A DNA stretch of 64,000 bases. Source: Rhynchopus sp. YZ270_cl-10. Its lineage: Eukaryota. The position numbers were made by a program, and so were the translations under genes. The notes beneath the pieces were generated by a model. It did no database searches and had not been told where the DNA came from. It saw only the letters and a list, made by a program, of their open reading frames with translations. This document shows, in pieces, positions 1 to 64,000 of this stretch (its first letter is position 1; the number at the start of each line of letters is the position of its first letter). The stretch is from the NCBI GenBank assembly GCA_964035575.1, contig OZ037841.1, positions 1,736,001 to 1,800,000 on the forward strand. The letters run 5' to 3'.

Positions 1-636
1 ATCACGATTCTGCTGGTGCTGTTCTTTGTTGCAACAGTTGTCAAACGTCCGTTCTTGTCTGCGATGGACAACTTGATCTCTATTGTGCTGAGCCTGTTGC
101 TTGCGTCTGCAGTGTTGGGGATGACGATAGCTATTGCGGCAGAGTCATCTAAGGACAGTGCACTGTACGCAATCAGCAGTGTGTGTCTCTTGGTCTCTGC
201 ACTGATGGTGATGGTTAAGTGTTTGTGGGACTTTGGGATCTACGCCATGGATGTGCTGATCTCACGTCGCAGTGGTGCACGTGAACAGGCGAGGTCTGAA
301 GACACAGGGCTGCAGAAGATGGAGATGGAGACGGAGCTTGTGTCCGATCTCGTAGTGTCTGAAGCGACGTACAGCCCGTCGCATTTGTTACCGCAGCCGT
401 CGACTCATATGAACTTCAGCGACACGTCGTACACTTCTCTGCCACCAGATGTGCAGACCCCTCTCCGTGCGGACGACGGTGAAGAGGCAAAGGCGTTGCT
501 TGACGTGTCAACACTCTCGATGAAGCAATCTGTGCGTGACCCTCTGTCCAGCGCCTACGAGAGCGAAGAAGACAGGGTCGCGAAACGGAAGAAGAGGGAA
601 GTCCGACGCCACGGACGTGAGCTCTCGTGGCTGTGA
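1..636 (+). CDS. Multi-TM surface protein, paralog 1 (5'-truncated; last TM helices and cytoplasmic tail)
   Basis: Frame open from base 1 ([24 protein letters not shown]...), near-identical to the TM core of the five other paralogs; stop TGA at 634-636. Confidence 0.9.
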   Translation: MTILLVLFFVATVVKRPFLSAMDNLISIVLSLLLASAVLGMTIAIAAESSKDSALYAISSVCLLVSALMVMVKCLWDFGIYAMDVLISRRSGAREQARSEDTGLQKMEMETELVSDLVVSEATYSPSHLLPQPSTHMNFSDTSYTSLPPDVQTPLRADDGEEAKALLDVSTLSMKQSVRDPLSSAYESEEDRVAKRKKREVRRHGRELSWL

Positions 637-2640
637 GGGATCATGCACGTAGAGCGTTGGTGTGTCGACGAAAGGTCGCTGCAGGTCCGCTTTGCAAGGG
701 TCGCAACAACGACCTCCTGCGTTGAGGTGAGCAGAGGTGTGGTTGCACGAGAGGCGTTCATCTTACATGTCACCCTTTACTGCTTACTGTTTTTCATAGT
801 CAGGATGTGAATAAGTTTTAATTTTCTCTTCACTTTTAAGCATCTCTTCCTTCCCTCTCACCGCTCCTACTGCGTTACAGTCATAAAGAAAGAACGTTCT
901 CTGCACGAGCCCTGATATCAGCACTGTAGTAGTGCCCTTTGCTGCAGCGTCCTCACCCCCTTGCAACGCTGCCTGTCCTTTTGCTACTGCTTCGTGCAGT
1001 GGTCTACATAATATGCGTCATTCCGTAGCGTCTTTTCTTGACAGCAGTTGAGAATATGTCAACTGCTGCAAGATAAGAAAGCTTCTGTGGAGTGACCTAT
1101 CCCCGCAAAGGGCACTAGGTGCTATGGTTACGGGCGTGGGCGCAGTGTGTTAGTTATAGAGTATCTTGTGGTCACTCGGGATCTTCCAGTTTTGTTTTTT
1201 TGGGTCAGAATAGGCTTCAGTCTTCCCAGGAGGTAAACTGAAGGCCGCCCACGGTGTGTTGGAAGAGCCTGTACACTTTAGGAGCTCTCAGCTTAACACG
1301 ATGTCACGTGCATTTTTTTTTGGGTAAATTTGCGATTCTCCACCGAGATAACGAGTGTCCCCTCAACCCTCCAGCTCGTCCCCCAACCCAAATCACACAG
1401 AGAATTTATATTGCTCCGTTCTAGTCTCACAAATGTTTTCTATCCACTCTCGAAATAACGAGAAGGGTTTTAATTCTATCAGCAAAGCCGTTTTTGTGGC
1501 TCCGGACTGATCGGGTCTATTGATTGGAATCGTGTTATCAATGTTTCTCTTTTATTTTCAATTGGTAAATTAATTCGATAAAAAGTTAGCATATTTGAAA
1601 CATGTAGAAATGGTTCAAAATTGCGTATTTTAGATGGATGTGTCGCAGTGCATATACATCAGGTTTGTGCATATGCAGCGCCGAATTTACTTTGGATGCC
1701 GCACACAAATGCGCTATCACAAAGAGACAGTCGCAATTTCTCCTGCACAAACAGCTCAAACCGGTGACCTAGAGAATTCAGGGTTCAGTGCGACTCAGCG
1801 TCGCACCGGGACAAAGAGAGTCGTGCGTGAGAGGCACATTCATATTTTTAAGTTAGCTATGTAGCAATTGTTAGGAACGTTTTGCGACACTTTTTGTGAA
1901 AAAAAAAACGTCCCTTCTCGTTGTGTGCACGAGAGACACATTCATTTCCAGTTCTTCTGTTTTTTTTTTCATTGTGACGCAGTGCGGGACTACAAGCACT
2001 GTCCTTCACAGTGCAGTTTGTATTACCAGTGTCTGCGTTCGCTTGGCGTCTGCTCATTGTTTTTACCCTATTTTCGAGTGCACAAACGAAGTCTTTTGGA
2101 ACGAATGCAAGGGATAATACAACATAATTGCCTTATGCTGATTAGAGAAGCTAGTGGTCTGAATACCCTTGCAGTGGTTTATTGCATGTTTCCAACATAG
2201 CAATATGTTCCATCAGATGTGCACTTTTAATTTTTATTTTTATTTTCATCCCCACCCACTTCCATCCCCAATTCAAGGACCCTCCGCTCCATTGGCGCTC
2301 CTGCATTGATTGACTGCAAACCGGAGGCCGATATTCATTTATTTTATTGCGCATATGCTCGAGAGGCAAATATCCCGTGCCTTAACCTGCAATACAAGCA
2401 AATAGGGGTACGACAATCACCCCGAAACAGCCGTCTTTTTGTAACGACGCGTTTTCTCCTCAACAGTTTTTGTCCACCGCCTTCTCCTTCCCCCACTCTT
2501 TGTTCATTGAAAGGTGACTAAGCACGAGAGGCTTAGGATCATCTTATAAACCTTTCTTTCATTAGGTTCTGTTTTGTTTTGTTGTTTCTTTCTTTTTGAA
2601 ACCCTGGGTGGTATTGTTGACACCTGAGGATGCACACACC

Positions 2641-3516
2641 CAGTGGTCGCGCTAATTATGGGAAAAAATGGGGAAAAAATGGATTTCGGGTACGGAAAAA
2701 CGTTCCTTGAAAAGGTTAGCTGGGGAGGCCCGGAAACCCCGTTTTGTGGCATTTCCGGGCCAATCCCGGCTTGTGGTGGGGTATATACGGAAAAATGGAC
2801 AAAATTTTAGTGACTTAAATTTTCGCAAAATATGAACCCATACTCGTAAACAAGGGTCATTTTCAGGAAAATTCGGAAAATTCCGAGATTTGGAAGCAAT
2901 TTTTCTCCTGAAAATCAGTGGGTTTTCAGCCCCAAAACATACCGCGATTGGAATTTCCGGAATCCGTCCGCGCTGTGGTGGGGTCACTTTGCCGAAATGG
3001 CCAATTTTTTGGTTTTGGTCAAAATCCATGTGGGTAAAGAGGGCCAATGTAAATCCCACAACCGGATTTTCTCTCCCTGATCCTGACGTCTTGCAACATG
3101 AAAATGCGCGAAAACACCGGCATTTGCATTTCCGGAATTCGTCCGTTCTGTGGTGGGGTCAATTTGCCGAAATGGACAAGTTCTTGGTTTTGGTCAAAAC
3201 CCGTCAGTGTAAGGTAAAGGGGGCAAGTGTTTGCCTGTAGAAACTGGAAGGGAACAGGCAGCGCCGCAGGCGCACGGTAACCAACTTTTTTTTTTTTTTT
3301 TCCTTTTCTTTTTTCTCCTCTTTCTTTTGACTTTCCGAGCCAATTGCGTTCCACGGCGGGGTCACATGTACATGCAAGTCCACTATGTGGTGGTCTTACT
3401 CAACAATATTAGAACTTCTGGTTTCTTAATGAAATCCCCGTACTGCAAAAAAAAAACGTTCCTACCAAAACCCCCAAAAATCCCGGGATGAGGGATGGAC
3501 TTTAGCGCGAGCCCTG
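2641..3516. mobile_element. hAT-type non-autonomous element (MITE)
   Basis: Imperfect TIRs CAGTGGTCGCGCTAA / TTAGCGCGAGCCCTG; 8-bp TSD CACACACC at 2633-2640 and 3517-3524; no transposase ORF. Confidence 0.8.
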
Positions 3517-4533
3517 CACACACCAGAGTTTTCTATTTTTTTTTTTGATTCATGCATCCGGCAATTCTAATAACAAATTATTTCACGTTAGATTTGGGAC
3601 TGACCCATTGGTACGTTTTTTTAATTTGTTTTTCACGCCGGATGTTGATTAAAGTATATTTAGTATGGTGATAGAGCAGCCCATCTGGGCAAAGCTACAC
3701 ACCTTACTTCACCCCCTCCCTCCCGTAGACCGATACCACTACGGTCCTAGACACACATTTTTTTTCCTATTTTGCGATATTGCTCTCGAGCATCCCCATT
3801 GTTGGAATCAATATTATATAGCACAAATATTTTGTTAAAGATGTGTACACGAGACGTGCATTCATCTTTCTTTTCTTTGTTTCGTTTCGTTGATATTTTT
3901 ATTTCCTCACATCCCACCCTTTGCATGAGCACGACCGAGCTGCGTTTCAGCACGTCAACTACTCTTTGGTGTGGCTCGGTTGTGAAATGTCGGCAACCCC
4001 CCACATTCACATCCTCTTATGTCTCACTGCGACCAAAGTTAATGATGCATTTCCCTCACCTCACCACCTGATTTGTTTGAGATTTTGATGGAGTTTAAAT
4101 ACCACAAAACATCTCCAAAATCCAGCAAATTTCAGACAAAATCAGGTGGCTGATGAAATGCATCTATACAAGAGTTGCGCCCCACACAATCAATGCCGTC
4201 ATCACGGCGTCGTCGGACGATGATGTGCCTTTTAACGTCCTGTGTTTTGTTCAAGTTATGCTTATTTTTTCAAGGAGACCGAGCCCGGCTCAGGTTCATC
4301 TTGCACAGTTTTTTCACTCTTATGTGTATGGTATGGTATGCATTTTATCTTTCAAGATTTCTTTTTACAAGACATCTAGTGAAAATTTTCAGTAACCACG
4401 AGTTGTTTTTTCGGTGCTCCTCATCTCTCACACACATTACATACACATCATGAAAATTATCAATTTTTCGTTCATTATTGTGAACAGCGTTTGGTGATTT
4501 TCAAAAAAAAAATGTGTGACTGAGTGTGGGGAT

Positions 4534-6380
4534 CAGGGGTGTCGCTAATTTTGGGGAAATTTTTGAAAAATCTGAAATCGGGGTGCAAATTTTTTTTTTT
4601 ACGTGGGGATCAGAGTTTATTTTTCGATCCGGTTTTTCAGGCCTCAAGGGGGGTCGAAAATTTGTCAGTCGAGCCCGGGCGCGCTTCGCGCGCCCGGGTC
4701 CCCACCTTAGCTCAAGTTGGGGGCCTCCGGCGGAATGTGAGAATTCCGTGGTTGTCCAACTGCGGAGTTCGGCACTTCCCTGATATTTACACCAGGCAGA
4801 CGGGGCACACGAATTATCAGTAACCTCAGTACATTTACAAAAGAAACGGCGGTCATGGCACCCATAGGTTCCTGGCGAAGCCACGGTACGCAACATTTCA
4901 AAAAATTGCGCTTAAAATTACACATTTTTACCGCCAAACTATGTCATGGGAAGGGTGGGTTGCAAGCTTGCGCCGCAGGCGCACGGTACGCTACTTTTTG
5001 TCTTTTGCCATGCTGCATGCTTCCTTTTCCTTCGGCGTTTGACTAATTGAGTCGCGTTCTGGCTGTGACGGAGTCACTTTGTTCACGAGGCACGAGGCTG
5101 AATATGGCCCCATGGCGAGTGCACATGTGGGTGCATGCCGGGCCACCCCCTGGAAATTTTTCGGCCCCCGGATTATTTTTTCTCCACCCCCCCTGGACAC
5201 GTCTGAAAAACCCCCCAAGGGGGGTCGAACCCCCCCCCCACCCCCCCACAAAAAAATCTCTGGTGGGGATTTTTTTTTCCATCACCAGGGGGCGAAAAAA
5301 CAGTGTTTTGTGGCATTTCCGAGCCAATCCCAGGCTGTGGTGGGGGATATACGGAAAAATGGACAAACTTTTAGTGACTTAAATTTTCACAAAATATGAA
5401 CCCATACTCTTAAACATGGGTCATTTTCAGGTCTGAAAACCCAAATTCAGATGAAATTGTGGTGTTTTTGACACTACTGAGAACAGTAGGTAGCGCCGCA
5501 GGCGCACGGTACCCAACTTTTGTCTTTTTCCCTTTTCTCTGCGTTCTTTTGATTGTGCGAGCCTATTGCTCTCCACGGTGGGGTCACATGTGTGCGCTAA
5601 AATGCGCTAAAGTACCCTTACTATGAAGTATGAGATTCTCTGGTTTTAGCAAGGAAACCCTTGCAAGCATGTTCCCAGATCACGAAAAAAGGGGAGGCGT
5701 TTTTGGGCGTTTTTGTTGGCATCGTCCGATGCGGTGCAATTGCAGAAAGTGATGGGGTTTTGGAAAAATGGACGAGTTTTCGGTATTTAAGTTTTGACCA
5801 TTTTTTTATTCCTGTGCACTTTTCGAGACTGCCGATTCTCGTAAACAAGGGTCATGTTCAACTCTGAAAACACAGCTTCAGATGAAATTGTGGTGTTCTT
5901 GACTGAGAACGGTAGCGCCGCAGGCGCACGGTACCCAGCTTTTGTCTTTTTGTCCTTTCCTTTTTCTCTGCGTTCTTTTGATTGCGCGAGCCGATTGCTC
6001 TCCACGGTGGGGTCACATGTGTGCGCAAAAACACGCTATGGTACCTTTACTAAGGAAACCCTGGTTTGCAAAAAAAAAAAGGGTAAGGCAGGGTAAGGTA
6101 AATCTGGAAATCCCACCCAAAAAAAAAAAAATCTTCGCGGGGTGAGGGCGGCACCTGGGGATTTTCCCTGACCCCCAAAAACCTCGTTTTTGGAACGTTC
6201 TGACACAACCGAGTTCACGGTGGCCTCTCACTTAAAAAAAGAACAAGTTGTTAACACATTAAACCCACCCTGTATTAGGTGCAAATTTTTTTTTTCCTAC
6301 ACAGATTTTACTAGGGGTGCAATTTTTTTTTTTGGTTTTGAAAAAGTCGGGACCCTGGACCCGAATTAGCGACACCCCTG
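4534..6380. mobile_element. hAT-type non-autonomous element, copy 1 (carries a nested insertion)
   Basis: 17-bp TIR CAGGGGTGTCGCTAATT at both ends; 8-bp TSD GTGGGGAT at 4526-4533 and 6381-6388; an inverted copy lies at 19419-20589. Confidence 0.9.
4611..5262. mobile_element. Nested hAT-type MITE
   Basis: Imperfect TIRs CAGAGTTTATTTTT / AAAAAAATCTCTG; TSD GTGGGGAT at 4603-4610 and 5263-5270; the other copy of the host element has a single empty site (ATCCCCAC, 20513-20520). Confidence 0.8.
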
Positions 6381-7700
6381 GTGGGGATGCGTTCAAGAAT
6401 TAATCTCTTCCCCCCAAATCCTCTTTCGTATCTAGTTTTCTTTATCCAAACGTCAAGTGGACGCGTAATAATTTTAGGTGACTAAGCAGTCTTTCAGACG
6501 TATTTGTATTTCAAAAATATAACCACAGCGTACCCCAGATAGTTGTTCAATGGCAACAGTGATCCTCAGAGGGTGCGGTTTCGGCAAATGTATACCGTTC
6601 TGTGAGGTGATTCTTTTTAGATGACTAAGAACGTGAGGGTTAGGTTCTTGTTGTTAACTCACCCTTCAAATATCAGCAGTGCAGACACCCAGGGTGTGCT
6701 ACACGACACTCTTTCATTGTCCCCTCTCTCAAAGGTAAAAAAAAACCCCCCCGGGTTTTCTAGCACAGCTATTGGCGTTGCAAACTAGGAACACAAAAGC
6801 GTCAAATGGCGAAGTTTTTTTCTGGTTTTGTTGCACCCGGTACTGCGCTTTAAAATTCGGCCAAGAGTGATTTTCTCCTGGATTTTTGCCTGGATTTTCC
6901 CTGAGTAAAATTATATGGTAATTCTCTTTAAATTACTAAGTGCGTGATCGGCAGCCACCTAGTACTTTTTGTCAAAAAGTGTACTTTTTGGTTCCGCATT
7001 TCCCTGCTCAGGTTCTTCTGATTTCCTATTACAAACGGTCTTTTGCGAGGTGACTACGCTACGTGAATGCTTACGTTCCTTCCCAAGATTTCGTTTCCCC
7101 CTCCCCTCTGAAACGGTGTCCCATAGTGTTCTCGAATTGTGTCCACCTTTTGAAAAATTTGGAATACACAAAAACCTGCACGTGTGGTGACCACCTGCGT
7201 AGATGTCACACAACATAGCCATAATTATCAAACTGTTTAATGTGAAGCACGTGAGACACCTTTATTTTTTAATTTCCTCCCATTGGCTGCAGGGGTATGC
7301 AGGACTATTCTGTTTTGTCCTCAGGGAGGTGAACGTCCCTGCCCCTCAATGCAAAGTCTCGACCCAACCTTTTTGCTGCAAACGCATTTCTGTACCGAGC
7401 TACCTTAACCTCTACTTGATTGTCTCGAGTCCCGTTTTCTATTATTCCTTCAAACATTTCACAGCAGGTTTGCTTGTAACAGGAGACCAGCCCTGCCTGC
7501 ACTCCCCTTCAAAGGCGCTGTACAGAAAATCCTACAAAACAAGCGGCCTCTTTTGTTGTTTGAGGGACAGTTGCTTCTTCCTGTCCTCCCTCTTCACCGC
7601 GTGTAGGAGCACTGCTCCGAGGCTAGGGCCCGTAGCCTGGGGGGCGGGGGTTCCTTTTATTGTCCCTTCCCACGACGTCCACACAACACACAGACCTAGG

Positions 7701-10700
7701 ATGGGTGTTCACACAATGCAGATGTGGTGTGTGCTGCTGCACTGTGTTCACATTGCTGCCATTCAGATGCGCATCACAACAGGGATAAGCACCTCGTCAG
7801 GCACCGTTCATGGCATGACAATCGTATTAGACCAGACACACACAAGCACCGATGCCTGCACATACCGGCTGCCCCATGCCCCCAACACCTTAGGCGAGGT
7901 ATTCGACTTTACTGCTAATTGTGCCTTTCCCTCAACAGACATGTGGCGAGTGCGTCTCCGATCAGATGGCGGCTCTGATGGCTGGGAAGCACGCGTCAAA
8001 GTGTACAACGACGCAACGTCAGCATGGGAAGACTGGGTGGATTGGAATGGCGGAGACGCAGCATGGGTCAAGGAGGACGACTTTGGCATGTATCCCCACA
8101 AGCAGACCGTGGCACCACCCACACCTTCACCGCCCACACCTGCACCCCCGACACCTGCACCACCCACACCTTCACCTCCGACACCGGCACCACCCACACC
8201 TGCACCACCGACACCTGCACCGCCCACACCTGCACCCCCGACACCGGCACCACCCACACCTGCACCACCCACACCTGCACCTCCGACACCGGCACCACCC
8301 ACACCTGCACCACCGACACCTGCACCGCCCACACCAGCACCCCCGACACCGGCACCACCCACACCTGCACCGCCCACACCGGCACCGCCTACACCAGCAC
8401 CCCCGACACCAGCACCACCCACACCTGCACCGCCCACACCAGCACCCCCGACACCAGCACCACCCACACCTGCACCACCCACACCTTCACCGCCCACACC
8501 AGCACCCCCGACACCGGCACCACCCACACCAGCACCGCCGACACCAGCACCACCGACACCAGCACCACCCACACCTTCACCGCCCACACCTGCACCCCCG
8601 ACACCGGCACCACCCACACCTTCACCACCGACACCTGCACCACCCACACCTGCACCACCGACACCTGCACCGCCCACACCTGCACCGCCTACACCAGCAC
8701 CACCCACACCTTCACCACCGATACCTGCACCACCCACACCTGCACCACCGACACCTGCACCGCCCACACCAGCACCCCCGACACCGGCACCACCCACACC
8801 AGCACCGCCGACACCAGCACCACCGACACCAGCACCACCCACACCTTCACCGCCCACACCTGCACCCCCGACACCGGCACCACCCACACCAGCACCGCCG
8901 ACACCAGCACCACCGACACCAGCACCACCCACACCTTCACCGCCCACACCTGCACCCCCGACACCGGCACCACCCACACCTTCACCACCGACACCTGCAC
9001 CACCCACACCTGCACCACCGACACCTGCACCGCCCACACCTGCACCGCCTACACCAGCACCACCCACACCTTCACCACCGATACCTGCACCACCCACACC
9101 TGCACCACCGACACCTGCACCGCCCACACCTGCACCGCCTACACCAGAACCCCCGACACCAGCACCACCCACACCAGCACCGCCGACACCAGCACCACCG
9201 ACACCAGCACCACCCACACCTTCACCGCCCACACCTGCACCCCCGACACCGGCACCACCCACACCTTCACCACCGACACCTGCACCACCCACACCTGCAC
9301 CGCCTACACCAGAACCCCCGACACCAGCACCACCCACACCTTCACCGCCCACACCTGCACCCCCGACACCGGCACCACCCACACCTTCACCACCGACACC
9401 TGCACCACCCACACCTGCACCGCCTACACCAGAACCCCCGACACCAGCACCACCCACACCTGCACCGCCCACACCTTCACCGCCCACACCAGCACCCCCG
9501 ACACCGGCACCACCCACACCAGCACCGCCGACACCAGCACCACCGACACCAGCACCACCCACACCTTCACCACCCACACCTGCACCTCCGACACCGGCAC
9601 CGCTCACACCAGCACCGCCCACACCGGCACCTCCGACACCGACACCACTCACACCAGCACCACCCACACCGGCACCACCCACACCTGCACCGCCGACACC
9701 TGCACCTCCGACACCGGCACCGCTCACACCAGCACCCCCGACACCTGCACCGCCTACACCTGCACCACCCACACCGGTACCCCCGACGCCTGCGCCACCG
9801 ACACCTGCACCACCGACACCTGCACCCCCGACACCTGCACCGCCTACACCTGCACCACCCACACCGGTACCCCCGACGCCTGCGCCACCGACACCTGCAC
9901 CGGCAACTAATGCTCCACCAACACTTGCGCCGTCTACAACTGCTCCACTGACACAGGCACCGTCAACGTCTTCACCTCCCACAAGTGCTCCACTGACATC
10001 TGCGCCACTGACACAGGTGCCGTCAACTTCTGCACCGCCGACATCGGTGCCACCAACGTCCACACCACCAACACCTGCACCTCACACTGCCACACCACCG
10101 ACGGTGCCACCTGCAACACCAGCACCAACAGAGACAACAACAGCACCACTGCTGCGAGACACACCGACAAGCGGTATCAAAGCGTCTGTGAAGGAATACC
10201 TGAAGAAGGTGAACACGGCTGCTGGTGCTGCAGCAGTTCTGGGTGGTGGTGCAGGGAATGCAGGGAAGTTGGCTGTGCTGAACAGCTTTGGCTGTCAAAT
10301 GGACGACGTGGATGTGGGTGACGAGCCACTGGACTGGGAGTTCCACCCGACAACGATATCACTTGGGAGTGCAGTTGGGCGGTACAAGCTTGCGGCGATG
10401 GTGATGAACCCTGTGGTTGTGGTGTGCATTGCGCTGCTGGTGCTGTGTGCAGCTGCAGTCATGCAAGCAACACTGGGGTACGGACGTGAGAAGGCAATCA
10501 GTATGACACGTTTTCCTGGGATACTGTACATCCCATACCTGTTCTTGCTGCAGGGGACAAGCCTTGTGGCGGCACAGGTTGTGTTTGACCCTTCACGCTA
10601 CCCAACAATGGTTGCAGTGCTTTCGTACGTGACACTGGCACTGTGTCTGCTGTCGCCTGTGCTGCTGTACACCGCTGTGCTGCGCCATGTGAAGAGAGAG

Positions 10701-11561
10701 GCGGAGCTCTTTCCAGACCCTGCGATTGTGGGGAACCCAGCGACAGGCGAGCCTGGGAAGCGTTCCACCAGTTCTGTGTACAAATTTGCGTTTGGGACAG
10801 ACATCTGGGTGTCACGACAGAGCTACTTTGCAGAGAAGTACGGGAACTGCTTTGAGAACGTGAAGCCGACGTGTCTGTGGTACATCCTGTGTGAGCTTGC
10901 GGTGATTCTGTGTCTGTCGCTGTTGTCTGGATGGCAGCCCACCTCTGTTGGGTCTTGCAACACACGCAACATCTTCATCACGATTCTGCTGGTGCTGTTC
11001 TTTGTTGCAACAGTTGTCAAACGTCCGTTTTTGTCTGCGATGGACAACTTAATTGCTATCACACTGAGTGTTCTTATGGCTTCAGCAGTGTTGGGGATGA
11101 CGATAGCTATTGCGGCAGAGTCGTCTAAGGACAGTGCACTGTACGCAATCAGCAGTGTGTGTCTCTTGGTCTCTGCACTGATGGTGATGGTTAAGTGTTT
11201 GTGGGACTTTGGGATTTACGCCATGGATGTGCTGATCTCACGTCGCAGTGGTGCGCGTAAACAGGCGAGGTCTGAAGACACAGGGCTGCAGAAGGTGGCG
11301 ATGGAGACGGAGCTTGTGTCCGATCTCGTAGTGTCTGAAGCGACGTACAGCCCGTCGCATTTGTTACCGCAGCCGTCGACTCATGTGAACTTCAGCGACA
11401 CTCTATCACCAGATGTGCTGACCACGAACCCAGATGAGCTGAACATACTTCTGAAGGAACACGAAGGCAGCGACCATTCTCCAACCAGCGCGCTCAGCAG
11501 CTCCCGCAAAAGCAGTTCTTCCAGGAGGTACGGCAGGAAAGGCGACTGGCTGTGGGTGTAG
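7701..11561 (+). CDS. Multi-TM surface protein, paralog 2: signal peptide, PLAT/LH2-like domain, (PPTPA)n stalk, ~7-TM core
   Basis: Part of ORF 7203..11561; likely start is ATG 7701 or 7716, ahead of hydrophobic [13 protein letters not shown]. The N-domain IQMRITTG...SSGT...[13 protein letters not shown] resembles the PLAT consensus (by eye). Conserved TM core follows. Confidence 0.85.
8113..9905 (+). repeat. Coding 15-bp tandem repeat, (PPTPA)n mucin-like stalk
   Basis: Units of the form CCACCCACACCTGCA with synonymous and S/E/V/L variants. Confidence 0.95.
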
Positions 11562-14553
11562 CGTTTGCCTGAACACACGATGTGGTTTTGTCTGAGCTCA
11601 ACATCGTTTTGGTGTTGCTCTATTTATAATGATAATTGCGATGTAATGTGCCCAGAGTCAGTTTCCAAGTTTCTTCATTGTGCAGCACGTCGCGTATCTG
11701 CAAGGCTTCGCGACGTGTACTCGGACAGCTTGCCACACCAAGCTTCCCAGTGGAGAAACTTTGGGGATAACCCGGCGCAATTACCCCCCATTACTACTTA
11801 GTTTATTTCGACGTTTGATATGCACTGGTGGTCCTAAGATTTTTTGTGTGCCCATTTTGTCACTTCCACTGGCAGACGATGTGGGGCTCCACCACATCCT
11901 GACCGCATCGTTTTATCATCATATAGTTTTGACTTATTTTGTTCTATTTTATTTCGGACAAAATGGTTGGTAAGTGCCCTCTCTTTACTGACGTCCTCGC
12001 AACACAAATGCTTTGCTGCTTTATTTTTGTGCTCTGCATTCTGTTGAGTTCGCTTTGATTGATGCATGAACAACTTGTCGTATCTCTTCCTTTCTCCCAC
12101 CTCCCTATATATTTTTTGCGTTCATTACTTTCTGTAATAACCAGCCATTCCATGAAAAACCGTATACAAAACCCCTGTTATTGGTAAAAATACTAGACAA
12201 CTTCTACTCCATTAATCTTTTCGCTTTTTTTTTTATTTGAAAGCGCCGAGCTCGGATATGCAGACTAGCGCATTTTCGACAACAAAAAAATACTTTATAT
12301 TTCCGGAAACGATGTCGTCCGTGGCCACATAATTTTAACAGGGCCCCAGGTCCCCAAAAAAAATATTTTTTCTCTTTTTTTGGAAGATCGGGTACGAAAT
12401 CTTTCAATTCCGGGGTCGGACGATTTTTTTTATGCATCTGTTGATGTCTATTATTTTTTGGGCAGTTCTTAGGCGGAAGGTCCCTACTAGGAAGTGCCTT
12501 ATGGTGCCCCTTTTACAGAGGAATTCCTCTATATTTTAAGGCCACGCTTTCGTCAAAAAATAAATTGCCCAAGCACGCGTTTGAAAGATGCATTGCAATA
12601 TCTTGCAATTCCGGGGTCGTACGACCAACGGGTAGACGCAGAAGGCGACCAGGGTACTACCGTATACCAGCGGCGAACACCCCATTTTCCAAGGTAATTT
12701 ACCCTGCTATTTATAGCTATAGTGCAAAATTACCCATGGTAAAAAAAGTAGACAACTTCTACTCCACTAATCTTCTCGATTTTTTTTTAAATGAAAAGCG
12801 CCGAGCTCGGAAATTCAGACTAGCGGGGTTTTGGGGGGTTTTTGTGACTGCGAAATTGTTGAGATCACTGGGAGAGCCGGACCCCAAAGCTCTCCCACAC
12901 ATCCTCGGATGGTATTTTTATATTTTTTTTTTTTGAAAAAAATATTCTCAGATCCGGGGAGTCAAAATGAATCAAATGCGGGTCGCACGATAAAAAATTT
13001 GCATCTGGGTTCTCTGAGTGACTTTTTTGCAAAAGTATACGGATTTTCATGGAATGGCTGATATATGTTTTGCGTTCATTACCTTCTGTGGACTGTGAAT
13101 GGCAGGAACGCTTTTTGGTCCTGCAGTGACGGGTGTCGTTTGTGTGTGTCTCGGTCTTGCGTTTTCCGCTTGGAACTGCTGAACAAGGAAATAGCTTGGG
13201 TACTTTTGCTGGTTTCAAAATCAGAACGAGCTGGTTTACTGGTTTGGGGAAAAATAAATAAAAAAAAGTGGGATTCGGGACTCAGTTTTTCGTCGCCCCG
13301 CACCACTTTCCTACGCACAGAAGAAAGCCTCACACGTAAGCGAACCCCTAAAAAAGGTTTATTGAGCGACTCTGTGGTGTAAAAAGCTGCATGTTTTGCA
13401 CTATACCCTAATTTTTTTCGCCTGCGGCGCCACTTTATATAATTTTTTTGCTCCGCAAAAAAATAGAGTTTATATTGTCTTAGGGAACCCCCTTGCATTT
13501 TGCAGCCACAAATGCAACTTGACCAAAGCTGCAAAAAGTTGACCGTTTTTTTTTCAAAATGACCACCGTTGCAACAGCCCCTGCTTCTGGAAGACGTGTT
13601 GACTTTGTACGGTTAGTGGAACATAAGGTGCAAGACCAAGCTCCGTTAACACAGGGGTATATTCCATTTTCTTGATTGTCTCGCAAAATTTACCCTTTGC
13701 CTCTCCGCTCTGTGGTTGGCAGGGAGGCGCGCGCGAAGCGCGTGACGACCGCTTTCAACCGGGGAAAATTTTTTTCTAAACCAGCAAACCAGCAACATTT
13801 GAAAAGTGCACCTTTCAAGCTACTACCCTGACTGCTGAAGCAATACGTAAAAAAAACCCCCCCTGGCATTTGAAGATTTGTGTGTGTTCGAGGCATCGTT
13901 ATCTTTCTGCCTGTCCTTTTGCTACTGCTGTGTGCAGTGGTCTACATAGTATGCGTCATTCCGTAGCGTCTTTTTTTGCAGCAGTTGAGAATATTTCAAC
14001 TGCTGCAAGACAAGAAAGGCAGCTAGCTTCAGGAACTCTCAGCTTAATTTAACGTTACCACGTGCATTTTTTTTTGATAAGACAACTTGTTGTCAATTCT
14101 AAAAATATTAGAGGCAAGCGGTGCAGGCAAACAAAACGGATTGAAAAAGACAGAAGCTTGCTTGTTCTTTAACAACTATACTTCAGTTTAACATTCACCT
14201 TTTTGTTTTCCGTCCTTGAGCGCACAAACAAAAGACCAGATTTTTTTTTTGCGATTCTCCACCGAGATAACGAGTGTCCTCTCAACCCTCCAGCTCATCC
14301 CCCAACCCAAATCACACAGAAAATTTATTTTGCTCGTTCTAGTTTCACAAATGTTTTCTATCCACTCTCGAAAATAACGAGAAGGGTTTTAATTCTATCA
14401 GCAAAGCCGTTTTTGTGGCTCCGGACTGATCGGGCTATTGATTGGAATCGTGTTATCAATGTTTCTTTTATTTTCAATAAAGTAAAAGATTCCCTCAAAG
14501 TATAAAATTTCGACGGATGTGTCGCAGTGCATATACATCAGGTTTGTGCATAT

Positions 14554-15697
14554 CAGTGGCTGTCACGAAAGGTGTCAATTTGGTGGACCACCTTCCACTA
14601 AACTTCTACTCCACTAATCTTATCGATTTTTTTTGCATTTTTTTGCGCGGACTCCGGAAATGCAGATCCGCGCAGTTTCCGGGGGAAATTTTTTTCACCC
14701 CCTCCCCGGGATCGTGGGATGAGGGTCGAAAAAGTGGCCTAAGGAAACTGGCCTGTGGACCGACTAGAAGTTGATTATTTTTTTCGAAAATGCTTTCTTT
14801 GGATTCATTCGTCAAAAATCTCTCAATTCCGTACTTTTTTTTAAATTTTTTGCACCCCATTTTTTCCTGTGGGATGGTCGGCTCTCCCCCCAAAATCGAA
14901 TTTTCACTACTTTTAATAAGGGAAAACACTAGGGAAAATAGCTCATAATTCAGAACCTGTCCTGGTAATGCTGGAGCGATGTTGCTTTGTGACATCTGTG
15001 AGAATGGCTGGCAAATTGCGTTGCTGCTGAAGTACGTGCGTGCTTGAGTCCTGGCGTCTTCTGCTGACGTCCCGAAGGAGAGGTGGCTTGGTCTGCCTTG
15101 GGCAACAAGGGGGGTTACCACCCCCAGCTCCGGAATACAGTGGAAAGGTGCAAAAAATGGGTCGGTCACGTTTGTCGTAGGTTCCACTAGGTCATATATT
15201 CAGGTGGCTTTACAACGAGTTGTAAAAAAAAACTACATAAAAGACTCTGAATAAGGTTTTGAAGCCCTCAAACAACACAAAAGCCTCACCCTCACCACTT
15301 TTTTTTACATGGTGGCCCACAAAGGCACTTTTGAACGGGTTTTTACCCATAGGAATACAGTAGTAAAGTGCCCAAACCCAGTGGACCACCTTCCACCAAA
15401 CTTCTACTCCACTAATCTTCTCGATTTTTTTTTCATTTTTTTGCGCGGACTCCGGAAATGCAGATCCGCGCAGTTTCCAGCTCCGGAAAATTAGGCTCCT
15501 ATCCCGGGATTTCAAAAAGATTTTCGGCAAAAACCGCTTTTTTGGATTTGACTAAATTTGATTTTTTCAAAAGTTCAAAATTCTTGCTCCAATGGAATCA
15601 GCGGGCAAATTTAAGCCCAAATACGTACTTTAAAAAAAAAAAAAATTGACTTTTTTTTTTGGGATTCTGAAATTGACACCTTTCGTGACAGCCACTG
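14554..15697. mobile_element. TIR element with 4-bp ATAT TSD (non-autonomous)
   Basis: 28-bp perfect TIR CAGTGGCTGTCACGAAAGGTGTCAATTT; ATAT at 14550-14553 and 15698-15701; the paralogous spacer has a single ATAT at 1671-1674. Confidence 0.9.
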
Positions 15698-16345
15698 ATA
15701 TACAGCGCCGAATTGACTTTGGATGCCGCACACAAATGCGTTATCACAAAGAGACAGTCGCAATTTCTCTTGTACAAACTGATCAAACCGGTGACCTAGA
15801 GAATTCAGGGTTCAGTGCGACTCAGCGTCGCACCGACTTCACCAATGCAATGTGCGCCATCGTCATATTTTTGCTTTCGTGTTTTTTGTGTTTTTTGTGG
15901 ATCCCCCCCCAGTGGACCGTGAGGGACCCCGCTCTGCCGTGGCAGTCGTGGTTAGCGTTGTCATGTTTGTCTGTAGCACACATATTGAAAAAAAAAACAG
16001 TGGAGATTGCACAACTGTGGCAACACTACCGAGGCAACTACACTAGTCCAACTTTATCAAATAAAAGGTGTGATCTGGGTGAGGAAGCGTTCCAACTTTT
16101 CAATCTCTGCCTTATATTTTTATTTGCTATTTTTCCCACCCCCGTTAGAATCAACAAAGTGTGTACATTAAGATTTATCTATGTAGCAATTGATAGGGAT
16201 GTTTTGCTAGCACTTTGTGAAATCTGTCCCTTCTCGTTGTTGCATTGGAGAAGCTAGTGGTCTGAATACCCTGCAGAGGTTTATTGCATGTTCCCAACAT
16301 AGCAATATGATGTTTCTCTCAGATGCGCACTTTAAATTTTTATTT

Positions 16346-18928
16346 TTATTGCACGTCGGGGCACTTTAATTTCACTCCCCTAACAAATTCCTGTAGAAAA
16401 ATAAAAAACGGCAGTGAAATAAAAAAGGCTTTATTTCTTTATTTCACTCTTTATTTCACTCTTTATTTCACTGCTCGATTTTTTTTTTTTTTTCGCAAAG
16501 ACAAAATTTTCAGCCGAAAAAAAAATTTTTTTCTCATATGAAAAAAAGTACTCTGAGAGATTCGTTAAGGATTCGTATGACATAATATTAACTTTGTGTC
16601 AACGGTGTGGCAAAAAGTGAAATTGTGTTTTTAGCCTAAAAATGGGTGGGGGAGATGTAAAAAGTACTTTTTTTTTTACTTTTTGTCACACTTGATCTGC
16701 CTTTGTTTTTGGTGGGATTTTGGGTTGGTGTGGCATAATGTTGGGGTCTTCATGCCCAGGTCATATCCTGCTACTTATTTCTCGGCATTGTGTTGGGAGT
16801 TGTGTGTTCAATATAATTTATGCCTTACGAACACTTATCGATCTCTCAGAGTACTTTTTTTTATATAGAGAAAAAATTATATATCAGTCCTATTCGTGGT
16901 CATTTACCCCCCCCCCTTTGGGTCGGTGAACCGGAAATTTTGGAAATAAGGGGGTAAAATAAGGGGGGGGGGTAAATGAGGGGGTAAGGGGGGGGGGGTA
17001 AATTACCATGTTATGGGTTAGGTCATGTTTTTGGGTGGGAAGGGGGGACTTTTTCATACACGGTGGGGTAAAATTTTGCACAACACAGTGTGACGACACA
17101 TGCTCTCATGACAAATGTGTCATCTGAAAAAAATTCCTCACTTCCTTGCGACATCGCAAGCAGTCATGCATCATGGATCCACATCATCCACATCATCTTT
17201 CTGCCCGTGCCTGAACCATGACTGGTCAGGGATCACGGTGTTGCCTCAGATTCCGTGAGGTGTCCCAAACGTATCGCCCACGCAGCACAAACGTACCCAC
17301 CTGCACCCATCTACCTGCACACGTGATGTAAAACAGGGTGAAAGATTATTTGCACTTTACCCCTTTCCTCATTTCGAGCTTGTCTCCAGCTTCAAATCAG
17401 ACGAGTCCTACAGTCTCCGGATGTACGACCCGCTGAACACATCAGCCCCTCCCAGCAAACCATAAAACAAAACAGGTATGCGCTGCACTAAGTGAAACTA
17501 TTACCCCATAATTACACGCCAGGTGGTGTTTTGCCACTCGTTCCCTGAACCCCCTCGCTTCGCTCGTGGGTTTAGGTCACTCGTGACAAAACACCACCTG
17601 GCGTGTTGCGGCGATAATTACCCAAAAATTACCTGGTGGCTGGTACTTTACCCCCCCAGGGGGGAAAAGTACCAGCCACAACAGGGTATTATAAGGGGGG
17701 GGGGGGTAAATTACCATGTTATTTTGGCCTGAACCGTTTTTTTCTGAAAAAGGGGGTAAAATAAGGGGGGGGGGTAAATTTAGGGGGGGGGGGGTAAATG
17801 ACCACGAATAGGACTGATTGAGTAAAAAGCGGACTTGTCACACTCGTGTGGTTCTCACAAATCAGTTGGTTTTTTGTATCACTCGCTTCGCTCGTGATAC
17901 AAAATTCTATGTCACACTCGCTTCGCTCGTGAGACAACATAAATTACGTCACTCGCTTCGCTCGTGACGTAAAAGAACCAACTGATTTGTGAGAACCACA
18001 CTCGTGTGACAAAAAGTCCACTTTTTTTCACCTCAATAAATAGCTATTTTTTGGGCTCAGATGGACCCAAAAATGCAAATAAAGCAAGAATTTTGATGTT
18101 TTGAGCATCACATATTTATTCCCCGGTCATTTTCTGTACAAAAAACCGGTTTGTATGGGCCAGCCTTAGCAAAAATCCGAAAAATCGGGAAAAAAAAATT
18201 TTTTTTTCCCCGGAAAAATTCGACTCCTGGGTGGGGTCTTGGAGTACCGAAAAATGCAAAAAAACGCAAAATTTGGGTATTTTGACCATCTGAGGGATTT
18301 TTTCACGTGTTTCACCTTAGATGGAAGCGGATGCGGCTGGTGGGGGTGGGGTGTGCCCACCTACGGGAACAGTGCTGCCTGTGGAGTGGCCACTCCATCT
18401 GCCTCAATGGTGTTTAGGTCGGACATCAGCAACTCTGCAAGGTTGTGATCCAGGAGATAAAGATATTTCGAAAAGAGAAAAATTTGAATGAAGATAACCC
18501 CAACACCAAAGGGAAGTTGATACGATGAACGTAAGCCTTGAGAACTAAGCGTTTAGCAGACCCCCGGGTTGTGAAATAAAAGTGCCCCGTTGTGCAATAA
18601 AAAAATGTTGGTGTAATTGTTGGTGTAATATTTTGCCATAATTTCACTTACAGCCCCAAAACCCCTCGGAGTGGTATTTTTTCCCCTCGGGCTGCGCCCT
18701 CGGGGAAAAAAACCACTCCTCGGGGTTTTTTGGGGCTGTGCGTGAAATAAAGGCAAAAATATTACACGTCAATAATATATATTATTGCACGTCGGGGCAC
18801 TTTAATTTCACTCCCCTAACAAATTCCTGTAGAAAAATAAAAAACGGCAGTGAAATAAAAAAGGCTTTATTTCTTTATTTCACTCTTTATTTCACTGCTC
18901 GATTTTTTTTTTTTTTTTTGCAAAGACA
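16346..18928. repeat. Hairpin-rich segment bounded by ~150-bp direct repeats (possible non-autonomous Crypton-like unit)
   Basis: 16346-16502 recurs at 18783-18928; a partial inverted copy of the start lies at 18571-18600; internal inverted repeats at 16541-16590 / 16813-16861; several long fold-backs. The family assignment is speculative. Confidence 0.5.
16885..17816. mobile_element. TIR element (non-autonomous)
   Basis: ~30-bp TIR CAGTCCTATTCGTGGTCATTTACCCCCCCC with its reverse complement ending at 17816; AT on both flanks; subterminal G-run/GGGGTAAA repeats. Confidence 0.75.
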
Positions 18929-19418
18929 TTTTAGGGCTTAGTTATTTTTTTTTTTTGGTACGCGTCCGCGCGCGCTCAAATTTTTGGAAATCCAAAAATA
19001 AAAAATAAAAAATAAAAAAAAATATGCCGGTGTGGTGTGCATGGAAAAGTATAAAAAAAAAAGTTGGAAAATTTCAACAATTTTTTTTTCGAATATTTTT
19101 TTTTCGAAATATTTTTTTTTGGGCACAACATTGATTTTGCAGGCCAAAACAAGTTATTTTTTTTTGGTATTGGGGGCTCCCTAAAACATGTTAAAAAATC
19201 GCAAAAAAGTTCAAAAAGTGTTTTTTACCTTTGCCAAAACTGAGATACAAAGGGGAAAAAAATGTTTTTTGCCAGCCAAAACTGGGAAAAACGCATGTTT
19301 TCGTATGTTTTCGAATGTTTACGGACCCTCGGACTACGGACCCTCCCACCCCACTTTCTATAGTATGACCCATTTATAGAAAGGGACTCTCGCAAATTTT
19401 TTTTTCCGCCTATATAGG

Positions 19419-20589
19419 CAGGGGTGTCGCTAATTCGGGTCCAGGGTCCCGACTTTTTCAAAACCAAAAAAAAAATTTGCACCCCTAGTAAAATCTGTGT
19501 AGGGAAAAAAAAAAATTTGCACCTAATACAGGGTGGGTTTAATGTGTTAACAACTTGTTCTTTTTTTAAGTGAGAGGCCACCGTGAACTCGGTTGTGTCA
19601 GAACGTTCCAAAAGCGAGGTTTTTGGGGGTCAGGGAAAATCACCAGGTGCCGCCCTCACCCCGCGAAGATTTATTTTTTTGGGTGGGATTTCCTTACCCT
19701 GCCTTACCCTTTTTTTTTGCAGACCAGGGTTTCCTTAGTAAAGGTACCATAGCGTGGTTTTGCGCACACATGTGACCCCACCGTGGAGAGCAATCGGCTC
19801 GCGCAATCAAAAGAACGCAGAGAAAAAGGAAAAGACAAAAAGACAAAAGCTGGGTACCGTGCGCCTGCGGCGCTACCGTTCTCAGTCAAGAACACCACAA
19901 TTTCATCTGAAGCTGTGTTTTCAGACTTGAACATGACCCTTGTTTACGAGAATTGGCAGTCTCGAAAAGTGCACAGGAATAAAAAAATGGTCAAAACTTA
20001 AATACCGAAAACTCGTCCATTTTTCCAAAATGACCCCATCACTTTCTGCAATTGCACCGCATCGGACGATGCAATCAACAAAAACGCCTCCCCTTTTTTC
20101 GTGATCTGGGAACATGCTTGCAAGGGTTTCCTTGCTAAAACCAGAGAATCTCATACTTCATAGTAAGGGTACTTTAGCGTATTTTAGCGCACACATGTGA
20201 CCCCACCGTGGAGAGCAATAGGCTCGCACAATCAAAAGAACGCAGAGAAAAGGGAAAAAGACAAAAGTTGGGTACCGTGCGCCTGCGGCGCTACCTACTG
20301 TTCTCAGTAGTGTCAAAAACACCACAATTTCATCTGAATTTGGGTTTTCAGACCTGAAAATGACCCATGTTTAAGAGTATGGGTTCATATTTTGTGAAAA
20401 TTTAAGTCACTAAAAGTTTGTCCATTTTTCCGTATATCCCCCACCACAGCCTGGGATTGGCTCGGAAATGCCACAAAACACTGTTTTTTCGCCCCCTGGT
20501 AATGGAAAAAAAATCCCCACGTAAAAAAAAAAATTTGCACCCCGATTTCAGATTTTTCAAAAATTTCCCCAAAATTAGCGACACCCCTG
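19419..20589. mobile_element. hAT-type non-autonomous element, copy 2 (inverted relative to 4534-6380)
   Basis: TIR CAGGGGTGTCGCTAATT; 8-bp TSD TATATAGG at 19411-19418 and 20590-20597; near-identical to the reverse complement of copy 1 minus its nested insert. Confidence 0.9.
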
Positions 20590-22064
20590 TATATAGGGCT
20601 AATTTCGACGATTTGAGGCCATTAAAACCAGAATTTGACACTTTTGAGCATCTGTGGGGGTCTAAAACGTGGTTTCGCGCACCCGAAATTTCGTGGTTTT
20701 TACTCAGGAAAATGCCCATTTCAACCCAAATTTTCGGTTTTTCTGGCCCGAAAGTCCAAAAAAAAAGCGCCGGGGGGCTTCGCCCCCCGAACCCCCCACT
20801 GGGGGGCGTAAAGCATACGCCCCCCAGACCCCCCTATGCAATTGGGGGCCTGCGGCGCAGTTCGGAGCTCTTGGTCATACCGAACTGGAATGTTAAATGT
20901 GGATGTTATTGTGCTTGCAGCGTTGTTCCTTGCCATCATACGGCATTAGACCTCATGCAGCAGAACACTACGGTGTCCAGCATCGGCGGTGCGTACACAT
21001 CGGTGAAGGATTTTATCGACGTGACGTGGAACACGGACGACGTCTGGCATTTACGGGTTCAGTACAAGTGTGAGCAGTGCGAACGCACTAACGATTTTGC
21101 GACGAGGCGGCAGCGATGCCTTTCTCCTCGTCCCGGTGCAGGGTGGATCCTTATTTTCGCTGAAAATGCGACATTTTTTTTCGTTTTATTTTCCTCTCCT
21201 GTTTTTGAGATTTTCCCGCGAAGGCCTGACGCTAACTTTCGGGTTTTTAGGAAATCGTGGGGGGTTGATGGTTTGTCCGCGAGCGCAGCGAGTCGAAATA
21301 TTGAGTGACTGTCGGAAAAGAAAACGAACAAGCAGATTGGGACCTGTACTGAGGCAGAATAGTGGTGTTTTTTTACACATCTCATCTATCGCAGAACTAA
21401 ACCCCAGGGGAATATAGGTTTTGGGGGTTTTCGCTGAAACTCGGTCATTACTCGGTCGAGCCCAACCCAGCTCGTTCGGGCCTCCGGCAGAATGTGAGAA
21501 TTCCTCGATTATCCTACTGCGGAGTTCGACACTACATTGATATTTGCAATGGGCACACGCAGTATCAGTAATCTCAATACATTTACAAAAGAAACGGCGG
21601 TCATGGCACCCATGGCGAAGCAACGGTACGCAACATTTCTAAAAATTGCGCTCAAATTGCACGTTTTTAGTGCCAAACTATGTCACGCCAAGGGTGGGTT
21701 GCAAGCTTGCGCCGAAGGCGTACGGTGCGCTACTTTTATTCTCTCGCCATACTGCATGCTTCCTTTTCCTTCGGCGTTTGACCCCAATTAAATCGCGTTT
21801 AACATTCTGAAGTCTGTTTTTGACACACAATCGGGGTGGGTGGCCATAATTTGCTCAACCAGTCGAAAATTGGGATTTTTCTGAAATTTGCATTGTGCCC
21901 AGCAAAAATCGTCGTTTTTTTGAAGAATTTTCCAAAAAATATGCTATACCCCCTATGACTGGACCCAACTCCCCTCACTATTTTCCCCCTCTTTTTTGAC
22001 CCAGAAACCACGCGCTTTTTGAACCTTTTTATCCAAAATACTCCTTTTTAGGGAGCCCCCATTT

Positions 22065-22285
22065 TATTTTGCAACTGACGCGCTGGAGAGGCCCTGGCCA
22101 AACATGGCGTGTTAGGGGAAATATATTCGTCGCACAGATTAGATCAGAGACCCCACCCGATATGTTTCTCATTTTACCTCTTTTGTGCTCCGCCACCGAC
22201 ACTCCCATTTTCTGTACTTCAGGCAATAATCATATACCATCACACACTGACACAGTCCGCGTGTGCTGGAAACAATCAATTTTTT

Positions 22286-22355
<70 letters not shown>
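22065..22355 (+). repeat. Split direct repeat A1 (ends in ~69-nt poly-A)
   Basis: Matches 26596-26860 except for poly-A length (~43 nt there). Confidence 0.92.
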
Positions 22356-22358
<3 letters not shown>

Positions 22359-22404
22359 TTTCAGAAACAATACAGAAACAGAAAAAGCAGGGGAGATACA
22401 GAAG

Positions 22405-22731
22405 AAAAAGCAAAAGCAGGGACTACGAGCCATACTCTAAAAGGATACAGAAGTAAAAAGCAAAAGCAGGGACTACGAGCCATACTCTAAAAGGATACAG
22501 AAGTAAAAAGCAAAAGCAGGGACTACGAGCCATACTCTAAAAGGATACAGAAGTAAAAAGCAAAAGCAGGGACTACGAGCCATACTCTAAAAGGATACAG
22601 AAGTAAAAAGCAAAAGCAGGGACTACGAGCCATACTCTAAAAGGATACAGAAGTAAAAAGCAAAAGCAGGGACTACGAGCCATACTCTAAAAGGATACAG
22701 AAGTAAAAAGCAAAAGCAGGGACTACGAGCC
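22405..22731 (+). repeat. 50-bp tandem repeat (~6.5 copies) in the element's 5' leader
   Basis: Unit AAAAAGCAAAAGCAGGGACTACGAGCCATACTCTAAAAGGATACAGAAGT recurs with period 50. Confidence 0.95.
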
Positions 22732-22776
22732 CAGAGAGGAGCCAGGGACCACGAGCCCTTTTTTCAAACCGTCAAC

Positions 22777-23823
22777 ATGGCCCTTACCCGGGACGACTTC
22801 CCCGCCAACGCGCACGACGTTGAGTGGGCGCAGGTGGAGGTGGGCAGAGCAGAGGGGCAGCCGGCAGAGGCGGCGGCGGGATGCGTGTTCCCGAGCTGCG
22901 CCACGGTGCACGGAGGAGGCGCAAACTGCTGGCGCTGCGGCCACCGAACTACGGTGACATGCATCCGCAACGTACTCCCGCAGGGCCAAACACGCACGGA
23001 GTTCACGGATGGCATTCTGGAGTTGGGGTGGTCGTGTCCAGTGTGTGAGTGGATACGCGCTTTCGCGATCCCACTGGACGACGCCGTGAGCAACGCTTCT
23101 GACCCGGCACCGGATATCCCAGCACAGCAGAACGCAGCACAACAGCAGCAACAACCACAGAACGCACCACAACAGCAGGACATGATGGTGATCCTGATGC
23201 AGATGAGGGACCAGATGGTTGCGTTGAACGGCAGGATGACGGCGTTGGAGGAACAGCGAAACCTCGCACTACCCCAGGGTTTCCATGCAGAGGTGGTCGG
23301 GACATGGAAAAACGTACACGTACCCCAGGTGAAGACACTGATCAGGACGGAAGTCAGCAAAGTATTCAAAGAATACGCACTTCCTGCAAACCTTGATGTG
23401 GCCCGCGAGCACGAGGTAGAGATGAGACGCAATTTCGATTTCCTCGACACCACTCTAAACGCTTTAAAACCAAACCCAGCAGACAACGGGGGGACGATGG
23501 CGGTGTTGCACAGGGTAGTGGTGACCATGTCCGCCTCCACCCATCTGGGCATATACGGCAGGAACATCCGTCTGACGTACGAGAAGAGGGCAAACGGCTA
23601 TCTCCCCGAAGCTTTCACCGTGCAGCTGCAGACGCGTATGTTGGAGCAGCTGGTAGAGGCGGGGAAGAATAAAAAGAAGGAGTACAACCGAAACAACGAC
23701 CGAGGCACCACGGGGGGTTACCGAGGGGACACAAACCAAAACGACAGGAAGAGGGACTACGACCGTACCAGCGACCGACGCACCGAGAACCAGGGAAAGG
23801 GGGGACGCGGGGGGAAGAACTGA
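22777..23823 (+). CDS. Gag-like ORF1 of YR retrotransposon 1
   Basis: 348 aa; first ORF after the leader; Cys-rich N-terminus (CVFPSC, CWRC, CPVC), Q-rich and coiled-coil middle, R/G-rich basic end. Gag assignment is positional. Confidence 0.75.
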   Translation: MALTRDDFPANAHDVEWAQVEVGRAEGQPAEAAAGCVFPSCATVHGGGANCWRCGHRTTVTCIRNVLPQGQTRTEFTDGILELGWSCPVCEWIRAFAIPLDDAVSNASDPAPDIPAQQNAAQQQQQPQNAPQQQDMMVILMQMRDQMVALNGRMTALEEQRNLALPQGFHAEVVGTWKNVHVPQVKTLIRTEVSKVFKEYALPANLDVAREHEVEMRRNFDFLDTTLNALKPNPADNGGTMAVLHRVVVTMSASTHLGIYGRNIRLTYEKRANGYLPEAFTVQLQTRMLEQLVEAGKNKKKEYNRNNDRGTTGGYRGDTNQNDRKRDYDRTSDRRTENQGKGGRGGKN

Positions 23824-23838
23824 CTGCCCTACGCGCAG

Positions 23839-24789
23839 ATGCTCTTTCCTCCCCCCAGCGAAAGAGGCAGAAAACGACAACACGAGACCCCCCTCACAAA
23901 CAAACAGGAAAATACAATAATTCAATCGACTCAGACAACCCTCGCCCGATGCTTAGCGGAGTCCTCCTGGAAGAGCCTCCAAAGCACGTGTCGGCGATAC
24001 TTCGAATTCAAAAACGCTTGGGAGGAGAAACACACATGCACAATCTCACACGAAGTGGCGCTCATATATTGGGTGGAAAAGAAAAGGTCTTTAGACGGAG
24101 TCACGGAGAGTTCGGCGCTGCAATATACGATGGACGTGACGGCGGCGTTACGGCGGACAGGGGACGCACGCCTGGCGGAGTCCCAAATGGTGCAGGATTA
24201 TCGTCGGAGTCTGCGAAGGATGGGAGCACTGATGCCGGGCAAGCAGGCCAAGCCAGCACGTCCCTCCGAAGTCGCATCGGCGATCGAGCTGGAGAAGAAG
24301 CCGTTGATACGTTTAGCACTGGCTATGTGTTGGGTGACGGCGGGGAGGGCGTCGGACGTGCTGCGACTCAAGAAGCAGGAGATCACCATCAGACCAGACG
24401 GAGTGGTGGCAGTGCATTGGAGGGAGACCAAAGGAGATCCTTTCCAGCTGGGACGCTTCACGGGCCACCATCTCACAAAAACAGCGCAGGAAATTTTAGT
24501 ACAACGACTGCAAGCTGTCCGCGATCAGCAAGGTTTGGTTTTCCCACCAGGGATAACATCGCACCAACTCGGAGCCGCACTACAGAGAGTCAACAGGGAG
24601 CTGTCGTCGCACTCACTGAGAAGAGGGGCTGCGCAGTTCCTCCTGAAACAGAAGGTGCCCCTCGACGAAATATGCCTCCTCACCCGCCACCAAACAACGG
24701 AGTCTCTGATCCGATACGTCGCAGAAGCGGGACTACAGAGGGTGGACGTGACGGCAACCATGTCGCAGCAGCTGCAGGCAGCCATGTGA
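23839..24789 (+). CDS. Tyrosine recombinase of YR retrotransposon 1
   Basis: Catalytic residues in order: AGRASDV (R), TKGD (K), SHSLRRGAA (HxxR), TRHQT (H), LIRYV (Y). Confidence 0.93.
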   Translation: MLFPPPSERGRKRQHETPLTNKQENTIIQSTQTTLARCLAESSWKSLQSTCRRYFEFKNAWEEKHTCTISHEVALIYWVEKKRSLDGVTESSALQYTMDVTAALRRTGDARLAESQMVQDYRRSLRRMGALMPGKQAKPARPSEVASAIELEKKPLIRLALAMCWVTAGRASDVLRLKKQEITIRPDGVVAVHWRETKGDPFQLGRFTGHHLTKTAQEILVQRLQAVRDQQGLVFPPGITSHQLGAALQRVNRELSSHSLRRGAAQFLLKQKVPLDEICLLTRHQTTESLIRYVAEAGLQRVDVTATMSQQLQAAM

Positions 24790-26474
24790 AGTACTTGCTC
24801 CAGGGGAAGATACCTGGCGTACCATGGATCCCAGGGGAAAAGACACGCTACAATCCAGAGGACGAAAAAGACATGGGGCCGGGTTTGGAGGCGCTATACA
24901 ACGATGTCCTCGCAGTGTCGGTGAATGGAAAGCTGTGCAGACCACCCCGTGTGCGCGGTATTCCAGAAGACGACTACATCGCGCCAATATGCGCCGGTTT
25001 CATGGACATGCGAAAGCTGCAGGAGTTGGACGTGACAGGTGAACTGCAGGGAGTGATTGATCTGATCACAGATCCAAAAAGCTTTTACACGCAGTTCCTG
25101 GAAGGGGCTCTAGAGAACGTAAGATACGACACACATTTCCGGAAAAAGATCTCACGAAATCTCATGCACCACCTAAAAGCGCTGAAGGACTATAACGTGT
25201 TGGAGGAAGTGGATCAGGAACCCACCGTCGTACTGCACGGATTCACAGTGGAGAAGAAGTCGGGAGGGAGAAGGTTTGTTCTGGATGGCAGAAAGCTAAA
25301 CGACTGCATGCGGCACCCACCGGACATGTGGCTCCCGCGAATGCCCCAGGTGATACATCAAATTCTACAAGCCAACTGGGTGGTGAATACAGACGGGAAG
25401 AGCTGGTTTTACCAGTTTCCGGTGCACCCAGACATCAGGGACTTCTTCGGGGTAAAAGTAGCACCACAGCGAGGAGAGTTCGTGACCACAAGACTAAAAG
25501 CTCTGTGCATGGGGTGGAAGTTCGCCCCGTGCATTGCGAACCGAGCGGCGAGAGTACTGTTGCCACCGTCAGAGGGCGTCACGTGGGTTGACAACTTCAT
25601 TGTCACCGCAGACACGGAGGATGAGGCGACCAAGCAGTTTCAAAAATTCCTCTCCCGATGCAACGCTGTGGACGCGAAGATGACTTTGGACGAGAAAGGC
25701 TACGGGGTACCCACACAACTTTTTGAAACTTTCGGCGTCTCTTTCGACCTCAGACACCATATTTATCGTTCAGACCCGGAGTGGATTAAGAAATTTTTAG
25801 CGAATAGTGCACACGCGAAGGTAACCGGAGGGATGGCAACCCCTAGGGAAATCTACAAGGTGGTCGGGGGCATGGTGTGGCACTCATATATTACAAACTC
25901 TTTTCTATGTTTCCTACCCGCGACACTGAGCTTCATGAGAGACATCGCTCGAGACTTATACAACACGGCTGCATGGGACACGCCTACAGCAGTGCGCCCT
26001 TCGGTGGTGAAGGAAGTAAAGGAGAGGACGATACGTATTAAGGAAAATCCATGGATTGAACGGGGACCAACATCATCTATCACAGCATGGTCCGATGCTT
26101 CCTCGAAGGCGTGGGCGGCGATCCTTGAGTCAGAACCGCAGCAGGTGTCACAGGCGGATTTCTCTAACGAGCAGGAACACTGGCATATATACAGGAAGGA
26201 ACTTTACGCGGCAAAGCAGGCCGTAGCACTTGCGGCAAGATCGGTACATACTACGCGACTCAGGCTGATGGTCGACAACCTCCCGGCTGTACACAGCCTC
26301 CAGAGGGGCCACTCTTCAGACTACCGCTCAAATTTCGTGATCGCCGAACTTTTCACCCTAGCGGCCGGCGCCCGCATCCAAGTCGCATGTGAATGGGTAC
26401 CGACGTTGGAGCAAAAAGCAGACAAGTACACGAGAGGCGTGGTGGCAGACTACCCGATCACACTACCGGTTTAG
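23949..26474 (+). CDS. Reverse transcriptase / RNase H of YR retrotransposon 1 (true start uncertain)
   Basis: RT motifs RFVLDGRKLN, TDGKSWFYQF, LCMGWKFAP, TWVDNF, FGVSFD; DIRS-type RNase H motifs WSDASS, HIYRKELYA, VDN, WVPTLEQKADKYTR. Confidence 0.92.
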   Translation: MLSGVLLEEPPKHVSAILRIQKRLGGETHMHNLTRSGAHILGGKEKVFRRSHGEFGAAIYDGRDGGVTADRGRTPGGVPNGAGLSSESAKDGSTDAGQAGQASTSLRSRIGDRAGEEAVDTFSTGYVLGDGGEGVGRAATQEAGDHHQTRRSGGSALEGDQRRSFPAGTLHGPPSHKNSAGNFSTTTASCPRSARFGFPTRDNIAPTRSRTTESQQGAVVALTEKRGCAVPPETEGAPRRNMPPHPPPNNGVSDPIRRRSGTTEGGRDGNHVAAAAGSHVKYLLQGKIPGVPWIPGEKTRYNPEDEKDMGPGLEALYNDVLAVSVNGKLCRPPRVRGIPEDDYIAPICAGFMDMRKLQELDVTGELQGVIDLITDPKSFYTQFLEGALENVRYDTHFRKKISRNLMHHLKALKDYNVLEEVDQEPTVVLHGFTVEKKSGGRRFVLDGRKLNDCMRHPPDMWLPRMPQVIHQILQANWVVNTDGKSWFYQFPVHPDIRDFFGVKVAPQRGEFVTTRLKALCMGWKFAPCIANRAARVLLPPSEGVTWVDNFIVTADTEDEATKQFQKFLSRCNAVDAKMTLDEKGYGVPTQLFETFGVSFDLRHHIYRSDPEWIKKFLANSAHAKVTGGMATPREIYKVVGGMVWHSYITNSFLCFLPATLSFMRDIARDLYNTAAWDTPTAVRPSVVKEVKERTIRIKENPWIERGPTSSITAWSDASSKAWAAILESEPQQVSQADFSNEQEHWHIYRKELYAAKQAVALAARSVHTTRLRLMVDNLPAVHSLQRGHSSDYRSNFVIAELFTLAAGARIQVACEWVPTLEQKADKYTRGVVADYPITLPV

Positions 26475-26542
26475 CAGCGGAGCGTAATCCCATTCATCGT
26501 TCGCGCGGCGTCCCTTCGATCCGAGGGTCCTTAGGGTCCTGA

Positions 26543-26816
26543 GTGGAAGCGTGCAATGCAACAAACGGTCGAGATCTGATCAAGCGAAACGGATATATTT
26601 TGCAACTGACGCGCTGGAGAGGCCCTGGCCAAACATGGCGTGTTAGGGGAAATATATTCGTCGCACAGATTAGATCAGAGACCCCACCCGATATGTTTCT
26701 CATTTTACCTCTTTTGTGCTCCGCCACCGACACTCCCATTTTCTGTACTTCAGGCAATAATCATATACCATCACACACTGACACAGTCCGCGTGTGCTGG
26801 AAACAATCAATTTTTT

Positions 26817-26863
<47 letters not shown>

Positions 26864-26931
26864 TGTCGGCAGGTGGAAGCGTGCAATGCAACAAACGGTC
26901 GAGATCTGATCAAGCGAAACGGATATATTTT
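26543..26931 (+). repeat. 3' split-direct-repeat block B1-A2-B2
   Basis: GTGGAAGCGTGCAATGCAACAAACGGTCGAGATCTGATCAAGCGAAACGGATATATTTT occurs at 26543 and 26873, flanking the A2 copy. Confidence 0.92.
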
Positions 26932-27375
26932 TTTTTGCGCGCGCGCGCTCAAAATTTGAGGGGGGTCCCGGACGCGTACCAAAAAAAAAAAATAACTAAG
27001 CCCTTATTATATTTTGTTAAAGATGTGTGCATGAGACGTGCATTCATCTTTCTTTTCTTTGTTTCGTTTCGTTGATATTTTTATTTCCTCACATCCCACC
27101 CTTTGCATGAGCACGACCGAGCTGCGTTTCAGCACATCAACTACTCTTTGGTGTGGCTCGGTTGTGAAATGTCGGCAACCCCCCACATTCACATCCTCTT
27201 ATGTCTCACTGCGACCAAAGTTAATGATTTTGGTGGAGTTTAGTGGAGTTTAAATACCACAAAACACCTCCAAATCCACCAAATTTCATGCAAAATCAGA
27301 CAACTCATGTGATGAAATGCATCTATACAAGAGTTGCGCCCCACACAATCAATGCCGTCATCGCGTATACTTTTT

Positions 27376-27551
27376 CATACTTCGTGGTCCACCTGAGTCC
27401 GCCAAAATAAATCCCACCAAGACCCCGCCCGAGTTGAGACGGACTCAGGTCCGTCTCAACTCGGGCGGACCTGAAACGGACTCGAGACGGACTCTCAAAG
27501 TCCGCCATAGTCCGTCTCAACTCAGGGCGGACTCATGTGTACCGCGAAGTA
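27376..27551. mobile_element. Small MITE
   Basis: Imperfect ~27-bp inverted ends (ATACTTCGTGGTCCACCTGAGTCCGCC / GGCGGACTCATGTGTACCGCGAAGTAT); TACTTTTT on both flanks; internal GAGACGGACT repeats. Confidence 0.65.
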
Positions 27552-28612
27552 TACTTTTTGGTTCCACATTTCTGCGCAGGTTCTTCTGATTTCCTATTAC
27601 AAACGGTCTTTTGCGAGGTGACTACGTGAATGCTTACGTTCCTTCCCAAGATTTCATTTCGTTTCCCCCTCCCCTCTGAAACGGTGTCCCACAGTGTTCT
27701 CGAATTGTGTCCACCTTTTGAAAAATTTGGAATACACAAAAACCTGCACGTGTGGTGACCACCTGCGTAGATGTCACACAACATAGCCATTATTATCAAA
27801 CTGTTTAATGTGAAGCACGTGAGACACCTTTATTTTTTAATTTCCTCCCATTGGCTGCAGGGGTATGCAGGACTATTCTGTTTTGTCCTCAGGGAGGTGA
27901 ACGTCCCTGCCCCTCAATGCAAAGTCTCGACCCAACCTTTTGGTGTTCTTTACATACAGTGCGACGCGGCGAAGTCGGCCTCAGACGTGGCTGAGGCGTA
28001 CTCGGGAATACTTACGTTTAAGTGCGCCTCAAAATAAACTCAGACGTACCTGAGGCGTTAATCGTAAGTGATACCGAGCACGCCTCAGGCACGTCTCAGA
28101 TGTATTTTCCGGCCAGGCCACTTTTAAGGCGTACTAGGCCTCCTGCATTGTATGAAATTATGTATACTTTTAGTTGTTATTTTTTTTGAGACTGGGGATC
28201 CTGTGTCCCTTGTCTCATGATGGTGTGCCGTGCTGTGAAGAGTGCTGGATAATGCCTCCTTCTTAAATTGGGTCTTACAGGCTGGTGAGAAGGGAAGGGG
28301 GTTTTCTCGGCACACTGACCCTGCGACAATGTGCAGGCAGGCAAACAGAACAGACACAACTTCAAAGTGAAGGCGCTTCACTGATTAAGAAAGGATGGTT
28401 TGGTACTGATAAAAAAATGACAGTAGTTTTTTTCTTTACACCCTTTGCACCCACCCCTGCCCATATTTCCTGCAAATGCATTTCTGTACCGAGCTACCTT
28501 AACCTCTACTTGATTGTCTCGAGTCCCGTTTTCTATTATTCCTTCAAACATTTCACAACAGGTTTTTTTCGAACAGGGGACCAGCCCCCTGCCTGCACTC
28601 TTTCTTCATTGC

Positions 28613-31600
28613 ATGTTGGCGGCAGTGGTGTTAGTATGCACGTTGGCAGACTACAGACTCGTGGGGTGTTATATTGACGTCCCTTCAGACCGTGACATCA
28701 ACGACCACGAGGACCGCTCGAAGGCGACCTTTGAGCTGTGCAAGCAACTGTGCTCTGTGGATGCGCCAGGTGCGCCGTACAACGTGTTCGGCCTGCAGGA
28801 CTACGATGAGTGTCGCTGTGGCAACAGCTTCGGCAAGCACGGCCTCGCACCAGATACAGAGTGCAACACACCCTGCCAAAAAGACACCACACAGATGTGC
28901 GGTGGCGCCAGCAGGAACTCAGTCTACCTCGTAGAAACCGACTCCCCGACAACCGCACCCGCAACAGACCCACCAGCTACTGACCCACCTGCAACTGATC
29001 CACCTGCCACGGATCCACCTGCTACTGACCCACCTGCAACAGACCCACCAGCTACTGACCCACCTGCCACGGATCCACCAGCTACTGATCCACCTGCTAC
29101 TGACCCACCTGCCACGGATCCACCTGCTACTGATCCACCTGCAACTGACCCACCTGCCACTGATCCACCTGCAACTGATCCACCTGCAACTGACCCACCT
29201 GCCACGGATCCACCAGCTACTGACCCACCTGCTACTGACCCACCTGCCACGGATCCACCTGCAACTGACCCACCTGCCACTGATCCACCTGCAACTGATC
29301 CACCTGCAACTGACCCACCTGCCACTGATCCACCTGCAACTGACCCACCTGCTACTGACCCACCTGCCACTAATCCACCTGCCACGGATCCACCAGCTAC
29401 TGACCCACCTGCTACTGACCCACCTGCCACTGATCCACCTGCTACTGATCCACCTGCAACTGACCCACCTGCCACTGATCCACCTGCCACGGATCCACCA
29501 GCTACTGACCCACCTGCCACGGATCCACCTGCAACTGACCCACCTGCTACTGATCCACCTGCCACTGATCCACCTGCCACGGATCCACCAGCTACTGACC
29601 CACCTGCCACGGATCCACCTGCAACTGACCCACCTGCTACTGATCCACCTGCAACTGACCCACCTGCCACTGATCCACCTGCAACTGACCCACCTGCCAC
29701 TAATCCACCTGCCACGGATCCACCAGCTACTGACCCACCTGCTACTGACCCACCTGCCACGGATCCACCTGCTACTGACCCACCTGCTACTGATCCACCT
29801 GCAACTGATCCACCTGCCACGGATCCACCAGCTACTGACCCACCTGCTACTGACCCACCTGCCACGGATCCACCTGCAACTGACCCACCTGCAACTGATC
29901 CACCTGCAACTGATCCACCTGCAACTGATCCACCTGCCACGGATCCACCTGCAACTGATCCACCTGCCACGGATCCACCTGCCACAGACCCACCTGCAAC
30001 TGACCCACCAGCTACTGACCCACCTGCCACGGATCCACCACTAACTGACGCACCAGTGACTACATCTCCAAAAACCAACGCACCGACAACGTTCGTACCA
30101 GTCACACCTGCCCCACTGACGGAACTACCACCAACATCAACACCTCCTTCACCTGCACCACCAACACCTGCACCTCACACTGCCACACCACCGACAGTGC
30201 CACCTGCAACACCAGCACCAACAGAGACGACAACAACAGCACCGCTGCTGCGAGACACACCGACAAGCGGTATCAAAGCGTCTGTGAAGGAAGACCTGAA
30301 GAAGGCGAACACGGCTGCTGGTGCTGCAGCAGTTCTGGGTGGTGGTGCAGGGAATGCAGGGAAGTTGACTGTGCTGAACAGCTTTGGGTGCGAAGTGGAC
30401 GACGTGGATTTAGGTGACGAGCCACTGGACTGGGAGTTCCACCCGACAACAATATCACTTGGGAGTGCAGTTGGGCGGTACAAGCTTGCGGCGATGGTGA
30501 TGAACCCTGTGGTTGTGATGTGCATTGCGCTGCTGGTGCTGTGTGCAGCTGCAGTCATGCAAGCAACACTGGGGTACGGACGTGAGAAGGCAATCAGTGT
30601 GGCACGTTTTCCTGGGATACTGTACGTCCCATACCTGTTCTTGCTGCAGGGGACAAGCCTTGTGGCGGCACAGGTTGTGTTTGACCCTTCACGCTACCCA
30701 ACAATGGTTGCAGTGCTTTCGTACGTGACACTGGCACTGTGTCTGCTGTCGCCTGTGCTGCTGTACACCGCTGTGCTGCGCCATGTGAAGAGAGAGGCGG
30801 AGCTCTTTCCAGACCCTGCGATTGTGGGGAATCCAGAGGCAGGCGAGCCTGGGAAGCGTGCGAACAGTTCTGTGTACAAGTTTGCGTTTGGGACAGACAT
30901 CTGGGTGTCACGACAGAGCTACTTTGCAGAGAAGTACGGGAACTGCTTTGAGAACGTGAAGCCGACGTGTCTGTGGTACATCCTGTGTGAGCTTGCGGTG
31001 ATTCTGTGTCTGTCGCTGTTGTCTGGATGGCAGCCCACCTCTGTTGGGTCCTGCAACACACGCAACATCTTCATCACGATTCTGCTGGTGCTGTTCTTTG
31101 TTGCAACAGTTGTCAAACGTCCGTTCTTGGCTGCGATGGACAACTTGATTGCTATCACGCTGAGTGTTCTTATGGCTTCAGCAGTGTTGGGGATGACAAT
31201 AGCTATTGCGGCAGAGTCATCTAAGGACAGTGCACTGTACGCAATCAGCAGTGTGTGTCTCTTGGTCTCTGCACTGATGGTGATGGTTAAGTGTGTGTGG
31301 GACTTTGGGATCTATGCCATGGATGTGCTGATCTCACGTCGCAGCCGTGCACGTGAACAGGCTAGGTGTCAGGAGAAGGAGCTTATCCAGAATGATCTTG
31401 AGCTGGAGCTCGTGTCGGATGTGGGGCTGAGCCCCAAGCATTCGAACGCTCTTTCGGATTTGCCATATTCCCCAGTCCAGTCTTCGTCTGTTCTGATGGT
31501 GAACAGCGATGCGTCTGGCTCACCCTCACCGGCACATGCTGCAGAAGGAGTAATCAAGCTACAGGAGATTGAACCCCCAACTCCAAGAGAGAGGGCGTCA

Positions 31601-31717
31601 CTGAGCTCCTCCCGCCATAGCGCGCCACCTAGTACCGAGCATACTACAGTGTTGGACCTCTCTGCCTGGCGGAAGCGGCGTGAGTCTGAACACACGAGGG
31701 TCCGAGTGTGGGTGTAG
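28613..31717 (+). CDS. Multi-TM surface protein, paralog 3: signal peptide, WSC domain, (ATDPP)n stalk, ~7-TM core
   Basis: Likely ATG 28613 (MLAAVVLVCTLA); WSC signature YRLVGCY...C...C...FGLQDYDECRCG...ECNTPC...MCGG...SVY; conserved TM core. Confidence 0.9.
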   Translation: MLAAVVLVCTLADYRLVGCYIDVPSDRDINDHEDRSKATFELCKQLCSVDAPGAPYNVFGLQDYDECRCGNSFGKHGLAPDTECNTPCQKDTTQMCGGASRNSVYLVETDSPTTAPATDPPATDPPATDPPATDPPATDPPATDPPATDPPATDPPATDPPATDPPATDPPATDPPATDPPATDPPATDPPATDPPATDPPATDPPATDPPATDPPATDPPATDPPATDPPATDPPATDPPATDPPATDPPATNPPATDPPATDPPATDPPATDPPATDPPATDPPATDPPATDPPATDPPATDPPATDPPATDPPATDPPATDPPATDPPATDPPATDPPATDPPATDPPATDPPATDPPATNPPATDPPATDPPATDPPATDPPATDPPATDPPATDPPATDPPATDPPATDPPATDPPATDPPATDPPATDPPATDPPATDPPATDPPATDPPATDPPATDPPATDPPATDPPLTDAPVTTSPKTNAPTTFVPVTPAPLTELPPTSTPPSPAPPTPAPHTATPPTVPPATPAPTETTTTAPLLRDTPTSGIKASVKEDLKKANTAAGAAAVLGGGAGNAGKLTVLNSFGCEVDDVDLGDEPLDWEFHPTTISLGSAVGRYKLAAMVMNPVVVMCIALLVLCAAAVMQATLGYGREKAISVARFPGILYVPYLFLLQGTSLVAAQVVFDPSRYPTMVAVLSYVTLALCLLSPVLLYTAVLRHVKREAELFPDPAIVGNPEAGEPGKRANSSVYKFAFGTDIWVSRQSYFAEKYGNCFENVKPTCLWYILCELAVILCLSLLSGWQPTSVGSCNTRNIFITILLVLFFVATVVKRPFLAAMDNLIAITLSVLMASAVLGMTIAIAAESSKDSALYAISSVCLLVSALMVMVKCVWDFGIYAMDVLISRRSRAREQARCQEKELIQNDLELELVSDVGLSPKHSNALSDLPYSPVQSSSVLMVNSDASGSPSPAHAAEGVIKLQEIEPPTPRERASLSSSRHSAPPSTEHTTVLDLSAWRKRRESEHTRVRVWV
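28958..30041 (+). repeat. Coding 15-bp tandem repeat, (ATDPP)n stalk
   Basis: Units such as GCTACTGACCCACCT with synonymous variants. Confidence 0.95.
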
Positions 31718-34700
31718 TTGCTTCACAACGTGGCGGTGTTTTATAGGTTCTGCGATTGTCGATAATATTATACATGTTTTAGCATCGTTCTCTCCCCTGT
31801 TTCTCCCGTTCTTTTGTTTATTTCGTTTACTACCTTTTGTGACGTGTGTGTGCCACCTGGCCTGCTCACGTTGCAAGCGTTTTTATCGACCTCCCTCCCA
31901 CTGCAACCTTTATCTGCGCTCCCTCTCTCTCTGGCTCTCTCCGTTGATATAAGGTACACATGTCTACCTTACGTAAATGGGTTTATTTTTTGTACAACTG
32001 GTGTAGCATGGCGACGGCGCAATTCTGCGCCATTTCCAATGCTCAGCTACTCAGGTGTGCATTCTTCTTCTCCACTCTCCTCTTGTCCCGTGGGCTCACC
32101 CGCGGGGGGAGGGAAGTTATTGTATTATGATTTTTACAGAAAAGATGCGTGCCCGAGACACAGTCATCTTTTATTGTTTTATTCATTATTTTTCTTTATT
32201 TTCTTTACTGCAAGGACAACCATGAAACATCGTAGGAAAGCTGCAACTGTTGCAGGCTTATATACCAGAGGGTAATTTTTTTTTCCCCCTTCACATGAAG
32301 TGTGTTCAGAAACCAGACAAAAAAGATAGCCAACAATATGATTTTTTGATGCTATTTCTGTTTCTGGCTGCGTTCAAAACGAAAAATAGTCTTTTTTTTC
32401 TTCTTCTCTCTCTTTATCACGTTATCATGATCAGTTGGCGGTACTAATTGTCTGGTTTTTTTAGTGCGTCTGCAGAGGCGACGCTTTCGTTAAATGTCAC
32501 TCATTTTTGCTCGTAAAGGCAGGATATACGGAGCTGGTATGCCTACGTCTTGGTTGTGTTTTGTGTTGTTCAGGTTTTGTTCCGCGTGGTCTTGCGTGTG
32601 TTCTTTTCCTCAACTTATATTAGAGATGTGTTCCCGTGAGGCGCGTTCATCTTTATTCATCTCTTTTGCTTCTTTTTATTCTTCTTATCCTAACATGAAC
32701 AAATATAACCCGTACAGAGTTCCCGCGGTCCTGCGGAAAAGTTTTTTTTTTTGCACCTTTTTGTACGTCGCATATGCAAGATAATGTGTAACGTGAGCCT
32801 CTGGAGGAGTGCATGTGGTTCAGGTGTCAAAAAAAGGTGACATCTGACAACAAAGAACACACACACAGCCTTGAGAGGTGAGTATCGGTACTATCGACGA
32901 CTCAAAGTAGAAGCTTCGGCTAGCATTTTGTGCACCTTCCACCCAGGTGGGTGCTTTGGGGGTATTGTCGATACATAAAAAGAGGTAGACATCCTTGGCT
33001 GCCTGCACTGTTACAAAAAAAAAAAAAAAAACAATGTTTTCAATAAAACACAGAACCGTCCTCAAATTGAGTCAATACAACAAAAATTAATTTATAACAA
33101 AAGATCACACAACATACACACACCTCCCCCGAGAAAGAGAAAATAAAAATTGGTTCAAAAAAAAAAGTTGCAATTCTGAATTCTTTCCTATGTTGCACAA
33201 TAACGCAAGCTTAGATCCGGCAGGTGCAAAAGGTGACCCTGACCCACAGAGTTTCCTGCACTTTAATAAACGTGAAAACGCTAAAAAAAAAAACCACACA
33301 AATCCCCCAAAAAAAGAGTCTTTTGTAAAAAATAGGGCAAGTTGAGTTGCAGAGTTTGGTACAAAAAAATTTTTTGTAGAGACTGTAAGGCATTCTTGCC
33401 CTGTAGTGAACGAAACAACGAAACCCCGCCAGTCCTGAAACAGGGGGCGGTCTCGTGTGCACATTAGTTGCACACATCTCCGATTCGTTGACAACAAACT
33501 GTATTAGTATACCTAGGCCCCTAGGAGATGCATAGTTAGTGTCATTTTTTCCCCCCTTCTGTTGGCCGCAGGTTTGTGCTTTCATCCGGATGGCTGGCAT
33601 CGTACAGGGGTCAATCGGAGGGTGTGCCTGCAACAACAATCATTTTTTTAAAACAATAGTACAAAAAGAGAGTGAAGACTGTCTGTATGTCTACTATCGT
33701 CTAAACCGATTTTCAAAAAAAAAAAAAGACATAAAATTTGTCATCAAAAAAGCTCCCTTAAAGGAGGACTCTAATTCCTTCCCCACACCCCCACCCCCCG
33801 CACCAAAGAAATTCGTTTTTTATTCACCCCCCCCCCGCACTCTCAGTTTTAGTTTCGCCGTGTACACGTTTTTTTTTCGATTACCCCCAACCACTCACAC
33901 GGCTTGAGTTTTGTTTTGTTTTTGTTTGTTTTTTTTTGGTCCCGGTTTGCCAAGCTAGAATAGCAAGGCCGTTTCCTGTAGAATGGATGCACCTTGTATT
34001 GTTTGCTCTACTTTCATCAAAAGTCAAGAGTTTATTTTTTTTTGTGGAGCTCATCCTCGGGTGTGTACACTACAAAAAGAGAGAATGGAGACACAGAGTG
34101 GTATTCCATTCTCGCGTTTTTTTTTTTTTTTTGAGTTGCTTTTTCTCTCGTCAAAACGCTAACTAAATCTTTTTCCTCTGCGTTCTTCTCAACCACTCTC
34201 TCTCTCTCTCCACCACTTTCCACGCTACGGCTACATTTTTATCAAGCTACTCAGGCGACTAAGCAGAGGCTTAGGTTCTTTTTTTGTAATTTTTATCTCT
34301 TTCCCCCCCTTTTCATTCCAACCTCCCGTCCACCATTGGTGCCCATTCTATTTAATTCATAGTAAGACGTTGTGCACGAAGAGGCACAACTCCATCTTAC
34401 AAGCTTTCTTTCCTTCATTTCCTCCAAAAACCGCCTCCCTGCCTCTACTTTCTTCTTGGATGATTTCCATCAGATGTGTGTGCACGAGACGCACATTCAT
34501 CTTTCTTTTCTCTTTGTTGTGCTTTCATCCGACTGACATCGTACGTAGGTCAGTCAAGATGACCGCATCAATAACTATTCTTTGTTTTTTTTTTTTGGGT
34601 CAGACCCAGGGGGTGGACTACAGATGAGGGATGTGTCGTCTGTAGTTCCTCCCATTGGCTGCAGGGGTATGCAGGACTATTCTGTTTTGTCCTCAGGGAG

Positions 34701-36439
34701 GTGAACGTCCCTGCCCCTCAATGCAAAGTCAAAACCCCTGGCTAGGGGTATATAAATGCTGGGCTGGTGGCTTCCCCATATGCTATGGGTGTTCTGCACT
34801 CAGAGTATGAAACAGCGACCAACAGACACCAGAGCTTGCTCTGTGCACCTTGGGTTACGATTCCTCCTGAAAGGACTTCTTCGCAATCCCGAAGAGAGGG
34901 CTGAGGTCACGAGCGGTTGTTGTACCGCCCCCTCCGTTGTTCACGCGACGGTACGGGCAAGTGATTATGGTTTCCTTTTTTGTTACGATTTCACACCTTC
35001 TGTTGTCCGCATGGCTAAGGGGCTGCATTAGTTAGCTACCATTATGTACTCGCCCTGCACCACAGAGAGGTGTCCGCACTTATCAACTTCACTTTTTTTT
35101 TTTTCAAATTTTTCTTTTTTGCATCGATTTGCTATATCATCAGTATAAAGTCTTCGCGCGTTTTTTGAAATTTTTGTGGAGCAATGAGTGAAAGTTAAAT
35201 GGCATTTATTTTCACTTTAATTTTTTTTTTGGCTTGGGTACTAATAGTCTATGGAATTTTCACTCCTTAATTCGTTCAGTACGTTCAAAATACTCTCCGT
35301 ACAACCCATTTATTGAATTATGGGTATTTTCTGAGGACATTTTCGACGTTATCAACGACTACATCAAAAACTTCATGACGAAAGACATGAAGGATGATTC
35401 ACTCGTTTGTAAAACAAGCATTTTTCTCTGTCACATGCCTCAGACTTCCCGATATGTGAACCTTTGTACACATCACAATGCCTATTACTCTATACATTTC
35501 AAAAACGCACCTCGACTTTTCACTCGTGATATATAATTACGTTATTTGCACAATAGTGGATGTGATCTCACTGCGGTGGTGGTAGTGGTGTCTCTTGCTG
35601 CTGCCTTTGACGTGGCTCGTTCTCTCATTGTCATTTCGTATACATAACTACACTTCGCTGTACTTTGCAGTGTAGCAGCTGCAGCAAAGCACCCAACCCA
35701 CCACCTTCAGTAAGATCAAAAGTCCACTTCATATGCAATAAATAGGACAAAAAAAATTATACAATTGTGGTCCAGCTTTCGTTACCTTACGACGACTGCA
35801 GCAGACCACTTACCCCACTGTTTTCAGATTCTTAAAAGGATGTGAGATTTTTCTTTTTTGCTGTTTATAAAAAGTCTTTACGAAGTCTTTTGCATTGTAC
35901 ACTTTGTCTTCTTTGGCTACAGTGTATAATAATATAGGAATGGTTAGGTGCCTACTGCTGGCATTGGATTGATGAAAATAAGGAGGGAAAAAGACAAACA
36001 TAAAAACAACAAAAAAAAAGACACTCTCTTCAATCAAGTCTGCAGTAGGCACCTCCCTTTCTAGCGTGCTTTGCCACGTTTATGCAAACGTATATGGTAG
36101 TTGCAGCGAAACGGCCCCACATCAGAGGCTGTTTTTTCATTAAAAAGGTTTTCTGGACAGTGAAGGCTTCGTCTGTGATGGGCTACACTAAATTTACAGA
36201 TTATCAAAAAAGTATAAAAGAACGTGAAAAAAAAATAATCAGTGCCACAAAAAAGCAACCGAAATAGGGAGACAATGAATGGTGTGGCTCAAAACCCCCA
36301 AAGTATACCACAAAATTGCAAAAGTACAAAAAATTACACTTTATTTTTGGGATGAGCCCACAACCAGTGAATGAAATATGTTGGGGCCGCCTGCTCCAAA
36401 AAAAAGCGGAGATTCATTTATTGCGCAATTGTGGCAAAT

Positions 36440-37863
36440 GGGGTGGCCCGGGCGCGCAGGGAAGTGGCGCGTTGTGTTTTTTCGGAAAAAATCATAAAAA
36501 GTCACAACATTATGAAAAAGAATCTTGTGATTTTTTGTGATTGTTTGTGATTATTTGTGATTTTTTTTTTGGTTTTTGTGATTTTTTGTGATTGTTTGTG
36601 ATTATTTGTGATTTTTTTTTCGGTTTTTGTGATTGATTGTGATTTTTTGTGATTATTTGTGATTTTTTTTTTGGTTTTTGTGATTTTTTGTGATTGTTTG
36701 TGATTTTTTGTGATTTTTTTTTTGGTTTTTGTGATTTTTTTTTTTTGGTTTTTGTGATTTTTTGTTGGGTGATCTATGATCGTCTCCGTGAGACACGTAA
36801 CAGGCTGCGAGAGCCTGTGAGAGTCTGTGAGAGCTTACTGAGAGTTAGTGGGAGCTGTGAGAGCTTACTGAGAGCTTATGAGGTCCTGTGCTGTGGTAGT
36901 GCACAGTACATAGAGTATACACAGTCACGCCGAAAACACTTGCATTTGCATTTCCGGAATCCGTCCGGCCAGTGGTGGGGTCAATTTTCCGAAATGGACA
37001 AGTTCTCGTTTTTGGTCAATTTCCGCAGTATACACAGGGGATTGGGAACAGTACAGTACAGTTGTGTGGTGGGGTCAATACGCCGAAATGGACAAATCCG
37101 TGATTTTTGTCAGCATCAGGGGCAAGTGAAAACATAGAGAGGATGAGGAACAAGAAAAGGGTGAAAATGGGCCGCCCGCCGCAGTCGGAAGCTTTTATAT
37201 GTCGTGCACTTTTCCAGGTCTGAAGACGATCTGACCACATTGTCCCAGTATAACATACACCCAATAAATCCATTGGAGAAGGAACATGCCATCATTTGCG
37301 ATGACAGCGTCATGTGGGCGGCCAATCCGATGTTGCGCGGCGGCGGCTTGGTCTTACGCGCCTTGAGAGGCGGCTCGACCCTTCCAATGAACACAAGCGT
37401 GTGCAGCTGGGTGGCGGCTATGTGCTGTAGACAGCGCAATGTAACAATTGCAGTCGGGGGGCGCGTCGGTTTCCGGAGTCGCTTCGGTAACGGGGGTCGC
37501 GTCAGTGTCGGCGTACACCACCTCTACCTCCTCCGTTGGAGTCGGTACCTCGTGCTTGGGGAGCCTCCGCCAGCTCCCGTGCCTTGGCAATCGCCAAGAT
37601 AAACAACTGTCTGAGGCCGGCTACGCTTTTCGCTGCCTCTTTACTCGCTTCTGAGTGTGTGGTGATTATTGATCTCCACCCTGTTCAGATTGCAGGAAGT
37701 CGACCAAATGTACCGTGACTTTGTAGTAGTTGTTTGTGATTTTTTGTGATTTTTTGTGATTTTTTTTTTTGATTTTTGTGATTTTTTGTGATAATTTGTG
37801 ATTTTTTGTGATTTTTTTAAATTTTTTTTGTAAAAACTAAGCGCCGTGCCCCCGGGCCACCCC
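36440..37863. mobile_element. Putative TIR element with subterminal (TTTTTGTGA)n arrays
   Basis: 13-bp TIR GGGGTGGCCCGGG / CCCGGGCCACCCC; arrays at ~36525-36760 and ~37730-37815; no exact TSD (GGCAAAT vs AGCAAAC). Confidence 0.55.
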
Positions 37864-40800
37864 AGCAAACACAATCGAGGCAACGACACTACTCCAACAT
37901 AATAAATAATTGGGAGTGCAAGATCACGACATTTTGATAGCAAAACCCTGGTCCCACAAACTTGTGGTCCAGGGGACTGTCGACACAAACAAGAATTGAG
38001 ACAGACCTACATAAGGGTAGTGTCCACATAAAGTCATTGTACCCCCTGCATAGTAGCATTTAACGTCGTGTTTTATCCCTAGTGATTCAACTCTATTTTT
38101 TTGTGACCTCCCTCCCCAGACCCCTTTTCACTGATGTTTACCCCCACCCCTCCACAGAATCTTATTAATATTTGTATCACCCCCCCAGTCTTTCTTTTTT
38201 GTTCGTGTTTCACACCAGTTTTGTTACTATAATAACCACCTGAATTGCAAAAAATAGCCCCACCCAACGCCTGCCAACACCCCCCAACACCCTGCTAATT
38301 TAGGTGGAATAACCCCGTTCTTCTCCTGCACCCCCTCGCGAATCTTCCCCTCCTCCTTCTGTAGCTCACTGACGCCGAACTGCTCCTTGTGTGTGATGCT
38401 ACCTTTATTCGATTGTTGGTGTGGAAAAAAAATGTTTCTTGAAATTCTTCTTCTGTGCTAACTGCTGCTGTTGTTGTTGTTTTCTTTCGTGCGTTGTGCA
38501 CAAAAAAATATAATAACAACAGTAGTTTTTATTGCAACATGGTGAGACATTGGGTTTGTGTACAGGCCTGCAAAAATAAATGACTCCCGTACCCCCGCCC
38601 AAAACAATCAACAAATGATTCATTTTTCGTATCTTGTCCTTGTATCTCCCAAAGCAGCCTTGTAGAGACGAAAGTACTCTTTTTCAAAAAAAGGCAGTTT
38701 TGCTCACATTGTTTTCTCTCCTTAAGGTGCCTCTAGCATCGAGGCGTTTGTAAAAATAAATGTTTTTTTTGTACACCCATCTTTCGATTGAAAAGAATAT
38801 CTTAATCATTTTGTACACCCCTGCCCCAATTTGTTTTGTCTATTTCTGGCTCTTCATTTCCCCTTCAGGTCTTCCTGAAGGGAAAAAAACTTGGATTTTT
38901 GCTTCAACGAATCTGATCGGGAGTTTTGCTATACAGTACTCCAAAAATGATATTGGCTGTCTAAAAAACTGGGCGTAAATAAGTTTGGCGGATTTGGACA
39001 TTTTGGCGACTTTTTTTTGGACACCAAACACATTGGGAGTACTGTAGTTGAACCCTCTGAATCAATTCACTGCAATTGCAAGAATGCTTTTTTGAAGATG
39101 GACAAAAAAATTTTTTGTGGGAGAAAAGCCTTTTCTTTGACCGACAAAAGAAAGAAAGAAACCGTAACCCTGCAGAATCCTGACTGATACGTAGCTCGAT
39201 GTATATGCTGACTTCTTTATTGGGTCGTGTTGGGAAGTGTTCATGGTCCGCATGACGTCTGCATGCGATACATCAGTGCCTTTGCCTTTGCTGTGTGTCA
39301 AGTCAGGTTGCACTTCAAAACTCCTCACCCTCTCTTTGTTTTCTTATTTTATTAGTGTTCCCAATTTTTATTTTAACAAGCATGCTCATTTTCTTTAACG
39401 TATTTTTTGGAACTTTTTTCGGTGCCCAGTTCACACGAGAAGGTTCACCTCAACTTTTCTTTCTCTCTATTTTTTTTTTTGTAGCATTTTTGAATAATCA
39501 CGGACACTGTAAGGCGGAGCAGACCTGAGAGGTATCTTACAAACAGTTCTTTTTTTACAAGGTGACCACGAGAGGCTTAGGTTTATCTTATATTGGTCGA
39601 CAAATTATCGACCGTAAAAAAATGTTTGGCGTTTTCAAGATTTTTCTGGAAATTCGACATTTTTTACGGTCGAATATTTTTACGAATAGTATTCGATGCG
39701 GGAAACTTTTCTTTTTATTTTCATTTTTACCCAAGTTGGCAACAAGACCTACGGACAAACAGCGCGCACTCATATCGTGTATGGCGTTGTTCTTTGGTAT
39801 ATGGGGCCTCATAGCCTCAGTGGGGCTATCATGCACCGCCAAGATCAAAATATATGTGTGTGATCAAATGTGGGTATTTCCTCAGTGGGATCCTCATCAC
39901 CCGTGTGCGTGTTTGATAATTAATAAGGGAGGGGTTCTTGCGCAGAAGATGGCCCTATGTGTGTGTGGGTGTCGCTGTCTACGAGTATATGCTTCAAGCA
40001 ATGTGTTGAGGATCGTGTCGGAAGTGCTTTCAGCACTCCCAACTTAGCATCGTTTTGTACTTTTTTTCCCATATGTGAGGCTCCAACAAAACAACCCCCC
40101 TGGACTCAATCACAAAGGCGTCGGGCTGCCATTTGTTCCAAGTGGCACTCCATGTCGTTGTGCAAATGCTTTCAAAATAGAGAAAGTAAAGCGTCTCATT
40201 TATTTCTGATCTCATTTTCCATTCAGGGGAAAGCCTTTGGCGTTATGCGCTGGAGACAGTTGGTCATTAGTATCTTTTCCTTAAGCAGTGCACACGTTTC
40301 CCTTCCACACCCACACCCCACCCCACCCCTGTCCTGTTCCCTACTACCCTCTCCTTGGTGCTGGGCCTGCTTGCTGGCTCGTTTTGCACAACGGGTGTGA
40401 CGGGGGGCACATTCAATTTTTTTGTCCGGTTTTGTTTCAACAACTGCATTGCCTGCTCTCTTTTGGTGCGTAATAGCAGGTGTGCCTCTATGGCTTGTCC
40501 TCCCTCCAGAAGGCTCTCCTTTTTGAGCATTCCCCCCCTTCCTGTCTGCTGTAAGAGAATTACGGTCTATCAGCAAGAAAAGACGCAACCGAGGAGAACG
40601 GGCAACTCTGCCTAGCTAAGCAGTGTGTGGCTTCGCTGCAGTGAAGAGAGAACCAGCATCTCTGCTCCGTGCACAGCGTGGTCAGCCCTGCAGCGCCTTG
40701 GCGTAGTTGTAAAGAACCCTTTCATAGCTTAAGACACTATTGGAAGTAGGTCCTGGCCTCACAGCTCCCGTTTCAATTAGAGAACACTCTGACACTGTGG

Positions 40801-41368
40801 CACGAATGTGTTTGCGTGACCCGCGAACGTCACTACAGAGCTTTGTACTATACCACTCCTTCTTTGTGTAGGCAGTTTTTTGCGTTGTTGTTGGTCTTTT
40901 TCTGGTTCCGAGCCTGCCAAGATGTCAGTTCTTGAAGCAGGTGAGGACTAAAGGGCACCTGGGAATATGTCACTCTCTCGGCGAGAATGTGCCCCAGATG
41001 CCCTTCATCTTTCATATGTCTGCCCACCCGACATAAGAGTCACCCCGCCTTGTGATATCTTTATTGATGCTCAGTCGGAGGCAGCTCCCATGTAATACCT
41101 TCCTAAGAATCATTTATGTCTTTCAGAAGTTTGTTTGTGTGTCGGGTGGTACTTTTCTGCTTGTTTTGTTCACCGAATGTGTACACACCTGTGGGGCACA
41201 TTCATCTTTCACATTTTATCTATCTGTCAACGACTAGAGGTAAATACATAAAGCACATCGCCTATCTTTTTTGACATGTTCCTCTCTTCACATCTTCACA
41301 CACCCACATCAACAGATACATGGGTTGGGCCTTCCTCCCACAAACAACGCTGCTGCAGCAACAGAACA

Positions 41369-44300
41369 ATGCGAGGACACACCATGTACGCCGCAGTCGT
41401 CTTTTTACTGCTTGTGTGTGAAGTGGTGTCGCAGCCGACTGAAATACCGTGTGATCGGGCCGTTGTGACTGTGGTGCAGTTCACAGACAAGGATAACATT
41501 CAGCTCCCCGTGCCGCCCAGTGAGGAGACACTGTTTGGGGGTGTGGTTCAGGTTGACATGGACGTTGTCATTAACGCATACACAGAAAATGGTCGTTTTG
41601 TGGAGTTTGCAAATGGTCAGGGTAGCGACAACTTTATGATTGGACAGTACGGAACTGCAGGAAAAATGTACGTGTCCTCCACTTGGTCAACACAGCGGAT
41701 ACGTGTGATCTACGAGACGGCACCCCTGCCGTTGGGACAGAAGTTTCACGTTCGGGTCGTTGTTGTCCCTATTGACACTGCGACAGCAAACTACTACATA
41801 TATCTTGATGGCACGCTTGTAGCCGACGGCGTCAGTGAGGCACTCAGATACGTCACTCGCTCCATGTTATTGATTGGCACAAGCACTTTTGTAGATCCAA
41901 GCGCCCCAAACTCCCACGAACCCCTCGACGGGAGTGTCACTGATGGTATCCTGAAAATGTGCCCCGATGCCACACCTGCACCACCTACAGCTATTCCGAC
42001 TGCAGTGCCCGATACGATCCCAACTGCAATGCCGTGCACTCGCGACATTGTGACTGTGGCACAGTTCACAGACAAGGATAACAGACAGCTCCCCGTGCTG
42101 CCCAGTGAGGAGACACTGTTTGGGGGTGTGATTCAGGTTGACATGGACGTTATTATCAATGCATACACCAATTACGGGCGTTTTGTTGATATTGGGAACG
42201 GCGTCAGCAGCGACAACCTTATTATTGGACAGTACAAAGACACAGGGTATCTGTATGTCAGCTGCACTTGGACAGATCCGAAGTTACGTGTGATCTACGA
42301 AACACAGCTGCCGTTGGGAGAGATGTTTCATCTTCGGGTCATTTGCGTGCCCATTGACGACGCGACATCAACCTACTACGTGTACATCAACGACGTATTT
42401 GTCATCGAGGGACCCAGTGAGGCACTCAGATACGTAACTCGTTCGCATTTCTTGATTGGCGTAAGCAGCTTCACCATCGGATCAATACCCCACATAGACC
42501 TCGACGGCAGTGTCACGAACTATATGATGGTAATGTGTCCTGAGGAGACACCTGCCCCGCCAACTGCTATTCCAACAGCAGTGCCCACAGCAGTACCCAC
42601 AGCAGTGCCAACAGCAGTACCCACAGCAGTGCCCACAGCAGTGCCCACAGCAGTGCCCACAGCAGTGCCCACAGCAGTGCCCACAGCAGTGCCCACAGCA
42701 GTGCCCACAGCAGTGCCCACAGCAGTGCCCACAGCAGTGCCCACAGCAGTGCCCACAGCAGTGCCCACAGCAGTGCCCACAGCAGTGCCCACAGCAGTGC
42801 CCACAGCAGTGCCCACAGCAGTACCAACAGCAGTGCCAACAGCAGTGCCAACAGCAGTGCCAACAGCAGTGCCAACAGCAGTGCCCACAGCAGTGCCCAC
42901 AGCAGTGCCCACAGCAGTGCCAACAGCAGTGCCAACAGCAGTGCCAACAGCAGTGCCAACAGCAGTGCCAACAGCAGTGCCAACAGCAGTGCCAACAGCA
43001 GTGCCAACAGCAGTGCCAACAGCAGTGCCAACAGCAGTGCCAACAGCAGTGCCCACAGCAGTGCCAACAACAACTCCAATAGCTGAACCTACTGCTTTGC
43101 CCACAGCTGTACCAACAGCAACTCCAACAACACCTGCACCACCAACACCTGCACCTCACACTGCCACACCACCGACAGTGCCACCTGCAACACCAGCACC
43201 AACAGAGACGACAACAGCACCACTGCTGCGAGACACACCGACAAGCGGTATCAAAGCGTCTGTGAAGGAAGACCTGAAGAAGGCGAACACGGCTGCTGGT
43301 GCTGCAGCAGTTCTGGGTGGTGGTGCAGGGAACGCAGGGAAGTTGGCTGTGCTGAACGGCTTTGGCTGTCAAATGGACGACGTGGATGTGGGTGAGGATC
43401 CACTGGACTGGGAGTTCCACCCGACAACGATATCACTTGGGAGTGCAGTTGGGCGGTACAAGCTTGCGGCGATGGTGATGAACCCTGTGGTTGTGGTGTG
43501 CATTGCGCTGCTGGTGCTGTGTGCAGCTGCAGTCATGCAAGCAACACTGGGGTACGGACGTGAGAAGGCAATCAGTGTGACACGGTTTCCTGGGATACTG
43601 TACGTCCCATACTTGTTCTTGCTGCAGGGGACAAGCCTTGTGGCGGCACAGGTTGTGTTTGACCCTTCACGCTACCCAACAATGGTTGCAGTGCTTTCGT
43701 ACGTGATACTGGCACTGTGTCTGCTGTCGCCTGTGCTGCTGTACACCGCTGTGCTGCGCCATGTGAAGAGAGAGGCGGAGCTCTTTCCAGACCCTGCGAT
43801 TGTGGGGAACCCAGCGACAGGCGAGCCTGGGAAGCGTTCCACCAGTGCTGTGTACAAGTTTGCGTTTGGGACAGACATCTGGGTGTCACGACAGAGCTAC
43901 TTTGCAGAGAAGTACGGGAACTGCTTTGAGAACGTGAAGCCGACGTGTCTGTGGTACATCCTGTGTGAGCTTGCGGTGATTCTGTGTCTGTCGCTGTTGT
44001 CTGGATGGCAGCCCACCTCTGTTACGTCCTGCAACACACGCAACATCTTCATCACGATTCTGCTGGTGCTGTTCTTTGTTGCAACAGTTGTCAAACGTCC
44101 GTTCTTGTCTGCGATGGACAACTTGATTGCTGTTGTGCTGAGCCTGTTGCTTGCGTCTGCAGTGTTGGGGATGACGATAGCTATTGCGGCAGAGTCATCT
44201 AAGGACAGTGCACTGTACGCAATCAGCAGTGTGTGTCTCTTGGTCTCTGCACTGATGGTGATGGTTAAGTGTTTGTGGGACTTTGGGATCTACGCCATTG

Positions 44301-44698
44301 ATGTGCTGATCTCACGTCGCAGTGGTGCGCGTGAACAGGCGAGGTCTGAGGACACAGTGCTGGTGAAGAATGATTTTGAGCTGGAGCTCGCACTGAGCCC
44401 TCAGAATTCGGACCCTCTTTCGGATGTGCCATATTCTGCTCAGACATGTGTCCAGCCTTCGTCTGCTCTGATGGGGAATATCGCTACGTCTGGCTTCCCG
44501 TTTCCTGAAGACGCACCATACACTACGCACACTGAAGACCCACAGAAGCAACACGACACTGCAGTCCTCTCGAAGAGCAGTACACTGAACTCCTCCAGAC
44601 GTGATGTGCTGCCTTTGTCTGTTGCTGAACGTTCCATTGCGCCGTGTCCTGCGCAAGACTCTTCACGATGGAAAGAGGCTACGAGTATTCGACTGTAG
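41369..44698 (+). CDS. Multi-TM surface protein, paralog 4: signal peptide, two ConA/LamG-like domains, (PTAV)n stalk, ~7-TM core
   Basis: Likely ATG 41369 or 41384 (MYAAVVFLLLVCEVVS); two tandem Cys-bounded ~170-aa domains with RFVEF.NG..SDN, LPLG..FH, Y.YLDG/IND, LLIG and LDGSV motifs, resembling Laminin_G_3 by eye. Confidence 0.88.
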   Translation: MRGHTMYAAVVFLLLVCEVVSQPTEIPCDRAVVTVVQFTDKDNIQLPVPPSEETLFGGVVQVDMDVVINAYTENGRFVEFANGQGSDNFMIGQYGTAGKMYVSSTWSTQRIRVIYETAPLPLGQKFHVRVVVVPIDTATANYYIYLDGTLVADGVSEALRYVTRSMLLIGTSTFVDPSAPNSHEPLDGSVTDGILKMCPDATPAPPTAIPTAVPDTIPTAMPCTRDIVTVAQFTDKDNRQLPVLPSEETLFGGVIQVDMDVIINAYTNYGRFVDIGNGVSSDNLIIGQYKDTGYLYVSCTWTDPKLRVIYETQLPLGEMFHLRVICVPIDDATSTYYVYINDVFVIEGPSEALRYVTRSHFLIGVSSFTIGSIPHIDLDGSVTNYMMVMCPEETPAPPTAIPTAVPTAVPTAVPTAVPTAVPTAVPTAVPTAVPTAVPTAVPTAVPTAVPTAVPTAVPTAVPTAVPTAVPTAVPTAVPTAVPTAVPTAVPTAVPTAVPTAVPTAVPTAVPTAVPTAVPTAVPTAVPTAVPTAVPTAVPTAVPTAVPTAVPTAVPTAVPTAVPTAVPTTTPIAEPTALPTAVPTATPTTPAPPTPAPHTATPPTVPPATPAPTETTTAPLLRDTPTSGIKASVKEDLKKANTAAGAAAVLGGGAGNAGKLAVLNGFGCQMDDVDVGEDPLDWEFHPTTISLGSAVGRYKLAAMVMNPVVVVCIALLVLCAAAVMQATLGYGREKAISVTRFPGILYVPYLFLLQGTSLVAAQVVFDPSRYPTMVAVLSYVILALCLLSPVLLYTAVLRHVKREAELFPDPAIVGNPATGEPGKRSTSAVYKFAFGTDIWVSRQSYFAEKYGNCFENVKPTCLWYILCELAVILCLSLLSGWQPTSVTSCNTRNIFITILLVLFFVATVVKRPFLSAMDNLIAVVLSLLLASAVLGMTIAIAAESSKDSALYAISSVCLLVSALMVMVKCLWDFGIYAIDVLISRRSGAREQARSEDTVLVKNDFELELALSPQNSDPLSDVPYSAQTCVQPSSALMGNIATSGFPFPEDAPYTTHTEDPQKQHDTAVLSKSSTLNSSRRDVLPLSVAERSIAPCPAQDSSRWKEATSIRL
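42570..43070 (+). repeat. Coding 12-bp tandem repeat, (PTAV)n stalk
   Basis: Units CC[C/A]ACAGCAGTG. Confidence 0.95.
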
Positions 44699-46748
44699 TT
44701 GTTTGCAAATGCATTGTAGTAGCCTCTATATAGGGTATGGTCAGATAGTATCGAAATCGGCGCGCAATGCGGGGTGGCCGGAATGTAGGTGGGGGAAGTT
44801 TTTGTCTGAGAATGGGCCCACTTATTCTTTTATGACATCGACTCCACCACTGCACGGGTGGATCCCACACCTATTATACGTGCATACATTTGTCTTTTCC
44901 CCTTATATTGTTATGGCTGACCCACATGAAACATTTTGTTGATGACCGTGCACGAGAGGTACATTCATTTTTCAAGTTGTTCGTCTCTCTTTTCAAATAC
45001 TATCATTCTCGTTTTGCTAAGGAGGAGTTCTTTGACCAGAATTTGTGGGATATTATGCAGGTCAAGTTGTGTTCAGTAGTATCTCATTGATTGTGGAAGA
45101 CGAAAGCACTGTTGGGAACTTTCGCTAGTGAATTCAAGGCACAATATTGCACGAATATTTGCTTGGGGATTCATGTGTACCACACAAACCATGAAAAAAC
45201 ACGGTATCCAGAGCCTTTGTTGTTTTACACTCAGAGAGCAAGGTCCACGTTGAGTGTTTGTATTTATCGAAATGTAGTTTTGCAGGCAAAGCTGCCTTTT
45301 GAGATGTCTTCCGTATGTCTTGGTTTGTGTTGTGTTGTCTGCGTGTGTTCTTTTCCCCAACTTCTAGTCGAGAGATGTGTTCTGTGAGGCGCATTCATCT
45401 TTCTGAATAGGAAGACTCCTTTTTTATACATCTGTCCAGCGCCATCGCTACGTTTTCAGATTTTTATTGAGTTCTGTTTTGAGACTGCTATTTGCGCACA
45501 AGCGGAACAATAGCTGTATCACATTCAAGGCTTCTTACCGCTGATCTCATGATATACCATCCATGCGTGAGTGCATATATTTTGACGTGGGTGTTTTCTA
45601 TGCAGACTATTGCCCATTGTTTTTACGTGTCTCGCGTGCGAAAATCATGTACTGTTAAGTTAGCGGGAACAGCACATTCACACTTTGTCTTTTTTTTTTC
45701 TTTTTCGTTCCAAGTTTGTTTGTTTTTTTTTTATTGCCGTGCACTGCTTGTTTATACGACATCTTCAAACCAACAAAACCAATCCCCCTGGACTCAATCA
45801 CAAAGGCGTCGGGCTGCCATTTGTTCCAAGTGGCACTCCATGTCGTTGTGCAAATGCTTTCAAAATAGAGAAAGTAAAGCGTCTCATTTATTTCTGATCT
45901 CATTTTCCATTCAGGGGAAAGCCTTTGGCGTTATGCGCTGGAGACAGTTGGCCATTAGTATCTTTTCCTTAAGCAGTGCACACGTTTCCCTCCCACCCAC
46001 ATCCCACCACCCACCCCTGCCCTGTTCCAGCTTCTCCTTGGCAGTGCTGGATCATTCTGATCGTTGTCCAGTGAGCAGTGTGGCCTTCTGCTTGTGCCTG
46101 TTCTGCGTGATTCTTTTTTAGAGGCACGGTCATGTTTCAGAGAAAACCAACCTTGCAGCACGAGAGGTTTAGGATCATCTAATAATTTTTTTGGGCCTAC
46201 CTGTTTTCATTAACCCGACACCTTCTTGCATTATATCGTCCTAGCTGACCCTGTGGGTGTTTGTGGGGAAAAAATGGGACCTGTCCGCAGCTTGCACAGA
46301 CGTGCCACGTGGTGTCACTAGCGGAGTATGCACACGGTCTCACAGGTGCCCTTTTGCGATTGTACTCGACACAGGAACAACCTCCCACATAACGTTCGGA
46401 GGTGTACCTGTACCAGAGTAGACGCTATTCCCTCACCTCTCTTATGCATGCATGCGAGGCATATTCATCTTCACTTATTCTCATAGTTTTCTGTGTTCTG
46501 CGGTACTATCGTATTTAGGTGTGTGCACGAGTCACATTCACCTTTTCGGTTCCTTTGTTGCCAGTAAGCTCGTAAATAGAGTACACCACCTATCTTTTTT
46601 CACATATTCCTTTCCTTGATTGTAACCGTAGTCCTTCACGTGATGCTTGCTGTGTAGTGTGTCTTTATCTTTAAGGCACATACCCACATCAACAGATACA
46701 TGGGTTGGGCCTTCCTCCCACAAACAACGCTGCTGCAGCAACAGAACA

Positions 46749-46975
46749 ATGCGAGGACACACCATGTACGCCGCAGTCGTCTTTTTACTGCTTGTGTGTG
46801 AAGTGGTGTCGCAGACTGAATTGTCGTGCACTAGGGTCGTTATGACTGGTGCAGTTTACAAACAAGGATAACAGACAGCTTCCACTGCCGCCCACTGAAG
46901 AGTCTTGGTTGACATGGACGTTGTCATTAACGCATACACCAATTACGGGCGGGTTGTTTAGTTTTGCGAACGCAT
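46749..46975 (+). pseudogene. Degenerate 5' fragment of a LamG-type paralog
   Basis: Same leader and signal peptide as paralogs 4 and 6 (MRGHTMYAAVVFLLLVCEVVSQ), then frameshift, stop at 46869-46871 and deletions in the domain sequence. Confidence 0.8.
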
Positions 46976-47183
46976 GGTCGACACAGGTTTTGATACTGGG
47001 ATAGCTAACCGCCCCTTGTTTGGCCTGTCTGCAGCGTTGCACCGAAGGTGCACGAAGACAAGCCAAGGCATTAGCATCATACCTGTTCAAATCAAAACCA
47101 CGTTTTCATTTTTCACTTCAGAACATAACCACCCTCTCTGTACCCCACCCACCCTTCACAGATTCAACACGCAAACCACAACA

Positions 47184-50100
47184 ATGCGTGCCTTCCTTTT
47201 CACTCTTGCATTTGTGTCTGTGCACCCATCGCCACCTACGCCAGCACCGATCCCAACTGCAATGCCGTGCACTCGCGACATTGTGACTGTGGCACAGTTC
47301 ACAGACAAGGATAACAGACAGCTCCCCGTGCTGCCCAGTGAGGAGACACTGTTTGGGGGTGTGATTCAGGTTGACATGGACGTTATTATCAATGCATACA
47401 CCAATTACGGGCGTTTTGTTGATATTGGGAACGGCGTCAGCAGCGACAACCTTATTATTGGACAGTACAAAGACACAGGGTATCTGTATGTCAGCTGCAC
47501 TTGGACAGATCCGAAGTTACGTGTGATCTACGAAACACAGCTGCCGTTGGGAGAGATGTTTCATCTTCGGGTCATTTGCGTGCCCATTGACGACGCGACA
47601 TCAACCTACTACGTGTACATCAACGACGTATTTGTCATCGAGGGACCCAGTGAGGCACTCAGATACGTAACTCGTTCGCATTTCTTGATTGGCGTAAGCA
47701 GCTTCACCATCGGCTCAATACCCCACATAGACCTCGACGGCAGTGTCACGAACTATATGATGGTAATGTGTCCTGAGGAGACACCTGCCCCGCCAACTGC
47801 TATTCCAACAGCAGTGCCAACAGCAGTGCCAACAGCCGTGCCAACTGCAGTGCCCACAGCAGTACCCACAGCCGTGCCAACAGCCGTGCCAACGGCAGTG
47901 CCCACAGCAGTACCAACAGCAGTACCCACAGCAGTGCCAACTGCAGTGCCAACAGCCGTGCCGACTGCAGTACCAACAGCAGTACCCACAGCAGTGCCAA
48001 CAGCAGTGCCAACAGCAGTGCCAACAGCCGTGCCAACAGCAGTACCAACAGCAGTACCAACAGCAGTGCCCACAGCCGTGCCAACAGCAGTACCAACAGC
48101 AGTGCCCACAGCCGTGCCAACAGCAGTACCAACAGCAGTACCCACAGCAGTGCCAACAGCAGTACCAACAGCAGTGCCCACAGCCGTGCCAACAGCAGTG
48201 CCAACAGCAGTGCCAACAGCAGTGCCAACTGCAGTACCCACAGCAGTGCCAACTGCAGTGCCAACAGCCGTGCCGACTGCAGTACCAACAGCAGTACCCA
48301 CAGCAGTGCCAACTGCAGTACCAACAGCAGTGCCAACAGCCGTGCCAACAGCAGTACCAACAGCAGTACCCACAGCAGTGCCAACAGCAGTACCAACAGC
48401 AGTGCCCACAGCCGTGCCAACAGCAGTGCCAACAGCAGTGCCAACAGCAGTGCCAACTGCAGTACCCACAGCAGTGCCAACAGCAGTGCCCACAGCAGTG
48501 CCAACAGCCGTGCCGACTGCAGTACCAACAGCAGTACCCACAGCAGTGCCAACTGCAGTACCAACAGCAGTGCCAACAGCCGTGCCAACAGCAGTACCAA
48601 CAGCAGTACCCACAGCAGTGCCAACAGCAGTACCAACAGCAGTGCCCACAGCCGTGCCAACAGCAGTACCAACAGCAGTACCCACAGCAGTGCCAACAGC
48701 AGTACCAACAGCAGTACCCACAGCAGTGCCAACAGCAGTACCAACAGCAGTGCCCACAGCCGTGCCAACAGCAGTACCAACAGCAGTACCCACAGCAGTG
48801 CCAACTGCAGTACCAACAGCAGTGCCAACAGCCGTGCCAACTGCAGTACCAACAGCAGTACCCACAGCAGTGCCAACTGCAGTACCAACAGCAGTGCCAA
48901 CAGCCGTGCCAACAGCAGTACCAACAGCAGTACCCACAGCAGTGCCAACAGCAGTACCAACAGCAGTGCCCACAGCCGTGCCAACAGCAGTGCCAACAGC
49001 AGTGCCAACAGCAGTGCCAACTGCAGTACCAACTGCAGTGCCCACAGCAGTGCCAACAGCCGTGCCAACTGCAGTACCAACAGCAGTACCCACAGCAGTG
49101 CCAACTGCAGTGCCAACAGCCGTGCCGACTGCAGTACCAACAGCAGTACCCACAGCAGTGCCAACAGCAGTACCAACAGCAGTGCCCACAGCCGTGCCAA
49201 CAGCAGTGCCAACAGCAGTGCCAACAGCAGTGCCCACAGCAGTACCAACTGCAGTGCCCACAGCAGTGCCAACAGCTGAACCTACTGCGCTACCGACTGC
49301 TTTGCCAACTGCTGAACCCACAGCAATCCCAACTGCAGCACCAACAGCAACTCCAACAACACCTGCACCACCAACATCAGCACCTCTTACACCTGCACCA
49401 CGAACACTTGCACCTCACACTACCACACCACCGACAGTACCACCTGCAACACCAGCACCAACAGAGACAACAACAACAGCACCGCTGCTGCGAGACACAC
49501 CGACAAGCGGTATCAAAGCGTCTGTGAAGGAAGACCTGAAGAAGGTGAACACGGCTGCTGGTGCTGCAGCAGTTCTGGGTGGTGGTGCAGGGAATGCAGG
49601 GAAGTTGACTGTGCTGAACAGCTTTGGCTGTCAAATGGACGACGTGGATGTGGGTGAGGATCCACTGGACTGGGATTTCCACCCGACAACGATATCACTT
49701 GGGAGTGCAGTTGGGCGGTACAAGCTTGCGGCGATGGTGATGAACCCTGTGGTTGTGATGTGCATTGCGTTGCTGGTGCTGTGTGCAGCTGCAGTCATGC
49801 AAGCAACACTGGGGTACGGACGTGAGAAGGCAATCAGTGTGACACGTTTTCCTGGGATACTGTACGTCCCATACCTGTTCTTGCTGCAGGGGACAAGCCT
49901 TGTGGCGGCACAGGTTGTGTTTGACCCTTCACGCTACCCAACAATGGTTGCAGTGCTTTCGTACGTGACACTGGCACTGTGTCTGCTGTCGCCTGTGCTG
50001 CTGTACACCGCTGTGCTGCGCCATGTGAAGAGAGAGGCGGAGCTCTTTCCAGACCCTGCGATTGTGGGGAACCCAGCGACAGGCGAGCCTGGGAAGCGTT

Positions 50101-50939
50101 CCACCAGTGCTGTGTACAAGTTTGCGTTTGGGACAGACATCTGGGTGTCACGACAGAGCTACTTTGCAGAGAAGTACGGGAACTGCTTTGAGAGCGTGAA
50201 GCCGACGTGTCTGTGGTACATCCTGTGTGAGCTTGCGGTGATTCTGTGTCTGTCGCTGTTGTCTGGATGGCAGCCCACCTCTGTTGGGTCCTGCAACACA
50301 CGCAACATCTTCATCACGATTCTGCTGGTGCTGTTCTTTGTTGCAACAGTTGTCAAACGTCCGTTTTTGTCTGCGATGGACAACTTGATTGCTGTTGTGC
50401 TGAGTGTTCTTATGGCTTCAGCAGTGTTGGGGATGACGATAGCTATTGCGGCAGAGTCATCTAAGGACAGTGCACTGTACGCAATCAGCAGTGTGTGTCT
50501 TTTGGTCTCTGCACTGATGGTGATGGTTAAGTGTTTGTGGGACTTTGGGATCTACGTCATGGATTTGCTGATCTCACGTCGCAGTGGTGCACGTGAACAG
50601 GCGAGGTGTCAGGACACAGTGCTGGTGAAGAATGATTTTGAGCTGGAGCTCGTGTCGGAGGCACTGAGATCCGAAGATTCGTTTAGTGGCGCACCATACA
50701 CTGCGCAGCCGTCGTGTGGCCTGATGGATGGGTCTAGCACATCGTCGTTTCCTGAGACCCCACAGAAACAAGACACTGCAGTACTCTCGCACAGTTCTAC
50801 ACTGAACTCCTCCCGATATGACGGACTGCCGCAGTCTGGTGTTGAACATTCTGGAGCGGTGTTCCCGTTGAGTGATTCTGCACGACGCAAGCAGAGCAGG
50901 AGGGCGATTCTGCAGAACAAGGCCAGGCTGTGGTGTTAG
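47184..50939 (+). CDS. Multi-TM surface protein, paralog 5: different signal peptide, one LamG-like domain, long (PTAV)n stalk, ~7-TM core
   Basis: Likely ATG 47184 (MRAFLFTLAFVSV); its domain matches domain 2 of paralog 4; conserved TM core. Confidence 0.87.
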   Translation: MRAFLFTLAFVSVHPSPPTPAPIPTAMPCTRDIVTVAQFTDKDNRQLPVLPSEETLFGGVIQVDMDVIINAYTNYGRFVDIGNGVSSDNLIIGQYKDTGYLYVSCTWTDPKLRVIYETQLPLGEMFHLRVICVPIDDATSTYYVYINDVFVIEGPSEALRYVTRSHFLIGVSSFTIGSIPHIDLDGSVTNYMMVMCPEETPAPPTAIPTAVPTAVPTAVPTAVPTAVPTAVPTAVPTAVPTAVPTAVPTAVPTAVPTAVPTAVPTAVPTAVPTAVPTAVPTAVPTAVPTAVPTAVPTAVPTAVPTAVPTAVPTAVPTAVPTAVPTAVPTAVPTAVPTAVPTAVPTAVPTAVPTAVPTAVPTAVPTAVPTAVPTAVPTAVPTAVPTAVPTAVPTAVPTAVPTAVPTAVPTAVPTAVPTAVPTAVPTAVPTAVPTAVPTAVPTAVPTAVPTAVPTAVPTAVPTAVPTAVPTAVPTAVPTAVPTAVPTAVPTAVPTAVPTAVPTAVPTAVPTAVPTAVPTAVPTAVPTAVPTAVPTAVPTAVPTAVPTAVPTAVPTAVPTAVPTAVPTAVPTAVPTAVPTAVPTAVPTAVPTAVPTAVPTAVPTAVPTAVPTAVPTAVPTAVPTAVPTAVPTAVPTAVPTAVPTAVPTAVPTAVPTAVPTAVPTAVPTAVPTAVPTAVPTAVPTAVPTAVPTAVPTAVPTAEPTALPTALPTAEPTAIPTAAPTATPTTPAPPTSAPLTPAPRTLAPHTTTPPTVPPATPAPTETTTTAPLLRDTPTSGIKASVKEDLKKVNTAAGAAAVLGGGAGNAGKLTVLNSFGCQMDDVDVGEDPLDWDFHPTTISLGSAVGRYKLAAMVMNPVVVMCIALLVLCAAAVMQATLGYGREKAISVTRFPGILYVPYLFLLQGTSLVAAQVVFDPSRYPTMVAVLSYVTLALCLLSPVLLYTAVLRHVKREAELFPDPAIVGNPATGEPGKRSTSAVYKFAFGTDIWVSRQSYFAEKYGNCFESVKPTCLWYILCELAVILCLSLLSGWQPTSVGSCNTRNIFITILLVLFFVATVVKRPFLSAMDNLIAVVLSVLMASAVLGMTIAIAAESSKDSALYAISSVCLLVSALMVMVKCLWDFGIYVMDLLISRRSGAREQARCQDTVLVKNDFELELVSEALRSEDSFSGAPYTAQPSCGLMDGSSTSSFPETPQKQDTAVLSHSSTLNSSRYDGLPQSGVEHSGAVFPLSDSARRKQSRRAILQNKARLWC
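47805..49275 (+). repeat. Coding 12-bp tandem repeat, (PTAV)n stalk with mixed synonymous variants
   Basis: CCAACAGCAGTG, CCCACAGCCGTG, CCAACTGCAGTA and similar units in recurring higher-order blocks. Confidence 0.95.
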
Positions 50940-52792
50940 CAGCTGAATGGTCAGCTGTAGCACAACTTTATGGGTTATATGTGTTAAACAGTTCGTTTTG
51001 AGCACTTCCCTAGCCGGTATCGTGGAGACACTGGTTGAGTGATACTACGTGGGTGCTGGGATCATGGGAACATAAATAAAACGCGTTATTGCGGTAAATA
51101 GTGAGTGGCATGTGTATACTTCATAAAACACTGTGTTGTCGAAAATGCAGTGCTTCCTGTCTTTTCTCTATGAGAAAACAGTTTTTTTACAAGGAAAGCA
51201 AATGTCTGCAGTCCTGACCCCTGACCCCGACCCTTCTTCGTGAGTCGGGTTCGGTAAGTGTGTTCATAGTAACATGTCAGGACCTCTGCAGAGCACGTCT
51301 TTGTGCACTGCCGCTCTCTCTCTCTTTGTTGTATTGAAACTGCTATTTGCGCACAAGCGGAACGATAGCTGTCTCGTCTTCAAGGCTTCTTACTTTTGAA
51401 TCTGCTGAGATCGCCTTTTGCTCCGAGAGCGCTGCTCATCTCATGATACACCATCCATGCGTGAGTGCATATATTTTGACGTGGGTATTTTCTATGCAGA
51501 CTATTGCCCATTGTTTTTACGTGTCTCGCTTGCGAAAAGCATGTACTGTTAAGTTAGCGGGAACAGCACATTCACACTTTGTCTTTTTGTCATTTTTGTT
51601 TTTTTGAGTTTTTTTCTTTCTTTTCTTCTCGAGGGTAGGTAGCTTGCATTAGCTAGTTGCTGGGAAGATTAATCATGCTCTGTATTTTTTCCTGGGGTTG
51701 TTTTTTTATATTGCCGTGCACTGCTTGTTTATACGACATCTTCAAACCAACAAAACCAATCACCCTGGACTCAATCACAAAGGCGTCGGGTTGCCATTTG
51801 TTCCAAGTGGCACTCCATGTCGTTGTGCAAATGCTTTCAAAATAGAGAAAGTAAAGCGTCTCATTTATTTCTGATCTCATTTTCCATTCAGGGGAAAGCC
51901 TTTGGCGTTATGCGCTGGAGACAGTTGGTCATTAGTATCTTTTCCTTAAGCAGTTCACACGTTTCCCTCCCACCCGCATCCCACCCACCCCTGTCCTGTT
52001 CCAGCTTCTGCTCCTTGGCAGTGCTGGATCATTCTGATCGTTGTCCAGTGAGCAGTGCCACGTGCACCCTCAAAAGTGTCTGTTGTGCTGTGCCAGGACA
52101 CATCAACTCTCCCCTCCCTCAAGAATGCTCTCCTGATCATTCCTATCCCTTGCCTGTCTGCTGTCTGCTGAAAATGGATGTCCACTTCAGCAAGAAAGAC
52201 ACAAACAAGTAACAGATAACATTTCTTCGTTCACACCTATGCGATGTGCTTTTCGCATCACGACACAAGGTTACTTCATCGGATCCACACAGGTGCCCTG
52301 CACCTGGTCTGTGTCAGGTCCAAACAGAGAAAGAATAAAATTGAAACCGCACTCCCATTTTTCCTTTTTGTGTTTCCCCACAAACAATCAAACGATACCT
52401 ACCCCCCCCCAGGCTGCGTAATAAGGGAGGTGGCCTGGGTCTGGGCTTCTGGGTTTTGGGGATTTTTTGTGGTAATTTTTGTCATTCCACCTGATTTGCA
52501 AAAAACGGCAAACCCTCCCAACGCCTCCCAACGCCTCCCAACGCCCTCCCAACACCTCCCAACGCCTCCCAACACCTCCCAACACCCCTCCAATTTAGCC
52601 CGAATTTTGGGATTTTTTTTTTTGGGGGTGTTCTGTACCCCCTTCTGGAGGGGGTTCCAGGGTGGGGTCCCGGTTCCAAAGTCAAACAAAAAAATAGTGG
52701 CAAAGGCAAAGTGGAAATTTGGGAAAAAAGCGAAAAATGTATTAATTTAGATGCCCTCCAAGGGAAAATCCCGACCTCTGGTGCTGTACTGC

Positions 52793-53155
52793 TACTGTGT
52801 ACTGTGTACTGTGTACTGTGTACTGTGTACTGTGTACTGTGTACTGTGTACTGTGTACTGTGTACTGTGTACTGTGTACTGTGTACTGTGTACTGTGTAC
52901 TGTGTACTGTGTACTGTGTACTGTGTACTGTGTACTGTGTACTGTGTACTGTGTACTGTGTACTGTGTACTGTGTACTGTGTACTGTGTACTGTGTACTG
53001 TGTACTGTGTACTGTGTACTGTGTACTGTGTACTGTGTACTGTGTACTGTGTACTGTGTACTGTGTACTGTGTACTGTGTACTGTGTACTGTGTACTGTG
53101 TACTGTGTACTGTGTACTGTGTACTGTGTACTGTGACTGTGTACTGTGTACTGTG
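52793..53155. repeat. (TACTGTG)n 7-bp satellite, ~51 copies
   Basis: Near-perfect tandem array. Confidence 0.97.
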
Positions 53156-53204
53156 CGGAAATTGACCAAAAACGAGAACTGTACTGTACTGTACTCCCAA
53201 TCCC

Positions 53205-53452
53205 CTGTGTATACTGTGTATACTGTGTATACTGTGTATACTGTGTATACTGTGTATACTGTGTATACTGTGTATACTGTGTATACTGTGTATACTGTGT
53301 ATACTGTGTATACTGTGTATACTGTGTATACTGTGTATACTGTGTATACTGTGTATACTGTGTATACTGTGTATACTGTGTATACTGTGTATACTGTGTA
53401 TACTGTGTATACTGTGTATACTGTGTATACTGTGTATACTGTGTATACTGTG
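53205..53452. repeat. (CTGTGTATA)n 9-bp satellite, ~27 copies
   Basis: Perfect tandem array. Confidence 0.97.
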
Positions 53453-53970
53453 CAGTGTGAGAAAATTGTTCATGTATGTACTCAGAACTTGTCCATTTCG
53501 GCAAATTGACCCCACCACAGCGAGGACGGATTCCGGAAATGACAATGCAGGTGTTTAAAAACTTCACCAACGAGAAAAAGGCTCACGCCGGTGGGAAAAA
53601 AAGTGCCTCACCTCCCAACGCCCGCCAACACCTCCCAACGCCTCCCAACACCTCCCAACGCCTCCCAACACCTCCCAACACCTCCCAACAGCCAGCTAAT
53701 TCAGGTGGTCATTTCATATTTTGTGAAAATAAACCAAGAACTTGTCCATTTCGGAAAATTGATCTCATCACAGAACGGACAGATTCCGAAAATGCAATCA
53801 TGTTTCGCGTTGTCTTGTGGCACAATACTGCAGAAATGGCACCTTGCTCTTTGATGTCTTTCAAGTCGCACATATGACTTTCATCATCCTCACACATCCA
53901 CACGCCCACATCAACAGATACATGGGTTGGGCCTTCCTCCCACAAACAACGCTGCTGCAGCAACAGAACA

Positions 53971-56900
53971 ATGCGAGGACACACCATGTACGCCGCAGTC
54001 GTCTTTTTACTGCTTGTGTGTGAAGTGGTGTCGCAGCCGACTGAAATACCGTGTGATCGGGCCGTTGTGACTGTGGTGCAGTTCACAGACAAGGATAACA
54101 TTCAGCTCCCCGTGCCGCCAACTGAGGAGACACTGTTTGGGGGTGTGATTCAGGTTGACATGGACGTTATTATCAATGCATACACCACATATGGTCGTTT
54201 TGTGGAGTTTGCAAATGGTCAGAGCAGCGACAACTTTATGATTGGACAGTTCGGAACTGCAGGGGAAATGTACGTATCTTCCACTTGGTCAACAAAGCGG
54301 CAACGTGTTGCTTACAGTACCCCCTTGCCGTTGGGACAGAAGTTTCACGTTCGGGTCGTTGTTGTCCCCATTGACACTGCGACAGCAAACTACTACTTAT
54401 ATCTTGATGGCACGCTTGTAGCCGACGGCGTCAGTGAGGCACTCAGATACGTCACTCGCTCCATGTTATTGATTGGCACAAGTACCTTTTATAATGCCCC
54501 TACCACCCCCCATGTCGACCTCGACGGGAGTGTCACTGATGGTATCCTGAAAATGTGTCCTGAAGCTACACCTGCACCACCTACAGCTATTCCTACTGTC
54601 GCACCTACAGCAGTGCCCACAGCAGTGCCCACAGCAGTGCCCACAGCAGTGCCCACAGCAGTGCCCACAGCAGTGCCCACAGCAGTGCCCACAGCAGTGC
54701 CCACAGCAGTGCCCACAGCAGTGCCCACAGCAGTGCCCACAGCAGTGCCCACAGCAGTGCCCACAGCAGTGCCCACAGCAGTGCCCACAGCAGTGCCCAC
54801 AGCAGTGCCCACAGCAGTGCCCACAGCAGTGCCAACAGCAGTACCGACAGCAGTGCCAACAGCAGTGCCCACAGCAGTGCCCACAGCAGTGCCCACAGCA
54901 GTGCCCACAGCAGTGCCCACAGCAGTGCCCACAGCAGTGCCCACAGCAGTGCCAACAGCAGTGCCCACAGCAGTGCCCACAGCAGTGCCCACAGCAGTGC
55001 CAACAGCAGTACCGACAGCAGTGCCAACAGCAGTGCCCACAGCAGTGCCCACAGCAGTGCCCACAGCAGTGCCCACAGCAGTGCCCACAGCAGTGCCCAC
55101 AGCAGTGCCCACAGCAGTGCCCACAGCAGTGCCCACAGCAGTGCCCACAGCAGTGCCCACAGCAGTGCCGACAGCAGTGCCAACAGCAGTGCCAACAGCA
55201 GTGCCAACAGCAGTGCCAACAGCAGTACCGACAGCAGTGCCAACAGCAGTGCCCACAGCAGTGCCCACAGCAGTGCCCACAGCAGTGCCCACAGCAGTGC
55301 CCACAGCAGTGCCAACAGCAGTACCGACAGCAGTGCCAACAGCAGTGCCCACAGCAGTGCCCACAGCAGTGCCCACAGCAGTGCCCACAGCAGTGCCCAC
55401 AGCAGTGCCCACAGCAGTGCCCACAGCAGTGCCCACAGCAGTGCCAACAGCAGTGCCAACAGCAGTGCCAACAGCAGTGCCAACAGCAGTGCCAACAGCA
55501 GTGCCAACAGCAGTGCCAACAGCAGTGCCAACAGCAGTGCCAACAGCAGTGCCAACAGCAGTGCCAACAGCAGTGCCCACAGCAGTGCCAACAGCAGTGC
55601 CCACAGCAGTGCCAACAGCAGTGCCAACAGCAGTGCCAACAGCAGTGCCAACAGCAGTGCCCACAGCAGTGCCAACAGCAGTGCCCACAGCAGTGCCAAC
55701 AGCAGTGCCAACAGCAGTGCCAACAGCAGTGCCAACAGCAGTGCCAACAGCAGTGCCCACAGCAGTGCCAACAGCAGTGCCCACAGCAGTGCCAACAGCA
55801 GTGCCAACAGCAGTGCCAACAGCAGTGCCAACAGCAGTGCCAACAGCAGTGCCAACAGCAGTGCCAACAGCAGTGCCAACAGCAGTGCCAACAGCAGTGC
55901 CAACAGCAGTGCCAACAGCAGTGCCAACAGCAGTGCCCACAGCAGTGCCAACAGCAGTGCCCACAGCAGTGCCAACAGCAGTGCCAACAGCAGTGCCCAC
56001 AGCAGTACCAACAACAGTGCCAACAACAGTACCCACAGCAGTACCAACTGCAGTGTCAACAGCTGAACCTACTGCGCTACCGACTAATTTGCCCACAGCT
56101 GAACCCACAGCAATCCCAACTGCAGCACCTACAGCAACTCCAACAACACCTGCACCACCAACACTTGCACCTCACACTACCACACCACCGACAGTACCAC
56201 CTGCAACACCAGCACCAACAGAGACGACAACAGCACCACTGCTGCGAGACACACCGACAAGCGGTATCAAAGTGTCTGTGAAGGAAGACCTGAAGAAGGC
56301 GAACACGGCTGCTGGTGCTGCAGCAGTTCTGGGTGGTGGTGCAGGGAATGCAGGGAAGTTGGCTGTGCTGAACGGCTTTGGCTGTCAAATGGACGACGTG
56401 GATGTGGGTGACGAGCCACTGGACTGGGAGTTCCACCCGACAACGATATCACTTGGGAGTGCAGTTGGGCGGTACAAGCTTGCGGCGATGGTGATGAACC
56501 CTGTGGTTGTGGTGTGCATTGCGCTGCTGGTGCTGTGTGCAGCTGCAGTCATGCAAGCAACACTGGGGTACGGACGTGAGAAGGCCATCAGTGTGACACG
56601 GTTTCCTGGGATACTGTACGTCCCATACCTGTTCTTGCTGCAGGGGACAAGCCTTGTGGCGGCACAGGTTGTGTTTGACCCTTCACGCTACCCAACAATG
56701 GTTGCAGTGCTTTCGTACGTGACACTGGCACTGTGTCTGCTGTCGCCTGTGCTGCTGTACACCGCTGTGCTGCGCCATGTGAAGAGAGAGGCGGAGCTCT
56801 TTCCAGACCCTGCGATTGTGGGGAACCCAGCGACAGGCGAGCCTGGGAAGCGTTCCACCAGTTCTGTGTACAAATTTGCGTTTGGGACAGACATCTGGGT

Positions 56901-57711
56901 GTCACGACAGAGCTACTTTGCAGAGAAGTACGGGAACTGCTTTGAGAACGTGAAGCCGACGTGTCTGTGGTACATCCTGTGTGAGCTTGCGGTGATTCTG
57001 TGTCTGTCGCTGTTGTCTGGATGGCAGCCAACCTCTGTTGGGTCTTGCAACACACGCAACATCTTCATCACGATTCTGCTGGTGCTGTTCTTTGTTGCAA
57101 CAGTTGTCAAACGTCCGTTCTTGGCTGCGATGGACAACTTGATTGCTGTTGTGCTGAGCCTGTTGCTTGCGTCTGCAGTGTTGGGGATGACGATAGCTAT
57201 TGCGGCAGAGTCATCTAAGGACAGTGCACTGTACGCAATCAGCAGTGTGTGTCTCTTGGTCTCTGCACTGATGGTGATGGTTAAGTGTTTGTGGGACTTT
57301 GGGATCTACGCCATGGATGTGCTGATCTCACGTCGCAGTGGTGCGCGTGAACAGGCGAGGTGTCAGGAAACGGGTTTACACAACGCTCTTGAGACTGAGC
57401 TCGTGTCGGATCTCGCACGCAGCCCGTCGCAGTCGTCATTTGCAGAGCGGTCGTGTATTCAGCCTTCGTCTGTTCTGATGGGGAGCAGCAGTAGGTCGTC
57501 ATACACAACACCGTTGCTTGATGTACTGCAGATGCGCGATGTGGTGTGCCTCTCCAACGTGGGAGTGTCAGGCTCTTTGACACACTCCTCTCGAGGTGAC
57601 GTACCGTTGTTTACTAGTGAACGTGCAGCAGCGCTGCTGCCTGTAGACGACTCCGCAAGAAGGAAGCAGATGCGCGATCTGCGCTTCCACCGGGAGAGAA
57701 TGTGGCTGTAG
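53971..57711 (+). CDS. Multi-TM surface protein, paralog 6: signal peptide, one LamG-like domain, (PTAV)n stalk, ~7-TM core
   Basis: 1246-aa ORF; its domain is a diverged version of domain 1 of paralog 4; conserved TM core. Confidence 0.9.
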   Translation: MRGHTMYAAVVFLLLVCEVVSQPTEIPCDRAVVTVVQFTDKDNIQLPVPPTEETLFGGVIQVDMDVIINAYTTYGRFVEFANGQSSDNFMIGQFGTAGEMYVSSTWSTKRQRVAYSTPLPLGQKFHVRVVVVPIDTATANYYLYLDGTLVADGVSEALRYVTRSMLLIGTSTFYNAPTTPHVDLDGSVTDGILKMCPEATPAPPTAIPTVAPTAVPTAVPTAVPTAVPTAVPTAVPTAVPTAVPTAVPTAVPTAVPTAVPTAVPTAVPTAVPTAVPTAVPTAVPTAVPTAVPTAVPTAVPTAVPTAVPTAVPTAVPTAVPTAVPTAVPTAVPTAVPTAVPTAVPTAVPTAVPTAVPTAVPTAVPTAVPTAVPTAVPTAVPTAVPTAVPTAVPTAVPTAVPTAVPTAVPTAVPTAVPTAVPTAVPTAVPTAVPTAVPTAVPTAVPTAVPTAVPTAVPTAVPTAVPTAVPTAVPTAVPTAVPTAVPTAVPTAVPTAVPTAVPTAVPTAVPTAVPTAVPTAVPTAVPTAVPTAVPTAVPTAVPTAVPTAVPTAVPTAVPTAVPTAVPTAVPTAVPTAVPTAVPTAVPTAVPTAVPTAVPTAVPTAVPTAVPTAVPTAVPTAVPTAVPTAVPTAVPTAVPTAVPTAVPTAVPTAVPTAVPTAVPTAVPTAVPTAVPTAVPTAVPTTVPTTVPTAVPTAVSTAEPTALPTNLPTAEPTAIPTAAPTATPTTPAPPTLAPHTTTPPTVPPATPAPTETTTAPLLRDTPTSGIKVSVKEDLKKANTAAGAAAVLGGGAGNAGKLAVLNGFGCQMDDVDVGDEPLDWEFHPTTISLGSAVGRYKLAAMVMNPVVVVCIALLVLCAAAVMQATLGYGREKAISVTRFPGILYVPYLFLLQGTSLVAAQVVFDPSRYPTMVAVLSYVTLALCLLSPVLLYTAVLRHVKREAELFPDPAIVGNPATGEPGKRSTSSVYKFAFGTDIWVSRQSYFAEKYGNCFENVKPTCLWYILCELAVILCLSLLSGWQPTSVGSCNTRNIFITILLVLFFVATVVKRPFLAAMDNLIAVVLSLLLASAVLGMTIAIAAESSKDSALYAISSVCLLVSALMVMVKCLWDFGIYAMDVLISRRSGAREQARCQETGLHNALETELVSDLARSPSQSSFAERSCIQPSSVLMGSSSRSSYTTPLLDVLQMRDVVCLSNVGVSGSLTHSSRGDVPLFTSERAAALLPVDDSARRKQMRDLRFHRERMWL
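54604..56055 (+). repeat. Coding 12-bp tandem repeat, (PTAV)n stalk
   Basis: Mostly CCC-type units in the 5' half and CCA-type units in the 3' half. Confidence 0.95.
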
Positions 57712-58769
57712 ATTTATTGTAACGTGTCAGCAGGGTTCGTGCATATTGTGCTGCAGTCAGGGATACCGGCTGCACGTGCTCAAGTGGTTTTCCGCACCTT
57801 TACGCTCCTTCCACGGTGCACCGGTCATGTCACATGAGAGATTTGTATTTCGAGTGAAACTTTTTTGCTTTTTGCGTTTTGCTTTGATGACACGGAAGAG
57901 AGTTATTTTTGGTCTGCGCAATGAAGTTTTCAGCCCTTTTTACTCGCCGTGTTGAATGTGTCATTGAACGCGGCGGAATTGAAGTTGAACAAAATAAAAC
58001 AATAATTATGCTCGCGTTTCTTTATTGAGCCATTTTCCTCTCCTTTTTTCTTCCACACGCGCTGGCTTTTGTGTTTGCTAATTTTAGTCAAAAACCTTTC
58101 CATAGTTTCAGGTGCGAAACCTTCTCCATGTGTTGCACGGGAAACAAGAGACAAACAGGTGCAGGGTGGTTCCGTGCATCATAGAACCTGGCACCTTGTG
58201 TGTCTCCCAAAATAAGTTTTGAAGTAAAAATAAAAGGATACCTCTCATTTCTGGTTTGTTTCTTTGTTTTGGTTTCTTTTGATTGTTTTTAGTGTTTGCA
58301 GCGTCCTCACCCCCTTGCAACGCTGCCTGTCCTTTTGCTACTGCTGCGTGCAGTGGTCTACATAGTATGCGTCATTCCGTTGCGTCTTTTCTTGACAGCA
58401 GTTGAGAATATGTCAACTGCTGCAAGATAAGAAACTGTTGTGGATAATGACCCTATCCCCGCAAAGGGAACTAGGTGCTATGGTTACGGGCGTAAGATCC
58501 GTACAGGCGCGCAACAAGGTGCAAACCCCAGACATCAGTGTTTTCTGCCAGAGCTATTTTTTCTTTTGTATACAAACATACGAAGCGGTACGCGTACGGT
58601 TTGTAAGGAAATAATGCAAACCGAAATGATTGGGCTCTTTCGGATTGAATGATTTGAATATTGTGTGTGTGTTAGGCTAGTTGACGTCACGGACATTTGG
58701 GTTTGGGAGGGTTTGAGAGGATTTGGGCAGATTTGGGGGGGTTTGAGAGGGTTAGTAAGGGTAGGGCAG

Positions 58770-59010
58770 GGTATGGCAGGGTTTGGCATGGTATGGCAGG
58801 GTATGGCACGGTATGGCGCGGTTTGGCACGGTATGGCAGGGTATGGCAGGGTGTGGCACAGTGTGGCACGGGTAGCCATTACCCAGTACCCAGTACCCAG
58901 TACCCAGTACCCAGTACCCAGTACCCAGTACCCAGTACCCAGTACCCAGTACCCAGTACCCAGTACCCAGTACCCAGTACCGGGAGGGTATGGCATGGTA
59001 TGGCAGGGTA
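58770..59010. repeat. Compound satellite: degenerate (GGTATGGCAG)n interrupted by (ACCCAGT)n at 58881-58981
   Basis: Tandem 10-mers and ~14 perfect 7-mers. Confidence 0.9.
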
Positions 59011-59229
59011 TTGAAAAAGTTTGTTTCAATGGTGTGGCGCCTTAACCGATTCCCCGTGTTTCTACCGGTTGTCGCTCCGTAAAGGGGGGTTCCAGATGTT
59101 GGAATTTTTTTTTTTTGTTTTCGTTGGTGAAGCTTTTAAACGGCGGTATTTGCATTTCCGGAATCCGTCCGACCAGTGGTGGGGTCAATTTGCCAAAATG
59201 GACAAGTTCTCGTTTTTGGTCAATTTCCG

Positions 59230-59367
59230 CAGTATACACAGTATACACAGTATACACAGTATACACAGTATACACAGTATACTGTGTATACTGTGTATAC
59301 ACAGTATACACAGTATACACAGTATACACAGTATACACAGTATACACAGTATACACAGTATACACAG
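59230..59367. repeat. (CAGTATACA)n 9-bp satellite with a short internal inversion
   Basis: Reverse complement of the 53205-53452 unit; orientation flips around 59278-59300. Confidence 0.92.
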
Positions 59368-59762
59368 GAATAGCTTTAGCCTACTCAAAAATGTTCCTTT
59401 ATTTTTTCTTTTAATCATATACTTGCAAAAAGACGTTGGGGTAAATCGGCTAGGCCGAGCTAGTCGAATCCGCTGGAGGCGGAGGTGAGGGAGGGAGGGA
59501 AAATACAAAAGCTTTTACGACACAAAAAGCTGAAAGGGAAAACCACCCGAACCTAATTCAGTGATGGTACGTGGTTGGCGAGGAGGTTTCCCGTTGAACA
59601 ACAACCCCAAAAAGCAAGGGGGGTTTTTGGGGGGTTACACGTTTTAGTTTCGGCTTTGCTATTCCCTCGGTAAACCCCAAGAATAGCTTTAGCCTACTCA
59701 AAAATGTTCCTTTATTTTTTCTTTTAATCATATACTTGCAAAAAGACGTTGGGGTAAATCGG

Positions 59763-62612
59763 CTAGGCCGAGCTAGTCGAATCCGCCCCGACGCCAGTAA
59801 AGAACAACCGCACCGCACGTTGGACCTCAAACATGAGGTTGGGAGAGGAGAGGGAGGAAGGGGGAACACGAGAGGGTTTGTCAGCAGGGTTGAGCTTGGT
59901 ACTGATCCACTGTAATGAAATTGTACACCACAAGTGCTCCAAACGCGCAAGAGCTTGCACCACCGCGTCATTCAGAATCTTGGATGCCGTACAAATTTTC
60001 TTCCGGGCCACACCCACCACAGAAGTGTTGTCAACCCAGATATCCACCTTACCACCGGCCGCGGAGTCGGGAAGGGCGGCTATAGTGTTACGCAACGCAA
60101 GAGCTTCCAGCACATTAATGTGTAGCTCAGACTCCTGGGAGTCCCAACTAGCACCTACAATAGTCATTTCGTTGCTACGGCGGTCCACAATGACACCGCC
60201 CCAACCCTTCAGAGAAGCATCAATAAAAACAGCAAGGGAAGAATGGGGGGAGGGGGGCTTAAAAACACGCGGCATACACACAGCGGAGCGCCAACTGGCT
60301 AACTCCTTACGCACCGAAGCAGGGATAACAATAGAGTCGCTGGGCAGACGTCTGCCCGCATTGAGAGCGTTCGAAATACGCCTCAAAAACTTCACCGTAA
60401 ACCAAAACTTTCCCGGAAAGACCCCCGCAATGGCGGTGGCGTGCAGCAGTCTGCCCGCCAGGGACTCCAAAGAACTCGCAGATGCAACACTTAACTCAAG
60501 GGAAAAAATTTTGTCCAACAGTTTGGGAGAGGGGGTCACTGAACTGGACGTATGCTTAAAATCAACACCAATAAACACATATGACTCACTAGCCGTGACA
60601 GAGTCCTCCGGCTTCCACGTAATCCCACAGCTGCTGGCGCGAGAGTCCATCCGCTTCGTTGCAGCAACTACGTCGTCACGCGACCCACACAAGCGCACCC
60701 CATCGATCCACGTATGCACGGTCACTCCCTGCGCGACGTGCTTCTCTTGGACATATGCGGGGTCGCCTCCGATCACTGCTGTGATGGTGTGCATGAGCTC
60801 TGGGGCGCAGGAGTGACCCATCGGTAGTCTCGTCAGCTCCCACCAAACACCATTGTCGTCCGTGTAGCGGAAGTAGCGGCGAGACTCAGTTGGGATTTCG
60901 ACCTGGAAAAACCCGCATCGCAGGTCGCGAACACTACCACACTCCTTCTCAACCGCAGACAAGTACCTCGACACATGACCCAGAGGCACCTGAGCTTCAT
61001 AGCCGGCAGCATCCAAGACGTCATTGGCCTCACGAGTCCAGAGGATGAATCGTTGGCGGAGACCTGTGGGCTTCTCTTCCACAACAGTGAAGGGGATGTT
61101 GCAGCATACTCCGGGTCCGTCTGCACGCACAGCTATGCCTGTATCCTGGAGTACAGCGGCGTGTTCTGCACTCAGACGAGAAGGATGTGCAGAAGCCTCT
61201 CCTGACAGCTCCGTGGGGTAGAAAGCTGCCTGCCAAACCTCGTTGAACCTGTCCAGGATGGCAGGACGCATCATGCCTTTGACTCTGCTCAATACCAAGG
61301 GGGACACGTTCACAGCATGCAGGGGGGAGGCCCGTTCTTCGTCCGTGCAGGGGAGGCGGGTGTGTTGGGACCGCTTGGTGATGCGGTGTTGCTTGCGGGC
61401 GAACTTGTCCACCATCACAGCCATTTCGTCACGTCCTGCGTGCCGATTGCTTTCGCCAGAGCGACTGGGTCCCCTGCGTACCTGATGGTGGTGGGCGACA
61501 GCGCAACCTCCACCTTGTGCTTCGCCAGCACGGAAATGAGGGAGGGGTTCACGGGCTTTTTCTCCGCCAGCAACGACAGGAGATGGGTCACTGCCCCTCT
61601 CTTGATGCTGTGCCCCGAGAATGAGGTCATCCCTGGCGTGTGGTGCCACTTCTCCGTCAGCGCCTCGGTGGTGGTCTCCGTGAGGTAGCGGAAGGGCTTC
61701 AGCCGTCCGTAGAGGGACGCAATTTTCTCCGTGAGCGCGCCTGTCACCACTACCAACTTCGACGGCGTGAAGGGGTCCCCCCGGCGCCCCTTCGGTAGGG
61801 TGTGCCAATCCACTATCACCTCTGTGGGCGTCACCTTCACAAACTGCTCTGATCCCAACTTCTGCACTTCGTCCCAACGGCTGGCCGTTTTCCAAGCTAG
61901 CATTGCGCAGAGGCACAGGTCGTTCTGCTGGTGCTCTGTCCACTGGAGGAGGGTTCTGCGAGGAATCGGGGTGGCTTGGCTTGTGGGAATTGCCGCCCCT
62001 GCGGCCCGCAGCGCTGCTGCAAAGCTGAGCAGCGGTTGGTTGCCCAGGCCGATGTGGGTGAAGGTGCCTGATAGGGCCTTGGCGTAGGTGAGCTGCCCTT
62101 GCTTTGACACTTGAGTGGCAAGGACGAACAACACCGCTGTGTCGGCTGTCATCGGCAGCTGGTGCAGGCCCGTCCACACTGCGAACCTGGACCACAGGTA
62201 TTTGCGTTGTTGCGACGTGCGCTTGGCCCACATGTCCTCCACCACGCCTAGCAGCCACTCGGTCGCTTGCTTCGGGTTGACCTCTGTCTCCTTCACTCGA
62301 GATATGGGACGCACCCGCCCGGAGGTGGCTACATGCGTCAGTACGGCCTCTCCAAAAAGAGATGGGGGGGTAATACCGGGATGGGGGTAGGGATCTGTGT
62401 GGTGTGGTATGTGTGTTGGGGGGGGGCTGCGCGGCGGCATTGCTGCTGGGGGCTGCAGTGACCCTTGACTTGGCGGGGAGGCGGGCGGGCACAGCTGCAT
62501 CGGAGGTGGACACCTTCGTTTGTACACGCGCGTTGGTGGGGCGGTTGGGACAATGGGAATAACTTGCTGGGGATGTACAGGGGGGGCGGGCCGAGAAGAG
62601 GGGGGGAGTCAC
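59763..62612 (-). CDS. Reverse transcriptase / RNase H of YR retrotransposon 2 (true start uncertain)
   Basis: RT motifs RQRFILW, RDLRCGFFQV, RLPMGHSCAP, TWIDGV, FIGVDF; RNase H motifs FIDASLKGWGG, HINVLEALA, WVDNT, WISTKLNPADKPSR. Confidence 0.92.
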   Translation of the reverse strand: MTPPLFSARPPCTSPASYSHCPNRPTNARVQTKVSTSDAAVPARLPAKSRVTAAPSSNAAAQPPPNTHTTPHRSLPPSRYYPPISFWRGRTDACSHLRAGASHISSEGDRGQPEASDRVAARRGGGHVGQAHVATTQIPVVQVRSVDGPAPAADDSRHSGVVRPCHSSVKARAAHLRQGPIRHLHPHRPGQPTAAQLCSSAAGRRGGNSHKPSHPDSSQNPPPVDRAPAERPVPLRNASLENGQPLGRSAEVGIRAVCEGDAHRGDSGLAHPTEGAPGGPLHAVEVGSGDRRAHGENCVPLRTAEALPLPHGDHHRGADGEVAPHARDDLILGAQHQERGSDPSPVVAGGEKAREPLPHFRAGEAQGGGCAVAHHHQVRRGPSRSGESNRHAGRDEMAVMVDKFARKQHRITKRSQHTRLPCTDEERASPLHAVNVSPLVLSRVKGMMRPAILDRFNEVWQAAFYPTELSGEASAHPSRLSAEHAAVLQDTGIAVRADGPGVCCNIPFTVVEEKPTGLRQRFILWTREANDVLDAAGYEAQVPLGHVSRYLSAVEKECGSVRDLRCGFFQVEIPTESRRYFRYTDDNGVWWELTRLPMGHSCAPELMHTITAVIGGDPAYVQEKHVAQGVTVHTWIDGVRLCGSRDDVVAATKRMDSRASSCGITWKPEDSVTASESYVFIGVDFKHTSSSVTPSPKLLDKIFSLELSVASASSLESLAGRLLHATAIAGVFPGKFWFTVKFLRRISNALNAGRRLPSDSIVIPASVRKELASWRSAVCMPRVFKPPSPHSSLAVFIDASLKGWGGVIVDRRSNEMTIVGASWDSQESELHINVLEALALRNTIAALPDSAAGGKVDIWVDNTSVVGVARKKICTASKILNDAVVQALARLEHLWCTISLQWISTKLNPADKPSRVPPSSLSSPNLMFEVQRAVRLFFTGVGADSTSSA
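61415..62527 (-). CDS. Tyrosine recombinase of YR retrotransposon 2
   Basis: TASRWDEV (R), LPKG (K), GHSIKRGAV (HxxR), LAKHK (H), TIRYAG (Y); the frame is open back to the gag stop (62608). Confidence 0.92.
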   Translation of the reverse strand: MYKRRCPPPMQLCPPASPPSQGSLQPPAAMPPRSPPPTHIPHHTDPYPHPGITPPSLFGEAVLTHVATSGRVRPISRVKETEVNPKQATEWLLGVVEDMWAKRTSQQRKYLWSRFAVWTGLHQLPMTADTAVLFVLATQVSKQGQLTYAKALSGTFTHIGLGNQPLLSFAAALRAAGAAIPTSQATPIPRRTLLQWTEHQQNDLCLCAMLAWKTASRWDEVQKLGSEQFVKVTPTEVIVDWHTLPKGRRGDPFTPSKLVVVTGALTEKIASLYGRLKPFRYLTETTTEALTEKWHHTPGMTSFSGHSIKRGAVTHLLSLLAEKKPVNPSLISVLAKHKVEVALSPTTIRYAGDPVALAKAIGTQDVTKWL

Positions 62613-64000
62613 TGTTTCCCCTTCCCGGCCTTCCCGTTTCCCGGTGGGCCGGTCTTCTGTCCATGCGCTGCCGCACCGCCTTTGCCTCCCTTGTGTGATT
62701 TTGGAGGAGGGCGCGTCTGCACATACCGAGCCACTTCATGTCCCGGAGTCGACTGTGCGGTGGCACGGGTGATGTCCTTGCGAGGGACACGCTCTGACGC
62801 GAAAGCGTATTGTATGTGTAACTCCCGAAGAAGCATGTTGCCGAGGACGCGGTGGGGGGTGCCCTTCCACGACGGCGTCCACTCCGCAGCCAGTATCCAC
62901 ATACGCATCCACTGAAACGTCAACTGCAGGGCCGCCCCCCCCGGTCCATGCTTCAATCCAGACACAAAGTACTGGTTGAGCTCCAAGATGAGGCCCGCCG
63001 AGTCGTTGCGGATACGGTCCGCCCACTCCTCGACCGTCTCCGCCACCACTGGGTCTTTGACCCACATGTCGAGCTCGTCTGTAGGTTGTGGGTTGGTGCG
63101 TGGTGGTAGCGGTCCGTTCTCAGCCACAGCATCGTGCCAGAGCCCGTCGTCCGCCACGTCCGTCTTTACCCGTGTGTAGGTGGGGGCCGTGTGTGTGTGT
63201 GTGTGTGATGAGGACTGCGACACCTTCAGTCGGTCCACCTCGGCTTGCAGCTCCCTCATCTGCACCTCCATCGAACTGTTGATGCCGCTCTGCAGGCGGG
63301 CATCTTCCTCCTGCTGCCGGTTCGCCTGGCGGAGGCGGGCAATCTCCGCGTCGCGCTGCGCAAGTGCGGCTTCTGCGGAACTCCGGATCGAGCTCGCCTC
63401 CTTCTCCGCCGCTTCTGCCTGGTGCCCCATCTTCTGGCGGGCCTGCTCTGTCTGATGCAGAGACAGCGCCACAATGCGCGTGTAGCGCCATCCGGCCACA
63501 GGCAACGCCACCAACTCATCACCTCCCTCATGGGGCACACAGCCCTCTGCGACGTTGTTGTAGCAACTGCTGCGCACAAGACCAAACACCTTATTCCCCA
63601 GGCCAACCAGCTTGCCTGCGTGGTGGAGGGTCTCCTTCCCTCCAGGGGGGTACCCGGAGATCACCACCTCCTGCCCAAGGAGCACCTGCGCCTGCTCACC
63701 CAGCATCCATTCTTTCATCTGCTGGGGTGCGGGCACGTCGCCTTGACCGGCGGAGGCATGGGGTGTGCCCTTCCGCGCCTCCGCAAAAGCAAACTGACTC
63801 TTGGACCTGCAAACGGGCACAGGTTCCTCATCCGCCTCGTCAGAAGAAGAGCGAACCCTCAGGGCGTGGATGGCTCCCACCATCTTCATCAGATTCCAGT
63901 CCGGTCGCACATCGGCTTCGCAGAACTCACGCAGGTACACCGTCAACACATTCTCCGCGACAGTGTCCCCCGTCCACGCTGCCACCACCGCCTCAAAGGT
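62609..64000 (-). CDS. Gag-like ORF1 of YR retrotransposon 2 (5'-truncated by window edge)
   Basis: >459 aa open to the edge; coiled-coil middle and G/K-rich basic C-terminus, like ORF1 of element 1. Gag assignment is positional. Confidence 0.72.
   Translation of the reverse strand, partial: TFEAVVAAWTGDTVAENVLTVYLREFCEADVRPDWNLMKMVGAIHALRVRSSSDEADEEPVPVCRSKSQFAFAEARKGTPHASAGQGDVPAPQQMKEWMLGEQAQVLLGQEVVISGYPPGGKETLHHAGKLVGLGNKVFGLVRSSCYNNVAEGCVPHEGGDELVALPVAGWRYTRIVALSLHQTEQARQKMGHQAEAAEKEASSIRSSAEAALAQRDAEIARLRQANRQQEEDARLQSGINSSMEVQMRELQAEVDRLKVSQSSSHTHTHTAPTYTRVKTDVADDGLWHDAVAENGPLPPRTNPQPTDELDMWVKDPVVAETVEEWADRIRNDSAGLILELNQYFVSGLKHGPGGAALQLTFQWMRMWILAAEWTPSWKGTPHRVLGNMLLRELHIQYAFASERVPRKDITRATAQSTPGHEVARYVQTRPPPKSHKGGKGGAAAHGQKTGPPGNGKAGKGKQ

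Follow-up and report, generated by a model that had tools for sequence, protein, structure and literature searches.

The window, a stretch of 64 kb of DNA analysed as a whole, contains two gag-YR-RT retrotransposons, element 1 on the plus strand and element 2 on the minus strand. In both elements, the RT frame (-1 with respect to YR) is free of stops through the whole of YR. The initial annotation had claimed this, and it was confirmed by the ORF phases and by shuffles. A comparison with relatives indicates that selection holds the -1 frame over YR open. Judging from the sequences, we consider it probable that these are VIPER-type elements whose RT frame stays open over YR because ribosomes would shift by -1 before the gag stop and cross a sequence-free linker.

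Element 1 starts with the A1 copy of a split direct repeat (22065–22329, plus strand; 265 nt, 100% identity to 26596–26860), which merges into a poly-A tract. This is followed by a leader with a 50-nt tandem repeat (22355–22754; period 50, central copies 100% identical) and a gag-like ORF ending in TGA (22777–23823), which has no Pfam match and is called gag from its position alone. The YR ORF (23824–24789) lies in the gag frame, has its first ATG at 23839 and matches PF00589 (E 3.3e-07, passing the curated cut-off). It contains no stop in the -1 frame vs 14 in the +1 frame. The RT frame was described as open from 23673, which was borne out: it extends to 26474 and comprises 933 open codons, 372 of them upstream of the YR stop. 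It consists of a linker of ~370 codons (gag end and YR), followed by RT and RNase H. The Pfam matches in this frame (RVT_1, E 1e-05; RT_RNaseH, E 0.07) are both under the cut-off, and homologues were found. The nearest named relative of the RT is from Diplonema ambulator (43% identity). The 3' repeats (26543–26931) comprise B1 (26543–26601), A2 (26596–26860) and B2 (26873–26931), and both ends of the element lie within T runs, where one would look for the target-site duplication that VIPER-like elements lack. The B repeat (26541–26600) showed a depth far above that of the body and many differing flanks in assembled read contigs. This suggests many solo or non-autonomous derivatives, related to element 1 as SIRE is to VIPER.

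Element 2 is read on the minus strand. Its gag-like ORF (62609–64000) has its 5' end outside the window and ends in TGA-CTC (stop at 62611–62609). The YR ORF (61415–62608) is in the gag frame and fully overlapped by the open -1 frame. It has no Pfam YR match and was detected with our own YR profile, a match that is not independent, as the profile was seeded with this YR itself. It is 43–48% identical to YR-like domains of Diplonema papillatum gene models. The RT frame (59763–62735; 990 open codons) comprises a linker of ~440 codons and then RT and RNase H. It was said to be open over 62612–61415, which holds true, but its start is at 62735 and not at 62612, i.e. 123 nt earlier. Pfam matches were RT_RNaseH_2 (E 7e-04) and RVT_1 (E 0.07), and 61 homologues were found; the nearest named relatives are from D. 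papillatum, with 45–53% RT identity for most matches. The 3' repeats (59365–59786) are B1 (59786–59678) and B2 (59473–59365), 109 nt long and 99% identical, with A2 presumed between them; A1 is expected beyond the window edge. In both elements, the Pfam RT and RNase H matches in the -1 frame all lie downstream of YR, and the overlap has no Pfam match. The end of element 2 abuts a 9-nt tandem repeat (59220–59365) with inverted copies near 53.2–53.5 kb (53204–53469), so repeat targeting is possible. There is also a 7-nt repeat near 58.9 kb.

The gene order had been regarded as unusual in comparison with gag-RT-YR. This was wrong, as gag-YR-RT with an overlap is the published layout of VIPER and TATE (excerpts of PMC12278014 and PMC6681497). 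Both are described there with a gag-like gene, two overlapped ORFs (YR and RT/RH) and the repeats A1...B1-A2-B2 (excerpt of PMC12278014). The order gag-like gene, YR, RT/RH was found in both window elements, with gag assigned by position alone, as in the excerpted part of PMC6681497. The YR and RT/RH ORFs overlap in both; the split direct repeats are complete in element 1, and B1 and B2 were seen in element 2. VIPER (order DIRS; Trypanosoma cruzi, Bodo saltans, Crithidia) shares this order, overlap and repeats, at a size of ~4.9 kb. In T. cruzi VIPER, ORF1 occupies 1–1341, ORF2 runs in the gag frame from 1342, and ORF3 runs in the -1 frame from 1218, 124 nt ahead of the gag end (excerpt of PMC6681497); the frame phases are the same in the window elements. 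Among the 15 VIPER copies listed in that excerpt, ORF3 spans ORF2 in 8, the overlap is at least 600 nt in 12 and there is none in 1 (PMC6681497). By eye, the YR and RT motifs of element 2 resemble those of T. cruzi VIPER. The window elements differ from VIPER in that their nearest named relatives are from Diplonema, the host probably not being a trypanosomatid, and that no CX2CX4HX4C box was seen by eye at the gag end of either. Named kinetoplastid VIPER proteins were absent from the matches of the RT/RH protein searches and from the quick tree. A recoding model does not appear in the excerpts of the VIPER descriptions (PMC12278014, PMC6681497).

TATE of Leishmania braziliensis and others has the same order and repeats. 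Its RT/RH overlaps the last ~890 nt of ORF2 in L. braziliensis, in -1 phase (excerpt of PMC6681497). It differs in a much longer ORF2 and in an ORF3 that opens in ORF2 and not in gag, and two B. saltans copies form one ORF (excerpt of PMC6681497). With a short ORF2 and an ORF3 opening in gag, both window elements appear to fit VIPER and not TATE, a criterion that is our own reading of the published tables and not a published rule. TATE-like ORFs are mentioned for D. papillatum (excerpt of PMC10161547). An in-frame fusion of YR to RT was seen in the database proteins P0003 and P0023 and in the B. saltans TATE copies. The frame is switched inside YR in P0023 (likely a broken copy or an assembly error) and near the YR end in P0003. 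DIRS-like, PAT-like and Ngaro elements share YR and RT/RH, but RT precedes YR there, and DIRS-like elements carry inverted repeats and a methyltransferase domain, unlike the window elements, in which YR precedes RT, the repeats are direct and no methyltransferase Pfam match was found. Long ORF overlaps were reported in half of 28 DIRS1-like elements, while Ngaro and Viper were described as usually without overlap (excerpt of PMC3266345), which later papers contradict for VIPER.

An open -1 frame over the whole YR ORF is rare by chance. After synonymous permutation, it was open in 203 of 100,000 shuffles (0.2%) for element 1 and in 586 of 100,000 (0.6%) for element 2; the codon-shuffle check proposed in the initial annotation thus came out in its favour. 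When YR was recoded with each element's own gag and RT codon usage, the frame was open in 27 (element 1) and 2 (element 2) of 100,000 sequences. The signal was weaker for the profile-matched YR domain only (P 0.013 in element 1, 0.069 in element 2), and the two elements alone are therefore suggestive rather than decisive. As controls, gag and the part of RT outside the overlap contained 5, 14, 11 and 26 stops in their -1 frames, a deficit that was not significant (P 0.17–0.24). None of the 12 checked read-contig variants inside the element 1 overlap creates a stop, but copy polymorphism has low power, because only 39 of 654 YR-silent changes could make a -1 stop.

Relatives were collected by an RT-motif scan, which yielded 55 metagenome loci that were not picked by frame openness. 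Loci with at least 200 YR profile positions were kept (41 of 55, plus both window elements) and 14 of 55 were dropped. Among the latter, L004, L023 and L031 have long open RT frames, with YR not detected. Clustering at 60% YR identity gave 30 clusters (lineages), in 26 of which YR precedes RT. The -1 frame of the YR domain had zero stops in 22 of these 26 lineages (20 of 24 without the window elements). For the 22 open lineages, permutation predicted 145 stops in total, and none was observed; the +1 frame over the same domain had 9–22 stops per locus. The remaining 4 of 26 clusters (5 loci) are closed, with 10–18 stops each, and group as a single clade (support 94) in a quick tree. This tree was relied on only for the closed clade and for the neighbours of element 1. 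An AT-rich spacer of 116–178 nt and an own ATG lie ahead of RT in the closed clade, meaning that the frame is not kept open where RT starts by itself. Intact relatives with stops in this frame, named beforehand as evidence against the claim, do exist, but they are restricted to this single clade with its separate RT gene. Its loci (L040, L042, L044, L045, L047) have the order gag-YR-RT without overlap, and separate mRNAs are possible.

For relatives known as proteins without DNA, the N-terminal extension of the RT fitted a YR in the neighbouring frame in all four long relatives of element 1. In the case of element 2, this was found in 17 of 23 (one marginal), with a misfit in 6; the 23 are the 61 matches minus 30 that were too short and 8 with an in-frame YR. 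Proteins without DNA are open by the way they are selected, so they show spread and not frequency. No relative was found in viral contigs. In loci with the order RT-YR (L049, L050, L052, L054, L055), the -1 frame of the YR domain is also stop-free (10–14 stops expected each), and in L049 and L055 the RT ORF itself crosses YR and continues for ~800–900 nt. Openness of the -1 frame over YR may be ancestral and shared among YR retrotransposons. Five contigs (L001, L002, L014, L031, L038) have RT at the start and gag-YR again at the end. This layout suggests elements in tandem or assembled as circles, which could stem from tandem arrays or a circular intermediate.

The overlap peptide behaves like a linker. 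In 10 pairs of open relatives, divergence at 4-fold sites was similar in YR (0.28–0.84) and RT (0.25–0.77). Suppressed synonymous variation in YR, for which a test had been proposed, was looked for at 4-fold sites and not found. The -1 peptide identity was 0.22–0.45 in nine pairs and 0.74 in the closest, with YR 51–92% identical; the two closed pairs gave 0.22 and 0.28. The overlap peptides of the two window elements did not align (best E 0.11). The family of element 1 comprises 20 database proteins, 15 of them spanning residues 122–372. Among its full-length proteins, the overlap varies at as many as 16 of 251 residues and the RT at no more than 7 of 561; of the 24 distinct changes in the overlap, 18 are silent in YR. 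As the peptide is not conserved and the silent sites of YR are free, selection acts on openness alone. A frame kept open and little else is what a linker predicts. The term dual-coding, used at the outset, is therefore valid in the weak sense that stops are purged, but silent sites and peptide are unconstrained. The overlap peptides are rich in R/G/A/P/S, as described (share 0.52 and 0.55), but this is no special disorder signature, since closed elements reach 0.40–0.47. Their hydrophobic content is about that of permuted YR. Overlap composition was rejected as evidence of designed disorder, being mostly what any -1 reading of YR yields.

The proposed entry to this linker is at the end of gag. 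Among the 22 open clusters, the junction is readable and gag shares the frame of YR in 16; in another 4, the upstream ORF shares the frame of RT, and contig ends cut the last 2. In 15 of these 16 lineages with gag in the YR frame, the opening of the RT frame lies 5–82 codons ahead of the gag stop. An in-phase X XXY YYZ heptamer was found within the last 15 gag codons in 9 of the 16 (7 of 14 without the window elements). Codon shuffles of the gag tail gave an expectation of 1.0 lineage (0.9 without the window), and none of 5000 matched the observed count. The 15-codon window was picked after the data were seen, but the excess persists with windows of 10, 25 and 40 codons; the lineages are related, so the P values overstate independence. 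Per position, there were 10 heptamers in 170 in the gag tail vs 9 in 3077 further up gag and 2 in 448 off phase. Examples of the heptamers are G GGA AAC (element 2, L011, L041), T TTA AAC (L020), A AAA AAC (L018), G GGT TTT (L036) and G GGA AAG (element 1). The published copies of three kinetoplastids were read by eye afterwards and not used to set the window. In T. cruzi VIPER, A AAA AAC lies at codon -11 relative to the gag stop, and 10-bp complementary arms then surround this stop. In B. saltans, G GGA AAC stands at codon -10 and the -1 frame is open into the annotated ORF3; in Crithidia fasciculata, A AAA AAA stands at about codon -9.

Both window elements have an in-phase heptamer upstream of the zero-frame stop together with an open -1 frame, as in a programmed -1 cassette. 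Such a cassette also has a stimulatory RNA structure 5–9 nt downstream; the stems predicted here have z values of -1.0 to -2.5. In element 1, the candidate slippery site G GGA AAG (23793–23799, plus strand) lies in gag phase, 9 codons upstream of the gag stop; it is presumably of a weaker type, owing to its final G. A hairpin is predicted across the gag stop (23801–23856; -26.6 kcal/mol, z -0.97), and a shifted 65-nt window gave z -2.5, a weak signal. In element 2, the candidate site G GGA AAC (62636–62642, minus strand) lies in gag phase, 10 codons upstream of the gag stop. A predicted 13-bp stem (62589–62630), with the gag stop in its loop, begins 5 nt past this site; 71 nt folded gave -29.9 kcal/mol and z -1.33, which is weak. 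Hairpins after the heptamer had a mean z of -1.04 vs -0.04 in controls (P 0.013), with several elements showing none. A conserved structure after the gag stop was looked for in the lineages and not found (z -3.4 to +1.5).

The -1 route is not universal. No canonical heptamer was found within the last 15 gag codons in 7 of the 16 lineages. In L005/L007, where the RT frame opens 3 codons past the gag stop, slipping ahead of that stop cannot give access to RT. Four open lineages (L003/L013, L025, L028 and L035) have their upstream ORF in the frame of RT, so that readthrough, rather than a -1 shift, would be required for RT. In these five loci (L003, L013, L025, L028, L035), the upstream ORF ends in TGA or TAG-G, and YR would be reached by another route. 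The exceptional junctions are consistent with a rewiring and would still need translation across YR.

YR may be reached through the gag stop itself. UGA-C is a leaky stop context, UGA-CUA especially. The gag stop is TGA-CT in 11 of the 16 lineages (9 of 14 without the window elements), among them element 1 (TGA-CTG at 23821–23826, plus strand), where it is a candidate readthrough site in a context enriched among relatives. In L020 and L021, the context is TGA-CTAG. Across these loci, 48 of 1905 stop triplets overall had the TGA-CT context, and none of the YR stops (0 of 16) or RT stops (0 of 14) did. UGA readthrough is the simplest reading of how YR is made, and we lean towards it on these contexts. 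The CT could instead serve the -1 frame or an RNA signal. An ATG lies 5 codons past the gag stop in element 1, and T. cruzi VIPER has TGA-ATG; with an AUG this close after the stop, a restart is possible for YR. Further ATGs flank the YR stop of element 2 (codons -2 and +1), and element 1 has three inside the overlap, so own-start routes are possible, above all for YR. In favour of the frameshift reading, many open relatives lack an ATG near the RT start.

In the proposed mechanism, the gag UGA would end translation for the majority of ribosomes, which yields Gag. A few would slip by -1 just before this stop and produce Gag-linker-RT-RNase H, and a few would pass UGA-C, or restart at a nearby AUG, and produce YR (Gag-YR in the case of readthrough). 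A single RNA would thereby give much Gag and little of each enzyme. The occurrence and rates of frameshifting and readthrough, a role of the hairpins and the fusion protein as the active RT are what we infer. The behaviour of the overlap supports a translated linker reached by frameshift, as suggested in the initial annotation, through the purge of stops, the shuffles and the enrichment of heptamers. In retroviral and LTR gag-pol genes, a slippery heptamer or a leaky stop at the end of gag sets a high Gag:enzyme ratio. The difference here is that the two signals are close together (within ~30 nt), that each would serve a different enzyme, and that a ribosome that has shifted must traverse ~1 kb of another gene. 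In hepadnaviruses, the polymerase spacer overlaps preS, which is a sequence-tolerant spacer of an RT protein in the alternative frame of another gene, with no frameshift. The likeness to the YR-overprinted linker is in kind only, and no homology is implied. Extended to all VIPER-type elements, including T. cruzi VIPER, the proposal is that all three proteins come from one RNA via a compact double recoding switch. A -1 site would lead through ~1 kb of alternative YR frame to RT, and a leaky UGA-C ~10 codons on would lead to Gag-recombinase; lineages would have rewired the pairing of enzyme and route, and one clade would have split off its RT gene. For this wider proposal, we see the chances as evenly balanced.

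An unlikely alternative is that RT starts from its own AUG, within the overlap or where it ends. Leaky scanning, stop-restart or trans-splicing of a spliced leader to a shorter mRNA would give access to this AUG, and the open frame would be a long N-terminal extension or a remnant. This alternative would fit the TGATG at the YR stop of element 2, the Met at the YR stop in L011, L017 and L035, and the closed clade, which evidently uses a separate RT start. Euglenozoans do trans-splice (excerpt of PMC6681497). Many database proteins of the element 2 family start within 15 residues of the YR stop, but such starts are ambiguous, because TGA read in the -1 frame is nTG, a start accepted by gene callers. 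The open lineages L006, L013, L020, L022, L033, L038 and L041 lack any Met between 45 codons upstream of the YR stop and codon 25 of RT. Moreover, an own AUG leaves unexplained why the frame opens just before the gag stop and why slippery sites are there. We regard it as quite improbable that cis-splicing or another event at the RNA level near the gag end joins Gag to the RT frame. This would also require an open frame across YR, and D. papillatum gene models fuse YR and RT in frame in 8 of 31 tested, with P0082 starting gag-like. However, the joints of these models are inconsistent, and some lose >100 RT residues, as mispredicted introns do. No joints were found in contigs of unspecified kind from eight sequencing runs matched to element 1, a result that does not bear on expression. 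Slippery sites are not predicted by splicing.

That the overlap peptide is a functional domain, i.e. dual coding in the strong sense, is very unlikely. In every one of the 22 open YR-RT lineages, YR has less third-position T than RT (by a narrow margin in one), and in the 4 closed ones the two are about equal; this may mean that aromatic residues or Cys are selected against in the -1 product. But low third-position T follows from stop avoidance too. Silent changes are not suppressed, the peptide identity of open relatives is at the level of closed pairs, the window peptides do not align and the overlap lacks a Pfam match. Hardly credible is an open frame that is a by-product of GC-rich third positions and never translated. 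The P value of 0.069 for the YR domain of element 2 alone and the third-position T of just 5–9% in the two YR domains would allow it, but permutation that keeps the composition expects the 145 stops where none occurs, and the gag and RT controls are not stop-depleted.

The window has further features apart from the two elements. Five long single-exon ORFs with Pro/Thr-rich tandem repeats (7203–11561, 28514–31717, 41252–44698, 46962–50939 and 53878–57711) are likely a surface protein family. In the three repeat-rich ORFs that were scanned, a weak TRP-like membrane region was seen twice, in one case together with a WSC domain, and a PT repeat once. An inverted repeat of ~1 kb (98–99% identity; 5266–6295 and 19506–20518, 13–14 kb apart) flanks the first repeat-rich gene, and its arms are possible DNA transposon ends.

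The gene order and the overlap were known before. In the literature searched, we found no tests of selection on this frame and no mention of a sequence-free linker, of the slippery sites or of the context of the gag stop. Neither frameshifting nor readthrough in VIPER, TATE or DIRS-type elements was found in the literature searched, including excerpts of PMC7192593, PMC3783388 and a Chlamydomonas preprint. The original VIPER paper, the main DIRS and subscription reviews and Repbase are outside this scope and may anticipate part of it. How the overlapping enzyme genes of YR retrotransposons are expressed is not addressed in the literature searched, and the comparison points to exact sites of ~60 nt. 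VIPER-type elements are extended here to probable diplonemids and many environmental lineages. If true, the model would add programmed frameshifting and readthrough in a euglenozoan element and account for the 300–600 unalignable N-terminal residues of annotated VIPER RT ORFs. It would also mean that a long alternative frame can be held open without selection on its sequence, and dual-coding tests based on silent sites would miss such cases.

Follow-up and report, generated by a model that had tools for sequence, protein, structure and literature searches.

The gag end of a tyrosine recombinase (YR) retrotransposon on the minus strand of the window (the whole 64,000-nt stretch of DNA analysed here) carries a candidate recoding junction, at which a -1 slip likely yields a Gag-X-RT/RNase H fusion and readthrough of the gag UGA probably yields Gag-YR; both events taken together are, in our judgement, an evenly balanced proposition. 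In the mechanism that we propose, most ribosomes would terminate at the UGA and make Gag. Some would slip by -1 on the heptamer G_GGA_AAC before a predicted hairpin, at Gly-Asn, giving the junction ...PPGN/REGREGETVTPP, and would then translate the -1 frame of YR, a poorly conserved spacer of ∼400 residues, before reaching RT/RNase H. Part of the unshifted ribosomes would read the UGA as sense and continue into YR, with help from the leakiness of the stop and from the bases 3′ of it, and not from the hairpin. As fusions, both enzymes would enter the Gag particle at a low ratio, without a protease.

The element and its gag-end junction

Judged by its sequence, the element is a VIPER-like YR retrotransposon, and its host is probably a diplonemid. 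The ORFs stand in the VIPER-like order gag-like, YR, RT/RNase H, with the RT/RNase H ORF overlapping YR (Table 1). Of the split direct repeats A1...B1-A2-B2, both B1 and B2 were found, and the 5′ end of the element, where A1 would lie, is beyond the window. In a quick tree of 47 rows the RT falls with the T. cruzi VIPER RT (P0099) and not with DIRS1-like RTs (SH-aLRT 94, with a long-branch warning). The YR ORF opens with a Pro-rich linker of ∼86 codons, so that the conserved part of YR begins near codon 87 behind the gag stop, and the catalytic pattern R, H..R, H/W, Y appears as R158, H247, R251, H278 and Y291, all invariant or nearly so in 27 rows. The YR profile matches Cre weakly (E 0.006), and Pfam Phage_integrase matches 1 of the 27 YR rows, that of element 1, a second and distant YR element in the window whose gag stop is TGA-CTG and whose repeats A1..B1-A2-B2 are present. 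The gag-like ORF (first in-frame ATG at 63889, tail basic and Gly/Lys-rich) had no family match in a Pfam search and is called gag by position only, while methyltransferase, protease and DDE integrase gave no Pfam match at E 0.1, a weak test for so divergent a protein.

Table 1. Positions of the minus-strand element, its junction and element 1 in the window
Feature	Position	Strand	Remarks
Gag-like ORF	62609..64000	minus	463 codons in window, open at window edge
Slippery heptamer G_GGA_AAC	62636..62642	minus	gag phase (...GPPGN)
Spacer, 5 nt	62631..62635	minus	
5′ arm of predicted 13-bp stem	62618..62630	minus	
Gag stop TGA	62609..62611	minus	context TGA-CTC; in 16-nt loop 62617-62602
3′ arm of predicted stem	62589..62601	minus	inside pyrimidine tract
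Pyrimidine tract, then AG	62567..62608	minus	possible trans-splice acceptor
YR ORF	61415..62608	minus	397 codons, gag frame
X region	61425..62636	minus	-1 frame across linker and YR
Two RT-frame ATGs at YR stop	61413..61424	minus	61424-61422 and TGATG overlap 61417-61413
RT/RNase H part of -1 ORF	59763..61424	minus	whole -1 ORF 62735-59763
Split direct repeat B1	59678..59786	minus	109 nt
Candidate A2 repeat	59474..59677	minus	between B1 and B2; inferred from repeats and VIPER pattern
Split direct repeat B2	59365..59473	minus	99% identity to B1
Element 1	22065..26931	plus	layout same as minus-strand element
Element 1, gag	22657-23823	plus	
Element 1, G_GGA_AAG	23793-23799	plus	
Element 1, in-frame YR	23824-24789	plus	
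Element 1, -1 ORF	23673-26474	plus	

An earlier, sequence-only reading of this DNA had described the heptamer, the spacer, a 13-bp stem with two G-U pairs and the TGA in its loop, and every coordinate holds. Its claim of a stop-free -1 frame into RT/RNase H was also confirmed (990 codons, with RT/RNase H at the end). It had further let the 0 frame run on for 27 sense codons into the YR ORF: an in-frame ORF does lie behind the TGA, but codon 28 is GUG and the first AUG is codon 37 (62500). The junction letters are identical in contigs from three of four sequencing runs, from two studies, one of them possibly the window's own source; in the contig of the fourth run (X3), two bases are missing in the C run near 62600.

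The stimulatory structure of -1 frameshift signals sits ∼5–9 nt downstream of the heptamer, and here a predicted structure follows a phased X_XXY_YYZ at a spacer of 5 nt, with an open, conserved -1 ORF leading to a functional domain. GGGAAAC is among the most shift-prone heptamers (PMC5009743). A second GGGAAAC at 62620-62614 was rejected as a slip site for being out of phase, and a loop-to-downstream pseudoknot was rejected when folding gave just a broken duplex of -8.7 kcal/mol.

Taken alone, the junction signal is weak and within chance. With a tail as rich in Gly, Lys and Asn as this one, the chance of a strict heptamer within the last 30 gag codons is P=0.11. The stem, at -23 kcal/mol and with predicted pair probabilities of 0.62–1.0, reaches a z of -1.16 against dinucleotide shuffles, 25 of 200 of which were equally good; shuffling the arms separately gave p=0.018, and the junction fold is among the element's most stable 50-nt windows (fraction 0.002 of 419). 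Across both strands of the whole window there are 28 strict heptamers with a hairpin of -20 kcal/mol or below, GGGAAAC being one of the 28. The case rests on the relatives and not on this single site.

The -1 frame and the heptamer in relatives

The X region runs for 404 codons with no stop and no Met. Among 13 loci with both YR and RT, 11 have no stop in the -1 frame over YR, against 3.0–28 expected by synonymous permutation; L002 and L007, which have no junction, are counted solely for their open -1 frame, and L008 was dropped as the same element as L009. For the minus-strand element the count is 0 against 4.2 expected (P=0.0095). The two exceptions are also depleted (L011 with 1 stop against 21.6 expected, L013 with 2 against 10.9), and in the +1 frame over YR stops are about as expected in the seven loci tested.

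The sequence-only reading had proposed conservation of the heptamer's phase in VIPER-like families as a check, and most junctions show it. A strict phased heptamer is present in 7 of 10 computed junctions (L013 and L017, in which no junction is recognisable, are left out) and, by eye, in 5/5 published VIPER types, T. cruzi included, where a text search found it in 6/6 copies. The background rate is 8 in 10412 codons, and the 5/7 among the first seven elements has P=4e-5 with the tail amino acids held fixed. Three different strict heptamers occupy the same place in elements that are separated by more than one substitution per site. The heptamers of element 1 and L004 are relaxed, and L086, found afterwards, keeps the layout with no strict heptamer and G_GGG_GGA instead.

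Pairing across the gag stop exceeds arm-wise shuffles in the first seven elements (combined p=0.002; YR-stop control p=0.40), while singly it is not significant in element 1, L005, L016, L003 and L011. In 8 of the 10 computed junctions the stop lies within a predicted structure, weakly so in L005 and not in L011, and by eye this is the case in T. cruzi also. The viral contigs searched contained no relatives with RT or YR alignments. In a sister subfamily, the stretch from heptamer to YR is a net 51 nt shorter and the frame is kept. The recurrence of this layout in deeply diverged relatives makes -1 frameshifting likely, and that it would yield Gag-X-RT/RNase H we hold with good confidence.

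The sister subfamily's alignment at the junction has a 1-base gap at 62618 and four differing letters; by eye, pairing between the purine run and its replaced 3′ letters would still be possible.

Routes to the YR protein

For the YR protein we lean towards readthrough of the gag UGA, which would yield Gag-YR. Nine gag stops comprise seven TGA, two TAG-G and no TAA, against TGA at 5 of 17 YR and RT stops (p=0.038); the L086 gag stop is TGA, as are those of the published VIPER types (5/5). The context is UGA-CU in the minus-strand element, element 1, L005 and L086, UAG-G in L009 and L011, and UGA-A in many relatives. The first in-frame AUG behind the stop, codon 37 in the minus-strand element, is codon 76 in L016, where it comes after the start of the YR profile match, and codon 78 in L005. 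From gag stop to first AUG the 0 frame is open over 201 codons, but over that length no more than 2.0 (P=0.07) to 5.9 (P=0.003) stops are expected, depending on the null.

A similar arrangement is seen in 12 DIRS1-like loci, a label given from layout and tree with no reference match. Here the ORF1 stop is followed by a long in-frame ORF ending in YR-like motifs, with TGA-CT at the ORF1 stop in 7/12 vs 0/8 at YR stops, and in 5 of the 12 in-frame ORFs the first Met lies past codon 300. Their RT lies in the +1 frame and imposes no -1 lock on the ORF1-YR phase. The sequence-only reading had counted the in-frame gag-YR phase in its favour, and as evidence of readthrough in VIPER we rejected it: a -1 shift into a frame overlapping YR already fixes that phase, so the phase is uninformative and not independent evidence. 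The same reading's leaky-stop context does not amount to a type II signal, whose consensus is UGA-CUA/CGG (PMC3159437) and with which UGA-CUC agrees in the first two bases only. Local folding gave no stem 3′ of the gag stop of the type II kind (-1.2 kcal/mol), with weak predicted pairing over 160–300 nt. Longer proteins were searched for a natural fusion of Gag with YR and none was found, which is weak evidence. Counting against the model, in the published VIPER table the YR ORF begins more than 100 nt inside ORF1 in 4 of 14 copies (Ribeiro et al. 2019, PMC6681497; PMC12278014).

A live though unlikely alternative is that RT is made by -1 frameshifting and YR comes from a separate mRNA, with a spliced leader at the AG at 62567 and its start at the AUG at 62500, the gag UGA being an ordinary stop. 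The likely host group trans-splices nearly every mRNA, trans-splicing being general in Diplonema (PMC10161547), and the letters are suitable: a tract with 18 of 20 pyrimidines right behind the gag stop, an AG at +43 and the next AUG in the YR frame. Such a tract lies 3–43 nt behind the gag stop in 6 of 7 elements, and frameshifting alone suffices for the gag-YR phase. The tract doubles, however, as 3′ stem arm and Pro/Ser-coding run, and the first AUG after its AG belongs to the RT frame for element 1, L009 and L016 and to the +1 frame for L004; the TGA bias of gag stops is also left unexplained.

Loose read ends at the junction contigs measure 8–255 letters. No spliced leader was recognised among them, which says little since no run is recorded as RNA.

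Termination-reinitiation, also live and in our estimate rather improbable, would have ribosomes restart at an AUG near the gag stop to make free YR (in L086 also X-RT) and restart for RT at the TGATG here, as in SART1. SART1 and caliciviruses are known to couple a stop with a start in this way, and viral reinitiation has stop and start within 20 nt and declines past ∼30 (PMC10275272). Several relatives fit this picture, with TGA-ATG at the gag stop of L003, L004, L010 and T. cruzi and an AUG no more than 9 codons away in element 1, L009 and L086; L086, without a strict heptamer, has one AUG in the -1 frame, 4 nt ahead of the stop, and another in the YR frame, as codon 2. In the minus-strand element the two RT-frame AUGs at the YR stop could serve a restart for RT, but its nearest AUG is 111 nt from the start of the gag stop codon, and the 404 upstream open codons without Met are not explained by the TGATG. 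An RT start at the TGATG, the alternative that the sequence-only reading had named, proved not to be general: the closest sister RT, P0002, is without both Met, and no RT-frame AUG lies near the YR stop in L004, L005 and L016; by eye, T. cruzi and two copies from C. fasciculata have none there either, and most relatives lack it.

That a single hairpin promotes the -1 shift and readthrough alike, as the sequence-only reading had it, we regard as very unlikely, despite the predicted structures around the stop described above and those of some DIRS1-like loci that lack a -1 frame (L046, z -3.9). When the UGA occupies the A site, the 5′ arm is upstream, inside or behind the ribosome, whereas known readthrough structures start ∼7–12 nt 3′ of the stop. 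A stem that encloses the stop is unwound at decoding and so could hardly stimulate readthrough, and cross-stop pairing is not general in DIRS1-like loci (mean z -0.3). What survives of that claim is the location, and of its three-product model the -1 limb is well supported by conservation and the readthrough limb is plausible. A compositional accident, in which the heptamer arises from the purine-rich Gly/Lys tail, that tail pairs with the Pro-rich linker and YR codon usage opens the -1 frame, would suit the figures of the minus-strand site alone (heptamer P=0.11, stem z -1.2) and is scarcely credible against the family-wide stop depletion, heptamer and pairing statistics and the three different heptamers at one place in such distant elements.

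Known systems and meaning

Kinetoplastid VIPER shares the gag-like/YR/RT-RH order, the RT-YR overlap and the split direct repeats (Ribeiro et al. 2019, PMC6681497; PMC12278014); the minus-strand element differs in coming from a probable diplonemid and in having no CCHC box in its gag tail. For T. cruzi, the published table places ORF1 at 1-1341, ORF2 from 1342 and ORF3 from 1218, and in the portions of these papers covered the three ORFs are treated separately, with programmed frameshifting or readthrough unmentioned. TATE is the sister group, and a L. braziliensis copy has, by eye, A_AAA_AAC directly before the gag stop; it differs in a -1 frame that seems to lead into the YR ORF and in TAA as the stop, both by eye. 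The DIRS1-like loci are also YR elements with an ORF1 stop, mostly TGA-CT, before the in-frame ORF, and differ in the YR at the 3′ end, the RT in the +1 frame, the lack of a -1 heptamer route and a separate RT clade.

Retroviral and LTR gag-pol -1 frameshifting is different, since here ∼400 codons of another gene are crossed first, no protease is found and the 0 frame too runs on into a second enzyme. Type II readthrough (UGA-CUA/CGG) shares UGA-CU with the four elements named above and seven DIRS1-like loci, and type III (UAG-G, as in MuLV) shares UAG-G with L009 and L011; both differ in that no 3′ stimulatory stem lies behind the gag stop here and many relatives have UGA-A. With SART1 and calicivirus reinitiation the element shares TGATG at the YR/RT boundary, and several relatives a stop-adjacent AUG at the gag end, but that TGATG is not conserved and no AUG is near the gag stop of the minus-strand element.

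The literature searched does not address by what means YR retrotransposons express the two enzymes whose frames overlap downstream of gag, and no description of such recoding was found in it. We tentatively suggest, at somewhat less than even confidence, that VIPER-like elements from diplonemids to T. cruzi may derive Gag, Gag-YR and Gag-X-RT from a single mRNA by -1 frameshifting and stop readthrough at one 35-nt junction, with Gag-YR readthrough as an unrecognised rule reaching DIRS1-like elements. A conserved junction would explain why the VIPER RT ORF has ∼950 codons, though RT/RNase H needs ∼550. If true, the model predicts fusion proteins and junction peptides, and gene callers give wrong starts for these proteins. 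Two known recoding events, a frameshift and a leaky stop, would here be put to unusual use, set 24 nt from each other and leading to two different enzymes encoded in overlapping frames, and the junctions would be natural recoding signals for euglenozoan ribosomes.

The gag–YR junction and the element that carries it

In the studied tyrosine recombinase (YR) retrotransposon, a slippery heptamer lies close to the end of a gag-like ORF and is followed, after 5 nt, by a predicted 13-bp stem with two G-U pairs, whose 16-nt loop contains the gag stop. The sequence-only reading had described this arrangement, and its heptamer, phase, spacer, stem and loop stop all proved exact in their coordinates. 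Behind the gag TGA, a 397-codon ORF keeps the gag frame. The -1 frame contains 404 codons without Met, so that it could be entered only from gag or through a non-AUG start. The junction sequence is identical in contigs from three of four sequencing runs, with the fourth lacking two bases in a C run. Taken alone, the studied site proves little: with the amino acids of the gag tail held fixed, a strict heptamer (X_XXY_YYZ in gag phase) arises there by chance with P=0.11, and the predicted stem has a z of -1.16 (p=0.018 with the arms shuffled apart).

Features of the window
Feature	Position	Strand	Remarks
Gag-like ORF stop, TGA	62611-62609	minus	sequence reading
Slippery heptamer G_GGA_AAC	62642-62636	minus	in phase with gag
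-1 frame ORF	opens at 62735	minus	990 codons
Junction stretch; at least two diverged subfamilies with a common YR region	62440-62720		gag tail retained in one, its linker shorter; unrelated sequence upstream of 62577 in another
Element 1	22065-26931	plus	distant YR element, layout as in studied element
Five host ORFs, tandem family	7203-11561, 28514-31717, 41252-44698, 46962-50939, 53878-57711	plus	long Pro/Thr repeats, common multi-pass membrane C-terminus, all stop at TAG
9-nt tandem repeat	59221-59367		adjoins repeat B2 of studied element
Inverted array of the 9-nt unit	53204-53469		5.8 kb from B2-side array
7-nt tandem repeat	~58880-58980		near the 9-nt array
Inverted repeat, ~1 kb	5266-6295 and 19506-20518		98-99% complementary

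Judged by its sequence, the element is VIPER-like, and its homologs make a diplonemid the probable host. The RT/RNase H at the end of its -1 ORF shares ~50% identity with Diplonema papillatum proteins and ~32% with T. cruzi proteins, and in a quick tree its RT clusters with that of T. cruzi (SH-aLRT 94). The middle ORF can be assigned to the tyrosine recombinases from its conserved residues and from a profile that matches Cre, though weakly, and two 109-nt direct repeats follow. Element 1, the second YR element of the window, is complete, with perfect split repeats of 265 and 59 nt and a 50-nt tandem repeat upstream of gag. Its junction pairs a relaxed heptamer, G_GGA_AAG, with the stop TGA-CTG; its RT is very divergent, forming a long branch in the tree, and has no AUG in frame at the YR stop.

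Probable frameshifting into the RT/RNase H frame

Relatives were drawn from a metagenome scan for RT (the best 80 of 233), seven contigs from metagenome-assembled genomes (MAGs) and the two window elements, which together gave 13 loci with YR and RT in this layout; the gag-stop-YR junction is present in ten. L008 was left out as a duplicate of L009, and L087 contains just the YR end. The MAG contigs (L081-L087) are retrotransposon sequences inside genomes labelled bacterial, likely eukaryotic contamination of the bins. Four RT relatives (P0004, P0069, P0031, P0072) have long N-terminal extensions unlike X, the -1 stretch upstream of RT, with no YR match, and are possibly elements without YR at this position.

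Among these 13 loci, 11 carry no -1 frame stop along the YR ORF, where synonymous permutation predicts 3.0-28 (4.2 in the studied element, P=0.0095); L011 has one against 21.6 expected and L013 two against 10.9, with L003 counted only in the part of YR upstream of its break. Stops in the +1 frame were about as expected in the seven loci tested. Certain gag and RT regions also fall below expectation for -1 stops, which tempers the single P values. A phased heptamer at the gag end, sought in relatives as the earlier reading had suggested, is strict in seven of the ten junctions, 21-66 nt upstream of the gag stop: G_GGA_AAC in the studied element, L003, L005, L010 and L016, G_GGT_TTT in L009 and A_AAA_AAC in L011. 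It is relaxed in element 1 and L004, and the L086 junction has no strict one. The recurrence has a combined P of 4e-5 over the first seven elements, L003, L011 and L086 having joined later. By eye, the published excerpts of all five VIPER types (B. saltans, three of C. fasciculata, T. cruzi) show a phased heptamer before TGA and YR in the gag frame, and a text search found the T. cruzi motif in 6/6 published copies. Heptamers of these kinds are named among the most shift-prone on mammalian ribosomes in an excerpt of PMC5009743.

RT could instead start at the TGATG overlap, where AUGs sit at the YR stop of the studied element. These are missing from the 81%-identical sister RT and from L004, L005 and L016, which argues against this start as a general route. 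From predicted proteins alone, X is present in 18 of 63 RT matches with a complete N-terminus, the remainder starting later. The heptamers of the relatives and their stop-free -1 frame support the proposed shift from gag into RT/RNase H, and -1 frameshifting at the junction is, on this comparative evidence, probable.

Possible routes to the recombinase

Since X-RT and YR overlap in a fixed phase, a working frameshift would itself keep YR in the gag frame; this phase is thus no evidence for readthrough, and we discarded it as such. The gag stops of nine loci comprise seven TGA, two TAG-G and no TAA, versus TGA at 5 of 17 YR and RT stops (p=0.038); TGA also ends gag in L086 and in the excerpts of all five published VIPER types. 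The first in-frame AUG after the gag stop of the studied element is codon 37, and not codon 28; it is codon 76 in L016 and 78 in L005. Counting against readthrough, ATG directly abuts the TGA in L003, L004, L010 and T. cruzi, and AUGs lie close to the gag stop in element 1, L009 and L086. At the L086 junction (2725-2840 of that locus), one AUG lies in the -1 frame 4 nt upstream of the gag stop and another, codon 2, in the YR frame; a strong hairpin there places the stop at its loop.

In the studied element, where the nearest AUG is more than 100 nt from the stop, the main options are readthrough and trans-splicing. Readthrough of the gag UGA, as originally proposed, is slightly favored by the lean of gag stops towards TGA, although the studied context falls short of the type II consensus as excerpted from PMC3159437, folding found no structure 3′ of the stop, and the open 0-frame linker is significant under one null only. 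Translation of YR from a trans-spliced mRNA is the less probable option. Pointing to it, and against readthrough, a pyrimidine tract follows the gag stop in six of seven elements, and trans-splicing occurs in the host group (PMC10161547, in part).

A single hairpin had been proposed to serve both events. Predicted structure encloses the gag stop in 8/10 junctions, and across the first seven elements pairing over the stop is better than in arm-wise shuffles, in which the stem arms are shuffled separately (p=0.002; control 0.40); it is not above such shuffles in five loci taken individually. This modelled geometry would suit a frameshift stimulator and not a readthrough stimulator: such structures start ~7-12 nt 3′ of the stop in the published excerpts, and from ribosome geometry the stem must be unwound while the loop stop is decoded. 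A hairpin shared as the driver of both is unlikely.

Related families and the published record

In 12 DIRS1-like loci chosen by layout (L018, L019, L022, L024, L033, L037, L039, L046, L053, L064, L083, L084), an ORF of 728-1029 codons with a YR-like C-terminus continues in frame behind the ORF1 stop, truncated by contig ends in four. TGA-CT occurs at 7/12 ORF1 stops versus 0/8 of their YR stops, making the former candidate Gag-YR readthrough sites; these loci count in favor of the readthrough reading. Unlike in the studied element, RT is in the +1 frame. By eye, the excerpted TATE elements of L. braziliensis and B. saltans (PMC6681497) have a phased heptamer directly upstream of the gag stop, and in L. 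braziliensis the -1 frame apparently runs into the YR ORF.

In the table of Ribeiro et al. 2019 (PMC6681497, in the portions available), the ORFs of T. cruzi abut and overlap, and YR starts inside ORF1 in 4/14 VIPER copies; that main text has no "readthrough", and "frameshift" only of mutations. A literature search covering few subscription papers found no recoding claim for YR elements, nor did excerpts of PMC12278014, PMC3266345, PMC7192593, PMC3783388, PMC9210276, PMC8226300, PMC8310308, PMC13517186, PMC10275272 and PMC5009743. The in-frame ORF1 and YR of DIRS-1 may have been remarked on earlier. Leishmania RNA virus 1 probably uses frameshifting, which would give recoding on kinetoplastid ribosomes some precedent. 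As sequence comparison indicates, the junction is real and conserved within a known element family, and the route to YR may vary between lineages.
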